Made by a program: the position numbers and the translations under genes
Part shown: positions 1 through 64,000 of the stretch, one piece after another
Position numbering within the stretch: the first letter of the stretch is position 1
Layout: every line of letters starts with the position of its first letter
Assembly (NCBI GenBank): GCA_038087875.1
Contig: CM075991.1
Span: 14,138,001-14,202,000 of the forward strand
From: Malacoraja senta
Taxonomy: Eukaryota
Direction: 5' to 3'
Length of the DNA stretch: 64,000 nt
The notes under the pieces: generated by a model
Database searches by the model: none
Seen by the model: only the letters and a program-made list of their open reading frames with translations
Told to the model about the DNA's origin: nothing

Positions 1-325
1 CCAACCGTCATAAAAACACAGATTACACAAAACACATGAAACATGAAATTAAAGTGACGAGTGGAACGGCCTGGGGGATGTGCAAAGATTGGGGAAGGGG
101 GGGGGGGGGGAGAGGACAGAAGGGGGGAGGAGTTGTACAGTTTGATAGCCACAGGGAAGAAGGATCTCCTGTGGCGTTCTGTACTGCATCTTGGTGGAAC
201 CAGGCTGTTGCTGAAGGTGCTCCTCAGGTTGACCAGTGTGTGACGGAGGGGGTGAGCTGTATTGTCCAGGATGCTCCGCAGTTTGAGGAGCATCCTCCCC
301 TCCAGGACCATCTCCAGTGAATCCA
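1..325 (-). mobile_element. Rex1/Babar LINE 3' fragment
   Basis: Minus-strand translation LDSLEMVLEGRMLLKLRSILDNTAHPLRHTLVNLRSTFSNSLVPPRCSTERHRRSFFPVAIKLYNS resembles the Rex1 RT C-terminus. A homologous copy lies at 58050-58425. Confidence 0.8.
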
Positions 326-339
326 ACCCCGCCCCGAAC

Positions 340-502
340 ATAGAACTGCAGATGCTGGTTTATACCAAAGATGGGCACGAAGCGCTGGAGTAACACAGCG
401 GGTCAGGCAGCATCTCTGGAGAAAAGTGGACGGGTGACGTTTTTCTCCAGAGGTGCCGCCTGACCCGCAGAGTAACTCCAGCACATTGTGTCTATCTTTG
501 GA
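340..502. mobile_element. Penelope-derived fold-back fragment
   Basis: gaactgcagatgctgg...gagtaacacagcgggtcaggcagcatctctggag is followed by its inverted copy. Confidence 0.75.
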
Positions 503-549
503 GAACATTTCTCTTCAGCTGTCCCAGTGGCAATTTTCAGCATCCATTG

Positions 550-628
550 AGAAACATAGAAAATAGGTGCAGGAGTAGGCCATTCGGCCCTTCGAGCCTG
601 CACCGCCATTCACTGTGATCATGGCTGA
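550..628 (-). mobile_element. CR1 3' tail
   Basis: Reverse complement of ggtgcaggctcgaagggccgaatggcctactcctgcacctattttctatgtttc. Confidence 0.85.
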
Positions 629-782
629 AAACATCCAGAATCAACACCCTATTGTTCACCCGCTGAGTTGGCCAGTGATACAAATTGCTCACAAATGGAG
701 CATTTATGAAGAAAATACAGCCTTTCGAGAGACATTCAGATACTTATAGTGCATTCTGTGTGGTTACCAGGGATCTGTAAGT

Positions 783-983
783 GTTTAAGAAAGAACTGCA
801 GATGCTGGAAACATCGAAGATAGATAAAAATGCTGGAGAAACTCAGCGGGTGAGGCAGCATCTATGGAGCGAAGGAATAGGTGGCGTTTTGGGTCTTGAT
901 CCAAAACATCACCCATTTTTATTTTTCCCTCCAGAGATGCTGCCTGACCCGCTGAGTTACCCCAGGACTTTGTGTCTATCTTC
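783..983. mobile_element. Penelope-derived palindrome with arms from two subfamilies
   Basis: Left arm gagaaactcagcgggtgaggcagcatctatggagcg; right arm ccagagatgctgcctgacccgctgagttac. Flanking direct repeat tctgtaag. Confidence 0.75.
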
Positions 984-1550
984 TCTGTAAGGTGTGTATC
1001 CCGTGATTTAGTCGGGGTTGGGGGGGGGGTGGGGAAATCATCGACAGAAAATAAAAGTCCAACGCTCTGTGAGAGGAGAGACGCAACCTTTCCCATCGTG
1101 CGTGTTGGTAATATTCCCAGTTCCCGAGCTGACGTTCCCATTAGGTGTACAGCTCCCAGGCAATGCCTTCCTTGCACTCACCAGGATCTTTTAAGAGGCA
1201 TTCTCAGGGTTTTCAGAGAAGCACCATTGGTACTCTGTTATTATGCATCGGCTTGTACATAACGACATTAGAAAGTTCAATTCCATTTATAACAAGGAAG
1301 TTCCTTGGTAATCATTCCCACATGCATTCTTTCAATGTTGCTTCCACTGGCTGACGCCACTTCTCAATTATAATCAGATGGGCCCCTTTCAAGACGCCTT
1401 TTGTTCAGACAGCTAAGGCAGTCTGCTCACCGTAAGGCTGCATGTTCTGTACCATGAATAGGCTGAAGATGAATATGTTCCTCTTTCTGAAATAGAGGGG
1501 GCTCATCTCTATTGATCTCGGCGTCAGAAGCAAACGTGCTTGGGTCAATG

Positions 1551-1781
1551 TTTACGAAGGAACTGCAGATGCCGGAAAATCGAAGGTAGATAAAAATGCT
1601 GGAGAAACTCAGCGGGCGAGGCAGCATCTATGGAGCGAAGGAAATAGGCAACGTTTCGGCCCGAAACCCGTTGGGTTTCGGCCCGAAACGTTGCCTATTT
1701 CCTTCCAAAACGTTGCCTATTTCCTTCGCTCCATAGATGCTGCCTCACCCGCTGAGTTTCTCCAGCATTTTTGTCTACCTC
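1551..1781. mobile_element. Penelope-derived palindrome with 16-bp TSD
   Basis: Inverted arms meet at tttcggcccgaaac. Flanks are cgtgcttggg(t/c)caatg at 1535-1550 and 1782-1797. Confidence 0.8.
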
Positions 1782-1989
1782 CGTGCTTGGGCCAATGGCT
1801 GTTTGCTTTCCCGTATTTTCCTTGGAATTTTTCGACTTCCATAACGGGTGGCAGTGGCTAACACAACATCCTCAGGCCTTACGAGTCCGTCATAGTCAGC
1901 ATTTTCTTTGCCCACTCGAAACCCTCGGAATTGGCAGGTTTGCTGACTTGCTCCTGAGTACCAAACCTGCTGGTACAGTGGTTAAGTCT

Positions 1990-2200
1990 CCAGACTAGGA
2001 ATCCAGAGGTCGGAATAACAAACCCCAGATTTCAAACCCCATCCTCGTCTCTGTTGAATTTAAATGTGTTTAATAACCAGCAACAAGAGAAATGAAACCT
2101 AGTCACAGCGCAACAGTAATGGTCATAGAAGTAACCGCGCCTGCCTTGTTTCATCTGCTTCACCCATTTGTTTCAGGAGAAGAACTCTTGTCCTTCATGT
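1990..2200 (+). mobile_element. Old degenerate elasmobranch SINE remnant
   Basis: gactaggaatccagagg...ttcaaacccca...gaatttaaat resembles a remembered shark SINE consensus and is heavily decayed. Confidence 0.4.
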
Positions 2201-2249
2201 AACAGTCAGAACCTTTTTTCCAAGGATGGAAAAAAAAAGGCCATGACTG

Positions 2250-2520
2250 TAGGGCACAGCTTCAAGGTGAGAGGGGCAACGTTTACAGGGGATGTGTGGG
2301 TCACCGAGGGTGGCGCTTGCCTGGATCGTGCTGCCGGGGGTCGTGGTGGAAGCGGGTTTGAGAGGCTTTTGGACAGGCACATGGTTATGCAAGGAATGGA
2401 GGGATATGGATTATGTGCCGGCCGTTGGCGTGCAGAGTTGGTCGTGGCATCCTGTTCGGCACAAACATTGTGGGCTGAAGGGCCTGTTCTTGTGCTGTGC
2501 TTTTCTAAGTTGTATGTGTT
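2250..2520 (+). mobile_element. Older CR1 3' fragment
   Basis: agggcacagcttcaaggtgagagggg (GHSFKVRG) through the tail tgggctgaagggcctgttc. Confidence 0.75.
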
Positions 2521-2535
2521 CCATGCCCAGAAGGG

Positions 2536-2832
2536 CGACACGGTGGCGCAGCGGTAGAGTTGCTGCCTTACAGCGCTTGCAGCGCCAGAGACCGACAATG
2601 GGTGCTGTCTGTACGGAGTTTGTACGTTCTCCCCGTGAATGCGTGGGTTTTCTCCGCGATCTTCGGTTTCCTCCCACAGTCCAAAGAGGTACAGGTTTGT
2701 AGGTTGATTGGCTTGGTGTACGGTTAAATTGTCCCTAGTGTGTGTAGGGTAGTGTTGATGTGTGGGGATCGCTGGTTGGTGTGGACTCAGTGGGCCGAAG
2801 GGCCTGTTTCTGTGCTGGGTCTCTAAATTAAA
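2536..2832 (+). mobile_element. tRNA-derived V-SINE (HE1-like)
   Basis: A-box head ggtggcgcagcggtagag, V-domain gtttgtacgttctccccgtg, and CR1-type tail gggccgaagggcctgtttc. Confidence 0.85.
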
Positions 2833-2959
2833 CACATAATGACTGTGAGATGACTTTAGGAAGCGTTCAGTCCTGAGACAATTAGTGTTGGGCAGCAAAT
2901 GTGGGTTGTATCAATGAGGCCTAGATTGTGGACAAATGAAGACCCGAAAAAAGGCCCAG

Positions 2960-3280
2960 TCTAGATTAGTTTGGTTTAGTTTAGAGATTCAGCACGAAAA
3001 CAGGCTCTCTGGCCCACCGTGTCCACACTGACCAGCGATCCCCGCACATTAACACTACCCTACACACACGAGGGACAATTTACACTTATACCAAGCCAAT
3101 TAACCTACAAACCTGTACGTCTTTGGAGTGGGGGAGGTAACCGAAGATCTCGGAGAAAACCTACGCAGGTCACGGGGGGAACGTACAAACTCCGTACAGA
3201 CAGCACCCGTGGTTGGGATCGAACCTGCATCTCTGGCGCTGTGAGGCAGCAACTCTACAGCTGCGCCACTGGGCTGCCCA
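2960..3280 (-). mobile_element. V-SINE (HE1-like)
   Basis: Full reverse-complement copy with B box (ggttcgatccc) and (aaact)n tail. Confidence 0.85.
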
Positions 3281-3297
3281 GATGACTTTACCCACAT

Positions 3298-4040
3298 GGG
3301 TGGCGCTTCGATGGCTGCCTCGCCTACAGTCTGTCTGTCCTTTTCGTCTTTATTTTGATATTTTTGGTGTGTATAAAAACTTTGTGTTAATGTTCTCTGG
3401 TTTGTTTTATGTGGGGGGTGGGGGGAGGGGGGTCGGGGGAAACTTTTTTTCAATCTCTTACCGTGCCGGAGATGCGATTGTTTTCCGGGTCGTATCTCCG
3501 GTCGTTCTGCGGCCTAACATCGTGGAGCTGGAGGCCTCGCTCGGGACTGACTTTGAGCCCCACCGCGGGGCCGTGGACTTACCATCGGAGCCGATTCCTT
3601 GCCTGGGATCGAGGCTCCAACCACAGCCTGCGGACTTTAACATCAAGGAGCTCGCAGTCTCGGGTTGAGACCGACGTCGGGAAGCTCCAAAACCGCATGA
3701 TGTTCGAGTAGCCTCGACCCGGGGTAGATCGCCCGGCACGGGGGAGCTGAGATTCCCCCCCGATGCAGGAGTTTGATCGCTCCGACGAGGAGGCCCACCG
3801 CCGGCTACGGGAGTAAGATCGTCCCTTCAACGGAAGGTTAGGGGCCCCCGACCGCTGGAGGACCAAGAAGGGAAGAGATTGAACAGTGAGGAATGTGGAG
3901 GAGTCACTGTGGTGGATGTTTATGTTAAAATGTATTTTGTGTGTTCTGTTGCTTTTTATTAATATATCTGTATGGCAAATGAAATTCTGATTATGTTGCA
4001 AAACATACTTGGCTAATACAGTATGATTATGATTATGATT
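3298..4040 (+). mobile_element. Unclassified non-coding retroposon, family A (Rex1-like tail)
   Basis: Head ggtggcgct..ggctgcctcgcctacagtc, GC-rich core with repeated taacatcgtggagc, and tail gtggtggatgttt...(attatg)n. Three more copies occur in the window. Confidence 0.65.
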
Positions 4041-4271
4041 CTCCCTCAATCTACTTTTGTGCAGTTGACTGACTGATAATTAATATTTCTCTGCAGGAGG
4101 AGCTTCCACTGCCTGTTTATTAGCTGTTTGGGATATGAATGTCTAGATGCAGTTATGAGTGCTGGAATTCTGGCCTAACCAAACCACTCAATCTCAATTG
4201 AACTCGACATAGAACTGATTCAACATAAACCTCATTCATTTATTAACCTAAAAATTAAACATTCCCAGTTG

Positions 4272-4895
4272 AAACAAGGACCTGCAGATGTTGGTTTAAA
4301 TAAAAAGATACAAAGTGCTGGAGTAACTCAGCGGGTCAGGCAGCATATCATGGATAGGTTACGTTTCGGGTTATGATCCTTTTTCAGTCTGTCTGTAGAA
4401 AGGTCCTGACCCAAAACACAACCTATCCATGTTCTGTGTGGGAAGGAACCGCAGGTGCTGGTTTACACTGAAGATAGACACAAAATGCTGGAGTATAAGT
4501 ATGGAGGAAGAATGGAGTTTACAGCAGAGATAGATAGATTCTTGATTAGTGCAGGTGTCAGGAATTATGGGGAGAAGGCAGGAGAATGTGGTTAGGGGGG
4601 AGAGATAGATCAGCCATGATTGAATGCGGAGTAGACTTGATTGTCCAAATGGCGTAATTCTGCTGCTATCACCTATGACCAAATGAACTTCTGAGTGTGG
4701 AGTCCCCCTGAGTTACTCCAGCATTTTGTGTTTATCCATGTTCTGCAGAGATGCTGCCTGACCCGCTGAGTTACTCCAGCATTTTGTGTTTATCCATGTT
4801 CCGCAGAGATGCTGCCTGACCCGCTGAGTTATTCCAGCACTTTGTGCCTTTTTCAGAATTTCCGGCGTTGTGCTTGTATTTCGGACTTCCAGCAA
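4272..4895. mobile_element. Cluster of Penelope-derived ends with a nested CR1 tail (about 4505-4680)
   Basis: Repeated agatgctgcctgacccgctgagttactccagca units, including a local tandem duplication. Confidence 0.7.
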
Positions 4896-5399
4896 CCACA
4901 GTGTTTTGATTGCCCATTATCTGTAAATCTTGTTGGATACATCTCCTGTTATAAATTGTGAAGTGCTTCCTCTATTCACTGTTTTTGATTGTCAGCCACT
5001 TCCGTTGAACTTAGTTCCTCTGCTGAAAGTGCTGACTCCTGCCTTTTGCTCCGTTCCAAGTGCTCATGTCTGTGCCAGCGAGTCTCAGCAGTGCAGTCGA
5101 TAAACTCCTAATGGCCAAGTCAAAGAGGATGCACTGGTTAAAAAAAAAACCCGGAAGCAATTGGAACAGTTCCAGGAAAGATGGATTCCAGCCACGATCG
5201 GGGAAGATAGAGGTGTTCGTTCTGCAGTAAAGTAAGTTGAGAAAGACATTGGATAGAGAGAGGTGAGCAAATGCCAAATGCTGGAGGGACTCAACAGGCC
5301 AGGCAGCATCCGCGGAGGAAGATGGACAGATTTGTTTCTGGTTGGGACCCAATCCAGATGGTGGTGACATCTGCAATGGGTCTTTATGGCGACTTTTGA

Positions 5400-5568
5400 A
5401 ATAGACAATAGACAATAGGTGCAGGAGTAGGCCACTCGGCCCTTCAAGCCAGCCCACCATTCAATGTGATCATGGCTGATCATCCCCAATCAGTACCCTG
5501 TTCCTGCCTTCTCCCCATATCCCCTGACTCCGCTGTCTTTAAGAGCCCTATCTAGCTCTCTCTTGAAA
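5400..5568 (-). mobile_element. CR1 3' tail, (ctattgt)n subfamily
   Basis: atagacaatagacaataggtgcaggagtaggcc...ccctatctagctctctcttgaaa. Confidence 0.85.
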
Positions 5569-5623
5569 TGACTCCAAAACCTGCATATGGACCCAGTGGA
5601 CTGTTTCTGTACATTCTGTTCTT

Positions 5624-5942
5624 TTAGTTTAGTTTAGTTTAGAGATACAGGGCGGAAACAGGCCCTTCAGCCCATCGAGTCACCACCGACCAGCGATCCC
5701 CACACATTATCACTACCCTACACACACTAGGAACAAATTAACATTTAATATTTATTCCAAGCCAATTAACCTACGAACCTGTACATGTTTGGAGTGCGGG
5801 AGGAAACTGAAGATCTCGGAGAAAACCCACGCAGGTCACGGGGAGAAGGTACAAACTCCGTACAGATACCACCCGTAGACAGGATCGAACCCGGCACTCT
5901 GGGGCTGTAAGGCAGCAACTCTACCGTTGCGCCACCGTGCCA
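5624..5942 (-). mobile_element. V-SINE (HE1-like)
   Basis: Full reverse-complement SINE copy. Confidence 0.85.
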
Positions 5943-6631
5943 CACAGGGGTAACTTAATCAGGGATTGTATAGAACATATGTATGCCAATACTTTTACTG
6001 AACTATATGCATAATCATAATTTCACCGTACCTCGGTACACGTGATAATAAAGAACCTTTGAGCCATTGACTGGTGGAGAAGAGGGGAGAAAGCTGGTGG
6101 TGGGAGGTGAGGGGAAGGGATGGGGCAGGAAATGGCATGAAGAAAACAAAGTCCTTGAGTAACTCAGCGGCTCAGGCAGGACAGGTGACGTTTTGGGTCG
6201 CGACCCTCCTTCAGAGATTCTGCCTGACCCTATTTCTGCTGTTTGACATTTCAAATTTATGTATCGATGTCGGACCTGAATTTAATAATAGAATGGATGT
6301 CCATTAGTCATCTGTTCGTAAACCCAAGGCTGCCTGTACATCTCTTGTTAAATAAGGCGAACAAAACTGAACACGGTACTCCAGGTGAGATCTCACCACA
6401 GCTCTGCACTGGGAGAATTTCCACCATTTGTACGCCATCCTCCTTACGATAAAATGGAGACACAATGAACGGCAGATGCCAGTTTACGGGAAAAACCCTG
6501 CTAAGTGTTGGAGTAACTCAACGGGTCAGGCAGCATCTCAAGAAAAGTATGAAGAAGGTTCTCGACCTGATACGTCACCTATCCATGTTCTCCAGAGATG
6601 CTGCCTGACCCGCTGAGTTATTCCAGCACTT

Positions 6632-7203
6632 TCTGCAGTTGTACAGGGCCCTGGTGAGACCACACCTGGAGTATTGTGTGCACTTTTGGTCCCCTAATTT
6701 GAGGAAGGACATTCTTGCTATTGAGGGAGTGCAGCGTAGGTTCACGAGGTTAATTCCCGGGATGGCGGGGCTGTCATACGCTGAGAGAATGGAACGGCTG
6801 GGCTTGTATACTCTGGAATTTAGAAGGATGAGAGGGGATCTTATTGAAACATATAAGATTATTGAGGGTTTGGACACGCTAGAGGCAGGAAATATTTTCC
6901 CGATGTTGGGGGAGTCCGGAACCAGGGGCCACGCACAGTTTAAGAATAAGGGGTAAGCCATTTAGAACGGAGTCTGTGGAATTCTCTGCCTCAGAGGGTG
7001 GTGGAGGCCGGTTCTCTGGAGACTTTCAAGAGAGAACTAGATAGGGCTCTCAAAGATAGCGGAGTCTGGCGATACGGGGAGAAGGCAGGAACCGGGTACT
7101 GATTGGGGATGATCAGCCATGATCACATTGAATGGCGGTGCTGGCTCATAGGGCCGAATGGCCTACTCCTGCACCTATTGTCTATTGTCTATTGTCTATT
7201 GTC
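6632..7203 (+). mobile_element. CR1 (HER1-like) LINE 3' fragment
   Basis: LYRALVRPHLEYCVHFWSP...RGDLIETYKI...TRGH, followed by the 3' hairpin and (tctattg)n tail. Confidence 0.9.
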
Positions 7204-7269
7204 ACTTTGTGTTTTTCTTTGTTCTCTTTGCATTAAGTGAATATTCTAGATACCTAATACATTCACGGG

Positions 7270-7830
7270 CACCTCCTCCAACCTCCTCTACTGTATCCGC
7301 TGTTCCCATTGTGGCCTCCTGTACATTAGCAAAACAAAGTGCTCAATCCGCCAAGGCCTACTGGATCTCCGTTTTAACTCCCCATTCCCATTCCCACACT
7401 GACCTTGTGTGTAGGAAGGAACTGCAGATGCTGGTTTACACCGAAGATAAGACACAAAATGTTGGAATAACTCAGCGGGACAGGCAGTATCTCTGAAGAG
7501 AAGGAATGGGCGACGTTTCGGGTCGAGACCCTTCTTGAGACTGAAGACTCTATCACCCATTCCTTCTCTACAGAGATGCTGCCTGTCCCGCTGAGTTACT
7601 CCAACATTTTGTGTCTATCCACGTTGACCTTTGTGTCCTGGGCCTCCTGCATTGCCAGAGTGAGGCCACACATAAACTGTATGACTCTAATTGCCACAAG
7701 GTCAGAGGTCCTGTTTACTAACGTGACTCCATCTGCAGTCTCTGATGGTGGTAAAATATTTTTGGGAACCATTTAGTGGAACCTCATATTCCGCTTGGGT
7801 AGCTTGTATGAACATTGAATACTATAATAT
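7270..7830 (+). pseudogene. Fragmented Penelope GIY-YIG endonuclease coding remnant
   Basis: LYCIRCSHCGLLYISKTK (GIY-YIG motif), then SHTDL..VLGLLHCQSEATHKL and LIFRLG. Interrupted by a PLE palindrome (about 7408-7620) and a templated insertion. Confidence 0.75.
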
Positions 7831-8121
7831 TAGAACTCCCCCCTCCCCTTTATCCCCCCCCCCCACTGAAGAAGGGTCACCTATCCATGTTCTCCAGAGA
7901 TGCTGCCTGACCAGCTGAGTTACTCCAGCACTTTATGTCCTTTTGTGTAAACCAGCATCTGCAGATCCTTGCTTATACATTCCAGTTATTTTCTTGTATC
8001 CTTGCCAACGTGATATTTTGTTTTCTTTTTACAGAACAAGGTGCTCGACTTTTATGACACACGTTCTGAAGCCCAGTGGTTGGGCTAATGTGGTCCCCCC
8101 GACATCGTAGAACCAAGAAAA

Positions 8122-8555
8122 ACTCTGCCATTACTGCGGGAAATTGCAGAGAATTGTGGACGCAGCTCAGACCATCAAGCAAACCAACCTCTCTTCCATC
8201 GACTCCATCTACACCTCGCGCTGCCTCGTCCAGGCCAGCAGCATCATCATAGACCAGCCTCAACCCAGTCACTCCCCCTTCTCCCCTCTCCCATCAGGCA
8301 AGAGGTACAGAAGTGTGAAAACGCACACCTCCAGATTCAGGGACAGTTTCCTCCCTACTGTCATCAGGCAACTGAACCATCCTACAAACAACTAGAGAGC
8401 GGTCCTGAGCTACTATCTACCTCATTGGAGACCCTCAGACTACCTCTGATTGGCCCTTTCTGGAGTTTATCTTGCACTAAATATTATTCTCTTCATCAGG
8501 TACACTGTGGATGGCTCGATTGTAATCATTTATAATCGTTCCGCTGACTGGATAG
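8122..8555 (+). mobile_element. Rex1/Babar LINE 3' fragment
   Basis: KLQRIVDAAQTIKQTNL.SIDSIYTSRCL...PLPSGKRYRSVKTHTSRFRDSF. Confidence 0.85.
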
Positions 8556-8564
8556 CTGGACAAT

Positions 8565-9037
8565 AGGACTTTTATTTCTTGAAGCGCTGGAGGATGAGGG
8601 TTGATCTTATAGAGGTGTATAAAGTCATGAGGGAAATAGACAGGGTGAATGCACAGAGTCTTTTACCCAGAGTAGGGGAACCAAGTACCTGAGGACATGG
8701 GTTTAAGGTGAGAGGGGAAAGATTTGAGGGGGAACTTTTTCACACAGAGGGCGGTGGGTATGTAGAACGAGCTGCCAGAGACAATAGACAATAGACAATA
8801 GACAATAGGTAGTTGAGGCAGGTGTTCATATATTTCAAAGGTCTTTATTGTCACGTGTACCAATTAAGGTGAAACTCGATTTACAAGAACATTTAAAAGA
8901 TATTTGGATAAGAGCATGGATAGGACAGGTTTAGCAGGATATGGGCCAAGCAGACAGGTGGGACTAGTGTCTATGGGCATCGTGTTGGCATGGGTAAGTG
9001 GGGCCGAAGGGTTTGTTTCGCTGCTGTATGACTCTAA
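8565..9037 (+). mobile_element. Older CR1 3' fragment
   Basis: gatcttatagaggtgtataaa (DLIEVYK) through the tail gggccgaagggtttgtttcgctgctgtatgactcta. Confidence 0.75.
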
Positions 9038-9309
9038 TTGTATGACTTGGTGCTGTGTGACTGCAACATCAGAGGTCCTGTTTACTAATGTGACTCCATC
9101 TGCATTCTCTGATGGTGGTAAAATACTCATGGGAAGTATTTGAAGGCGGAGGAGTTATCCATTCTGCCAACAAATATGTTTCCGTTCCTCCTCCTTCCTT
9201 GCCCGCAACTATCATTAAAAAGACGGATTATCTGGGCTCTCTCTCACATAACCCTTAGTGGAAATTGGCAATGTGCCCTACCCACTGTGTTGCAGCAGTG
9301 ATGACTAAA

Positions 9310-9775
9310 GTTGCTCTGCCCAAGACCGCAAGAAGTTGTAGAGAGTTGTGGATGTGGCCCAGGCCATCGCACAGACCAGACTCCTCACCATTGATTCCAT
9401 CTGCGCTTCACGTCGACCTGGAAAAACAGCCAAGGTCTGAAGAAGGAATCTCGACCCGAAACGTCAACCCATTCCTGCTCTCCAGAGATGCCGCCTGTCC
9501 CGCTGAGCTACTCCAGCATTTTGTGTCTATAATCACAGACTTGTCCCGCCCGGTCATTCCTTCTTCTCCCCGCTCCCGACGGGCAGAAGGTGCAGGAGCT
9601 TGAAAGCTCGCACCACCAGACTCAGGAACAGCTTCTTCCCCTCTGTTATCAGGCTTCTGAACGGTCCTTCCATAAGTTGGGGTACTGTCTGATTCACCTC
9701 TACCCCATTGCGGACATTGGGCTTTGTCTCTGGAACTGGTGCACTACGATACTGAGAACTATATTCTGCACCCTG
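9310..9775 (+). mobile_element. Rex1/Babar fragment with nested PLE end
   Basis: SAQDRKKL.RVVDVAQAI...TRLRNSFFPSVIRLLN. A PLE/HHR piece lies at about 9435-9530. Confidence 0.75.
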
Positions 9776-10360
9776 TTCAGTTTATTATCGTCACATGTAT
9801 CGAGGTATCGAGGTGCAGTGTAAAGCGTTTTGTTGTTGCTATCCAGTCAAAGAAAAGACTATAAATGATTACAATCAAGACTTCCACAGTGTACAGATAA
9901 AGGATGCAACATTTAGTGCAAGACCAAGTCTAATAAAGATGTGTAGGAAGGAACTGCAGATGATGTTTTATATTGAAGATAGACACTAAATGCTGGAGTA
10001 ACTCAGCAGGTCAGGCAGCATCTCTGGAGACAAAGAATAGGTGACGTTTTGGGTCAGAACCCTTCTTCTGACTCCAGAGATGCTGCCTGACCCGCTGAGT
10101 TAGTCCATTTTGAGTCTCTCTCCAATTAAAGATAATTTAAAGGTCTCCAATTAGGCAGATGGGAGGACTGGGCCGCACTCTAGCTGACGAGAGGACGGTT
10201 CAGTTGCCGGATAACAGTTGGGGAGAAACTGTCCCTGAATCTGGAGGTGTGCGTTTTCACACTTCTGTACCGTTTGCCCGATGGTAGAGGGGAGAAGAGG
10301 GAGTGGCCAGACTGCGACTGGTCCTTGATGATGCTGCTGGCCTTGCCGAGGCAGCGTGAA
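9776..10360 (-). mobile_element. Rex1/Babar fragment with nested PLE palindrome
   Basis: SRCLGKASSIIKDQSQSGHSLFSPLPSGKRYRSVKTHTSRFRDSF on the minus strand, with 3' UTR. Confidence 0.8.
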
Positions 10361-10698
10361 GTAGCTTTCCCCTTTGCTCCACCTATTGTATCCATGTTTG
10401 GGTTGATTGTACAGTACAGTGTTATCTGATTTGATTGTATCGCATGTTAATCAAATCTTTCACTGTACCTCGGTGACAATAATGATCCTCAACCTAAACT
10501 TTAATTGTAAAGTTATGCAGTCATAGAGACATAGTCATACAGCGAGGAAACAGGCCATTCAGCCCAACATGCCCACGCCGACCAACAGGCCCAATCTACA
10601 CTAGCCCTACCTGCCCGCACTTGGCTTCTATCCCTCCAAACCTGTCCTATCCATGCACCTGCCCAAGTATCCAAACCTATCCTATCCATGTACCTGTC

Positions 10699-10935
10699 TG
10701 TGATGTTTGGTGGACTGTGTGGGGTGGGAGGACCCCTTGCTCCTCCCATGCAGCAGGTGGCGCTGCACAGGACAAAGGGAGATGTTTTGTATATAGTTTA
10801 TCCTGTCTGTAGACAGTGTGTGTGTGCAGCCATTTTTGAGTTGTCTTGCTGCCAGCATTGAGTAAAGCATTAAAGACTTCTGTTGTAAATTAAAGACTCT
10901 CACGTTTTGTGCAGACCTAGCAAAAGGACACAAAA
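10699..10935 (+). mobile_element. Solo LTR (237 bp) with 5-bp TSD CTGTC
   Basis: Starts TGTGATGT and ends ACACAAAA (CA terminus apparently mutated). Contains ATTAAA signals. TSD at 10694-10698 and 10936-10940. Confidence 0.65.
10750..10765 (+). promoter_or_regulatory. CTCF-like motif inside the solo LTR
   Basis: GCAGCAGGTGGCGCTG closely matches the CTCF core CCASYAGRKGGCRS. Binding is not demonstrated. Confidence 0.4.
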
Positions 10936-11217
10936 CTGTCCAAGTGTCTCTTAAACATTATGATAGTACCTGCCTCAACTACCTCCTCTGGCAGTTCATT
11001 CTATATACCACCACCCTTTGTGTAATAAAGTTACCCCTCAACAAGAAAAAGTGTTGAATGCTAAGTGCTTGAGGGCATTGTGAAGTGGGGAAAGATATGG
11101 CACCACAATACGGTCTCGACCCAAAACGTCACCCATGCCTTCACCCCAGAGATGCTGCCTGACCCGCTGAGTCACTGCAGCGTTTTGTGTCCATCCTCGT
11201 TCCTTCCTACACTATTC

Positions 11218-11880
11218 CTGGAATGGAATGCTATTTATTGTCATTCAAACCTAGGTTTGAACGAAATTTCATTTACTACAGTTTTTTACATTACAAAAAA
11301 AAAGCGTCGAGGCGAACTGGGGCTCCGATGTTAGAGCCTCCGGCAGACGATGGTAAGTCCCGTGGCCGCTAACCTGTGCCGGGCGATGTTAGACCTCGCT
11401 CCTTGTCCTTTAAACCCCGCGATTCCGGCGGGAGAAGTTGCCATTGCGGGAGCTCCGAAAAGCCGTCTCCCACCAGGGACCTGGAGCTCCCGATGTTCCT
11501 GCGGCCGGAGCTTCCGAAGCTACAAAGTCGGGTCACAGCCGAGCGCCACCACAGCTCTCCCCGCTCCGAAGACGGCCGGCTCCGCGATGGCGAGTCCCCA
11601 GGCTCCGCGACTAGAGACCTCAGGTTGGTCCCAGTTGGAGGCCGCAGCCGGCTCCACGATGTTAGGCCCAACGACATAGGAGACCCGACAGGGAAAAAGT
11701 CAGGTCCCCGTACAGGGAAGAGACTAACGGTTTCCCCCACATCCCCCCCTCCACCCCCCACATATACACAGCTAAAAAAATAATAAAAACTAAGCTCAAG
11801 ACATACATTTAACAAGACAAAAATAAAAAAAAGACGGACGACTGTAGTCGAGCCGCTGCCGTTAGGCACCGCCACTCCCA
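11218..11880 (-). mobile_element. Family A non-coding retroposon
   Basis: Minus-strand head gtggcggtgcctaacggcagcggctcgactacagtc, core cctaacatcgtggagc, and aataaa plus (cattc)n tail. Confidence 0.65.
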
Positions 11881-12514
11881 ACATTGCTTCCTCCGTTACA
11901 TTTGTGGGATAGCTGCAATGCTCAGGCATGAAAACACTCAGCAGGTCGGGCAGCATCCGCGGGGAGGGAAACAGTTAATGTTTCAGGTCCAGGTCCCTTC
12001 AACAGAGTTGGGAATAAGGAGAAAACAAGATGGTTTTCGGCAGCAGAGATGGAGTGGGTGGGATAAGGAAGATGGCTGTAAATTTCTGGTGATGGATGAG
12101 TGGCCATGACTAAACTCAAACATCCCCATTGCTAATCTTTAAAACATTCGCCTCGACAACATTATTTATTTGAAGCAGTGGGCTCTGAGATCACTTCTGA
12201 GCCAGAAGTGTGTGTAAACTGAGCCAGTACTCACCGAGTTGAAATGGCAGCATTGCTAAAACAGCCTGGAGAAATGACTAATGTTAATCTCACCTTCCCC
12301 CCCACCCCCCCTCTCAATCCCGACCGGTTCTCCTGAGCGGTTCATCGGTGATGCCAGCAATGGTCACGGATTGAACGGGAGGACCGGCCAAGAAGAAGTC
12401 AGCAACAAAATGGATGACGTTAGGCTGACGTTGAAATGAAACAGCCCTTCTCCACGGCTGGAAGTTGAGCCAATAGCGATCAATTAACCCTTTGCCTTCC
12501 ATTACTGGGAAATA

Positions 12515-12810
12515 CATGAGAAACATAAAAACATAGAAAATAGGTGCAGGAGGAGGCCATTCGGCCCTTCGAGCCCAGCACTGCCATTCAATGTGATCGT
12601 GGCTGATCATCCCCAATCAGTACCCCATTCCTGCTTTCTCCCCATATCTCTTGATTCCGTTAGCCCTAAGAGCTAAATCTAACTCTCTCTTGAAAACTTA
12701 CAGTGAATTGGCCTCCACTGCCTTCTGTGGCAGAGAATTCCGCAGATTCACAACTCTCTGGGTGAAAACGTTTTCCCTCATCTCAGTCCTAAATGGCCGA
12801 CCCCTTATTC
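12515..12810 (-). mobile_element. CR1 3' fragment
   Basis: Reverse complement of the ORF2 end (QRVVNL.NSLPQKAVEA) plus tail. Confidence 0.85.
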
Positions 12811-13199
12811 TTTATCAACACTACTTTTTGATCTCTCCCCAACACAACAATGTTTAAGGAAGCACAATACTGAGTTGGAGCCAAAGATAGACACAAAATG
12901 TTGGGCAAATGTGTCTATCTTTGGTTTAAACCAGCATCTGCAGTTCCTACATACACACTGAGGAGGAGCCCCTGATTCTTATATCATTAATTCTCAAGGC
13001 TGGGAGGCATAGTGGCAACATAGTGGAGCTGCTGCCTGACAGGTAGACTCAACAAGTCAAGCATCAGCAGTTATGTAACAAAGCTGAAGGCCAATGTTGA
13101 TGCAAGAAACTGCAGATGCTGGAATCTTGGGCAAAACACAAAGAGCTGGAGGAACTCAGTGGGTCAGGCTTGGACTAACCTCTGAATTAACAAGGCCTC

Positions 13200-13330
13200 A
13201 ATCAGTCTGAAGAAGGGTCCCGACCCGAAAAGTCAACCATTCCTTCGCTCCAGAGATGCTGCCCGTCCCGCAGAGTTACTCCAGCACTTTGTGTCTATCT
13301 TCGGTGTAAACCAGCATCTGCAGTTCCTTC
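13200..13330 (+). mobile_element. Penelope 3' end with hammerhead-like core
   Basis: ctgaagaagggtcccgacccgaaaagtc...ccagcatctgcagttcctt. Confidence 0.75.
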
Positions 13331-13399
13331 CTGCTCAGAATGACTCTGTTGGATGTGGCTTTTTGTGTTACTCCAGCTTTTTGTGTCTCTCTTCGAGTC

Positions 13400-13605
13400 A
13401 GGCAGCCTCCACGGAGGGGAATGGTCAGGCGACGTTTCGGGTCGGGTTACTTGAAGTTAGGGAAGTCAACATTCATACTGCTGGGGTGTAAGTTGCCCAA
13501 GTCAAGTCAAGTCAAGTCAAGTTTATTCGTCACATACACATACGAGATGTGCAGTGAAATGAAAAGTGGCCCAAGCGAAATATGAGGTGTTGTTCCTCCA
13601 ATGTG
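13400..13605 (-). pseudogene. Penelope GIY-YIG C-terminal remnant
   Basis: EEQHLIFRLG..NLHPSSMNVDFPNFK* on the minus strand, split by a short Rex1-type tail with TSD gcccaag. Confidence 0.75.
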
Positions 13606-14094
13606 AATGAGCGATGGATGGTCAGTGTGGATTTGTTGTGTTGGTGTGGTATCTGTAAAACTACTACAACAGTGGCTTCCCCTCTTTAGTTCAGGCCAGG
13701 GCGATGCCCCATTGTGGAATTGTTGGAGGCAGTGCCAGTGGTTCCAATCCTGTCTCTGCAGCTCGTAGCTGGCCCTGCTTTGATAAACCCTCTTACACTG
13801 AGCTCCTGTCAATGCTTCCTTCACTCTCCACGATTCCCTACTCATTATTCAACCTGCATCAACCTCTCTGACAGAGCATCACACCACAGCTCGCTTCAGA
13901 TAAAAATATATGCTGCCATCATCTCTCACTGACACTGATCTCGAACCTGCGTCTGCCACTTACCCGGCCTGGTGCTACAGGAAACATCTTCATCACAATT
14001 ATTCTGTTGATCATTATGCTGAACGCATTCTATGCAGAAGGAGCAAGGTGGTCTTGGAAGGAACGCTGGTTTAAACCGAAGATAGACACAAAAT

Positions 14095-14757
14095 ATAGCA
14101 AAAGGATTTGAGTATAGGTTCATAGCAAAAGGATTTGAGTATAGGAGCAGGGAGGTTCTACTGCAGTTGTACAGGGTCTTGGTGAGACCGCACCTGGAGT
14201 ATTGCATACAGTTTTGGTCTCCTAATCTGAGGAAAGACATTCTTGCCATAGAGGGAGTACAGAGAAGGTTCACCAGACTGATTCCTGGGATGGCAGGATT
14301 TTCATATGAAGAAAGACTGGATAGACTTGGCTTGTACTCGCTCGAATTTAGAAGATTGAGGGGGGATCTTATAGAAACTTACAAAATTCTTAAGGGGTTG
14401 GACAGGCTAGATGCAGGAAGATTGTTCCCAATGTTGGGGAAGTCCAGGACAAGGGGTCACAGTTTAAGGATAAGGGGGAAGTCTTTTAGGACCGAGATGA
14501 GAAAAACATTTTTCACACAGAGAGTGGTGAATCTCTGGAATTCTCTGCCACAGAATGTAGTTGAGGCCAGTTCATTGGCTATATTTAAGAGGGAGTTAGA
14601 TGTGGCCCTTGTGGCTAAGGGGTTCAGGGGGTATGGAGAGAAGGCAGGTACAGGATACTGAGTTGGATGATCAGCCATGATCATATTGAATGGCGGTGCA
14701 GGCTCGAAGGGCCGAATGGCCTACTCCTGCACCTATTTTCTATGTTTCTATGTTTCT
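14095..14757 (+). mobile_element. Young CR1 3' fragment
   Basis: Uninterrupted 164-aa ORF2 C-terminus (14167-14661) and (ttctatgt)n tail, inserted in a PLE end. Confidence 0.92.
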
Positions 14758-15057
14758 AAAATGCTGGAGTAACTCAGCGGGACAGGCAGCATCTCTGGAG
14801 AGAAGGAATGGGTGACGTTTCGGGTCGAGACCCAGCTGGTGTAATGGTTCCAGACGTATGAATTACCGATTTAAAGACGAGATTAGTTTCGTTAGTTTTA
14901 AGATACAGCGTGGAAACAGGCCCTTCGGCCCACCGAGTCCATGCCGACCATCGATCGCCCCGTACTCTAGAACTATCCTACACATTAGGGACAAGTTACA
15001 ACAGCCAATTAACCTACAAACTATGTAAAAATTACATTGTAGCATTGGCATCACAGG

Positions 15058-15475
15058 GCAGCACGGGCGATGCAGCGGGTAGAGCTGCTGCCTCACAGCG
15101 CCAGAGACCCCAGGTTCGATCCTGACTACGGGTGCCGTCTGTACGGAGTTTGCACGTCCTCCCTGTGGCCGCGTGGGTTTCCTCCGGGTGCTCCGGTTTC
15201 CTCCCACGTCCCAAAGACATGCGGGTTTGTAGGTTAATTGGCCCCCTGTAAAATTACTCCTGGTGTGTAAGGGAGGGGACGGGAAAGTGGGATAACGTGG
15301 AACTAGTGTGAAGTTGACACAAAATGCTGGAGCAACTCAGTGGGCCCGACGGCACTTCTGGAGAAAGGAACAGGTGATGTTTCGGGTCGAGACCCCTCGT
15401 CAGTGTGAATGGGTGATCGATGGTCAGAGTGGGTCGAAGGGCCTGTTTGCTTGCTGTATATCTAAACTCAAAACT
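15058..15475 (+). mobile_element. V-SINE with nested PLE end
   Basis: Head with B box ggttcgatcc and V-domain. The PLE insert is flanked by agtgtgaa repeats. Confidence 0.8.
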
Positions 15476-15489
15476 AGAAGTTAAACAGT

Positions 15490-15712
15490 AATTAGATAAA
15501 TCTGGAATTAATTTTAAAAATGTGGTATCCCCAGTAATCATAATCTACCGGATGTAAACGTCGTCTGATTCACCAACAGGAACTTGCCGGCCTATACGTG
15601 AGCCCTAAACATCAATATAATCACTGCTTAACGACTCCATTTAGGGGCAATTACAAATGGACACTAACTGCTGGTATTGCCAGTCACGTTCACATCTTAT
15701 GAATCAATAAAA
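15490..15712 (+). mobile_element. Old degenerate SINE remnant
   Basis: ggggcaattacaaatggacactaactgctggtattgccag...tgaatcaataaa resembles a remembered shark SINE 3' tail. Confidence 0.45.
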
Positions 15713-15869
15713 TCACAAAAATGCAAGGACCAGTCACTCAGGAAACTTCCCATGTGTAATAGATTATTAGTAACGTTGAACTCACCCAGTGAGTAGCCAG
15801 ATCAGCATGTGCCCACACCACATAACTTGGCATTGCACTAAGCAAGCACTTTAAGCCATATCCAGTCGA

Positions 15870-16112
15870 CAGAGACCCCAGTTCCATCCTGACCAGGGGT
15901 GCTGTCTGCATGAAGTTTGTACGTTCTCCCTGTGACCTGCGTGGGTTTTCTCCTGGTGCTCAGGTTTCCTCCCACACTTCAGGTTTGTAGGTTAATTGGC
16001 TTCTGTAGATTGTCCCTAGTGAGTGGGTTTGGACTAGTGTGGAGCTGATCGCTGATCGTTAAGGATTCGGTGGGCCGAAGGGCCTGTTTCCATGCTGTAT
16101 CTCTAAACTAAA
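15870..16112 (+). mobile_element. V-SINE (5'-truncated)
   Basis: V-domain and gggccgaagggcctgtttccatgctgtatctctaaact tail. Confidence 0.8.
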
Positions 16113-16354
16113 TGAAAGGTACGTCAGTTTATTCTGAAACTCTCCCACAACTGGAGACATCCTCTCCATATGCGCTCTATCCAGAATAGAACTACTGTAC
16201 GGGGTGGTCGCTGGTCGGCGTGGAATTGGTGGCCGAAGGGCCTGTTTTCATGCTGTATCTCTAAACTAAACCAAACTAAACCAGACAGACGCCTTTGTTC
16301 AGTTTAATGGTGTCCGCGTACTTTTCCTGTACTCAGGGGGATGAAGGAAGCTGT

Positions 16355-16950
16355 TCAGTTCAGTTTAGTTTAGTTTAGTGTCACGTGTACCGAGGTACAG
16401 TGAAAAGCTTTTGTTGCGTGCTAACCAGCCAGCGGAAAGACAACACATGATTACAATCGAGCCATTCACAGTGTACAGATACATGATAAGGGAATAACGT
16501 TTAGTGTAAGGTTTAACCAGTAAAGCCTGATCAAAGATAGTCCGATAGTAGTTCAGGACCGCTCTCTGGTTGTAGTAGGATGGTTCAGTTGCCTGATAAC
16601 AGCTGGGAAGAAACTGTCCCTCAATCTGGAGGTGTGCGTTTTCACACACTGATGGGAGAGGGGAGAAGAGGGAGTGCCCAGGGTATGACTTGTCCTTGAT
16701 TACGCTGCTGGCCTTGCCGAGGCAGCGTGAGGTATAAATGGACTCAATGGAAGGGAGGTTGGTTTGTGTGATGGTCTGAGCTGCGTCCACAATTCTCTGC
16801 AATTTCTCACGGTCTTGGATGGAGCTGTTCCCAAACCGTGCTGTGATGCATCCTGATAAAGTGCTTTATATGATGCATCTGTAGAAGTTGGTGAGGGTTG
16901 TTGGGGACATGCCGAACCTCCTCAGCTGTTTAAGGAAGTAGAGGCGCTGG
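16355..16950 (-). mobile_element. Rex1/Babar LINE 3' fragment
   Basis: QRLYFLKQLRRFGMSPTTLTNFYRCII.STLSGCITARFGNSSIQDREKLQRIVDAAQTITQTNLPSI, plus tail. Confidence 0.88.
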
Positions 16951-17244
16951 CCTGGTGTGGCATGGACTCGATACTTTGAGGTGGGGGGAACCAGTTTTCA
17001 TGTCCAGTACTGTGAGTGAACTCAAAGAACCGGAGACATTAGCAAAACATAAAGTGCTGGAGAGACTCAGCGGGTCAGGCAGCATCTGCGGAGGGAAATG
17101 TACAGACAATGCTTCGGGTCAGGACCTTCCTTCAGTCTGATGATAGTCTGGCATTGTCGATGCACCAGTTATTCACAGTGGCACAACTGGTAGAGCCACT
17201 GTCTCACAGCACCGGAGACCCGGGTTCGATCCTGACCTCCGGTG

Positions 17245-17533
<289 letters not shown>

Positions 17534-17811
17534 TTTTTTTTGCTTGTTTGTTTGTTTTTTGCTGGAACCTTCTCTCCCGCTTGTCCCGCTGAGTTACTTC
17601 AGATTGTTGATTTACCAAAGAGAAAAATATGCAAAGTGCTGGAATAACAGCCGGTCCAGCAGCATCTCTGGGAACATTTATTTTCTCCAGGGATGCTGCC
17701 TGATCTGCTGAGTTACTCCAGCACTTTGTGTCTTTTTTTTTACCCCAATTTGTGTTGCTGGAACCTCTTGTGCTGCCTCACCATTGTCTGAGATGGAGGA
17801 TTCCCTCACAC

Positions 17812-18442
17812 AGGGTGGCACAGTGGCATGGTGGAACAGTGGCACAGTGGCACAGTGGCATGGTGGTACAGTGGAACAGTGACATGGTGGAACAGTGACA
17901 TGGTGGAACAGTGGAACAGTGACATGGTGGAACAGTGACATGGTGGAACAGTGGAACAGTGACATGGTGGAACAGTGACATGGTGGAACAGTGACATGGT
18001 GGAACAGTGGAACAGTGACATGGTGGAACAGTGGCATGGTGGTACAGTGGCATGGTGGTACAGTGGAACAGTGGAACAGTGACATGGTGGAACAGTGGAA
18101 CAGTGACATGGTGGAACAGTGGCACAGTGGCACAGTGGCATGGTGGCACAGTGGCATGGTGGTACAGTGGAACAGTGACATGGTGGAACAGTGGCACAGT
18201 GGCACAGTGGCATGGTGGCACAGTGGCATGGTGGTACAGTGGAACAGTGACATGGTGGAACAGTGGCACAGTGGCACAGTGGCATGGTGGCACAGTGGCA
18301 TGGTGGTACAGTGGAACAGTGACATGGTAGTACAGTGACATGGTGGTACAGTGACATGGTTTGCAGTGACATGGTGGAACAGTGGCATGGTGGCATGGCA
18401 GCACGGCGGCACGGTGGCATGGTGGCATAGTGGCATGGTGGC
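17812..18442. repeat. 8-bp-unit minisatellite with 72-bp higher-order repeat
   Basis: Units ggcacagt/ggaacagt/gacatggt/ggcatggt/ggtacagt. A nine-unit block recurs about three times. Confidence 0.92.
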
Positions 18443-19120
18443 AGCCTCGCCAGCAGCGTGTCCGTCCTTTCGACTTTTTTTGTTTTTTAGTAAGTCTAAA
18501 TGTATGTTTTAGTGTGTGGAGTGGTGGGGGGGGAATAGGGGGACACCGTTTGTCAGTCACTTACCTCGACGGAGATGTGACTTTTTCTCTTTGTCGCATC
18601 TTCCCCCCCCCCCCCCCCCCTCGCAGCCTAACAACTGGTTTGGTGTGGCCTTTCTCGGAGACCGGCCCAGAGCTTCAGTAGCAGGCACGGCGCTGACTTT
18701 AACATCGTGGAGAGGGGCGATCCCTCGCCGGGGATCGCCGGAAGAAGTGCTCCGACTGCTGGCCTGCAGCCTATAACATCGTGAAGCCGCGGTCTGCAGT
18801 AAGAAAGTGGTCGATTCGGGAACTCCGGAGTGTGTGCTCCGATCCGTCCCGACGTCGGAGTTTCGATCATCCCGACGAGAGGGCTTGTGCATCGGGCCGT
18901 CTGTAGCGGCGACTACAGAGGGTTCATGGCCCCGACCACGGGTGAACAAAGGAGGAGGAACTGAATGTTATTGCCTTTCATCGCAGTGTAGAATGTGGAT
19001 CCCACAGTGGTGGATGTTTGTGTTACATTGGATTGTGTATTGTGCTCCTTTTGATTGTGTGGCTGCATGGTCACTCATTTCACTGTACCTTAATTGGTGT
19101 ACGTGACAAATAGACTTGAA
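18432..19120 (+). mobile_element. Family A non-coding retroposon
   Basis: ggtggcagcctcgccagcagcgtgtccgtc head, tttaacatcgtggag core, and gtggtggatgttt...gtgacaaata tail. Confidence 0.65.
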
Positions 19121-19412
19121 CCTTACAGCGCTTTCAGCAACAGAGACATGAGTTCGATCCCGACTACAGGTGCTGTCTGTACGGAGTTCGTACCTTCTCC
19201 CCGTGACCTGCGTGGGTTTTCTCCTAGATCTTCGGTTTCCTCCCACACTCCAAAGACGTACAGGTTTGTAGGTTAATTGGCTTGGTATAAATGTAAACTT
19301 GTCCCTAGTGGGTGTAGGATAGTGTCAGTGCGCGGGGATCGCTGGTTGGTGTGGACCCGGTGGACCAAAAGGCCTGTTCCGGACTGTAATCTCTAAACTG
19401 AACTAAACTAAA
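19120..19412 (+). mobile_element. V-SINE
   Basis: B box gagttcgatccc, V-domain and (aaact)n tail. Confidence 0.82.
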
Positions 19413-20019
19413 CTTATTGGCTTTGGTAATTGTAAATTATCTCTAGTGTGTAGGATATTGTTAGTGATGGGGGTGATCGATGGCCGGTGTGAACACAATG
19501 GGCCAAGGAACCTGTTTCCGCACTGTATCTCATAGAAACATGGAAAATAGGTGCAGCAGTAGGCAGCACCACCATTCAATATGATCATGGCTAATCATCC
19601 TAAATCAGTACCCCGTTCCTGCTTTCTCCCCATATCCCTTGATTCTGTTGGGATCTCTAAACAAAGGGTCTCGTGGGTCTGATCTGATCTGATAGCGTTG
19701 CGTGAATCTGCTTCACAGGGACTGTGGCAGTATGGGTGACAGAGGAGGGATGATGAGGCAGAGGTGTGAAGATGAGTGTACGTCTGGCATGTAATTAAGC
19801 TGCAGTGACCACACAACACTGCGGTTGCCAATGGGGTCAGAGTCTGGCCTTTCCGTGGTGAGTGACTCACCCCCTGAGTTCCCAAAAGCCTTTCCGTCAC
19901 ACACAGCTCGTGTCAGTAGTGGGACTAAATGCTCTTCATGCCTCAGTAAACGTGGGCTCAAAAACTGCACATGAAATCCAACAGCCTTCAGAACCAAAGG
20001 GCTAGTGCCAGGGAGTGAA

Positions 20020-21362
20020 GAGGTAATAATGGGCATTTGGATAGCAGTGAAAGGATTAGTCCAAGTCAACATGGATTTATGAAAGGGAAATCATGCATGA
20101 CTAATCTTCTGGAATTTTTTGAGGATGTGACAAGTAAAATGGATGAAGGGGAGCCAGTGGATGTAGTGTATCTAGACTTTCAGAAAGCCTTTGATAAGGT
20201 CCCGCACGGGAGACTGGTGACTGAAATTAGAGCACATGGTATTGGCGATAGGGTGTTGACGTGGATAGAAAATTGGTTGTCAGACAGGAAGCAAAGAGTA
20301 GGATTGAACGGGTCCTTTTCAGAATGGCAGGCAGTGGCGAGTGGAGTGCCGCAAGGCTCGGTGTTGGGGCCGCAACTGTTTACCATATATATTAATGATT
20401 TGGAAGAGGGAATTAGTAGCAACACTAGCAAGATTGCAGATGACACAAAGCTGGGTGGCAGTGTGAACTGTGAAGAGGATGTTAGGAGGTTGCAGGGTGA
20501 CCTGGACAGGTTGAGTGAGTGGGCAGATGCGTGGCAGATGCAGTATAATATAGATAAATGTGAGGTTATCCACTTTGGCGGCAAAATCAAGGGGGCAGAT
20601 TATTATCTCAATGGGGTTAGGTTAGGTAAGGGGTGGGGGGTACAGCGAGACCTGGGTGTCCTTCTACACCAGTCACTGAAAGTTGGCGTGCAGGTACAGC
20701 AGGCAGTGAAGAAAGCTAATGGAATGTTGGCCTTCATAACAAGAGGATTTCAGTATAGGAATAGAGAGGTTCTTCTGCAGTAGTATAGGGCTCTGGTAAG
20801 ACTACTGGAGTATTGCGTACAGTTTTGGTCTCCTAATTTGAGGAAGGACATCCTTGTGATTGAGGCAGTGCAGTGTAGGTTCACAAGATTGATCCCTAGG
20901 ATGGCAGGACTGTCATATGAGGAAAGATTGAAAAGACTAGGCTTGTATTCACTGGAGTTTAGAAGGATGAGGGGTTATCTTGTAGAAACATTTAAATTTT
21001 AAAAGGACTGGACAAGCTAGATGCAGGAAAAATGTTCCCAATGTTGGGCGAGTCCAGAACCAGGGGACACAGTCTTAGAATAAAGGGGAGGCCATTTAAG
21101 ACTGAGGTGAGAAAAAACGTTTTCACCCAGAGAGTTGTGAATTTGTGGAATTCCCTGCCACAGAGGGCAGTGGAGGCCACATCACTGGATGGATTTAAGA
21201 GAGAGTTAGATAGAGCTCTAGGGGCTAGTGGAGTCAAGGGATATGGGGAGAAGGCAGGCACGGGTTATTGATTGGGGACGATCAGCCATGATCGCAATGA
21301 ATGGCGGTGCTGGCTCAAAGGGCCGATGGCCTCCTCCTGCACCTATTGTCTATGTTTCTATG
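20020..21362 (+). mobile_element. CR1 LINE ORF2 fragment containing the RT core (degenerate)
   Basis: QHGFMKGKSC, YLDFQKAFDKV, SGVPQGSVLGP and IADDTKL. Stop at 20781 and frameshifts downstream; intact 3' tail. Confidence 0.92.
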
Positions 21363-21384
21363 AGTGGCACAGCGGGCAGAGTTG

Positions 21385-21693
21385 GATGGCACAGCGCCAC
21401 AGAGGTGAACTTGTTGTCTTACTGCGCCAGAGATCCTGGTTCGATCCTGACTACGGGTGCTGTCTGTACGGAGTTTGTACATTCTCCCTGTGACCATGTG
21501 GGTTTTCTCTGGGTGCTCCGGTTCCCTCCCACATCCCAAACACGTGCGTGTTTTTCGGTTAATTGGCTTCTGTATATTGTTCCTCATGTGTAGGTTAGAA
21601 CTGGTGTACTGGTGACCGTTGGTCAGTGCAGACTCGGTGGGCCGAAGGGCCTGTTTCCGTGCTTTATCTTGAAAATACTAAACTAAACTAAAA
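21385..21693 (+). mobile_element. V-SINE
   Basis: B box, V-domain and tail. Confidence 0.82.
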
Positions 21694-21729
21694 CTATCCA
21701 GAGAAGTGGAAACCTGTGTCCATAAGGCC

Positions 21730-21975
21730 ATAAGACATAGGAGCAGATTAGGCCATTCGGCCCATCAAGTCTGCTCCACCATTGAATCATGGCTGATCCA
21801 TTTTTCCCGCTCAACCACATTCTCCTGCCTTCTCCCCGTAACCTTTGATGCCCGTACTAATCAAGAATGCTTTAAACATGCCCAATGACTTGGTCTCCAC
21901 AGCTGTCTGCGGCAATGAATTCCACAGATTCACCCCCCCCATGTGGTGAAAGAAATTCCCCCTCATCTCCGTTCC
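21730..21975 (-). mobile_element. CR1 3' fragment
   Basis: VNLWNSLPQTAVETKSL on the minus strand, plus tail. Confidence 0.8.
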
Positions 21976-22674
21976 GAAGTCTCTGAGATATGAGGGGTCG
22001 ACTTTAATCAGCTCAAGTGGAGCCAAAGTCACGAGCTGCCGCAGCTAAAGTGATCGGAGAATTTGGCGGAAGCGCTCAGAGACTGGGAACTGACAGGGAA
22101 GGGCGCAGTAGATCAAACACCATCATTAAGATGGAAGTTAATTCACTGAACACGACGACACACCATTAAAACGGAGCGGTGCTTGTGACAATTTGTACTT
22201 GAGCTGTGTTGAGGCAATGTCAACTGGCTGGAGATCACCTGAATGCCGCCTTTCAGCGCAGGTCAATGGTAATGTCTGTGGATCAACGACACTACGCAGG
22301 GTTTAATGGCGGATGCAAGTGAGGGTCAAGAGAGGTGAGACAATCAGCTGGAGACGAGACATTCCCTTGAAGGGTACAAAGGATAACGGAGTAAGATTAA
22401 GAAATAAATCAGGAATGGGCCAGAGAGACTACTGGCACCGAAGATGAAGGAGAATCCTAAAAGATCTGTAAGTATATTAAGATTAAAAGGGTAGAGGGTA
22501 AGAAAGTGGCTCTCCTCAGTAAAGTGTGGCAATCTATGTGTGGAGCCACAGGAGAGGTCTTAGTTTAGTTTAATTTAGTTTTGTTTATTTTTGTTTCGTT
22601 AGTTTAGTTAGTTTCAGTTAGTCCAGAGATACAGCGCAGAAACAGGCCCTTCGGCACCGACCAGCGATCCCCGC

Positions 22675-23245
22675 ACACCAATACTATCCCACACACACAC
22701 CAACACTATCCCACACACACACCAACACTAACCCACACACACACCAACACTAACCCACACACACCAACACTAACACACACACACCAACACTAACACACAC
22801 ACACCAACACTAACCCACACACACACCAACACTAACCCACACACACTAACACTAACCCACACACACTAACACTATCCCATACACACCAACACTATCCCCC
22901 ACACACACTAACACTAACCCACACACACTAACACTATCCCATACACACCAACACCAACCCACACACACACCAACACTAACCCACACACACCAACACTAAC
23001 CCACACACACTAACACTAACCAACACACACTAACACTAACCCACACACACCAACACTAACCCACACACACACCAACACTAACCCACACACACCAACACTA
23101 TCCCACACACACACTAACACTATCCTACACACACACACCAACACTATCCCACACACACACCAACACTATCCCACACACACACACCAACACTATCCCACAC
23201 ACACCAACGCTAACCCACACACACCAACACTATCCTACACACACT
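22675..23245. repeat. 18-22 bp minisatellite (ccaacacta[t/a]cccacacaca)n expanded from the SINE body
   Basis: The unit equals the SINE segment taacactatcctacacacac. Confidence 0.9.
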
Positions 23246-23798
23246 AGGGACAATTTACATTTACAGTTTTTGTCAATCGCTTTGACACTAGTTTCAGAAC
23301 CTTGATGTCATTTTTCACAACTCTAGATACAAAACTCAAAACGGTCACCACTTGTATCACAGGCTGTCCAACGTTCAAAACATTGCATTGTGTATTCATA
23401 TCTTTAAAGAAAGCTTGCACTCACAGAATCATTGGTTCAAACAACTCATTTATCATGAAATACCATAGGGACATTTCTTTAGATCACCCACACACAACAT
23501 ACACATAGTTTCACTGTTTAGTTGTTCGTACGACCATTAAATATTGTAGTACAAAATATGTGATACATGTTTCATCCTGTGCTCCACGTAATGTCACTGT
23601 AAAAGGATTCGTAGAGAGAATACCACAGACACAGTGGAATCATTGAACAAAGCTGAAATGTATTGATGAATACAAACTAAATGACAACATAGGTTGAATG
23701 AAAGCAACAATTACTGTAACAAAACAAAAAAAAAGTCCTGCAAAACCAACTGCCGTGTTCCTCACCTGGCTACTGTACAGTAAACAAAGGATCAACAA

Positions 23799-25739
23799 TC
23801 ACTCGTCATCCCCATCAACCCTGTCTTGTGGATTGGGCCACAGGTTCTCATCCACATCCGCGTAGATGTTTTCGTTTGCCAAACATCTTGGAAAGTACCT
23901 TCGCGCATGGCGAATCCAGGCCTGACACTGGTCTGCTGTAATGTCATCGCAGGCATTGTCCAGGGCCTGAAGAAGGGTCACTTGTTGATGCGGATGCCGA
24001 TCATACACTTTCCACCTCCATGTGGAGAAAAATTCCTCAATGGGGTTAAGGAAAGGAGAGTATGGGGGCAAGTACACAGTGAGGAACTGTGGATGGGCCT
24101 GAAACCATGCCTGCACCAGATGAGCGTGGTGGAACCTACGTTGTCCCACACAATGACATCAATTACACCAACAGCTCTACAGACTAGAGTTAGCTCATCA
24201 AGAAATGCAACAAGGAGCTCTGCATTGTATGCGCCAATCAGAGATCTACGCCCTACCACACCATCTTCTGATATCGCCACACACATACTGATGTTGGCCG
24301 CACGTCGTGCAGGTACTTGTATGGTTGCCCGCTGGCCAATTAAATTTCGCCCTCTCCTCCTTGTCTTGGCCAGGTTGAAGCCTGCCTCATCCACAAAAAC
24401 AAATTTGTGATGATTGTCATCCGCATCCAGGGCCATCACCCTCTATGTACAAAAAGACATGTTAGAAAGAGAATTACTGTACAGTATTGATTGCAGTACA
24501 ATGATGGGGAATTTTTCACAAGCAGGCATCATGAAACTGAACATACCTGAACATACTCAATCCTCAGTTGCTTCACTCTGTCTGCATTTCTTTCAAAAGG
24601 CACACGGTACAACTGTTTGAGGGACACCTGGTGCCTTTTCAGAACACGTGCAATGGTCGGCAAACTTATGGCTTCCACATTCCTGAAGAGATCTTCATCG
24701 TCCAGGATGTTCTGTCTGATTTCTCTAAGCCGAATGTCATTTCTGGCCCGGACCATGTTGACCACAGCCCGTTCCTGTTCCTCAGTGAGGAGTCTGCCTC
24801 TGCCTCCACTATTTGGTCTAGTCTCAATTCTGTAGGGAATATGACGGGAAGAATATGTCATCATACTGTAGAACACATGTTCATAGTCACATTACCTACT
24901 CTGTGCTGCACATTGGCATGCAGTGTACAATCATTTGACAATTACAGTAAGAGTAGCCTACAGTACTGTAATGTTTACTGTAGTGCATGCTGAAGACTTA
25001 CCGGTTCTCATTGCGGAAAGTTCTAATGATTGAGGCCACGGTTGATCTTCTAAGGTTTGGTTGTATCATTCTCGCTGCCTCAATCATTGTCATGCCATGA
25101 TTGATGACATGATCTACAACCATTGCTCTAATCTCATTGGAGACTCTTTGCCGTTGCTGTCTTGGTCCTTGTCCTCGACCCCGTTCCCCCACACCTCTCA
25201 AACGGGGCCCATGGCCACCTCTCAAACGGGGCCCATGGCCACCTCTCAAACGGGGCCCATGGCCACCTCTCAAACGGGGACCCATGGCCACCTCTCAAAC
25301 GGGGCCCATGGCCACCTCTCAAACGGGGCCCCATGGCCACCTCTCAAACGGGGCCCATGGCCACCTCTCAAACGGGGCCCCATGGCCACCTCTCAAACGG
25401 GGCCCATGGCCACCTCTCAAACGGGGCCCATGGCCACCTCTCAAACGGGGCCCATGGCCACCTCTCAAACGGGGCCCATGGCCACCTCTCAAACGGGGCC
25501 CATGGCCACCTCTCAAACGGGGCCCATGGCCACCTCTCAAACGGGGCCCATGGCCACCTCTCAAACGGGGCCCATGGCCACCTCTCAAACGGGGCCCCAT
25601 GGCCACCTCTCAAACGGGGCCCATGGCCACCTCTCAAAAGGGGTTCTTGTCCCCTGCCATTCCTTTGACCACGTCTTCCTCCTCTTCCTCCTCTTCCTTC
25701 TCCTACTTGACCTCTATGGTGCCCACCTGCCTGCTCCAT
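23799..25739 (-). pseudogene. Spliced DDE transposase: exons 25739-25002, 24829-24547, 24442-23799; frameshifted
   Basis: HTH-like N-terminus, FVFVDEAGFN, VWDNV and LPPYSPFLNPIEE. GT-AG introns of 172 and 104 nt restore the frame. A 1-nt deletion lies near 24138 and the repeat carries a net +1 shift. Confidence 0.88.
25192..25640. repeat. 24-bp tandem repeat (ggggcccatggccacctctcaaac), about 18 copies, coding PRLRGGHG
   Basis: Directly visible. Four units are 25 bp. Confidence 0.95.
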
Positions 25740-26439
25740 GTTGTATCACTACAGATGTTGTTGTGGATGCCACTTACACCCATACCACAAGGTCAGATCA
25801 ATCATCAGTAACGAATTGGTGTCACAGGTGGTGTCAATCATTGTCGGCATCCTGAAACTTTCATGATCTGAACATGCTCATCCTCACTTTCCATAAGACT
25901 ATGCTTTAAGAGTAATGCAACAGTTACTTGTCATTGTGAGCAGTTGAATCAATTGATAGTTAGATTATTGTAATGTAATGAATAGACAGTCATCTCAAAT
26001 GTGATGTGTGAATTGCATTTTGAAATGGTTCTACTTTGATGTTAAGTTGTGTCATTTTGAACAGGTGATTATAGTTCAATGGACAAATGATCTTTGGTTT
26101 ATGTGAATTGTATCCAAGAAATTGGAAAAAGTGTTAGAGTTTTGAAAAAAGTGCATTTTGATCATTGGTTGTGAGTTTTGTATCTGGAGTTGTGAAAAAT
26201 GACATCAAGGTTCTGAAACTAGTGTCAAAGCGATGGACAAAAACTGTATACCAAGCCAATTAACCTACAAACCTGTACGTCTTTGGAGTGTGGGACGAAA
26301 CGGAAGATCTCGGAGAAAACCCATGCGGTCACGGGGAGAACGTACAAACTCCACACAGACAGCACCTGTAGTCGGGATCGAACCTGGGTCTCTGGCGCAG
26401 TAAGACAGTAGCTCTGCCGCTGCGCCACCGTGCTGCTCA

Positions 26440-26758
26440 TAGTTTAGTTTAGGTTAGTTTATTGCAGTTTAGAGATACAGCATGGATACAGGCCCTTCGG
26501 CCCACTGAATCCATGCTGACCATCGATCACCCGTTTGCAATAGTTCTACGTTTATCCCACTTTCTCATCCACTCCGTACACACTAGGGGACAATGTACAG
26601 AAGCCAATTAACCTGCAAACCCGCACGTCTTTGGGATGTGGGAGGAAACCGGAGCACCCGTTGGAAACCCACACAGTCACGGGGAGAACGTGCAAACTCC
26701 ACACAGATAGAGCCCGGGTCTTTGGTGCTGTGAGGCAGCGGCTTTACCAGCTGTGTGG
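26440..26758 (-). mobile_element. V-SINE
   Basis: Reverse-complement SINE copy with an internal deletion. Confidence 0.8.
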
Positions 26759-26984
26759 CCCAATGTTCTTGGATGAACACTTGTCTGTATTTACCATGAG
26801 AAGGAACTAGACTCTGGAGCAGGGACCAGAGATATCCTGAAGTGTACTGACATTATAAAGAAGGTGCTGGATGTCCTGAAATGTATAAATCCCTGTCGCT
26901 TGACCATGTCTTTTTTGTAATGTTGTAGAATGCAAAGGAACAGATTGCTGTGGACCTGGCAGAGATTTTCATAACTCTGTTCAT

Positions 26985-27495
26985 AAGGGATGCGAGCAGG
27001 ATTAGGCCATTTGGTCCATCAAGTCTACTCTACCATTCCATCATGGCTATCCCTCTCAACCCCATTCTCCTGCCTTCTCCCCATAATCCTTGGCACCCGA
27101 ACTAACCAATCTTTCCCTTAAAAATATCCATTGATTTGGCCTCCCTTCTGTTGCAATGAATTCCACAGATTCACCACCTTCTGATTAAAGAAATTCCTCC
27201 TCATCTCCTTCCTAAAGGAACGTCCTTTAATTCTGAGGTATGACCTCTAGTCCTAGACTCTCCCGCTAGTGGAAACATCCTCCACATCCACTCTATCCAG
27301 GCCTTTCACTATTCGGTACGGTTCAAAGAGGTCCCCCCTCATCTTTCTAAACTCCAGCGAGTACAGGCCCAGCGCCGACAAACGCTCATCGTAAGTTAAC
27401 CCGCTTATTCCTGGGATCATTCTGGTAAACCTCCTCTGGACCCTCTCCAGCACCAGCACAAGTACCTCAGATATGGGGGCCGAAATAGCTCACAG
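26985..27495 (-). mobile_element. CR1 3' fragment
   Basis: LERVQRRFTRMIPGISGLTYDERLSALGLYSLEFR. Confidence 0.88.
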
Positions 27496-27907
27496 GTGTT
27501 TGTTAGTCACAGGTGAGGTCGCAGAAGATTGGAGGACAGTTGACGTTATTTAAGTAGAATGAGGCCAAGTAACTATTACTGGTGGGAAAGGTATTGGAGA
27601 AGATGCTGAACGACAGGATTTATTTGCATTCAGCAAGATAAAGTCTGATGAGGGATAGTCAGCATAACTTTCCCCGAAGGAGACCATATGTCATCAATTA
27701 TATTGTTATCCCAAGAGATGTTCTCAGGATGGATGATTGGTGAGGGCAGGGGCAGTAGACGTTGGCATGTGAGCAGGACCTTTGACAAGGTCCTGAATGG
27801 AAGGCTGGTCCACATGGTGAGAATACAAGGGGGTCTGGGATGAACTAGAAAATTGGATTGGTGATCCAAAATATGCTTGGTGATAGGAGGAAGAGAGTGG
27901 TTGGGGA

Positions 27908-28685
27908 GGACACAGAGTGCTGGAGCAACTCAGCGGGTTGGGCAGCATCTCTGGAGAACATGGATAGGGGACGTTTCGGGTCAGGACCATTCTTCAGGCT
28001 GATTGTGGGGCGGGGAGGGCTGGGTGGGAAGAAAGCTGGAAGAGAGGAGAGGCAAGACAAAGCATGGCAGGTAAAAGGTGGGCACAGACGAGGGAGGTTT
28101 TTCATAGGCAGATGGTTGGAACAAAGGCCAGAAATAAAAGACAGGATAGAAAAGTTGGGAGTTTAAATGTTTGTCCTCTCACCTAAACCTACCTGATCTA
28201 CCGGTTGCTAAACACTTTAACTCCCACTCCCATTCCCACACTGACCTTTCTGTCCTGGGCCTCCTCCATTGTCAGAGTGAGGTCATATGTAAATTGGAGG
28301 AACAGCACCTCATATTCGCTTGGGCAGCTTGCACCCCAGCGGTATGAACATTGACTTCTCTAACTTCAAGCAGCCCTTGCTTTCCCTCTCTCTCCAACCC
28401 TCCCCCTTCCCAGTTCTCCGACCAGTCTTACTGTCCCCCTGATTAAGTGTTACCTCTCTATGCCTCGTTGTCATCTTCCCCTGGCTAACAATGATCTATT
28501 CTACATTTTCCTTGAACTTTGTCCCCTTTGATATCTCGTTTTCACACCTTACCCTTCCTTATCTCTGTGTCTCCCTCCCCCCTGGCTCTCAGTCTGAAGA
28601 AGTGTCTCGGCCGAATGTGACCCATTCCTTCTCTCCAGAGATGCTGCCTGTCCCGCTGAGTTACTCCAGCATTTTGTGTCTATCC
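27908..28685 (+). mobile_element. Penelope-like element 3' portion with upstream inverted pLTR
   Basis: Inverted end at about 27908-28165, then PDLPVAKHFNSHSHSHTDLSVLGLLHCQSE..KLEEQHLIF..GSLHPSGMNIDFSNFK, a pyrimidine-rich UTR, a degenerate HHR and the conserved 3' end. Confidence 0.82.
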
Positions 28686-28866
28686 AAAACGTTTGGCAAC
28701 CGGGAGATCGCGTGGGCACGGTGGACAGAGATGATGTGATGCTCACTGACCCACCCCCCCCCCCCATCCTTCCGACCTCACCGTGAACATGCCCCCCACA
28801 TATTAATAAAATAGTAGAATAGATTCGTAATTAGATATCTTAGAATAATATATTAATATATTAAGT

Positions 28867-29096
28867 TGTTCAAGAAGGAACTGCAGATGCTGGAAAATCG
28901 AAGGTAGACAAAAATGCTGGAGAAACTCAGCGGGTGCGGCAGCATCTATGGAGCGAAGGAAATAGGCAACGTTTCGGGAAGGAAATAAGCAACGTTTCAG
29001 GCCGAAACCCAAGGGTTTCGGGCTGAAACGTTGCCTATTTCCTTTGTTCCATAGATGCTGCCGCACCCAGAGTTTCTCCAGGATTTTTGTCTACCT
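28867..29096. mobile_element. Penelope-derived palindrome (subfamily B)
   Basis: Inverted arms flanked by tattaatatattaa direct repeats. Confidence 0.8.
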
Positions 29097-29402
29097 ATTA
29101 ATATATTAATATTGCTGTTGCAATGGAGTGTTTGCGTGTTAGATACTGCTGTTGTAATCGTAGATTGAATCGTGACTGTGTGATCAATGGGGCATATCCT
29201 GTGGTTCCGGAAACGAGTAATTTGTTAATGGAAAAGTAACGTGGGAGAGGAAGAAGTGGCCATTAGTAAAGGAGCTTGAAGGGAATAGTACCGCCAAGTG
29301 AAAAAGTACTTAGAAGGGAAAGTCTCCTGTACCCGGAGGATGGGGTTCCTTTGCTTGAGAGATCGGGAGCAGGTTGGAGGCTGCGAACGGTCTCCAGAGC
29401 AG

Positions 29403-29805
29403 CCCACTTGGGCGACCTAACCCGCGAGTTCTGGCGAGTTTGCCCTCGACTCATACTCGCAGCATGGTCGACACGAGGTCGTAGGAGGTCTTCGTAACTC
29501 TCCTTCATGCTCGAGAGTGGTCTCCGCGTACTCGAGGCCTCAGCTAGGTCGCGGTGTTTTTTCGTTATATAAAAAAATGCCCGCGAGTAAAAAAAGGTCG
29601 CCATGGAAAAAATCGCTACGCTTTTTACTCGTAGGTTTAGTCGTAGTGGGTCGGCATGTTAGTCGTAGGTAATCGAGGGTAGTGGAAGGTAGTCGGAGAT
29701 AGTTTTCATCGTAGTCGAAGGGAGGCCGAAGGGAGGTCTTCAACATGTCATTTTTTCAAACTCTTCTAAACTCGCCAATTAGGTCGCCCTAGTGGGACAG
29801 CCCCT
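29403..29805. mobile_element. PIF/Harbinger-like MITE (left end clipped)
   Basis: Inverted termini cccacttgggcgacctaa and ttaggtcgccctagtgggacagcccc, followed by ttaa. CpG-rich non-coding interior. Confidence 0.65.
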
Positions 29806-30279
29806 TAAGAACTATAGAAAGGGCCACATCCCAGCCCCCTCAATATAGCATTATGCCTGAAACATCAATGTGCAGGAGAAGCAAGAAGCAAGTCTTTGAA
29901 GAGGAGGCTCCTTCAGTAAATTACATCGACCTGATGCCCATTACATCAGTCTTGTCTCACTCGTGCACACTCACTGCCCACCCCATCAATCCATTAGCCC
30001 AATGAACCATCAATACTCTGTCTTTCAGACAGCATCTTTCTTTAAGCTCGCTCCTTCCCCAATGTACACCCTACCCTAACTATCGATCCAAGCAGCGATC
30101 TAATCCGCGGACCTGCCTATCCAGGATGTCTGCCTGGTTATCTAACCCTGGTTATCTAACCCATGCAACATGTCGGAGTCATCCATCAATCCGGGTTAAT
30201 TTGGCGTTATGGAGCTGGCGCCTCTTGTATCTACAGTAAGTGCGATAATTATCTTCAGCATTTACACAGAGAGCTTCAA

Positions 30280-30790
30280 TGGTTCAATGGTACTTTATTT
30301 GTCATGTGTACCGAGTTACAGTGAAACTCATTGTTGTACACAGTTTAGTACAAGGATTATGATACGTACTGTACATCTTGGGTAACACTCATATACAGTA
30401 CAGATGTACAGCAGTAGTACACCGAGACAGTGTACAGACAATAGACAACAGACTAGACAATAGGTGCAGGAGTAGGCCATTCGGCCCTTCGAGCCAGCAC
30501 CGCTATTCAATGTGATCATGGCTGATCATCCCCAATCAGTACCCCGTTCCTGCCTTCTCCCCATATCCCCTGACCCCGCTATCTTTAAGAGCCCTATCTA
30601 GCTCTCTCTTGAAAGTATCCAGAGAACCGGCCTCCACCGCCCTCTGAGGCAGAGAATTCCACAGACTCACCACTCTCTGTGAGAAAAAGTGTCGCTACAT
30701 TGGCGCCATTTTCAAGTCCCAGTTGTTGTAAGTGCAGGGATCTTGACTCGGCCATGAAGGCCCGTTGCCATGGCAGCATTGCAGGGTCGT
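30280..30790 (-). mobile_element. Rex1-tailed non-coding repeat, family B, interrupted by a CR1 tail (30437-30690)
   Basis: Shares aaggcccgttg(c/t)catggc, cgagacagtg and the actttatt-gtca-gtac-tacagtgaaactc tail with 55220-55545. Confidence 0.55.
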
Positions 30791-30894
30791 CCTGGCCAAG
30801 CGTAGGCGTGGTGTCCTCTGCCGCTGCTCCACCGCTGTAGGCCACGTGCGGTCCACGCGCTCGGCCTCTTGGAGCGGCGCCCGGTCCAGCCGAG

Positions 30895-31285
30895 CCCTTT
30901 CCCGGGGTTACGTCCGTGCCCGGGTAGTACTAGAGAGGGACTACGCGCTGTCCACGGGTGCCCTGGGGGATTTCCGGGACCGCTGGACAAGGAGTGTATA
31001 GATGTTTAAGAATGTAACATTGAAGAATATTTGTTTTAGATAATTGGGTGAGTTTGTATTATGGTGGTGGGTTTGTTGGTATTGTTTTGTATTGTAGATA
31101 CTGTATTAATGCATTATTTGATTACATTTATTGTTGTTTAAAAAGAAGATTGTAACATAATTGCTTTCTACAGTATATTTGATATTTAAAGATATTTGTT
31201 TTACTTTGTATTATGGTGGTGGGTTTGTTGGTATTTTACATATTATTCTTGTAATAATCGATTAACTTTATTTTTGGTTAAAATG
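30895..31285 (+). mobile_element. Tx1-like L1-clade 3' end
   Basis: RGYVRARVVLERDYALSTGALGDFRDRW, followed by an AT-rich 3' UTR with an internal duplication. Confidence 0.65.
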
Positions 31286-31544
31286 AATAGCTCAGCGGAG
31301 GGAGATTTTTTTTCTTTATAATCCAAAATGCTTTTATTCAATTATACACAACTATAGAGCAGTAACAAAATCAAGACTGTCGTTGGCAGTTTGCTATCAA
31401 ACAGTTATCAGATTAAAAGCTGCTGTCAACTTAATTTACAATGCGCTCACCCCCCCCCCCCCTCGTTGACCAACGTTCACTGAAGGCCTCCAGAGTCCCC
31501 ATGGACACCGCATGTGTGTGCCCTGGCAATATGGCAATAAGGCA

Positions 31545-31727
31545 GTCACGGTGGCACAGTGGTAGAGTTGCTGCCTTACAGCAAAATGCAGCGCCAGAGA
31601 CCCGGGTTCGATCCCGACTGCGGGTGCTGTCTGTATGGAGTTTGTACGTTCTCCCCGTGACCTGCGTGGGTTTTTTCTGAGATCTTCGGTTTCCTCCGGC
31701 ACAGGTTTGTCGGTTAATTGGCTTGAT
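31545..31727 (+). mobile_element. V-SINE (3'-truncated)
   Basis: A box tggcacagtgg, B box ggttcgatccc and V-domain. Confidence 0.82.
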
Positions 31728-32114
31728 AACATTGTCCAGTGCTGAGTGGGCTCTATCTAGAGTTTTTCAGCGTACTAACTACATCCAGATCCAGTTCCAG
31801 ACCCTCTCCAGGGACACGCGGGCACGGACGTGGGCCCGGAAAAGGGGCAGGCAGCCAACCCCAGTGCGGCCGTCGGCTACCTGCTACCTGGACCTACGAA
31901 TGGCCATCTTGGCCAGGCCCAGGAGCAAACCGACAGGGAGATCCCCCCCCCTCTCCCTCCCGACCCTCCCCCCTTCGTACCGGGTGACCCAAGATCAGGA
32001 GCTTGGGGCTAAAATGCAGCCAGAATTTTAGGAGCAGCCCCTTCAGATATTCGTACAGGGCTGCAACCTCTCGCACTCCATGTACACGTGGAACACGCTC
32101 TCTTCCTGAGCGAG

Positions 32115-32866
32115 AAGTGGTGGCGCTGCCTTAGCAGCTGCGGCTGGCCTGCAGTCCGTCTGTTTTTTCTTTTTTTTGTTGTTCTCTTGTCCTGTTTTAG
32201 TTAATTTTCGTTTATTAGGTTGTGTATGTGTGTATGTGTGTGGGTGGGGGAAGAAACATGTTTTTGGTCTCTTCCTTCAGGGGATGCGACCTTTTCTTGT
32301 CGTATCCCCCGTCTCCGTCTCCACCTGTGCCGAGGCCTAATGGCGGAGCTGGCGGCCTCGGGGCTGCGGCTGCATTCCGGTGGCGGCAGCGGCCTGACCT
32401 CGGAGGCTCGGCCGTGGGCCTAGTGGACGACATCGTCGGGAGCTCGCAGGCCACAGGTTGGTGATCTGTTTTTCCCGGAGTTCCCGCAACAACAGCTGCG
32501 TCCACTGGACTGGAGGGAGGCAGCTTCGGCAGGTTCGACCGCCCCGGGCCGCGGAGTTTGAACCGGCTCGTTCGCGGAGCTTGGATTCAGCTGCGGGACT
32601 GACTTACTTACCATCGCCCGGTGGGGTCACAACATCCGAAGCATGGATCGCACCGGTGCAGAGGGAGAACAAGGAGGGAAGAGACAAAGACTTTAAGATT
32701 TTGCCTTCCATCACAGTGAGGAGGTGCCTGGTGAACTCACTGTGGTGGATGTTAAATTTGTGTTTATTGTGTGTTTTTGTTATTTTATTATATGTATGAC
32801 TGCAAGGCACGAAATTTCGTTCAGACCAAAAGGTCTGAATGACAATAAAGGATACTTTGACTTTGA
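32115..32866 (+). mobile_element. Family A non-coding retroposon
   Basis: ggtggcgctgccttagcagctgcggctggcctgcagtccgtc head and gtggtggatgtt...aataaa (ctttga)n tail. Confidence 0.68.
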
Positions 32867-33633
32867 GTCCGTGAATCGACTCAAATATCAGTTACACACC
32901 ACAGCTCTGTGCAACACTCTCCACCCCAGGTTCCCGCTGGAGATATCGGACAGGAGGAGCGAGGGGCCGGGCTGGGAGGGTGAACTGGGGTAATGCCTCA
33001 AGCACCTTCAAGGTCGGCTGCAGGAGGCCCCCCCCCCCCCCCCCAGGACAGAATGAGGGCCGGGCGAGTAGAGGAGAGGGACGTCGGTTCACGGGCCGAT
33101 CCGGTCGAGGGCGACGGAGGAAGGCCCTGCAAGAGCCTGGGGCTCGCCTGGATTGGGAACCGCTCCAGTAGACCCAGCGCCCGGGCCGACTGGACTTTGG
33201 ATGTTGGAAACCACGCCAAAACATGTCGGTGCCCGCGTGTGTAAATATTCAAAAGGAATCTCATTGTACAGTTGCACATGTGACAAATAACGAACCATTG
33301 AAGCATTGAACCTTTGCAAACCGTGGTTACATAGACAATAGGGCCCACCTCCTGCCTCAGCTGTGTGGCTTCAGTGTCTAATCAAAATGGGCGGTGAGCA
33401 TAAATCACTTTTATCCTAATTGCATGCATTAAACTCCACTCATTCACCAATAAATGACCATCGTGTGGAATCAAGAATAGATGGGGTCAAGGGAGGTGTT
33501 AGCATGACATCAAATGCTAATTATCCCACGGCTACATTGATAAAGAACCTGAGAATGTTTCCAGCTTCAACTGGTAATAACGTTTACAACATGGGGAAGA
33601 TTAAAGGTTGAGGCAAGGGCATTTACAGCACCT

Positions 33634-34390
<757 letters not shown>

Positions 34391-34394
34391 ATAG

Positions 34395-35774
34395 ATACAT
34401 AGAAACATAGAAAATAGGTGCAGGAGTAGGCCATTCGGCCCTTCGAGCCTGCACCGCCATTCAATATGATCATGGCTGATCATCCAACTCAGTATCCTGT
34501 ACCTGCCTTCTCTCCACATCCCCTGATCCCTTTAGCCACAAGGGCCACATCTAACTCCCTCTTAAATATAGCCAATGAACTGGCCTCAACTACCCTCTGT
34601 GGCAGAGAATTCCAGAGATTCACCGCTCTCTGTGTGAAAAAGTTTTTTCTCATCTCGGTCTTAAAGATTTCCCCCTTATCCTTAAGCTGTGACCCCTTGT
34701 CCTGGACTTCCCCAACATCGGGAACAATCTTCCTGCATCTAGCCTGTCCTACCCCATAAGAATTTTGTATGTTTCTGTAAGATCCCCTCTCAATCTCCTA
34801 AATTCTAGCGAGTATAAGCCAAGTCTATCCAGTCTTTCTTCATATGAAAGTCCTGACATCCCAGGAATCAGTCTGGTGAACCTTCTCTGTACTCCCTCTA
34901 TGGCTATAATGTCCTTCCTCAGATTTGGAGACCAAAACTGTACACAATACTCCAGGTGTGGTCTCACCAAGACCCTGTACAACTGCAGTAGAACCTCCCT
35001 GCTCCTATACTCAAATCCTTTTGCTATGAAAGCTAACATACCATTCGCTTTCTTCACTGCCTGCTGCACCTGCATGCCTACTTTCAATGACTGGTGTACC
35101 ATGACACCCAGGTCTCGCTGCATCTCCCCTTTTCCTAATCGGCCACCATTTAGATAATAGTCTGCTTTCCTGTTTTTGCCACCAAAGTGGATAACCTCAC
35201 ATTTATCCCCATTATACTGCATCTGCCAAACATTTGCCCACTCACCCAGCCTATCCAAGTCACCTTGCAGTCTCCTAGCATCCTCCTCACAGCTAACACT
35301 GCCCCCCAGCTTAGTGTCATCCGCAAACTTGGAGATGTTGCCTTCAATTCCCTCATCCAGTTCATTAATATAAATTGTAAATAGCTGGGGTCCCAGCACT
35401 GAGCCTTGCGGTACCCCACTAGTCACTGCCTGCCATTGTGAAAAGGACCCGTTTACTCCTACTCTTTGCTTCCTGTTTGCCAGCCAGTTCTCTATCCACA
35501 TCAATACTGAACCCCCAATACCGTGTGCTTTAAGTTTGTATACTAATCTCTTATGTGGGACCTTGTCGAAAGCCTTCTGAAAGTCCAGATACAACACATC
35601 CACTGGTTCTCCACTATCCACTCTACTAGATACATCCTCGAAAAATTCTATAAGATTCGTCAGACATGATTTACCTTTCGTAAATCCATGCTGACTTTGT
35701 CCAATGATTTCACCACTTTCCAAATGTGCTGCTATCCCATGTTTAATAACTGACTCTAGCAGTTTCCCCACTAC
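34395..35774 (-). mobile_element. Young CR1 ORF2 fragment with intact RT core, cut by the assembly gap
   Basis: Open frame 35774-34749: QHGFTKGKSCL, YLDFQKAFDKV, GVPQGSVLGP and KFADDTKL. Confidence 0.93.
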
Positions 35775-35974
35775 NNNNNNNNNNNNNNNNNNNNNNNNNN
35801 NNNNNNNNNNNNNNNNNNNNNNNNNNNNNNNNNNNNNNNNNNNNNNNNNNNNNNNNNNNNNNNNNNNNNNNNNNNNNNNNNNNNNNNNNNNNNNNNNNNN
35901 NNNNNNNNNNNNNNNNNNNNNNNNNNNNNNNNNNNNNNNNNNNNNNNNNNNNNNNNNNNNNNNNNNNNNNNNNN
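35775..35974. other. Assembly gap (200 N)
   Basis: Run of N. True size and flank continuity are unknown. Confidence 0.99.
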
Positions 35975-35999
35975 TTAGGTGCAATCAGATATAGTCAGT

Positions 36000-36505
36000 A
36001 TGTGCAAGAGGCGTTTTGGGCAGATTAAATAGGCAAGGCATTTGGAGTATTTTGAGCAATTTTGGGCCCCATATCTGAGGATTGATGTTCTGGTGCTGGA
36101 GAGGGTCCAGAGGAGGTTTACAGGAATGATCCCAGGAATGAGTGGGTTAAACCTATGATGAGCGTTTGATGGCACTGGGCCTGTACTCACTGGAGTTTAG
36201 AAGAAGGAGGGGGGAACCTCATTGAAACTTACCGACTAATGAAAGGCTTGGATAGAGTGGATGTGGAGAGGATGTTTCCACTGGTGGGAGAGTCTTGGAC
36301 TAGAGGTCGCAGCCTCAGAATTAAGGGCGTTCCTTTAGGATGGAGATGAGGAGGAATTTCTTTAGTCATAGGGTGGTGAATCTGTGGAATTCATTGCCAC
36401 AGAAGGCTGTGGAGACCATCGATGGAAAGTTTTAAGGCAGATAGATAGGTTCTTGATTAGTACGGGTGTCAGGGGTTATGAGAAGAAGGCAAGAGAATGG
36501 GGTTT
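36000..36505 (+). mobile_element. CR1 3' fragment
   Basis: HLEY..QFWAPYLRIDVLVLERVQRRFT...RVVNLWNSLPQKAVE. Confidence 0.82.
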
Positions 36506-36929
36506 AGAGTTTGTACGTTCTCCCTGTCTCATTGTGGGTTTTTTCCAAGTACTCCGTTCCTCCCACACTCCAAAGATGTGCAGGTTTGTAGGATAATTGG
36601 CTTCGGTAAAAATTATAAATGATCCCTAGTGTGTAGGGTAATGTATGGGGTGATGGCTGGTTGGCACAGACTCAGTGGACCTAAGGGGCCTGTTTCCACA
36701 CTGTATCTCTAAAGTCTATAACGTTTTTTCCTAGCTGTTATCTGGCAACAGAACCATCCTATCACCAACTAGAGAGGTTCGTGACCTCCCATCTACCTCA
36801 TTGGAGACCCTGGGACTATCTTTAATCGGGCTTTTCTGGACTTTATCTTGAACTAAATGTTATTCCCTTTATCCCTGTATCCGTAAATTGTGGATGGCTT
36901 GATTGTGATATTGTCTTTTTTTAATTAGT

Positions 36930-37757
36930 TAGGTTTATTGTCACCTGTACCGAGGTACAGTGAAAAGCTTTTGCTGCATGCTAACCAGTCAGCAGAAAGA
37001 CAACACATGATGACAATCAAGCCATCTACAGTGTACAGATACATGATAAAGGGATTCATGTGAATAATGTTCTATGCAAGATAAAGCCAGTAAATTCTGA
37101 TCAAAGTCCGAGTGTCTCCCATGAGGTAGAGGGCCTCCAATGAGTAGTTCAGCTCTGCTCTCTGGTTGCAGTAGGATGGTTCAGTTGCCTGATAACACCT
37201 GGGAAGCAACTCTCCCTCAATAGACAATAGACAATAGGTGCAGGACTAGGCCATTCGGCCCTTCGAGCCAGCACCGCCATTCAATGTGATCATGGCTGAT
37301 CTTCCCCAATCAGTACCCCGTTCCTGCCTTTTCCCCATATCCCCTGACTCCGCTATCTTTAAGAGCCCTATGCAGCTCTCTCTTGAAAGCATCCAGAGAA
37401 CCTGCCTCCACCGCCCTCTGAGGCAGAGAATTCCACAGACTCACAACTGTGTGAGAAAAGTGTTTCCTCGTCTCCGTTCTAAATGGCTTACCCCTTATTC
37501 TTAAGGGATCCGGAGATTTATGAAAGAACTGCAGATGCTGGAAAAATGGAAGGTAGACAAAAATGCTGGAGAAACTCAGCGGGTCTCCATGGATGCTGCC
37601 TCACCCGCTGAGTTTCTCCAGCATTTTTGTCTACCTTCTGAATCTGCAGGTGTGCATTTTCACACTTCTATACCTCTTGCCCGATGGGAGAGGGGAGAAG
37701 AGGGAGTGGCCAGGGTGAGACTGGTCCTTGATGATGCTGCTGGCCTTGCCGAGGCCG
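36930..37757 (-). mobile_element. Rex1/Babar fragment interrupted by a CR1 tail (37220-37503) and a PLE palindrome
   Basis: LGKASSIIKDQSHPGHSLFSPLPSGKRYRSVK plus 3' UTR. Confidence 0.78.
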
Positions 37758-38989
37758 TGTATAGTATTATCATGTACAGTCCTCCCGCTGACTGGATAGC
37801 ACACAACAAAACTGCTTTTCACTGTACCTCGGTACACGTGACAATAAGCTAAACTAAACTAGGAGATGGGGAGCCTGCAGGAGAGAGGAATGCAGCAGAC
37901 ATAGCCAAGGCTCTTGGCAAAACCTTGCACCAATGCACTAGGCTTGCTACACATATAATTAAATCAGGGCGCTGGGCTCCAGATGTATGATGTTGGGTAT
38001 TTAGGCTGCGATCCAACTTTAAAACAGAGCAGGGAGATTACGGTGAAAGATATGTCCTGTGGCAATATTTGTTTAATGCCACCCACATGCACACGCACCG
38101 CGCACCCGCATGTGGTCACGAGCACAAGCACAGCGCCCGTGTTAGACGCACAGACTCTGGAGACTGAAGAGACTACGGGAATCTTGAGCAAAGTGCTCGA
38201 GTAACTCGGCGGGTCAGGCAGCATTTCCTGAGGTCGTGGAGAGGGCAACATATCAGGTGGGGACCCTTCAGACCAAAGCAGCTCTGGAGACACGAGGAAC
38301 TGCAGATGCTGCAATCTTGAGTAAAGCACAAAGTGCTGGAGGAACGTTCGTGCAAGACCTGTCGAGGGCGTTTAGTTCAGAGATACCCTGTCGAGGGCGT
38401 TTCGTTCAGAGATACAGCGTGGAAACGGTCCCTTCGATCCACCATGTCCACGCCAACCAACTCATTCTGCTATCCCACTTACACATCCACTCCCTACACA
38501 CTAGGGGCGCTATACAGGAGCCAATTAACCTACAAACCTGATGTCCACAGGGAGAATGTACAAACTTCACACAGACAGCACCCGGGGCCGGGTTTGAACC
38601 GGAGTCTCTGGCTCCGTGAGACAGCGGCTTGGAGTTAAGGTTGCTTATCCATGTTCCCCTCCATCATGAGGCCATTTGGCCCATCGAGTCTATGCCAGCT
38701 CATGGAGCAATCCCACTCCCTTCTAACCCTAACCCAGTAGCCAGTTTTCCAGGCATTCCCATCAGTTCTAACAACCACGGTGCAATTTCCAGCGGCTAAC
38801 ATCCCACTAACCGGCTCGTATCTGGGATGTGGGAGGAGATCAGAGAGACCCACGTGGTCACAGGGAGAACATGCAAACTCCACACAGACAGCACCCGGGG
38901 CCGGGTTTGAGCCTGAGTCTCTGGCAGGCAGCGGCTCTACCAGCTGTGCCACTGTGCACAGGCCCCACATGCCTGTTGACAAGAGTTGA

Positions 38990-39360
38990 TTAGTTGAAGA
39001 TGGAGTAACTCAGCGGGCCAGGCAGCAACTCTGGAGCGAAGGAATAGGTGACGTTTCGGGTCGAGACGTCATATCTTTGCATATCTTTCATTCATTTGTT
39101 CCACATCACCGTCTGTATCTCTCGTTTCCCTCTCCACTGACTCAGTCTGGAGGAGGTAGACAGAAATGCTGGAGAAACTCAGCGGGTGAGGCAGCATCTA
39201 TGGAGCGAAGGAATAGGTGACGTTTCAGACTGAAGAAGGGTCTCCACTCGAAACGTCACCCATTCCTTTTCTCCAGAGATGCTGCCTGCCCCGCTGAGTT
39301 ACTCCAGCTTTTTGTGTCTATCTGCGGTTTAAACCAGCATCTGCAGTTGCCTCCAACACA
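38990..39360. mobile_element. Nested Penelope-derived fragments and palindrome
   Basis: Arms of both subfamilies around ctgaagaagggtctccactcgaaacgtc. Flanked by tgattagttga repeats. Confidence 0.75.
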
Positions 39361-40019
39361 GGTGATTAGTTGAGGTAGACACCAGATATGCGACGATGAT
39401 GGCCTACGTGCCCCTATCCGTTTTGCCCCTCTCTTCCCTCTCACTGCTCAGTGGAGCGCTGCCAGGGTTGTCTGACTGGAGTTTGCTGAAACCCCCAAGC
39501 TCGAGTCCAGCTGTCTGAGGCTCTGCAGCTACCCTACACATCTCTTGTTTCTGCCCCTCTGCCTCTCCCTGTAATCCATCCTCACAAGTGGTGCTGAGAT
39601 CCGGTGGAAACATGTAAACATATTGTGTACAGATATCCACGGCATAAAGCAAAATAACATGCTGGCCTGATCTTCCTGTGGACTATCCAAGGACCAGGAA
39701 GAGCTCAGTGCAGGGTGGAGACGGAAGCAAAGGGGCAGATAAAGGCATCAGTGGAGGCAGACTGCATGGGACTGGGTGGTGGGTGCTGAGGGGGTTGGTG
39801 TTGAATGTACGGGGCTGGGTGGATGCTGTGTGATGAATGTGTTGGGATCTGGGTGGGTGCTGAGGGGTGTGCGTTGAGGGGGGTGAGTGCCAGCAGTGAC
39901 GTGGTGCCGTGCGATGTCTGTGCCCTCTCTACCTTCTAGCGTTCTGCCTTCTCATCCCTCAGTGCTTTGTAACGTTGCCAGGATCAACAGGAGCCTGGGG
40001 CAAGTGACAGCCCCACACA

Positions 40020-40061
40020 GTGAGTGTGTGTGAGAGTGTGTGTGTGTGTGTGTGTGAGAGT

Positions 40062-40094
<33 letters not shown>

Positions 40095-40620
40095 TGTGTG
40101 TGTGTGTGAGAGAGTGTATGTGTGAGAGTGTGTGTATGTGTGAGAGTGTGTGTGTGTGTGTGTGAGAGAGTGTGTGTGTGAGAGTGTGTGTGTGTGACAG
40201 TGTGTGTGTGTGTGAGAGAGAGTGTGAGAGAGAGAGAGAGTATGTGAGAGAGAGAGAGAGTGTGTGTGAGAGAGTGTGCATGTGTGAGAGAGTGTGTGTA
40301 TGTGTGTGTGAGAGAGTGCATGTGTGAGAGAGAGTGTGTGTGTATGCGTGCGTCTGTGTGTGCGCGCGCTCGTCTGTGTATGTGTGTGCACGCATGTGTC
40401 TGTGTGCACGCGCGTGTGTGAGTGTGTGTGCGTTGTGTATGTGTGCGCGCACGTGTGTGAGAGTGTGCCTGTGTGTGTGTGTGTGTGCGCGCATGTGTGT
40501 GTGAGTGTGCCTGTGTGTGTGAGTGTGTCAGTGTGCGTGCATGTGTGTGAGTGTGTGTCTGCCTGCGTCTGTGTCCGTGTGTGTATGCGTCTGTGTGTGC
40601 CTGCGTGCGTGTGAGTGTGA
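40020..40620. repeat. Degenerate (TG)n/(AG)n microsatellite
   Basis: Directly visible. Confidence 0.95.
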
Positions 40621-40957
40621 AGTACACCGTGTGTGAAGGGAGGGAGGGAGGGAGGAATATCTGTGGAGGAGACACAACGTGAGCGAGGGGCAGAGTTTGG
40701 GAACAACTTGCTGACACTTGTCCGGTGGGATGGTTGTGGGGATTGGTTCCTGTTGTGGAGGAGGAGAGCAGGAGTGGGACATGGAGGTTTTGACGGGATG
40801 CTTGCAGACTGTGGCCCGGGGATCCCGCACGGTGCGATGGAAGTGGTTTCAATGGCAATCGCATCAATACTTTGAAGGAGAGAAGTTAGTTACAGACCTC
40901 AGGGTAAAGAGACAGGGAGTGTGTAACACTGGTGAAGTTTACAGCGGGATAGAGTCG

Positions 40958-41150
40958 GCACTGGCACAGCGGTAGAGTTGCTGCCTTACAGCGCCAGAGA
41001 CCCAGATCCTGACTACGGGTGCTGTCTGTACGGAGTTTGCACGTTCTACTCGTGACCTGCCTGAATTTTCTCCGGGTGCTCCGGTTTTCTCCCACACTCC
41101 AAAGACCTACAGGTTTGTAGGCGTTGGTGTAATTGTAAATCGTCCCTACA
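40958..41150 (+). mobile_element. V-SINE (partial)
   Basis: Head and V-domain. Confidence 0.8.
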
Positions 41151-41887
41151 TCCATGTTGTCTCTATCAGTGGGAAGTGTTTGTCAGAGGTGTGAGGACAA
41201 GTTGACAGTGTTCTTGCGGCTGTTATCATTGCCCGCTCACCATCCTGTCTAATGTACCACACACTGTTTACCCATTGACAAATGAATCTTTTGAGCCCGA
41301 TTACAGAGTCTGCTTCTTCTTGGATCTTGCCCTGGGCTCCCCATCACATTGTCCGAATCATAGAATCATACAGCACAGACACAGACCCTTCGGCCCAACT
41401 TGCCCATGCTGACCAACATGCCCCATCTACACTAGTGCCACCTGGTCACCCTAGGCCCACATCCCTCCAAACCTTTCCTTAGAGCTCTTAAAGATAGCGG
41501 AGTCAGGGGATATGGGGAGAAGGCAGGAACGGGGTACTGATTGGGGATGACCACAATGAATGGCAGTGCTGGCTCGAAGGGCCGAATGGCCTACTCCTGC
41601 ACCTATTGTCTATTCTCTATCCAAGCACCTGTCCAGATATCTTTTAAATGCTTTAATACCTGCATCAACTACCCCCTCTGGCAGCTCGTTCCATACACCC
41701 ATGTGTGAAGCCCTATGTGAAAAAGTTGCCCATCAGTTTCCTATTTTAATTGTTCCCCTCTCACCTTAAAGCTATGTCCACTGATTCCTGATTCTCCTAC
41801 TCTGGGTAAAAGACTGTGTATTCACATCTATTTCCACCATGATTTTATAAACCTCTACAAGATCACCCCTCATCCTCCTGTGCTCCA

Positions 41888-42285
41888 ATGAGGGGGGATC
41901 TTATAGAAACATATAAAATTTTATAAGGACTGGACAAGCTAGATGCAGGAAAAATGTTCCCAATGTTGGGCGAGTCCAGAACCAGGGGGCCACAGTCTTA
42001 GAATAAAGGGGAGGTCATTTAAGACTGAGGTGAGAAAAAACTTTTTCACCCAGAGAGTTGTGAATTTGTGGAATTCCCTGCCACAGAGGGCAGTGGAGGC
42101 CAAGTCACTGGATGGATTTAAGAGAGAGTTAGATAGAGCTCTAGGGGCTAGTGGAATCAAGGGATATGGGGAGAAGGCAGGCATGGGTTATTGATTGGGG
42201 ACGATCAGCCTTGATCACAATGAATGGCGGTGCTGGCTCGAAGAGCCGAATTGCCTCCTCCTGCACCTATTGTCTATGTTTCCAT
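41888..42285 (+). mobile_element. CR1 3' fragment (same subfamily as 20020-21362)
   Basis: GHSLRIKGRSFKTEVRKNFFTQRVVNLWNSLPQRAVEA. Confidence 0.88.
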
Positions 42286-42344
42286 GAATGAAGTTCCAGC
42301 CTGCACAGCCACTCCCTGTGGCTTAAGTGAATGAAGAGGAAGAA

Positions 42345-43215
42345 TCTGAAGAAGGGTCCCGACACGAAACGTCACCTGTTCTTTTTCTCCAGAGACGCTG
42401 CACGACCGGCTGAGTTACTCCACCATTTTGTTACTCCACCACCGAGTTACTCCACCACTCTGTTACTGCACCACTGAGTTACTCCACCACTGAGTTACTC
42501 CACCACTCTGTTACTCCACCACTTTGTTACTCCACCACTGAATTACTCCACCACTCTGTTACTCCACCACTGAGTTACTCCACCACTGAGTTACTCCACC
42601 ACTGAGTTACTCCACCACTGAGTTATTCCACCACCGAGTTACTCCACCACTCTGTTACTCCACCACTTTGTTACTCCACCACTGAATTACTCCACCACTG
42701 AATTACTCCACCACTCTGTTACTCCACCACTGAGTTACTCCCCACTGAGTTACTCCACCACTGAGTTACTCCACCACTGAGTTACTCCACCACTGAGTTA
42801 CTCCACCACTGAGTTACTCCACCACTTTGTTACTCCCCACTGAGTTACTTCACCACTCTGTTACTCCACCACTTTGTTACTCCCCACTGAGTTACTCCAC
42901 CACTGAGTTACTCCACCACTTTGTTACTCCACCACTGAATTACTCCACCACTCTGTTACTCCACCACTTTGTTACTCCCCACTGAGTTACTCCCCCACTG
43001 AGTTACTCCACCACTGAATTACTCCACCACTCTGTTACTCTACCACTTTGTTACTCCCCACTGAGTTACTCCACCACTGAGTTACTCCACCACTGAGTTA
43101 CTCCACCACTGAGTTACTCCACCATTGAGTTACTCCACCACTGAGTTACTCCACCACTGAGTTACTCCACCACTTTATATCTTTGGTAGAAGCCGGCATC
43201 TGCAGTTCTTTGTTT
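42345..43215 (+). mobile_element. Penelope 3' end hosting a 16-bp minisatellite
   Basis: HHR-like core at 42346. The element resumes after the array with ...ccggcatctgcagttc. Confidence 0.8.
42410..43175. repeat. 16-bp minisatellite (ctgagttactccacca)n, roughly 48 units
   Basis: The unit matches the PLE motif ctgagttactccagca. Confidence 0.93.
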
Positions 43216-43687
43216 CTACGCTCTCCCTGTAGCTCCGGCCCTCGAGTCCTGGCAGTATCCAGCAGTAAATCTTCCAGCTTAAGTGGGCTTAAGTCTTATG
43301 CCCCGGAGTGGGGATTGAACCTGCAGCCTTCCGGCTTGTGAGGAAGACGTCCGGCTGTGGAGACGAGGCCGAGAGGCGAAGAGTTTTAAGTGGCAGCACT
43401 GTCTGGGGAGATGAGAGAGAAGCAGTGGCTTCAGTCTGATGTGTTGTTGCCTTTGGTTATAGAACGCTGCTAATTACAGCCTAGGCACTGGTAATTCCGG
43501 GCCTGGGGTACAGGCTTCCTGAGCTCAAAGTTTGGTATGCAACAACCGTGCGTGTTTGCACTCGCCAGCAAATGTCGGCTAATGCTCTCCTCGCGCTCTT
43601 GCAGCCCTTGAGACACAGGCAGGGAAGACACAGTGTGCCGGAGTAACTCAGCGGGTCGGGCAGCATCTCTGGACAACATGGATAGGT

Positions 43688-43715
43688 GACGTTTCGGGTC
43701 AGAGCCCTTCTTCAG
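43688..43715 (-). ncRNA. Minimal hammerhead ribozyme core (PLE-associated)
   Basis: CUGAAGA-A-GGGCUCUGACCC-GAAAC-GUC. Confidence 0.5.
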
Positions 43716-43774
43716 ACTTCAGAAGGGACTTGCCTGTAAAGTCTTGAGATGAATTACACGGCAGATCTTGGCAT

Positions 43775-44048
43775 AAGCGCAGTGGTAGAGTTGCTGCCTC
43801 ACAGTGCCAGAGACTTGGGTACAATCCCGACTACTGCTGCTGTTTGTACATTCTCCCTGTGACCGTGTGGGTTTCCTCCGGGTGCTCTGGTTTCCATCCA
43901 CACTCCAAAGACGTACAGGTTTGTCGGTTAATTGGCTTTGTGTAAGTGTAAATTGTCCCTAGTGTGTGTTGGATAGTGTTGGTGTGCGGGGATCACTGGT
44001 AAGCGCGGACCTGGTGGTCCGAAAGGCCTGTTTCCATGCTGTATCTGT
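43775..44048 (+). mobile_element. V-SINE
   Basis: Head, V-domain and tail fused to a CR1 fragment. Confidence 0.8.
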
Positions 44049-44632
44049 GCAATTGTACAGAGCCCTAGTGAGACCACACCTGGAGTATTGTGTGCAGTTT
44101 TGGTCCCCTAATTTGAGGAAGGACATTCTTCTTATTGAGGGAGTGCAGCGTAGGTTTAGAAGGTTAATTCCTGGGATGGCGGGACTGTCATATGCTGAGA
44201 GAATGGAGCAGCTGGGCTTGTACACTCTGGAGTTTAGAAGGATGAGAGGGCATCTCATTGAAACATATAAGATTGTTAATGGTTTGGACATGCTAGAGGC
44301 AGGAAATGTTGGGGGAGTCCAGAACCAGGGCCCACAGTTTAAGAATAAGGAGTAAGCCATTTAGAACGGAGACGAGGAAACACTTTTTCTCACAGAGAGT
44401 TGTGAGTCTGTGGAATTCTCTGCCTCAGAGGGCGGTGGAGGCCGGTTCTCTGGATGCTTTCAAGAGAGAGCTAGATAGGGCTCTTAAAAATAGCGGAGTC
44501 GGGGGCTATGGGGAGAAGGCAGGAACGGGGTACTGATTGGGGATGATCAGCCATGATCACATTGAATGGCGGTGCTGACTCGAAGGACCGAATGGCCTAC
44601 TCCTGCACCTATTGTCTATTGTCTATTGTCTA
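44045..44632 (+). mobile_element. CR1 3' fragment
   Basis: QLYRALVRPHLEYCVQFWSP...GYGEKAGTGY and (ctattgt)n tail. Confidence 0.9.
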
Positions 44633-44889
44633 AAGAAAGCAGAGCAAATCTTGGCATAAGCCGTAGTAGTTGGAAGATACGTGGGAGATTGCAATGAGTA
44701 GAGTCTGCAGCAACAAAGGGTGAATACAGTTCACTGTTGAGGCAGAGCTGTACTGAAGACTCAATGGGTATACCAAGTGCTGGAGTAATTCAGCTGGCTA
44801 GGCAGCATCTGTGGAGGACATGGATAGGCGATCTGTCAGCTAGATTGATTTTTAGTGCAGGAGAGAGATCTGGTAGGCTTTTGGTTGGG

Positions 44890-45445
44890 GCTGGTGAACT
44901 TCTACCGCTGCACCATCAAGAGCATCCTTACTAACTGCATCACAGTATGGGATGGCAACTGCTCTGTCTCCGACCGGAAAGCCCCACAGAGGGTGGTGAA
45001 AACTGCCCAATGCATCACCGGTTCCTCACTCCCCTCCATTGAGTCTGTCCAGAGCAAGCGATGTCTGCGAAGGGCGCGCAGCATCGTCAAGGACTGCTCT
45101 CACCCCAACCACAGACTGTTTACCCTCCTCCCATCTGGGAGGCGCTACAGGTCTCTCCGTTGCCAGACCAGCAGGTTCAGGAACAGCTACTTCCCTGCGG
45201 CTGTTACACTACTTAACTCTGCACCTTGATGATTGCCAGTCACCCCTCCCACCCCGGACACTCCTTCTCCCAGTGACTGATGTCTCCCCCCCCCGAAAAT
45301 TGGACTCCTGCTGTATATACATCTATATATTTACAGTTCCATTATCCTGTGTTCGCACATCTGGGTGAGATGCTAACTACATTTCGTTGTCTATGTACTT
45401 GTACAGTGCACAATGACAATAACGTTTGAATCTTGAATCTTGAGA
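44890..45445 (+). mobile_element. Rex1/Babar 3' fragment (distinct subfamily)
   Basis: LVNFYRCTIKSILTNCITVW.GNCS..DRKA.QRVVKTAQ...FTLLPSGRRYRS and (tgaatct)n tail. Confidence 0.88.
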
Positions 45446-45695
45446 TGTTGCAATCCTGAGTAAAACACAAAATGCTGGAGGAACTCAGCAGGCCACACGG
45501 TATCTGTGTGGAAGGCTTCATTCAGTACAGGGAAGATAGCACAGGAACAGGCCATTTGGCCCACAAGGACTATGCCAAGTTAATGGTTTAAACCAAAGTT
45601 AGACACAAAACGCTGGAGTTACTCAGCGGGGCAGACAGCATCTCTGGAGAGAAGTAGACAAAAACGCTGGAGAAACTCAGCGGGTGAGGCAGCAT

Positions 45696-46608
45696 CTTAG
45701 CTGGGGGGCAGTGTTAGCTGTGAGGAGGATGCTAGGAGGCTGCAAGGTGACTTGGATAGGTTGGGTGAGTGGGCAAATGCATGGCAGAGGCAGTATAATG
45801 TGGATAAATGTGAGGTTATCCACTTTGGTGGCAAAAACAGGAAAGTAGACTATTATCTGAATGGTGGCCGATTAGGAAAAGGGGAGATGCAACGAGACCT
45901 GGGTGTCATGGTACACCAGTCATTGAAAGTAGGCATGCAGGTGCAGCAGGCAGTGAAGAAAGCGAATGGTATGTTAGCATTCATAGCAAAAGGATTTGAG
46001 TATAGGAGCAGGGAGGTTCTACTGCAGTTGTACAGGGTCTTGGTGAGACCACACCTGGAGTATTGCGTACAGTTTTGGTCTCCTAATCTGAGGAAAGACA
46101 TTCTTGCCATAGAGGGAGTACAGAGAAGGTTCACCAGACTGATTCCTGGGATGTCAGGACTTTCATATGAAAACTGGATAGACTCGGCTTGTACTCGCTA
46201 GAATTTAGAAGATTGAGGGGGGATCTTATAGAAACGTACAAAATTCTTAAGGGATTGGACAGGCTAGATGCAGGAAGATTGTTCCCGATGTTGGGGAAGT
46301 CCAGAACAAGGGGTCACAGTTTAAGGATAAGGGGGAAGTCTTTTAGGACCGAGATGAGAAAAACATTTTTCACACAGAGAGTGGTGAATCTGTGGAACTC
46401 TCTGCCACAGAAGGTAATTGAGGCCAGTTCATTGGCTATATTTAAAAGGGAGTTAGATGTGGCCCTTGTGGCTAAAGGGATCAGGGGGTATGGAGAGAAG
46501 GCAGGCACGGGATACTGAGTTGGATGATTAGCCATGATCATATTGAATGGCGGTGCAGGCTCGAAGGGCCGAATGGCCTACTCCTGCACCTATTTTCTAT
46601 GTTTCTAT
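45696..46608 (+). mobile_element. Young CR1 3' fragment
   Basis: RLQGDLDRLGEWAN...GYGEKAGTGY with one small deletion. Near-identical to the 14095 and 34395 copies. Confidence 0.92.
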
Positions 46609-47569
46609 CTCTGGAGAGAATTCCTTCTCTCCTGAGATGCTGCCTGTCCCGCTGAGTTACTCCAGATTTTTGTGTCTCTCTATGGATAGGTGATGTTGCA
46701 GGTCTCAACCCTTCTTCAGACTCTGATCAGGTCGGCCTCTTCAGATCCAAATCCATTCCAACCTTTCCATGTTCTCCAGGGAAGCTGCCTGACCCGCTGA
46801 GTTGCTCCAGCACTTTGCATCTTCTTTTGAAGGTGAGACAATGGGCGGACGTTCTGCCTGAAATGTCGTGTTAATGAGATCTGAATAGCTTCTAATTCCC
46901 ACCATCTCTCTTCATGGGTTATGCAGTGTCGAGGCATTAATATCAATTAGGGAATTGTTTGCATCTAATTGACACCTTTTTATGGGCTTGCAAAGGGGAA
47001 GCTGAGATCTTGGCTTGAGGCCACAATGCTGATGTCCCAGGGTGAAGGTGTTCCATTGTTTGGAGAGATGAGAAGAAAGAGGAATGGGATGCAGATGTTC
47101 CTCACAAACTCCCCCTCCCCCCCTCAGTCTGAAGTAGTCCCCCACCCCGCACACGATTGGCATATGATCATAAGGTCATTTGTTGAGTTTGACAGGTCCA
47201 TGGATAGGACAGGTTTGGAGGGATATGGACCAAACGCAGGCAGGTGGGACTAGTGTGGCTGGGACACGTTGGCCGGTGTGGGCAAGTTGGGTCGAAGGGC
47301 CTGTTTCCACACTGTATCACTCTATGACAGATGTAGAATTAGGCCATTCAGCCCACTTCAAGAGAGATAGATATAGCTCTTAGGGCTAACTGAATCAAGG
47401 GATATGGGGAGAAAGCAGGAATGGGGTACTGATTTTGGATGAACAGCCATGATCATATTGAATATTGATGCTGGCTCGAAGGGCCGAATGGCCTACTCCT
47501 GCACCAAATGTCTATGTTTCTAAGTCTACTCCATCATTAGTTGGATCATTACTCTGTCATTAGTTCAGT

Positions 47570-47597
47570 CTGAAGAAGGGTTTCAGCCCGAAACGTT
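47570..47597 (+). ncRNA. Minimal hammerhead ribozyme core (subfamily B)
   Basis: CUGAAGA-A-GGGU UUCA GCCC-GAAAC-GUU. Confidence 0.55.
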
Positions 47598-47869
47598 GCC
47601 CATTTCCTTCGTTCCATAGATGCTGCTGCACCCGCTGAGTTTCTCCAGCACTTTTGTCTACCTCCGTCATTCAATCATGGCCGATCTATTTCTCATTCCT
47701 AACCGCATTCTCCTGCCTTCTCTCTATAGCCTCTAACCTGTACTAATCAAGAATCTATCTATCTCTGCCTTAAATATATCCACTGACTTGTCATCCACGG
47801 CCTTCTGTGGCAATGAATTCCACAGATTCACCACCTTGGATTCAGCAACTTTCACCATCAACATGAGGC

Positions 47870-48185
47870 TCGACTAACTGGGCCTCGACTCTCTGGAGTT
47901 TGGAAGGTTGAGGGGGGGACCTCTTTGAAACTTACAGAATAATGAAAGGCATAGATAGAGTGGATGTGGAGAGGATGTTTCCACTGGTGGGAGAGTCTAG
48001 GGCTAGAGGTCATAGCCTCAGAATTAAAGGGCGCTCTTTTAGAAAGGAGGTGAGGAGGAACTTCTTTAGTCAGAGGGTAGTTAATCTGTGGAACTCCTTG
48101 CCACAGAAGGCTGTGGAGGCCAAGTCAGTGGATATTTTCACAGCAGAGATAGACACATTTTTGATTAGAACGGGTGTCAAGAACG
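47870..48185 (+). mobile_element. CR1 3' fragment
   Basis: MKGIDRVDVERMFPLVGESRARGHSLRIKG...NLWNSLPQ. Confidence 0.85.
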
Positions 48186-48242
48186 GGGTAGAAGGCGGGA
48201 TCTATGCCTGGAGAAATCCCGAGCCAATCAAGTTTTAAATGG

Positions 48243-48473
48243 AAGATTGACACTAAAAGCTGGAGTAACTCAGCGAGACAGGCAGCATCTCTGGAGAGAA
48301 GGATAGGTGACGTTTCGGGTCGAGAAGAAGGGTCTCGACCCGAAACATGGAAGGATCTCGACCCGAAAAGTCACACATACCTTCTCTCCAGAGATGCTGC
48401 CTGTCCCGCTGAGTTACGCCAGCATTTGTGTCTATCTTCGGATTAAATCAGCATCTGAAGTGCTTTCCTACAC
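48243..48473. mobile_element. Penelope-derived palindrome with 16-bp TSD
   Basis: atcaagttttaaatgg at 48227-48242 and 48474-48489. Confidence 0.82.
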
Positions 48474-48674
48474 ATCAAGTTTTAAATGGCCGTCCCCTGA
48501 TTTTTTTAGTTAGTCAGTTTGGTTTAATGGCGGTGGAAATGTAATTGGAAAGGCAGATACATGATTACAATCGATCAGTGTACATATACAGGATAAAGGG
48601 CGCAGTCACCTTCTCTGCCTTCCCAGCGCTCCCTGTGAGTATGCATCACTCTGGCACGACAAGGCTGTTTTATT

Positions 48675-48930
48675 TACTTTAGTTCAGAGATACAGCGCAG
48701 AAACAGGCCCTTCGGCCCACCGAGTCCGCACTGACAGCGATCCCCGCACACTAACACTATCCTACACACACTAGGGACAATTCACATTTACACCAAGCCA
48801 ATTCACCTACAAACCTGTACATCTTTGGAGCGTGGGAGGAATCCGAAGATGTCAGAGAAAACCCACGTGGTCACGGGGGGGAACGTACAAACTCTTTACA
48901 GACAGCGCCAGTAGCCGGGATCGAACCTGC
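48675..48930 (-). mobile_element. V-SINE
   Basis: Reverse-complement copy. Confidence 0.82.
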
Positions 48931-50274
48931 GGCACACCTCCGTGGCATGTGCTGGATTTTAATTCATTCTGACTGCCTGTTGAGCACATCCTTACAAAGG
49001 GTTAAACGCTAGTTGTTGTGATCTCTTCCTCTCAGCATTTGCATCTCGATTTGACCTATAAAAGTCCTGAAAGACGAGAGGTTTAAGCCTGTGATTCATG
49101 GAATAAAAATAACAAGCTTCACTCTGTCCGTCTCCGCTCACTATTGATCGCCATGTGCTGGAGGGAAGCCCAGTCAAGGAGGGGAGAAGGGAGCAGCGTA
49201 ATAGGAAGAACATCCAAGGGCATGAGTAGGAAGGAACTTCAGATGCTGGTATCAACCGAAGTGCTGGAGTCGAGACAAGAAGAAGGGTCTCGACCCGAAA
49301 CGTCGTCCATTCCTTCTCTCCAGAGATGCTGCCTGTCCCGTTACTCCAGCACTTTGTGTCTATCTTCGGTGTAAACCGGCATCTGCAGTTCCTTCCTACA
49401 CAGAATGACCCCATTGGATGTGGCTTTTTAGTTTAGTTTAGTTTTTAGTTTAGAGCTACGATGCAGAAACAGGCCCTTTGGCCCACCAAGTCATAAGGTC
49501 ATAAGTGGTAGGCCCATCAAGTCTACTCCGCCATTCAAACATGGCTGATCTATCTCTCCCTCCTAACCCCATTCTCCTGCCTTCTCCCCATAACCTCTGA
49601 CATCAGTACTAATCAAGAATCTCTGTCCGAAAAAGATCCATTGACTTGCGATCCTCGCACATGAACACTACCCAACACACACTCGGAACAATTTACATTG
49701 ACACCAGGCCAATTAACCTAGTGGGAGGAAACCGAATCCCATGCAGGTCACGGGGAGAACGTACAAACTCCGTACAGACAGCACCCGTAGTCAGGATGGA
49801 ACCTGGGTCTCTGGTGCTGTGAGGCAGCAACTCTACCGCTGCGCCACCGTGCCACCCCAGTTACTCCAGCATTTTGTGTCTATCTTCAGTGTAAAGCAAC
49901 ATCTGCAGTTCCATCCAAGGTAGAATGACTCTATTGGACGTGGCTACAGCTGGAACTAACATGGAGTTTTTATTCCTCTTTATTGCTTGTGATGGGGGGA
50001 GGGGGGGGGGGGGGAGATGTACAATGCATGTCCACCCGCCGGTCTAGACAGGAACTGTAAAAGAGCAGAGTGCTTTTCTAATAAGGGGAATGTGCCCTGA
50101 TATTAGGCATTGCCGTTTAAAACAAGAGGAGAGAGTTGTAAGGTTTTCTCGCTCTGGGGGAGGGGGAGGGCATTTCCGTGGTGAAAAGCAGGGACAATTG
50201 GGGGGTGGGCTGTTGCTTATTTAGTTTAGTTTTAGTTTAGCGATACAGCATGGAAACAGGCCCGTCGGCCCAGT

Positions 50275-50302
50275 CTGAAGAAGGGTCTCGACCCGAAACG
50301 TC
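50275..50302 (+). ncRNA. Minimal hammerhead ribozyme core (subfamily A, consensus-like)
   Basis: CUGAAGA-A-GGGU CUCG ACCC-GAAAC-GUC. All invariant core nucleotides are present. Confidence 0.6.
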
Positions 50303-51504
50303 ACCCATTCCTTCTCTCCAGAGATGCTCCCTGTCCCGCTGAGTGACTCCAGTATCTACCATCAGCTCAGTTTCCCACTGACAGCATCCCAGGAAGAACA
50401 GGTAGTCCTTGAAGTGGGTACAGGTCAGGTCAATAAAGAGGGTCTGGGACTTAAAAGACAGTTGATACAAATATCATGGCTCCTTTTGCCACCAAGAAAG
50501 GAGATGACACCTCATCCTCCTGCACTCCAAGGAATAATGTCCCAGCTTGCCCAACCTCTCCCTATAGCTCAGGCCCTCAAGTCCTGGAAATATCCTGGTA
50601 AATCTTCCCTGAACCCTGTCAAGCTTAACGATGTCTTTCCTATATGGACACACAATGCTGGAGTAACTCAGCGGGACCGGCAGCATCTCTGGAGAGAAGG
50701 AATGGATGACGTTTCGGGTCGAGACCCTTGTGTCTCCTATGAGAGGGTGACCAAAGAAGGTGTCTCAAATCTCCTGCTTTTCTCTCTGGTCCTTGAACAC
50801 AGATTGTGCGTGCAGCTTAGCAGGTCAGTCAGCATCTCTAAAGGACATGGATAGGCGACGTTACGGGTCGGGATGGAAGAAGGGTCCCCGCCTGAAATAT
50901 CGCCTGTCCATGTCCTCCAGAAATGCTGCCTGACCCGCTGAGTTACTCCAGCACTTTGTGTCTATCTTCCTGTAGGATGGGTCGGCTGTACCTGATACGT
51001 CACTCTGGGTCTGGGCTCATTATTAACCCGTGTACAGAGATGCAGTCAACATTTTGTTCATTTTTTAAACAATCAATTCTCCAATTTCAGATAACCTCCA
51101 ACCACCTCACCCCTTCCCCCTCCCCTTTCTCCCCACAAGCTCCCATTCTCCCCAACCCCCCTCCCCCGAGCCCCATCTGGAGTCCAGACATTTCTCCCCT
51201 CCCTCATTCAAGTTCCAGTTGCATTTATTGTCACAGTAGTTGGTGCAGAGATCTTCAATCCTCCTGTCTCATACAATCATAGAGTGATACAGTGTGGAAA
51301 CAGGCCCTTCCATCCTACTTGCCCACACTGGCCAACATGTCCCATCTACACTGGTCCCACCTGCCTGCTTTTGGCCCATATCCCTCTAAACCTGTCCTAT
51401 CCATGTTCAAGAAGGAACTGCAGATGCTGGAGAATCGAAGGTAGACAAAATTGCTGGAGAAACTCAGCGGGTGCGGCAGCATCTATGGAGCGAAGGAAAT
51501 TGGC

Positions 51505-51532
51505 AACGTTTCGGGCCGAAACCCTTCTTCAG
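51505..51532 (-). ncRNA. Minimal hammerhead ribozyme core (subfamily B)
   Basis: CUGAAGA-A-GGGU UUCG GCCC-GAAAC-GUU. Confidence 0.6.
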
Positions 51533-52395
51533 ACTGATGCAGGGTGGGGGGGGCAGGGGGAGGGGAAAGAAGGTCCTATCCATGTACCTGTCTACTTGTT
51601 TCTTAAACGTTGCAATAGTTTGGCTCGACTACATCCTCCGGCAGCTCGTCCCACCACACTTTGTGCATCAAAGTTTACCCCCTGGTTCCCATTAAATCTT
51701 TCCCCCCTCACCTTAAACCTGTGGTTCTTGATTCCCCTACTCTGGGCAAAAACCCCTATAAGATGACACCTCATCCTCCTCTGCTCCAAGGAATAAAGTC
51801 CTAGCCTGCTCAGCCTCTCTATAGCTCAGTCCCTCGAGTCCTGGAAACATCCTGGTAAATCGTCTCTGAACCCTTTCAAGCTTGACAATGTCCTTCCGAT
51901 AACAGGGTGACCAAAGAAGATGTCTTGCATATTCTGCTTTTATCTCTGGCCTTTATTTCCAACTATCATTTTGTGTCGATCTCCAGAGTGGGACAAATCT
52001 TTGAATATGTTGGCTGCTTTCCCGAGGCCTTGAGAAGTGTAGATGGAGTCGAGGAAGGAAGCAAGGGGACTGGTTTGTGTGACGGACTGGGCTGCCTCCA
52101 TTTTGCTTTAGACTCGTGTCCTAACATGAGAAGACTTCATAAAACCAAACGGCGGCATAGAGCTACTGCCTTACAGCTCCAGAGACCCAGGTTCGATCCT
52201 GACTACGTGAGCTGTCTGTACGGAGTTTGTACGTTCTTCCCGTGACCTGCGTGGGTTTTCTCTGAGATCTTCGGTTTCTACCCACACTCTAAAAACGTAC
52301 AGGTTTGTAGGTTAATTGGCTGTATAATAATAATTGGCTGTATTAATAATGTATAAATGTAAAATTGTCCTGTGTGTGTGTGTAGGGTAGTATTA

Positions 52396-54149
52396 TTATT
52401 ATTTTTTTTTATTTTTTATTTTTTTATTTTTTAGAAGTACGGTAGATTACAGTAATGTACAACACGTATATATTAATACATTTTTTGTACCGCTTCACTT
52501 TTTTAAACTTTAAGAAAGAAAAAGAAAGAAGTAAGAAAAGTGAAGAAAGTGCGCAAAGGTTGTGAAGTGCAAAAGAGTGTTGGGAAAAGAAAGCCCCTTA
52601 GAAAAGAAGTTAGAGAAGGAAGTAAAGTTAGAAAATAGACCCTAGAAAAAAAAAGAGAAAGAAAGAAGGAACAATCGCTCTATTATAACTCTTATACCAT
52701 ACTTCATAGAGAAGGAACTACCAACCAAGTCTGTTTTTATTTTACCTCCCATTACCAGGTCCAGATACCTTTTATTTATTTATTTGTTTTTCTAAATTAC
52801 TATTGCACCTCATGCTTGTAATAGGTCCAAAAACGTAGACCACGTCTTTTGAAATTGATCTACTTTGCCTACTAGGAGGAATCTCATCTCTTCCAGATGT
52901 AATGTTTCCAACATATTTGATGTCCACATTTTTATTGTTGGTGTGGGCGCATTTTTCCAGAATTTAAGTATAAGCTTTTTTCCCATTATTAGCCCATAAT
53001 TGAGTAAATTCTTCTGATACACGTTTAATTCAGGAATACCTTCCGATATTCCAAAAATAATCCATTCTGGTTTTGGTACCAGTTTTATTTTGATTAATTT
53101 TGAAAAAATATCAAATATTTCAAACCAGAATTTTTGGATTTTTGTACAAAAAACAAAAGAATGTGCTATGGTAGCTTCTTGACATATACATTTATCACAG
53201 ATTGGTGAGACGTTAGGAAAGATTTTATTTAGTTTGGTTTTTGAATAATATAATCTATGTAATGTTTTAAATTGGATAAGCGTATGTCGTACGTTGATCG
53301 AGCATTTATGCACCTGTAATAAATGATTATCCCAACTCTCTTTTGAAATTTTTATACCTAGATCTTGTTCCCAATCTCTTCTAATTCCATCTGTTGTGGG
53401 TATTTCTATATTTAAGATGATATTATATAAGTATGATATTAAATTAACTGATTCCGCCTTTGTCTTCATTGCTTCATCTAGTAAGTCGGAAGGCATATTA
53501 TAATAATCTTTTGTGTGTGTTTTCAAATAGTCACAGATTTGTAGATATTTAAAATATTGATTATTTTTCAAATTATATTTCAGTTGTAGTTGTTGGAATG
53601 ATAGTAATTTTTCTAATTCATACAGATCTTCGAGCGTTTTAATTCCCATTCTTTCCCATTGTATAAATGCTTTATCTATGATTGAAGGTTTAAACGATGG
53701 GTTATTGACTATTGGTATTAAGAGAGATAGGTTTCTTAATTTTAGATTCTGTTTTATTTGCTTCCATGTTCTAATAGTGCTATATATAATTGGATTTTTA
53801 TTATAATTTTTATTATTCAAATTTATTGGAGAGAGAATAATCGCTCCTATATTATTCGGGGAGCAATCCCCTTTTTCCATTATAATCCAGTCCACCTGCT
53901 GGGCAGAATTGTCCAGCAGGTGAATCATATTTTTAATATTTACTGCCCAGTTATAATACATAAAGTTAGGGAGCGCTAGACCCCCCAACTCTTTTCGTTT
54001 GTTAAGGTGTGTTCTTTGTATTCTGTGGGATTTGTAATCCCATATAAAATTTGTAATGTCTGAGTCCAGTTTTTTGAAAAACTTTTTTGGGAGATATATA
54101 GGTATTGATTGAAATAGGTAAAGGATTTGTGGTAAGAAAATCATTTTTA
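52396..54149 (-). mobile_element. 5'-truncated LINE-1 with A-rich tail and 17-bp TSD
   Basis: TSD tgtgtagggtagtatta at 52379-52395 and 54150-54166. T-rich tail on the + strand. Confidence 0.92.
52810..54149 (-). pseudogene. L1 ORF2 C-terminal part (post-RT region and CCHC zinc knuckle), uninterrupted
   Basis: LPQILYLFQSIPIYLPKKFF..FIW..GGLALPNFMYY...CDKCICQEATIAHSFVFC. About 446 codons without a stop, lacking the 5' part. Confidence 0.9.
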
Positions 54150-54547
54150 TGTGTAGGGTAGTATTAGTGTGCGGGGATTGCTGGTTGGCGTGGACTGGGT
54201 GGGTGGAAGGGCCGGTCTCCGCGCTGTATCTCGACACTAAACTAAACAAGCCTTTATCCTCGTTGCAGGTCGGCACAAATTTCCCAGGACTGAAGCGGAG
54301 GTGCGGAGATAGGCCATGCGGCATTGTGGAAAAGCTCTGAAGCATTAGGTAGGCTGCACTCAGTATGCCCACTGTTAGTTAAACCGACTGGGACACAAAC
54401 TTGGTGTAAAGTTGACAGGCTGTGGGAGTTCTCCATTTCTGGACATCTACACGCTATAACCCTGGATACATTGGGTGAACAGCAACCCACCTGCCCCAAG
54501 AAGGGTCTCCACCAGAAACGTCACCCATTCCTTCCCTCCAGAGACGC

Positions 54548-54916
54548 AATAGACAACAGACAATAGGTGCAGGAGTAGGCCATTTGGCTCTTCGAGCCAG
54601 CACCGCCATTCAATGTGATCATGGCTGATCATCCACAATCAATACCCCGTTCCTGCCTTCACCCCATATCCCCTGACTCCGCTATTTTTAAGAGCCCTAT
54701 CCAGCTCTCTCTTGAAAGCATCCAGAGAACCTGCCTCCACCGCCCTCTGAGGCAGAAAATTCCACAGACTCACAACTCTCTGTGAGAAAAAGTGTTTCCT
54801 CGTCTCTGTTCTAAATGGCTTACTCCTTATTCTTAAACTGTGGCTCCTGGTTCTGGACTCCCCCAACATCGGGAACATGTTTCCTGCCTCTGGTGTGTCC
54901 AAGCCCTTAACAATCT
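54548..54916 (-). mobile_element. CR1 3' fragment
   Basis: KIVKGLDT.EAGNMFPMLGESRTR...KAGTGY plus tail. Confidence 0.88.
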
Positions 54917-55219
54917 TAGATGCTGCTCGTCCCACTGAGTTACTCCAGCTTTTTGTGTCTTATCTTCAAAGAAAAGACCGCACGTGATTACAATCACGCC
55001 GTCCACAGATCAAGAAAACTTAACTAAACTAAATTATAATGGTCTGAAATATTGGTCTTTTAACCCACCTGCTTGGAATTCTTGGAATTGGAGTTGCACT
55101 GTGGAACTTAGAATGTAGAACAGGCCCTTCGGCCCACAATGTCTGTGCCAGAAATGATGCCAAGACCAACTCTTATCTGTCTGTACACCATCCATATCCC
55201 TCCAAGATACACCAGAATG

Positions 55220-55545
55220 TTCAATAATACTTTATTGTCACATGTACCTAGGTACAGTGAAACTCTTTGTTTTTCACACAATCCAGTAACATTAGACTAT
55301 AGATAAGAACAATCACAGATAGGTTCAAAAGTGCAACAATTATGGTGTAATAGTAGACTTCAGCGAGACAGTGAGCAAAGAGTCGCCAGGTTTCTGGTGC
55401 CAACAAAGTTTCAACGTTTTTAAGAGTGCCCTCTTATCTTGGCCTTAAAGGCCCGTTGTCATGGCGACACGGATTCTCTCCTCCGTCCGCCGCCATCTTG
55501 AAAACGGCCCCCTGTCCAGCGTCCGCTGCCGTCGCCGGCTCCCGT
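55220..55545 (-). mobile_element. Family B Rex1-tailed non-coding repeat
   Basis: Homologous to 30280-30790. Contains caagatggcggc on the minus strand. Confidence 0.55.
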
Positions 55546-55694
55546 GAATGCCTGGAACGCACTGCCAGAGAGGGTGGTGGAAATAGAGTCGCTGACAACA
55601 TTTACGCCACTCTTACCCCTCAGAGTTTTCGATCCCGACCTCGGGTGCTGTCTGTGCTGAGTTTGCACGTTCTCCCCGCTGCCCAAGTGGGTTT

Positions 55695-56200
55695 CATAGA
55701 AACATAGAAACATAGAAAATAGGTGCAGGAGTAGGCCATTCGGCCCTTCGAGCCTGCACCGCCATTCAATATGATCATGGCTGATCATCCAACTCAGTAT
55801 CCTGTGCCTGCCTTCTCTCCATACCCCCTGATCCCTTTAGCCACAAGGGCCACATCTAACTCCCTCTTAAATATAGCCATTGAACTGGCCTCAACTACCT
55901 TCTGTGGCAGAGAATTCCACAGATTCACCACTCTCTGTGTGAAAAATATTTTTCTCATCTCGGTCCTAAAAGACCTCCCCTTTATCCTTAAACTGTGACC
56001 CCTTGTTCTGGACTTCCCCAACATCGGGAACAATCTTCCTGCATCTAGCCTCTCCAACCCCTTAAGAATTTTGTAAGTTTCTATAAGACCCCCCCCTCAA
56101 TCTTCTAAATTCTAGCGAGTACAAGCCAAGTCTATCCAGTCTTTCTTCATATAAAAGTCCTGCCATCCCAGGAATCAGTCTGGTGAACCTTCTCTGCACT
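55695..56200 (-). mobile_element. Young CR1 3' fragment inserted in a SINE
   Basis: RLDAGRLFPMLGKSRTRGHSLRIKG...; SINE sequence on both flanks. Confidence 0.9.
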
Positions 56201-56229
56201 CCGGGTGCTGCAGTTTCCTCCCTCAACCC

Positions 56230-56525
56230 ATAGATTTAGACTTTGGAGATAGACTGCAGAAACAGGCCCTTCGGCCCACCCGTTCAGTGCTGACCAGCGA
56301 GCACCCCATACACCAGCACTATCCCACACACACCAGGAGCAATTTACAATTTGTAAGGAGGCCAATTAACCTACAAACCTGCACGTCTTTGGAATGTGCG
56401 AGGAAACCGGAGCGCCAGGAGAAAACCTACTTGGTCACAGGGAGAACGTGCAAACTCTGCACAGACAGCATCCACAGTCACTGGCGCTGTAAGGCAGCAA
56501 CTCTACCAAAGTGCCACCATGCCGC
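56230..56525 (-). mobile_element. V-SINE
   Basis: Reverse-complement copy. Confidence 0.8.
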
Positions 56526-57217
56526 CCCTTAGATGTGAGGGTTTGCGAGCTAATCGGGCCTCTGTAAAATTGCCTCCTAATGTGTAAGGGAGTGGATGAG
56601 AAAGTAAGATGGCATAGAACTAGAATGATCGATGGTTGGCGTGGACTTGGTGGGCCGAAGGGCCTGTTTCCAAACTGTATTTCCAAACTAAACTAAAAGG
56701 CCAGCATGGTCAAAAAGACCTATTGCCTGCGCTGTGGCACTCTGACCCTTCCAGCCTGTATGTCATCATCAATGTTGATGGCTCAGTGACCAATACTGAC
56801 TAAAACATTTACCTACTGTGTGTGTGGGGCATGGCTGTGTTGATATTGGCAGCTGTTTTCCATCCTACAGTACGGACTGTACTTTCCAAATGGGCTTCTT
56901 TGGCTCCAGAATATTTGTAGTGAAGGCTGCAGGGAGTGAGAAGGGATATATAAACGCAGGTTTCCAAGCGGGTGAGGCAGCATCTATGGAGCGAAGGAAT
57001 AGGTGACGTTTCGGGTCCCGAAACGTCACCTATTCCTTCGCTCCATAGATGCTGCCTCACCCACTGAGTTTCTCCAGCATTCGATTTTTTCAGCCTGGTG
57101 ACGTTCAGATCCAACTCTTCCACCGCTATCCTCTGCCTTTTCCCAATCTCCTGTCTCCCAGCCAACGTTTGATGGCTTTCACTCTTTTGCTGAAGTCTCC
57201 CATTGCTCTCGTTCATC

Positions 57218-57563
57218 CTTGGACACGCTAGAGGCAGGAAACATGTTCCCGATGTTGGGGAAGTCCAGAACCAGGGGCCACAGTTTAAGAATAAGGAGTA
57301 AGCCATTTAGAACGGAGACGAGGAAACACTTTTTCTCACAGGGAGTGGTGCGTCTGTGGAATTCTCTGGCTCAGAGGGCGGTGGAGGCAGGTTCTCTGGA
57401 TGCTTTCAAGAGAGAGCTAGATAGGGCTCTTAAAAATAGCGGAGTCAGGGGATATGGGGAGAAGGCAGGAACGGGGTACTGATTGGGGATGATCAGCCAT
57501 GATCACATTGAATGGCGGTGCTGGCTCGAAGGGCCAAATGGCCTACTCCTGCACCTATTTTCT
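57218..57563 (+). mobile_element. CR1 3' fragment
   Basis: DTLEAGNMFPMLGKSRTRGH...GYGEKAGTGY. Confidence 0.88.
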
Positions 57564-57632
57564 ATAAGCTGGAGTAACTCAGCGGGTCAGGCAACATCTC
57601 TGGAGAAAAGGAATAGCTGATGTTTTGGGTAG

Positions 57633-58035
57633 TGATACGATACGATATGATACAATTAAAATTTATTCATGCCAGGAGGGAAATTGGTCTGCCAACAGTC
57701 ATAAAACGCAAGATACAATAGACAATAGGTGCAGGAGTAGGCCATTCGGCCCTTCGAGCCAGCACCGCCATTCAATGCGAACATGGCTGATCATCCCTAA
57801 TCAGTACCCCGTTCCTGCCTTCTATACATATCCCCTGACTCCGCTATCTATAAGAGCTCTTTAATCTTTTATATTAATGAAATCTTTAATTTCATTAATT
57901 TAATTAATGAAATTAAAGTGATGAGTGGAAAGTCCAGGATTGGGGATGTGCAAAGATTGGGGGGGCAAGGTGAGGCAGTCTCAGTCGACCCCACGCCAGA
58001 AGGGGGAGGGGTTGTACAGTTTGATCGCAAAACAA
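57633..58035 (-). mobile_element. Rex1/Babar 3' end interrupted by a CR1 tail (57718-57860)
   Basis: (gatac)n tail and UTR matching positions 1-150. Confidence 0.72.
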
Positions 58036-58049
58036 GTTACGATGTTAAA

Positions 58050-58425
58050 GGATTCACGGGAGGTTGGTCTTGGAGGGGAGGATGCTCCTCAAACTGCGGA
58101 GCATTCTGGCCAATACAGCTCACCCCCTCCATGACGCACTGGTCAACCTGAGGAGCACCTTCAGCAACAGCCTGGTCCCAGCAAGATGCAGCACAGAACG
58201 CCACAGGAGATCCTTCTTCCCTGTGGCTATCTAACTGTACAACTCCCCCCCCCGCTCCCCCCTTCTGCATGGGGTAGACTGAGACTGATTAACCCCCCCC
58301 TCCCCAATCTTTGCGCATCCCCAATCCTTTCCACTGGTCATTTTAATGTCATGTTTCGTGCATCTTTCTTGTGTTGTATGACTTGGCAGGAACAATTTCC
58401 CTCCTGGGATAAATAGCGTTCTATC
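58050..58425 (+). mobile_element. Rex1/Babar 3' fragment
   Basis: LEGRMLLKLRSILANTAHPLHDALVNLRSTFSNSLVPARCSTERHRRSFFPVAI. Confidence 0.82.
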
Positions 58426-58634
58426 GGATGGAATCCCTGAACGGAACGACACAGTTGGATGGGTTTCTGATGGGGATGGGCATGTGGTCTGGCAGCTTCA
58501 TTGCCCCGCTGTCACGGCGTGAGATTGTGTTCCTCGGCTCAGAGCTCGCTGGTTTACCCGACCTGCTGCCTGATCAGGTGTGTGTGTATAGCAGCAGGGC
58601 ACCGCTCTCTCTCACTCTCTCTGCCGTTTCCAAG

Positions 58635-58667
58635 GAGACGGTGGCAAAGAGGAGACACATTTGACTA
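58635..58667 (+). CDS. Candidate 33-nt symmetric exon of an unidentified host gene
   Basis: ctcac branch-like site, long pyrimidine tract, aag|GAGACG...GACTA|gtaagt. Open in two phases (xDGGKEETHLT or xRRWQRGDTFD). Confidence 0.3.
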
Positions 58668-58744
58668 GTAAGTGGAGCAGCCGTGATCTGTTTCGCTGCT
58701 GGTTCGGAGAGACTGGCGTGCTGTAAATCCCCCTCTGCTTATTA

Positions 58745-59063
58745 GTTTTAGTCTCGTTTAGTTTAGAAAGACAGCGCGGAAACGGGCCCTTCGGCCCACC
58801 CAGTCCGTGCTGACCAGCGATCCCCGCACACACTAACACTCATCTACACACACTGGGGACAATTTACGATCTTTACCGAAGCCAATTAACCTACAAACCC
58901 GCCCGTCTTTGGAGTGTGGGAAGAAGCCGGAGATCCCGGAGAAAACCCACGCAGGTCACGGGGAGAACGTACAAACTCCGTACACACAGCACCCGTAGTC
59001 GGGATCGAACCTGGGTCTCCGGCACCGTGAGGCAGCAACTCTACCGCTGTGCTGCCGTGCTGC
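58745..59063 (-). mobile_element. V-SINE
   Basis: Full reverse-complement copy. Confidence 0.85.
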
Positions 59064-59724
59064 CCTCTTGTCTCTTGTGCAGAGGTACAGTGGGCACAGG
59101 CTTTACAATGTCTGTGTCACAGCACCATAACAGGCGATTCGGCCCATCGTGTCCCTGCTGACCCATCTGTGCTCACCCCAGTTTCAGGAAAACCTAAAAG
59201 TCAAGAGTGTTTTTGTTGCCACATGCACTGAAACGGAACAATGAAATTCTTACTTGCAGGTCTGTAAACGCCGTACTCAATAGATAACAAACATAAAAGT
59301 GGAGTTTAATAAATAATTTTTAAAAATCTAAATTGTAAAAAAACAAAACAAGACCTAGTGCAATTAAAGCAGTTCATAGAAACAAGGAACTGCAGATGCT
59401 GGTTAACACGCAAAGGACACAAAGTGCTGGAGTAACTTAGCAGGTCAGGCAGCATCTCTAGAGAACATGGATAAGAGACGTTTCAGGTCCGAAGAAGGGT
59501 CTCAACCCGAAACGCTGTATATCCGTGTTCTCCAGAGTTGCTGCCCGACCTGCTGAGTTACGCCAGCTCATAGGCAGCTCATAGTTCAGAGTTTAGTTGG
59601 AGTTCATAGCCTGGTGGCAGTTGGGAAGAAGCTGCTCCTGAACCGGGATGTTACGTTTTTCAGGCTCCTGTATCTGGTACAAGGACTCCAGCACTTGGCC
59701 CATGGTCCTCGATACCTTGATTGG

Positions 59725-60047
59725 CCGGCACGGTGGCACAGCGGTATAGTTATTGCCTTACAGCACCAGGGACCCGGGTTCGATCCTGACCACGGGTGCT
59801 GTCTGTGTGGAGTTTGTACATTCGCCCCGTGGCCGCGCGGGTTTCCTCCGGGTGCTCCAGTTCCCTCCCACATACCAAAGACCTACAGGTTTGTAGGTTA
59901 ATTGGCTTGGTCTAAATGTACAATGTAAACGTAGAAATAACTGCCTTCGGTAAAATTGTCTATTGTCCCTAGTGTGTTAGTGTGTGGGGATCGCTGATGG
60001 GCTGAAGGGCCTGTTTCCATGCTGTATCTTTAAACTAAACTAAACTA
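59725..60047 (+). mobile_element. V-SINE
   Basis: A box, B box, V-domain and (aaact)n tail. Confidence 0.85.
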
Positions 60048-60074
60048 AAAGAGGGAGGCTGTGCCGTTGGCAAG

Positions 60075-60441
60075 GGTGCAGGAGTAGGCCATTCGGCCCT
60101 TCGAGCCAGCACCGCCATTCAATACGAACCCCGTTCCTGCTTTCTCCCCATATCCCTTGATTCCGTTAGCCCTAAGAGCTAAATCTAACTCTTGAATAGA
60201 TCCAGTGAATTGGTTTCCACTGCCTTCTGTGGCAGAGAATTCCACAGATTCACAATTCTCTGGGTGAAAAGGTTTTTCCTCTTCTCAGTCCTAAATGCCC
60301 CTACCTCTTATTCTTAAACTGTGTGACCCCTGGTTCTGGACTCCCCCAACATGGGGAATATTTTTCCTGCATCGAGCCTGTCCAATCCCTTAAGAATTTT
60401 ATATGTTTCTATAAGAATCCCTCTCATCCTTCTAAATTCTA
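60075..60441 (-). mobile_element. CR1 3' fragment
   Basis: LEFRRMRGILIETYKILKGLDRLDAGKIFPMLGESRTRGH. Confidence 0.86.
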
Positions 60442-60586
60442 AAGAGATCGGAGTCTGTAAGGGGCGGGGGGGGGGGGGGGGAGTGTCCCTTGTTGCTGAA
60501 GGCTGCAACCTCTGTGACTGTCCCATCACTGTGCAGCAGAACAGCGACTGTGCCAATCACCTTGAGACCTGCCACAGGGCTTTATT

Positions 60587-61200
60587 CTAGTTTAGTTTAT
60601 TGTCACGTGTACCGAGGTACAGTGAAATGCTTTTGCTGCGCGCTATCCAGTCAGCGGAAAGACAATACATGATTACAGTCGTGCAAATGTACAGACACAT
60701 GATAAAGGGAATAAAATGTAGTGCAAGGTTAAGCCAGCTAAGTCCAACCTGTGAGTTAGATAGTAGCTCAGCACTGCTCTCTGGTTGTGGTTGGATGGTT
60801 CAGTTGCCTAATAACAGCTGGGAAGAAACTGTCCCTGAATTTGGAGGTGTGCGTTCGTTGCTTCTTGCCTGATGGGAGAGGGGAGAAGAGGGAGTGGCCA
60901 GTGTGCGACTCATCCTTGATGATGCTGCTGTCTTTGCCGAGGCAGCGTGAAGTGTAGATGGAGTCAATAGAAGGGAGTAGACGAAAAGAAGTCTGAAGAA
61001 GGATCTCAACCCGAAACATCACCCATTCCTTCTCTCCAGAGTTGCTGAGTTACTCCAGCATGTTGTGTCTATCAATAGAAGGGAGGTTGGTTTGTGTGAC
61101 GGTCTGGGCTGCGTCCACAATTCGCTGCAATTTCTTGCGGTCTTGGGGTGGAGGTGTTCCCAAACCAAGCTGTGATGCGTACTGATAAAATGCTTTCTAT
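60587..61200 (-). mobile_element. Rex1/Babar fragment with nested PLE end (14-bp TSD tcaatagaagggag)
   Basis: IESILSVRITAWFGN..KKLQRIVDAAQT..SIDSIYTSRCLGK. TSD at 60964-60977 and 61072-61085. Confidence 0.85.
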
Positions 61201-61642
61201 TAGTGGTTTGCGTAAACCAGCGTTCCGCGGACTCACATGACACTGCCCGGCTCCCCCTGTGAACAAACATCCTTTATCTCTCACTAGTTTTGGGACTACT
61301 TTGACGGGGAAAGTTAAGGTTATGAGAAATCCGAGATAAACATGTTAAGAAGGCTGTCTGTTGTTGTGTGAATGTAGAGAGGTGGTGGCCAGGTGGGGGG
61401 GGGGGGGGGTAGCTGGAACAAGAATGGGACTCTCGGTGGGGTTATGGAGGCTTTGAATGCAGCTTTGCGAGCTGTTTATCCACTGGACTTCCTCCAGCCA
61501 TTGTTCCGGCTAGGATGGCAATCGAGGCCGGAAGCTGCGACTTCAATCCTCCACTGTACATAACTAAGCATGCCGAGGATAGACACACAATGCTGGAGTC
61601 ACTCAGCGGGACAGGCAGCACCTTTGGGGAGAAGGAATGGGT

Positions 61643-61670
61643 GACGTTTCGGGTCGAGACCCTTCTTCAG
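61643..61670 (-). ncRNA. Minimal hammerhead ribozyme core (subfamily A)
   Basis: Exact reverse complement of CTGAAGAAGGGTCTCGACCCGAAACGTC. Confidence 0.6.
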
Positions 61671-61754
61671 GCTCCCCACCCCGCCAACCCCCCTCTGACC
61701 TCTGCATGTAACGCAGAGCGCGTTGACTGGGTTAATAGCTGCACAAACATGTGT

Positions 61755-62035
61755 TGGTGGCGCAGCGGTAGAGTTGCTGCCTCACAGAGCCAGGGTCCCG
61801 GGTTCGATCCTGACCACGGGTGCTGTCTGTGTGGAGTTTGTACGTTCTCCCCGTGACCTGCGTAGGTTTTCTCCGAGATCTCCGGTTTCCTCCCACACTC
61901 CAAGGACGTGCAGGTTTGTATATTAATTAGCTTGGTTTTATTGTAAATTGTCCCTCGTGTGTGTAGGATAATGCTAGTGTGCTGGTTGGCGCAGACTCCG
62001 TGGGCCGAAGGGCCTGTATCTCTAAACTAAACTAA
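61755..62035 (+). mobile_element. V-SINE
   Basis: Head, V-domain and tail. Confidence 0.85.
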
Positions 62036-62084
62036 CATACATTCTGAAAGGGGCAGTTTAGTTTAGTTCAAATGCTTAGGAAGG

Positions 62085-62558
62085 TCATAAGGAATAGGAG
62101 TAGAATTAGGCCGTTCGGCCCATCAAGTCTACTCCACGATTCAATGTTCAAGGAGGAACTGCAGATGCTGGAAAATCGAAGGTAGACAAAAATGCTGGAG
62201 AAACTCAGCGGGTGAGGCAGCATCTATGTGTGGACAAAATGGGTATTCAATCATGGCTGATCTATCTCTCCCTCCTAACCCCACTCTCCTGCCTTCCCCC
62301 CATAACCTCTGACACCCGTACTAATCAAGAATCTATCTATCTCTACCTTAAAAATATCCACTGACTTGGCCTCCACATCCTTCTGTGGCAAAGAATTCCA
62401 CAGATTCACCACCCTCTGACTAAAGAAATTCCTCCTCATCTCCTTCCGAAAAGAACGTCCCTTTAATTCTGAGGCTATGTATGACCTCTTGTCCTAGACT
62501 CTCCCACTAGTGGAAACATCCTCTCCACATCCACTCTATCCAAGCCTTTCACTATTCT
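62085..62558 (-). mobile_element. CR1 3' fragment with nested PLE piece
   Basis: RIVKGLDRVDVERMFPLVGESRTRG on the minus strand. Confidence 0.82.
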
Positions 62559-62561
62559 GCT

Positions 62562-62948
62562 GGGAACTGCAGATGCTGGTTTACACTGAAGATAGACACA
62601 AAAAACTGGAGTAACTCAGTGGGACAGGCAGCATCTGTGGAGAACACGGACAGGTGACGTTTCGGGTCGAGACTCTTCTTCAGACAGAGTCAGGGGAGAG
62701 TGAAACAAGAGCTGTGAAAGGGTACAAAGAACAAATGAATAAAAGATGTGCCCAAGAACAAGCCAGCAACGATGATCAGGAAAAGGCAGAGCGCACAATG
62801 GTCTATTGTTGGCTGTGGAAGTGAAAGTCAGCAGGACGACAGTGAAACTATTACGATGACTAGGGTGGCGGGGAGGGACGGAGAGAGGGGACGCAAGGGT
62901 TACTTGAAGTTAGAGAAATCAATATTCATACCGCTGGGTTGTAAGCTG
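62562..62948 (-). mobile_element. Penelope-like element 3' end (GIY-YIG stop, UTR, HHR, terminus)
   Basis: SLQPSGMNIDFSNFK* followed by the UTR, an HHR core at 62683-62656 and the terminal ccagcatctgcagttcc. Confidence 0.82.
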
Positions 62949-63399
62949 AGTTTAGTTTGGTGTCACGTGTACCGATGTACAGTGGAAAGCTTTTGTTGCG
63001 TGCTAACCAGTCAGTGGAAAGACAATACATGATTACAATCGATCCATCCACAGTCTACAGGGTGGAAATGTAAACGGCTAGAGGGCATCGTTTTAAGATG
63101 AAAGGTTAAGTTTAAAGGAGATAAGTGGGGCAAGGCTTTACACAAAGAGGTGGGTGCCTTGAACGCGCTATCAGGGGTGATGGTGATGTTTAAGACTCTT
63201 TTAGATGGGCCCATAAATATGGGGGGATATGAATCAATGCAGAGATGAATAGTTCATCTTGACATCATGTTTGGCACTAACATCGTGGGCCAAAAGACTT
63301 CTTCCTGTGCTCTACTATTCAAAGTATTGTTTTACGTTCCATCTGAGCTGGTCCCATTTGTCCCAGCCGTTCTATCCTGTTCTATCCACGAACCTGTCC

Positions 63400-64000
63400 A
63401 ATAGACAATAGACAATAGGTGCAGGAGTAGGCCATTCGGCCCTTCGAGCCAGCACCGCCATTCAATGTGATCATGGCTGATCATCCCCAATCAGTACCCT
63501 GTTCCTGCCTTCTTCCCATATCCCCTGACTCCGCTATCTTTAAGAGCACTATCTAGCTCTCCCTTGAAAGTATCCTGAGAACCGGCCTCCACCGCCCTCT
63601 GAGGCAGAGAATTCCACAGACACAACTCTCTGTGAGAAAAGGTCTTTCCTCGTCTCCGTTCTAAATGGCTTACTCCTTATTCTGAAACTGTGGCCCCTGG
63701 TTCTGGACTCCCCCAACATCGGGAACATGTTTCCTGCCTCATGTTATCCAACTTTCTTATTGAAACATATAAGATTATTATATTATATTATGTTACGCTA
63801 GTGTCCAAACCCTTAATAATATTATATGTTTCAATAAGATCCTCTCTCATCCTTTTAAACTCCAGAGTATACAAGCCCAGCCGCTCCATTCTATCAACAT
63901 ATGATAGTCCCGCCATCCCGGGAATTAACCTTGTAAACCTACGCTGCACTCCCTCAATAGCAAGAATGTCCTTCCTCAAATTAGGGGACCAAAACTGCAC
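63400..64000 (-). mobile_element. CR1 3' fragment (runs off the window)
   Basis: QFWSPNLRKDILAIEGVQRRFTRLIPG...; (ctattgt)n tail. Confidence 0.9.

Follow-up and report, generated by a model that had tools for sequence, protein, structure and literature searches.

The window, a 64-kb stretch of genomic DNA from the skate Malacoraja senta, holds a DNA transposon of 2,983 bp at 23264-26246, with its gene on the minus strand (Table 1). An earlier note, made from the letters alone, had called the element complete and described TIRs of about 75-79 bp, a TA duplication and a clean empty site in the host SINE, and with regard to the ends it was right. The TIR arms are 79 nt each with 3 mismatches between them, their end sequence occurs at only two places in the window, i.e. 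the element's own ends, and a TA lies outside both arms. Across 23 nt, the reconstructed empty site differs by 1-3 mismatches from each of 5 other SINE copies present in the window; in a control 0 of 100 shuffles matched any SINE copy. The word "complete" holds only in part: the ends are complete, but the coding capacity is broken by frameshifts in exon 1 and exon 3.

The element splits its host SINE, which resumes at 23261 and below, and it is surrounded by multi-copy SINE sequence among LINE fragments; the LINE-like ORFs at 14086-14661, 20019-20783, 34749-35984, 45701-46201 and 52810-54378 are presumably of CR1 and L1 type. The downstream part of the SINE (22674-23244) gives way to a tandem array in which a 20-bp unit, derived from a motif inside the SINE, is repeated 27 times. 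We rejected the idea that the sequence is a bacterial IS630 contaminant, both because of this genomic setting and because searches of prokaryotic genomes returned distant IS630-type loci only, with 25-34% identity over long stretches.

Table 1. Features of the element and its insertion site, in window positions
Feature	Position	Strand	Remark
TA target-site duplication, 3' side	23262..23263	.	
3' TIR, 79 nt, outer end CAGTTTTTGTC	23264..23342	-	3 mismatches to other arm
3' untranslated and subterminal region	23343..23798	-	13-14 nt shorter at 23780 than run copies
Exon 3: RNase H-like catalytic domain	23799..24442	-	Pfam DDE_3 above cut-off on both pieces
Catalytic triad in exon 3	D 24391-24389, D 24145-24143, E 24038-24036	-	
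Intron 2, 104 nt, phase 0, GTATGT..CATAG	24443..24546	-	joined in contigs X5 and X2
Exon 2, 283 nt: GGRG linker, second HTH, start of linker helix	24547..24829	-	
Intron 1, 172 nt, phase 2, GTAAGT..CTACAG	24830..25001	-	separates two HTH subdomains
Exon 1, coding part from ATG 25739: Arg/Gly-rich N-terminus and first HTH	25002..25739	-	
24-bp coding minisatellite RGGHGPRL, 18.7 copies	25192..25643	-	inside exon 1
5' untranslated and subterminal region, presumed promoter	25740..26167	-	presumed from sequence
5' TIR, 79 nt	26168..26246	-	inverted match to other arm
TA target-site duplication, 5' side	26247..26248	.	
Upstream part of interrupted SINE (repeat family D5)	26249..26362	-	continues at 23261 and below

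The transposase gene and the state of this copy

Three minus-strand coding pieces fuse in frame through two canonical GT-AG introns, an arrangement that had been proposed for this DNA before and that we confirm, together with the motifs VDEAGFN, WDNV and LPPYSPFLNPIEE and the 35 residues that separate the second D from the E (DD35E), for which the frame break is read as X. The spacing is also 35 in P0001 and P0002, two skate models. Intron 2 divides the DNA-binding region from the catalytic domain. The HMMER check that the earlier note had suggested succeeds for DDE_3 but not for the HTH profiles, as HTH_32 on exon 2 (E 2e-4) and HTH_SB on exon 1 (E 0.005) fall below the Pfam cut-offs. The assignment as IS630-like is borne out by NCBIfam NF033545 (IS630), which scores 137.6 bits, against a cut-off of 100, on a skate model 97% identical to the copy; with Sleeping Beauty the family reaches no better than E 2.4e-5. 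The element shows the features of the IS630-Tc1-mariner group, namely a DDE_3-type domain with N-terminal HTHs, TIRs and a TA target duplication. In the predicted fold of P0460, a spliced Misgurnus protein (mean pLDDT 70, pTM 0.50, first 78 residues unreliable), exon 1 would contribute three helices, exon 2 three more and exon 3 the RNase H fold; the junctions lie at residues 128 and 222, and a long linker helix after the exon 2 HTH is modelled as crossing junction 2. The best PDB match of this model is the Mos1 transpososome (E 2e-11).

With regard to the intron borders, GTATGTTCAG is doubled at the intron-2 donor (24547-24556), creating a second GTATGT donor 10 nt upstream. Some skate ORFs derived from sequencing runs (P0366, P0367 and P0369, the last on 54 contigs) read LRIE-QMALD or MFRQMALD, which would fit a copy variant with a shorter start of exon 3 whose reading frame holds only when the upstream donor is used. 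We also considered, and dropped, a host exon in the skate models starting MMTCSS.., since their start ATG sits inside intron 1.

The earlier note had found a single 1-nt deletion in exon 3. That deletion is borne out, in that the base missing near 24137 is present in 4/4 compared runs, and for this reason we assign its loss to this copy or its assembly. Further lesions had been overlooked: another 13-14 nt are absent at 23780 and present in all four compared runs, and within the minisatellite, itself unnoticed before, 4 of the 18 unit spacings are 25 nt instead of 24, so that ATG 25739 is out of frame with the rest of the gene. Misgurnus models have the same N-terminus with only about three minisatellite units, from which it would follow that ATG 25739 is the likely start and that the array expanded here. 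Judged by its sequence the copy is dead, as no transposase could be made from it as assembled, and some of the indels may be assembly errors. A stronger version of this last point, that the copy is intact in the animal and all the frameshifts are homopolymer errors of the assembly, would suit the extra G found in a G run in three of the four 25-nt units, the exon-3 loss, which shortens a short homopolymer run, and the draft-type assembly indicated by a 200-N gap in the window near 35,800. We consider it unlikely given that the remaining 25-nt unit has a T and not a longer G run, and that the 13-14-nt deletion and several substitutions are private to this copy with respect to the compared runs.

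Introns in relatives and in run contigs

Evidence that the two interruptions are spliceosomal introns, as had been claimed, comes first from relatives. Among fish-like metagenome loci with 45-65% protein identity, for which search windows were set from tblastn gaps, intron 1 (103-300 nt) gave a good GT..AG join at the same codon in 9 of the 11 loci examined and intron 2 (96-499 nt) in 10 of 15, and so the GT-AG boundaries do recur in other copies. The joins were weak or failed in L006 and L025 (intron 1) and in L004, L005, L013, L050 and L022 (intron 2); eight more fish-like loci had no alignment across the junction and stand outside these counts. Both positions are kept at this level of identity and the lengths and sequences of the introns turn over. 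In the distant loci L014, L016, L017 and L020 (30-35% identity) one frame runs across both intron sites, which makes it likely that the introns were gained in the ancestor of the fish/frog clade.

Protein models tell much the same story. A pattern search of 461 proteins found a clean junction 2 in 169 and a clean junction 1 in 112, and 24 of the 461 have an insert of 31-39 aa exactly at junction 2, in each case starting with V and ending with Q. At one locus in Silurus there are RefSeq isoforms both with and without this insert. RefSeq models, named "uncharacterized protein", already splice both junctions. P0257, a continuous 395-aa ORF from run contigs that is 59% identical, is clean at both junctions and fits a spliced transcript of a relative. 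The idea that a stop-free, in-frame intron 2 is a sign of selection was not accepted, as it applies to 4 of 13 loci from about two subfamilies and the search favours open frames.

The contigs bear on the skate element itself. In contig X5 precisely 24443-24546 is missing, and the join in X2 has the same intron-2 donor and a variant start of exon 3, where 4 different letters replace the first 6; both introns are retained in the DNA-like X19 and in X1. These run types are guesses (of the 24 runs, 18 carry an RNA label), and the flag on X5 is "probably DNA". An exact intron-1 join was found in none of the 3 RNA-like runs: X1 is unspliced, X2 has no coverage and X5 has a foreign join. The search for spliced transcripts that the earlier note had called for has accordingly yielded the intron-2 join and not the intron-1 join. 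The foreign sequence in X5, 28 nt at the intron-1 acceptor (24831), looks as if an outside exon had been spliced into exon 2. Taken together, the case that the introns are real and family-wide is well supported at the level of sequence, the run contigs being support and not proof.

There is precedent for transposon introns acting as a regulatory switch in the Drosophila P element, and a similar role can be imagined here, in which a retained intron 2 would yield a protein that binds the TIRs but has no catalytic domain, and full splicing would occur in the germline only. Several observations would suit such a switch: (i) intron 2 separates the DNA-binding part from the catalytic domain, and in this copy read-through ends after five codons (ORF 24529-24891); (ii) unspliced (X1) and joined (X2, X5) contigs coexist; (iii) both positions have persisted despite the turnover in length and sequence and (iv) retention isoforms and the second donor 10 nt upstream occur in the models P0395, P0366 and P0367. 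Our reasons for thinking it improbable are that in several subfamilies the retained intron 2 is in frame and stop-free, leaving no truncated product, that intron positions are often conserved without regulation, and that the unspliced contigs may be DNA or pre-mRNA. Slightly less probable still is the joint proposal that Hiker's three-exon transposase (see below) has never been described and that intron 2 is a splicing switch between transposase and a DNA-binding-only repressor, which would be the first such control in the vertebrate IS630-Tc1-mariner group.

Three models join transposase to host protein: P0027 from Garra (tetrahydrofolate synthase), P0068 from Polypterus (TRIM25-like) and P0099 from Coregonus (cytidylyltransferase-like). 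Either these are model errors or they reflect exon capture by way of the element's splice sites.

Hosts, tree and transfer

The best protein matches are RefSeq models of Amblyraja radiata and Leucoraja erinacea at 95-98% identity; cypriniform fish come next, at about 80%. Of 8,000 candidates scored in a profile search, 1,284 proteins reached E<=1e-5, and the named organisms among the 120 profile matches listed are ray-finned fish, a frog and a skate. In viral contigs there were 89 pattern matches, none of them confirmed. The copy differs from contigs of two other runs at 12 of about 1,410 letters (0.9%) and at 21 of 1,122 (1.9%), so the element is fairly recent, as the earlier note had supposed.

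A quick tree of 86 catalytic domains (SH-aLRT, no bootstrap, no named Tc1 or Gambol rows; P0148, which was too short, and loci with short alignments were left out) placed all 32 fish and frog rows in one clade (SH-aLRT 99). Within it, the window's element forms a group with a moray eel protein and the rows of two skates (98), and this group is nested in teleost clades (98 and 99). Since the skate rows are nested among teleost elements, horizontal transfer into skates is likely, as judged from element sequences. Over 200 aa the moray protein P0368 (Gymnothorax javanicus) shares 91% identity with the skate element, and the moray eel is a candidate partner for such a transfer. The match of HKAmbrad to a cod consensus (see below) is a further pointer to transfer. 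Next in the tree come metagenome loci, both DD34E and DD36E, that are uninterrupted and 30-40% identical. Five of the metagenome transposases, L014, L016, L017, L019 and L036, are uninterrupted and DD36E and form a small clade (SH-aLRT 99) beside the fish clade, possibly an unnamed relative.

Inverted arms of 72-74 nt were found in L007, L011 and L012, out of 11 loci scanned. In L011 (68-2158) and L012 (80-2167) arms of 72-73 nt stand about 2.1 kb apart and the match is to the catalytic exon only; these are probably internally deleted non-autonomous derivatives.

The introns could also be those of a domesticated host gene. TLEWI, a set of intron-bearing Tc1-like genes of bivalves, is proposed to be domesticated (10.1101/656579), and the skate loci are annotated as genes in RefSeq. 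Nevertheless, the near-perfect TIRs and the TA duplication in a SINE, the presence of at least 5 Amblyraja and at least 3 Leucoraja loci at 95-98%, the frameshifts in this copy and a tree that does not track host phylogeny all argue for a mobile element, and we regard domestication as very improbable.

Hiker and other named systems

Our main reading, to which we give a probability of roughly 0.8, is that the locus holds a frameshifted skate copy of a three-exon DD35E transposon of the IS630-Tc1-mariner group, likely Hiker, and that the published 372-aa Hiker proteins are read-throughs. Membership of Hiker taken by itself is a little more secure, and both it and the 372-aa match rest on names, lengths and host range. 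The relatives occur in ray-finned fish, frogs and a skate, a host range that fits the listed Hiker names and that is reportedly Hiker's own published one, and HKAmbrad, one of those names, we take from the naming pattern to stand for Amblyraja radiata. Hiker (DD35E/HK; Shi et al. 2023, Mol Phylogenet Evol 188:107906) is cited in PMC13469147 and PMC12400950. Dataset S8 of PMC12400950 has 33 rows for Hiker, which include HKAmbrad, several Repbase Mariner entries and two TcMar-ISRm11 consensi; HKAmbrad is 90.2% identical to a cod consensus over 447 nt, and Hiker is matched there to TcMar-ISRm11 and to the Repbase consensi Mariner-3_DR, Mariner-1_GA and Mariner-7_XT. The new lineage that the earlier note had implied thus gives way to a large fish/frog family, most likely Hiker, and the element itself is probably catalogued already, like its family.

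The Hiker references HK-Anagra, HK-Labcat and HK-Sanluc, in PMC13469147 Data 8B, are each 372 aa in an uninterrupted 1,116 nt, unlike the three exons found here and in relatives. This copy's ORF list holds no uninterrupted transposase ORF of about 372 aa. An ORF of exactly the reference length does occur in the clade (P0274, P0394, P0399 on 72 contigs, and P0403), in a cluster that includes Sander lucioperca, Misgurnus and Xenopus models. Its start is an out-of-frame ATG a short way ahead of the intron-1 donor (10 nt ahead in the DNA of L010); from there it reads through intron 1, retains a 31-aa in-frame intron 2 and is without exon 1, hence without the first HTH. Taken as a proxy for Hiker, it falls inside the 32-row clade (SH-aLRT 99; 55% identical). 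A single 372-aa span does not, therefore, separate Hiker from this clade, because the ORF reads through the same introns. In addition, 17 of the 33 Hiker rows in PMC12400950 Dataset S8 align from query base 1-12 to 486-672 (e.g. HKDanrer 1-654 with Mariner-3_DR 1399-2052), spans close to exon 3 alone (644 nt here); these may be DDE-only extracts. A plausible scenario is that the published 372-aa references are unspliced read-throughs lacking exon 1, and we consider this likely. The chances are about even that the three-exon structure is undescribed so far; it may correct the Hiker description. A literature search turned up no account of introns in the family, on a coverage that did not extend to the Hiker paper with its supplement, to Repbase or to Dataset S7, any of which may already hold the exon structure.

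The competing view, close to that of the earlier note, is that Hiker truly has no introns and that the element belongs to a separate sister family, DD35E and intron-bearing, that has not been named. The uninterrupted 1,116 nt of the three listed references speak for it, as do the TIRs, which at 79 nt here and 72-74 nt in L007, L011 and L012 are longer than the 16-30 bp that Hiker is said to have. We doubt this view, since HKAmbrad exists, the hosts fit the Hiker names, the 372-aa read-through ORF sits in this very clade and clusters with a Sander lucioperca model, and about half of the Hiker rows are exon-3-sized, with the reservation that these could also be DDE-only extracts.

If the element is indeed a three-exon Hiker, the prediction is that its intact relatives remove both introns when making transposase; with the first HTH encoded in exon 1, neither splicing step would be dispensable. 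By analogy with Tc1/mariner, the two HTHs would bind the TIRs, the DDE triad would carry out cutting and joining as the element is cut and pasted into TA sites, and repair would double the TA. The element may have entered skates by horizontal transfer from a teleost and then multiplied; this copy would have inserted in a SINE and decayed, and its intact ends could still be mobilised in trans.

On its own the copy is an ordinary dead transposon, and the interest lies in the family-wide intron structure. With a three-exon structure, the reference proteins on which trees and activity screens of a fish-wide family rely would need correction, and intact spliceable transposases, which ORF-only mining would miss or truncate, are candidate gene-transfer tools. 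The family would also provide an example of introns moved by horizontal transfer between teleosts and skates, and a direct test of splicing control over transposition.

Set beside named systems, the element shares with Hiker the DD35E spacing, fish-centred hosts, the TcMar-ISRm11 and Repbase Mariner links (PMC12400950) and an ORF of reference length in the clade, and departs from the listed references in its three exons, from Hiker in its apparently longer TIRs and, in this copy, an expanded and frameshifted minisatellite. Gambol (DD34E) and Dici (DD34E, fungi) are given as the families closest to Hiker in PMC13469147. By description both differ (spacing of 34, other hosts), and the four distant loci checked are without either intron. 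With bacterial IS630 the element has in common the NF033545 match of the skate model, DEAG and PxYSPxLNPIE motifs, and matches of 25-31% to plasmid IS630 transposases; it differs in its eukaryotic host, spliceosomal introns and Arg/Gly-rich N-terminal extension, and a long branch separates the fish clade. Traveler (DD35E/TR) shares the DD35E spacing and vertebrate hosts, but PMC7093834 describes it as closest to Tc1, about 1.5 kb long, with a single ORF of about 340 aa. An element of 2,983 bp with no single ORF is not Traveler, and this is ruled out further by the IS630 model that was passed and the marginal match to Sleeping Beauty. Finally, TLEWI likewise has ITm transposase genes cut by spliceosomal introns, which its description (10.1101/656579) calls rare in class II elements; there TLEWI is DD36E, without TIRs, low in copy number, confined to bivalves and proposed to be domesticated, whereas the element described here is DD35E, bears TIRs and resides in a skate, and the two are not the same.

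Follow-up and report, generated by a model that had tools for sequence, protein, structure and literature searches.

The 28-nucleotide unit at positions 50275-50302 of a 64,000-nucleotide stretch of the Malacoraja senta genome (contig CM075991.1; hereafter the window) resembles a hammerhead ribozyme, and the repeat that carries it recurs throughout the window on both strands. The locus raises the question of whether this is a real ribozyme, which element brought it there, and whether its many copies act on host transcripts, as a sequence-only reading had proposed. We consider it very probable that the unit is a minimal type I hammerhead at the pLTR of a likely Neptune-type Penelope-like element (PLE), and that the scattered, 5′-truncated copies, which lose their sequence about as fast as the DNA flanking them, are likely inert.

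The exact units at 50275-50302 (+) and 61643-61670 (−) have the sequence and coordinates reported earlier. In the first, identified from its sequence and core pattern, the core runs from C3 to A9 (50275-50281) and is followed by an extra unpaired A (50282) between A9 and 10.1, a 4-bp stem II (50283-50286 with 50291-50294) with a 4-nt loop, G12-A14 (50295-50297), a palindromic helix III in which ACGU (50298-50301) is the whole helix, and C17 (50302), with the predicted cut between 50302 and 50303. Helix I has 2 bp, 50273-50274 with 50303-50304. The second unit is truncated at C3, and because the copy begins there its first helix I pair is absent, the two positions reading C/A. There are three CpGs per unit, one of them C11.1-G12, and G12 is the catalytic general base of the hammerhead. 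The ACGU palindrome is the consensus in all five subfamilies (5/5), and the G10.1-C11.1 pair is G-C in 16/20 window rows and 11/12 cross-lineage rows. This anatomy, with the core CUGANGA / GAAA / UH in type I order, bears out the assignment to the minimal type I class, and together with the available portions of PMC4209133 it also bears out a loop-less ACGU helix III that could form only between two copies.

A relaxed core pattern, CTGANGA-N10..16-GAAACGTH, matches ten times in the window, five times on each strand, and was found in none of 100 shuffles of the window. A pattern scan for the hammerhead core in viral contigs gave no matches, and an Rfam search of the window returned no hammerhead among 31 matches at E values up to 5, which we infer to be unsurprising because the motif comes without helix III. 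The missing Rfam match could equally be counted in favor of the resemblance being a chance feature of the repeat consensus, as could the prediction that the monomer adopts a fold other than the hammerhead and the lack of double-sided pair changes in the window. The subfamilies had been said to covary as pairing predicts, and this did not hold within the window, where the differences are one-sided A-to-G (wobble) changes: among 20 hand-picked copies, 0/6 pairs are changed on both sides and the covariation score is 0.132, vs 0.139 when shuffled. Against chance stands the agreement of all core bases, the extra A, the G10.1-C11.1 pair and the palindrome with published minimal hammerheads, as well as the recurrence of the motif, with swapped helix I pairs, in the same place in 4/6 distant PLE loci, so that we regard a chance origin as extremely improbable.

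These six PLE loci come from metagenome contigs. In the four with the motif, the core and the extra A are the same and stem II is almost unchanged; the motif follows the match to the ORF end at a distance of about 90-190 nt, and two of the four are identical over it. Helix I differs between the window and the distant loci by a swap of both its pairs, from G-C to C-G and from U-A to A-U (2 pairs, 5 cells, score 0.223, reached in 4/500 shuffles), which amounts to about one evolutionary event. Three of the four distant loci have ACAU in place of ACGU, and are for that reason probably decayed too. Since the same motif occupies the same place in distant PLEs with helix I swapped, we take it to be a real structure of the source element; the conserved position and the swap indicate, at the level of sequence comparison, that source elements keep the hammerhead structure. 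At the protein level only, the zebra-shark gene model P0004 reads through its UTR into a peptide resembling the translated motif.

The Penelope-like origin proposed earlier is supported. The repeat is the ~140-nt 3′ end (pLTR) of a PLE, and four copies are linked to endonuclease remnants of the GIY-YIG type, each followed by the repeat (28174-28370, 62906-62947, 7244-7339 and 13453-13506). The sequence-only reading had placed the unit behind a GIY-YIG C-terminus at 28190-28685. The link holds, as 28174-28370 (+) encodes a frameshifted PLE endonuclease C-terminus, which is followed by a 3′ UTR and a pLTR (remnant 28174-28692, +), but the hammerhead at 28594 is broken, with deletions in stem II and GAAA and a G at position 17. 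For the other linked locus, given as 62562-62948, the ORF end is present, but 62906-62947 (−) holds only its last 14 codons; the remnant (62552-62947, −) continues with the 3′ UTR, a hammerhead with a stem II mismatch (62656-62683) and a tail. Two older remnants complete the set: one at 7244-7974 (+), which retains the region of the GIY-YIG motif itself (7244-7339) and whose hammerhead (7866) is deleted, is interrupted by a younger inverted pair at 7406-7627, and the other, at 13101-13506 (−) with its ORF end at 13453-13506, by a younger + copy at 13200-13406.

Of the element's protein, only pieces of the endonuclease are present in the window. No Pfam domain was found in the 45-aa frame at 28183-28317, which matches two skate gene models, the better one at 82%; these best matches point to a skate, or a near relative of skates, as the likely host. 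The C-terminal part of this better model retrieves shark ORFs with a PLE-type reverse transcriptase (RT), a Cys linker and a GIY-YIG domain; RT and GIY-YIG occur together in the shark relatives P0003, P0004 and P0006. A search with the model P0001 was dominated by an unrelated RT part, its endonuclease stretch being matched only by P0020 among the 150 matches listed, and this RT part, apparently a LINE fragment of other origin within a chimeric gene model, was left out. The skate gene models P0001, P0002 and P0007 contain PLE endonuclease pieces as exons, which are probably annotation artefacts or exonised repeats. A CX2-5CxxC linker lies upstream of the endonuclease in P0003, P0005, P0006, P0008 and P0020, in a region missing from the window remnants. 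Such a linker is a feature of the Neptune clade according to the available part of PMC8557442, and by the linker of its relatives the element is likely Neptune-type.

A repeat profile built from 18 copies gave 89 matches, of which 86 are in the stored alignment; these cover 10.9% of the window, 46 on the + strand and 40 on the −. Subtracting 7 pieces of a degenerate tandem array at 42487-43132 leaves 79 copies. The array itself (42487-43214, +) has grown from the downstream part of the repeat copy at 42346. All 79 copies end at the same 3′ boundary, but their 5′ sides are truncated to different extents: C3 is present in 28, while 26 start within the hammerhead and 25 after the cut site. The 50275 unit belongs to a copy of subfamily A without a tail (50271-50358, +), which starts 4 nt before the core, with an unrelated repeat upstream. 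Strict integrity, meaning the core, four stem II pairs and the palindrome, is found in five of the 28 copies (39230, 47570, 50275, 51532 and 61670), three of which also keep both helix I pairs. Among these, the unit at 39230-39257 (+) abuts its own inverted partner at 39148-39228 (−), and those at 47570-47597 (+) and 51505-51532 (−) belong to subfamily B, the latter with a tail and a short pyrimidine-rich upstream stretch. The earlier list of near-intact variants was right about 47570 and 51505, which are in fact intact, but too generous for the others: the helix III palindrome is broken at 13207 and 15376, and 27970, 42346, 43688 and 62656 each have one mismatch in the 4-bp stem II. The same reading distinguished two subfamilies; its account of the A/B differences is right, though the 59 copies of sufficient length to be assigned fall into at least five subfamilies.

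The copies also record how they were inserted. Their tail score is bimodal, 24 of 71 having a tail of ~30 nt, and 17 divergent (head-to-head) pairs are present, vs 1.7 expected by chance (at most 8 in 2000 shuffles). The tail is on one arm in 12 of these pairs, on none in 4 and on both in 1, a nested insertion, although in a sample of this size the single tail per pair does not reach significance on its own. Target duplications of ~11-15 bp, read by eye, surround 4/17 pairs, among them three with a one-arm tail: 1549-1785 (~15 bp), 28868-29098 (~14 bp) and 59380-59573 (~11 bp). The available part of PMC8557442 gives 5′ truncation, an adjacent inverted copy and an optional 30-40 bp tail on one end as the signature of EN+ PLEs, and the window copies show this published signature of 5′ truncation, inverted partner and one-sided tail. 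Head-to-head pairs, such as 1549-1785, 7406-7627, 28868-29098, 56967-57083 and 59380-59573, would form RNA hairpins of 60-130 bp; if transcribed, the divergent pairs are likely to give double-stranded RNA and editing substrates. Sub-threshold miRNA-like Rfam matches were set aside as hairpin artefacts of inverted pairs. No tandem array of complete hammerhead units was found among the 86 window matches. Contigs from the sequencing runs described below contain rare joints (50309 to 50272 and 50305 to 50271) that make tandem hammerhead repeats with a period of 35-38 nt, and a joint (50352 to 50271) that sets whole short units head to tail. Among the arrangements observed, these head-to-tail joints alone would allow a double hammerhead to form in cis.

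Excess conservation of the core over its flanks had been named as a check on ribozyme function. Among the window copies G12 is changed in 6/41, vs 21/150 for the CpG bases of the flanks (p = 1.0). We also compared contigs of four sequencing runs with 50255-50365 (158,695, 214,604, 12,925 and 15,507 contigs), whose RNA status is a guess, one being probably DNA; the run figures are depth-weighted contig shares affected by edge clipping, and in two runs the counting was incomplete. In these runs G12-to-A amounts to 14.8, 16.0, 14.6 and 14.2% of depth, and C-to-T at the partner base of the same CpG lies below it, at 11.1, 11.8, 10.8 and 10.8%. As the change at the partner base would still allow a G-U pair, selection for activity predicts the reverse of the excess of G12-to-A. 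The palindrome CpG changes at 8-17% in the run contigs, where U16.1-to-C, at 1.8-2.7%, is close to the 2.8-3.2% for T-to-C in the flanks. No changes of at least 2% are listed over 50271-50284 or at 50296-50298, which would speak against neutral decay, but these stretches are likely empty through edge clipping; position 50345, where the reference itself has an odd base, is missing from the list too. The loop CpG at 50289-50290 likewise has no change of at least 2%, though its two neighbouring CpGs change at 8-17%, which may be due to clipping or to sequence context. A depth dip of ~6% over the cut site, the same in all four runs, and the equal frequency of the G12 change in DNA and in the runs guessed to be RNA were not counted as evidence.

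For the non-CpG core bases the outcome depends on the comparison. With 15/321 changes, they differ from all flank columns scored against subfamily consensuses (225/2773, p = 0.027), a value likely inflated by unresolved subfamily sites, and do not differ from the flank columns common to all subfamilies (127/2050, p = 0.31); a base-matched expectation of 24.6 changes, vs the 15 observed, again gives p = 0.027. Limited to 26 copies reaching C3, the counts are 13/235 for the non-CpG core and 58/920 for the flank (p = 0.76; base-matched p = 0.23). In all these comparisons alignment ends and seeds favor core matches. All 11 core bases are kept in 13 of the 26 copies, and neutral decay predicts about 12-13, from an expected intact share of 0.49 with rates set by hand. 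There may be a small core deficit, of up to a third, and strong selection is excluded. Taken over these tests, an excess of core conservation is not established. The scattered copies mutate like neutral debris, and are therefore likely inert.

This bears on a further part of the sequence-only reading, namely that same-strand copies in long transcripts would pair into double hammerheads and make up a potential distributed RNA-cleavage system, here taken as one kept by the host. In its favor are the high density (79 copies, the 86 matches covering about a tenth of the window), the five strictly intact units and ten with the full core pattern, the modest deficit of non-CpG core changes in two tests, and the ACGU common to the subfamilies, because of which cross-dimers are possible on paper. 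Against it, in addition to the loss of G12 at the neutral CpG rate and to a number of intact cores close to that expected from decay, the copies have no strand bias. Along the same strand, intact copies lie 2.7-10.1 kb from one another, but for every intact copy an antisense one is found within 2-655 nt, whose pairing is predicted to undo its fold. For the 50275 unit this is the copy at 50638-50729 (−), 363 nt distant and complementary to its stem II, GAAA and cut site.

Folding predictions point the same way. By nearest-neighbour folding, which ignores hammerhead tertiary contacts, proteins and co-transcriptional order, the predicted probability of stem II is 0.00 in 5/5 strictly intact copies placed in ±700 nt of context; folded alone, all five take other folds, three of them pairing the core with a downstream pyrimidine run. 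The double hammerhead is modelled at −6.1 kcal/mol; two monomers folded otherwise reach −16.6, and the predicted duplex of the 50275 copy with 50638-50729 has −143.5 kcal/mol. In a read-through transcript the dispersed copies would, on this modelling, more likely form double-stranded hairpins than ribozymes. In the accessible sections of PMC4209133, the minimal hammerhead of Schistosoma did not cleave as a monomer and cleaved at a low level as dimers, and the review PMC6765202, in the part available, considers that such motifs likely cleave as dimers, helped by a tandem layout. The anole PLE ribozyme cut only with its protein and was dispensable for insertion, and no RNA-seq ends were reported at its cut site in the portion available of PMC11167929. 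The intron setting assumed for the proposed system is not supported either: no host exon was found among 208 ORFs (205 of at least 45 aa in mostly unmasked DNA and 3 more), which hold only transposon domains (RVT_1 and DDE_3, with weak zf-RVT and HTH_32). A sub-threshold TNFR match among these ORFs proved to be a Cys-rich piece of the PLE. With neutral decay, balanced strands and nearer antisense copies, we consider a host-kept cleavage system very unlikely. If dispersed copies did cut host transcripts, this would be a new layer of RNA processing; the evidence points the other way.

If the ribozyme matters at all, it would be in the tandem RNA of the source element itself, where two copies (helix III being ACGU:ACGU) and probably the element's protein would fold it. 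By analogy with the available part of PMC11167929, the protein would bind downstream of the hammerhead and nick both target strands. Reverse transcription would then begin at two sites, one giving copies with a tail and the other without, both located 70-105 nt downstream of the cut site, and would proceed on both nicked strands, mostly stopping within about 140 nt. The short cDNAs would be inserted as single or inverted ends, as the same source suggests, and hammerhead-bearing ends would litter the genome as a by-product of short reverse transcription.

The 5′ ends of the copies may say more about the template RNA. In all four runs the best-supported upstream loose ends are at 50271-50274 (2436, 1327, 1362 and 860 for X1, for which the weakest row listed has 568), and none is at the cut site among the ends listed, although loose ends at 50271 also include copies that merely continue upstream. 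Of the 28 window copies reaching C3, about 20 begin within ~6 nt of it, and 1/79 begins at the cut site. The cluster reads TCAGTCT, just before the core, which we take to match the initiator consensus YYANWYY, and in each of the four runs the consensus has a G ahead of 50272. An extra G is what a copied cap would leave, as in other retroelements. The few window copies that start with AGT without the C (n = 5) have A before it in three and G in two, and do not bear out the extra-G idea. An internal initiator-type promoter and a 5′ intron are described for Penelope in the available part of PMC2377424. A 3′ splice site before the core (pyrimidine run and CAG), as in D. virilis Penelope, was considered and rejected, as the loose ends have no shared upstream exon (agreement 0.31-0.35). 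In the literature searched, which did not cover subscription journals, we found no paper on the 5′ ends of truncated copies or on the transcription start of PLE pLTRs.

One reading of this cluster, which we offer tentatively and hold to be possible rather than probable, is that the short copies are a fossil record of PLE copying from a capped, uncut RNA that is reverse-transcribed twice per insertion to its end. The RNA would start at the A of the initiator-like TCAGTCT, three bases before the core, and would stay uncut, since by prediction the core is held in a different hairpin, paired to the pyrimidine run downstream of it; one reverse transcription from each nicked strand, at two internal start sites, would run off the RNA 5′ end and often copy the cap as an extra G. 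It draws support from ends that lie at 50271-50274 and not at the cut site, from the preceding G and from the single tail per pair.

It is rather unlikely, though worth weighing, that the short copies derive instead from short non-autonomous masters, SINE- or retrozyme-like, that begin at TCAGT, and not from truncated full-length PLE RNA. The clustering of starts next to C3 and the loose ends piled at 50271-50274 would fit such masters as well, as would the several subfamilies, the pyrimidine-rich upstream UTR seen by eye in only about 6/28 copies, and the few head-to-tail joints of whole short units in the run contigs. However, UTR or ORF sequence is found upstream in one member of each of subfamilies A, B, C and E (28594, 51532, 27997 and 62683), the window has no tandem array of complete units, and 51 of the 79 copies are truncated further in. 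Such masters, if real, would change the origin of the copies and not their inertness.

The window also holds other elements. A Tc1/IS630-like transposase remnant (DDE_3, weak HTH_32) lies at 23784-25300 (−), adjoined by a 24-nt-type tandem repeat at ~25050-25850. A 522-aa open frame of young appearance at 52813-54378 (−), in an AT-rich island, is the C-terminal part of an L1/Tx1-like ORF2, with a weak zf-RVT match. Little-decayed LINE RT 3′ ends, which we take to be CR1-like, are at 20019-21271 (+, with an RVT_1 match at 20019-20783), 34489-35774 (−), 45701-46518 (+) and 14086-14661 (+), and 35775-35974 is a 200-base assembly gap (N).

The intronic amniote hammerheads kept by their hosts, HH9 and HH10, are few, ultraconserved and fold as monomers. 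In contrast, the window copies are very many, decaying and unable to fold alone, and what they have in common with the intronic amniote hammerheads mentioned in the introduction of PMC7229834 is a hammerhead core in vertebrate genomic DNA. The closest known system is the minimal hammerhead of PLEs (Cervera & de la Peña 2014, PMC4209133), which, in the portions available, has the same type I core, the unpaired base before stem II, G10.1-C11.1, a palindromic 15.2-16.2 without loop 3 and the same pLTR position behind the GIY-YIG ORF. It is likewise found mostly as single dispersed motifs from truncated PLEs, often as opposite-strand pairs 100-700 bp apart, and was reported in Neptune, Poseidon and Xena PLEs of fishes. 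Stem II is shorter here, 4 bp vs 7-8 bp in Schistosoma and 6 bp in D. virilis; the 2-bp helix I is also unlike those described in these portions, and ten core matches in 64 kb is far denser than the 4,000-9,000 per genome given for coelacanth and Xenopus.

The insertions resemble those of EN+ PLEs in the available part of Craig et al. (2021, PMC8557442), with the same strong 5′ truncation, adjacent inverted copy and optional one-end tail. In the anole Poseidon element PAc, reverse transcription was from two internal sites, on both strands and from uncleaved RNA, as far as the accessible text of Frangieh et al. (2024, PMC11167929) describes. PAc is of the Penelope/Poseidon type, whereas the relatives of the element studied here have the Cys linker before the endonuclease, as in Neptune, and the 5′ ends here cluster just before the core, unlike in those portions of the PAc and EN+ PLE descriptions. 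Non-LTR retrozymes (PMC7229834; preprint 10.64898/2026.07.22.740005, both in part) are likewise non-coding and PLE-related with a type I hammerhead, and the preprint counts them in one chondrichthyan genome; they are, however, tandem arrays with a complete hammerhead per unit, whereas the window has single or inverted copies with a minimal motif.

No cartilaginous fish is named in the searched portions of PMC4209133 and its supplements, and no cartilaginous-fish report naming this minimal hammerhead family was found in the literature searched. The motif is real, of ordinary origin and without sign of host function, and its kind has been known since 2014. It extends a known class by an unusually dense example from a cartilaginous fish, and warns that most of the hammerheads counted in such genomes are dead ends of retroelements. 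Given the huge copy number, genome statistics alone can cheaply address whether PLE hammerheads act outside their element, and the nature of the template RNA, both whether it is cut or uncut and where it starts.
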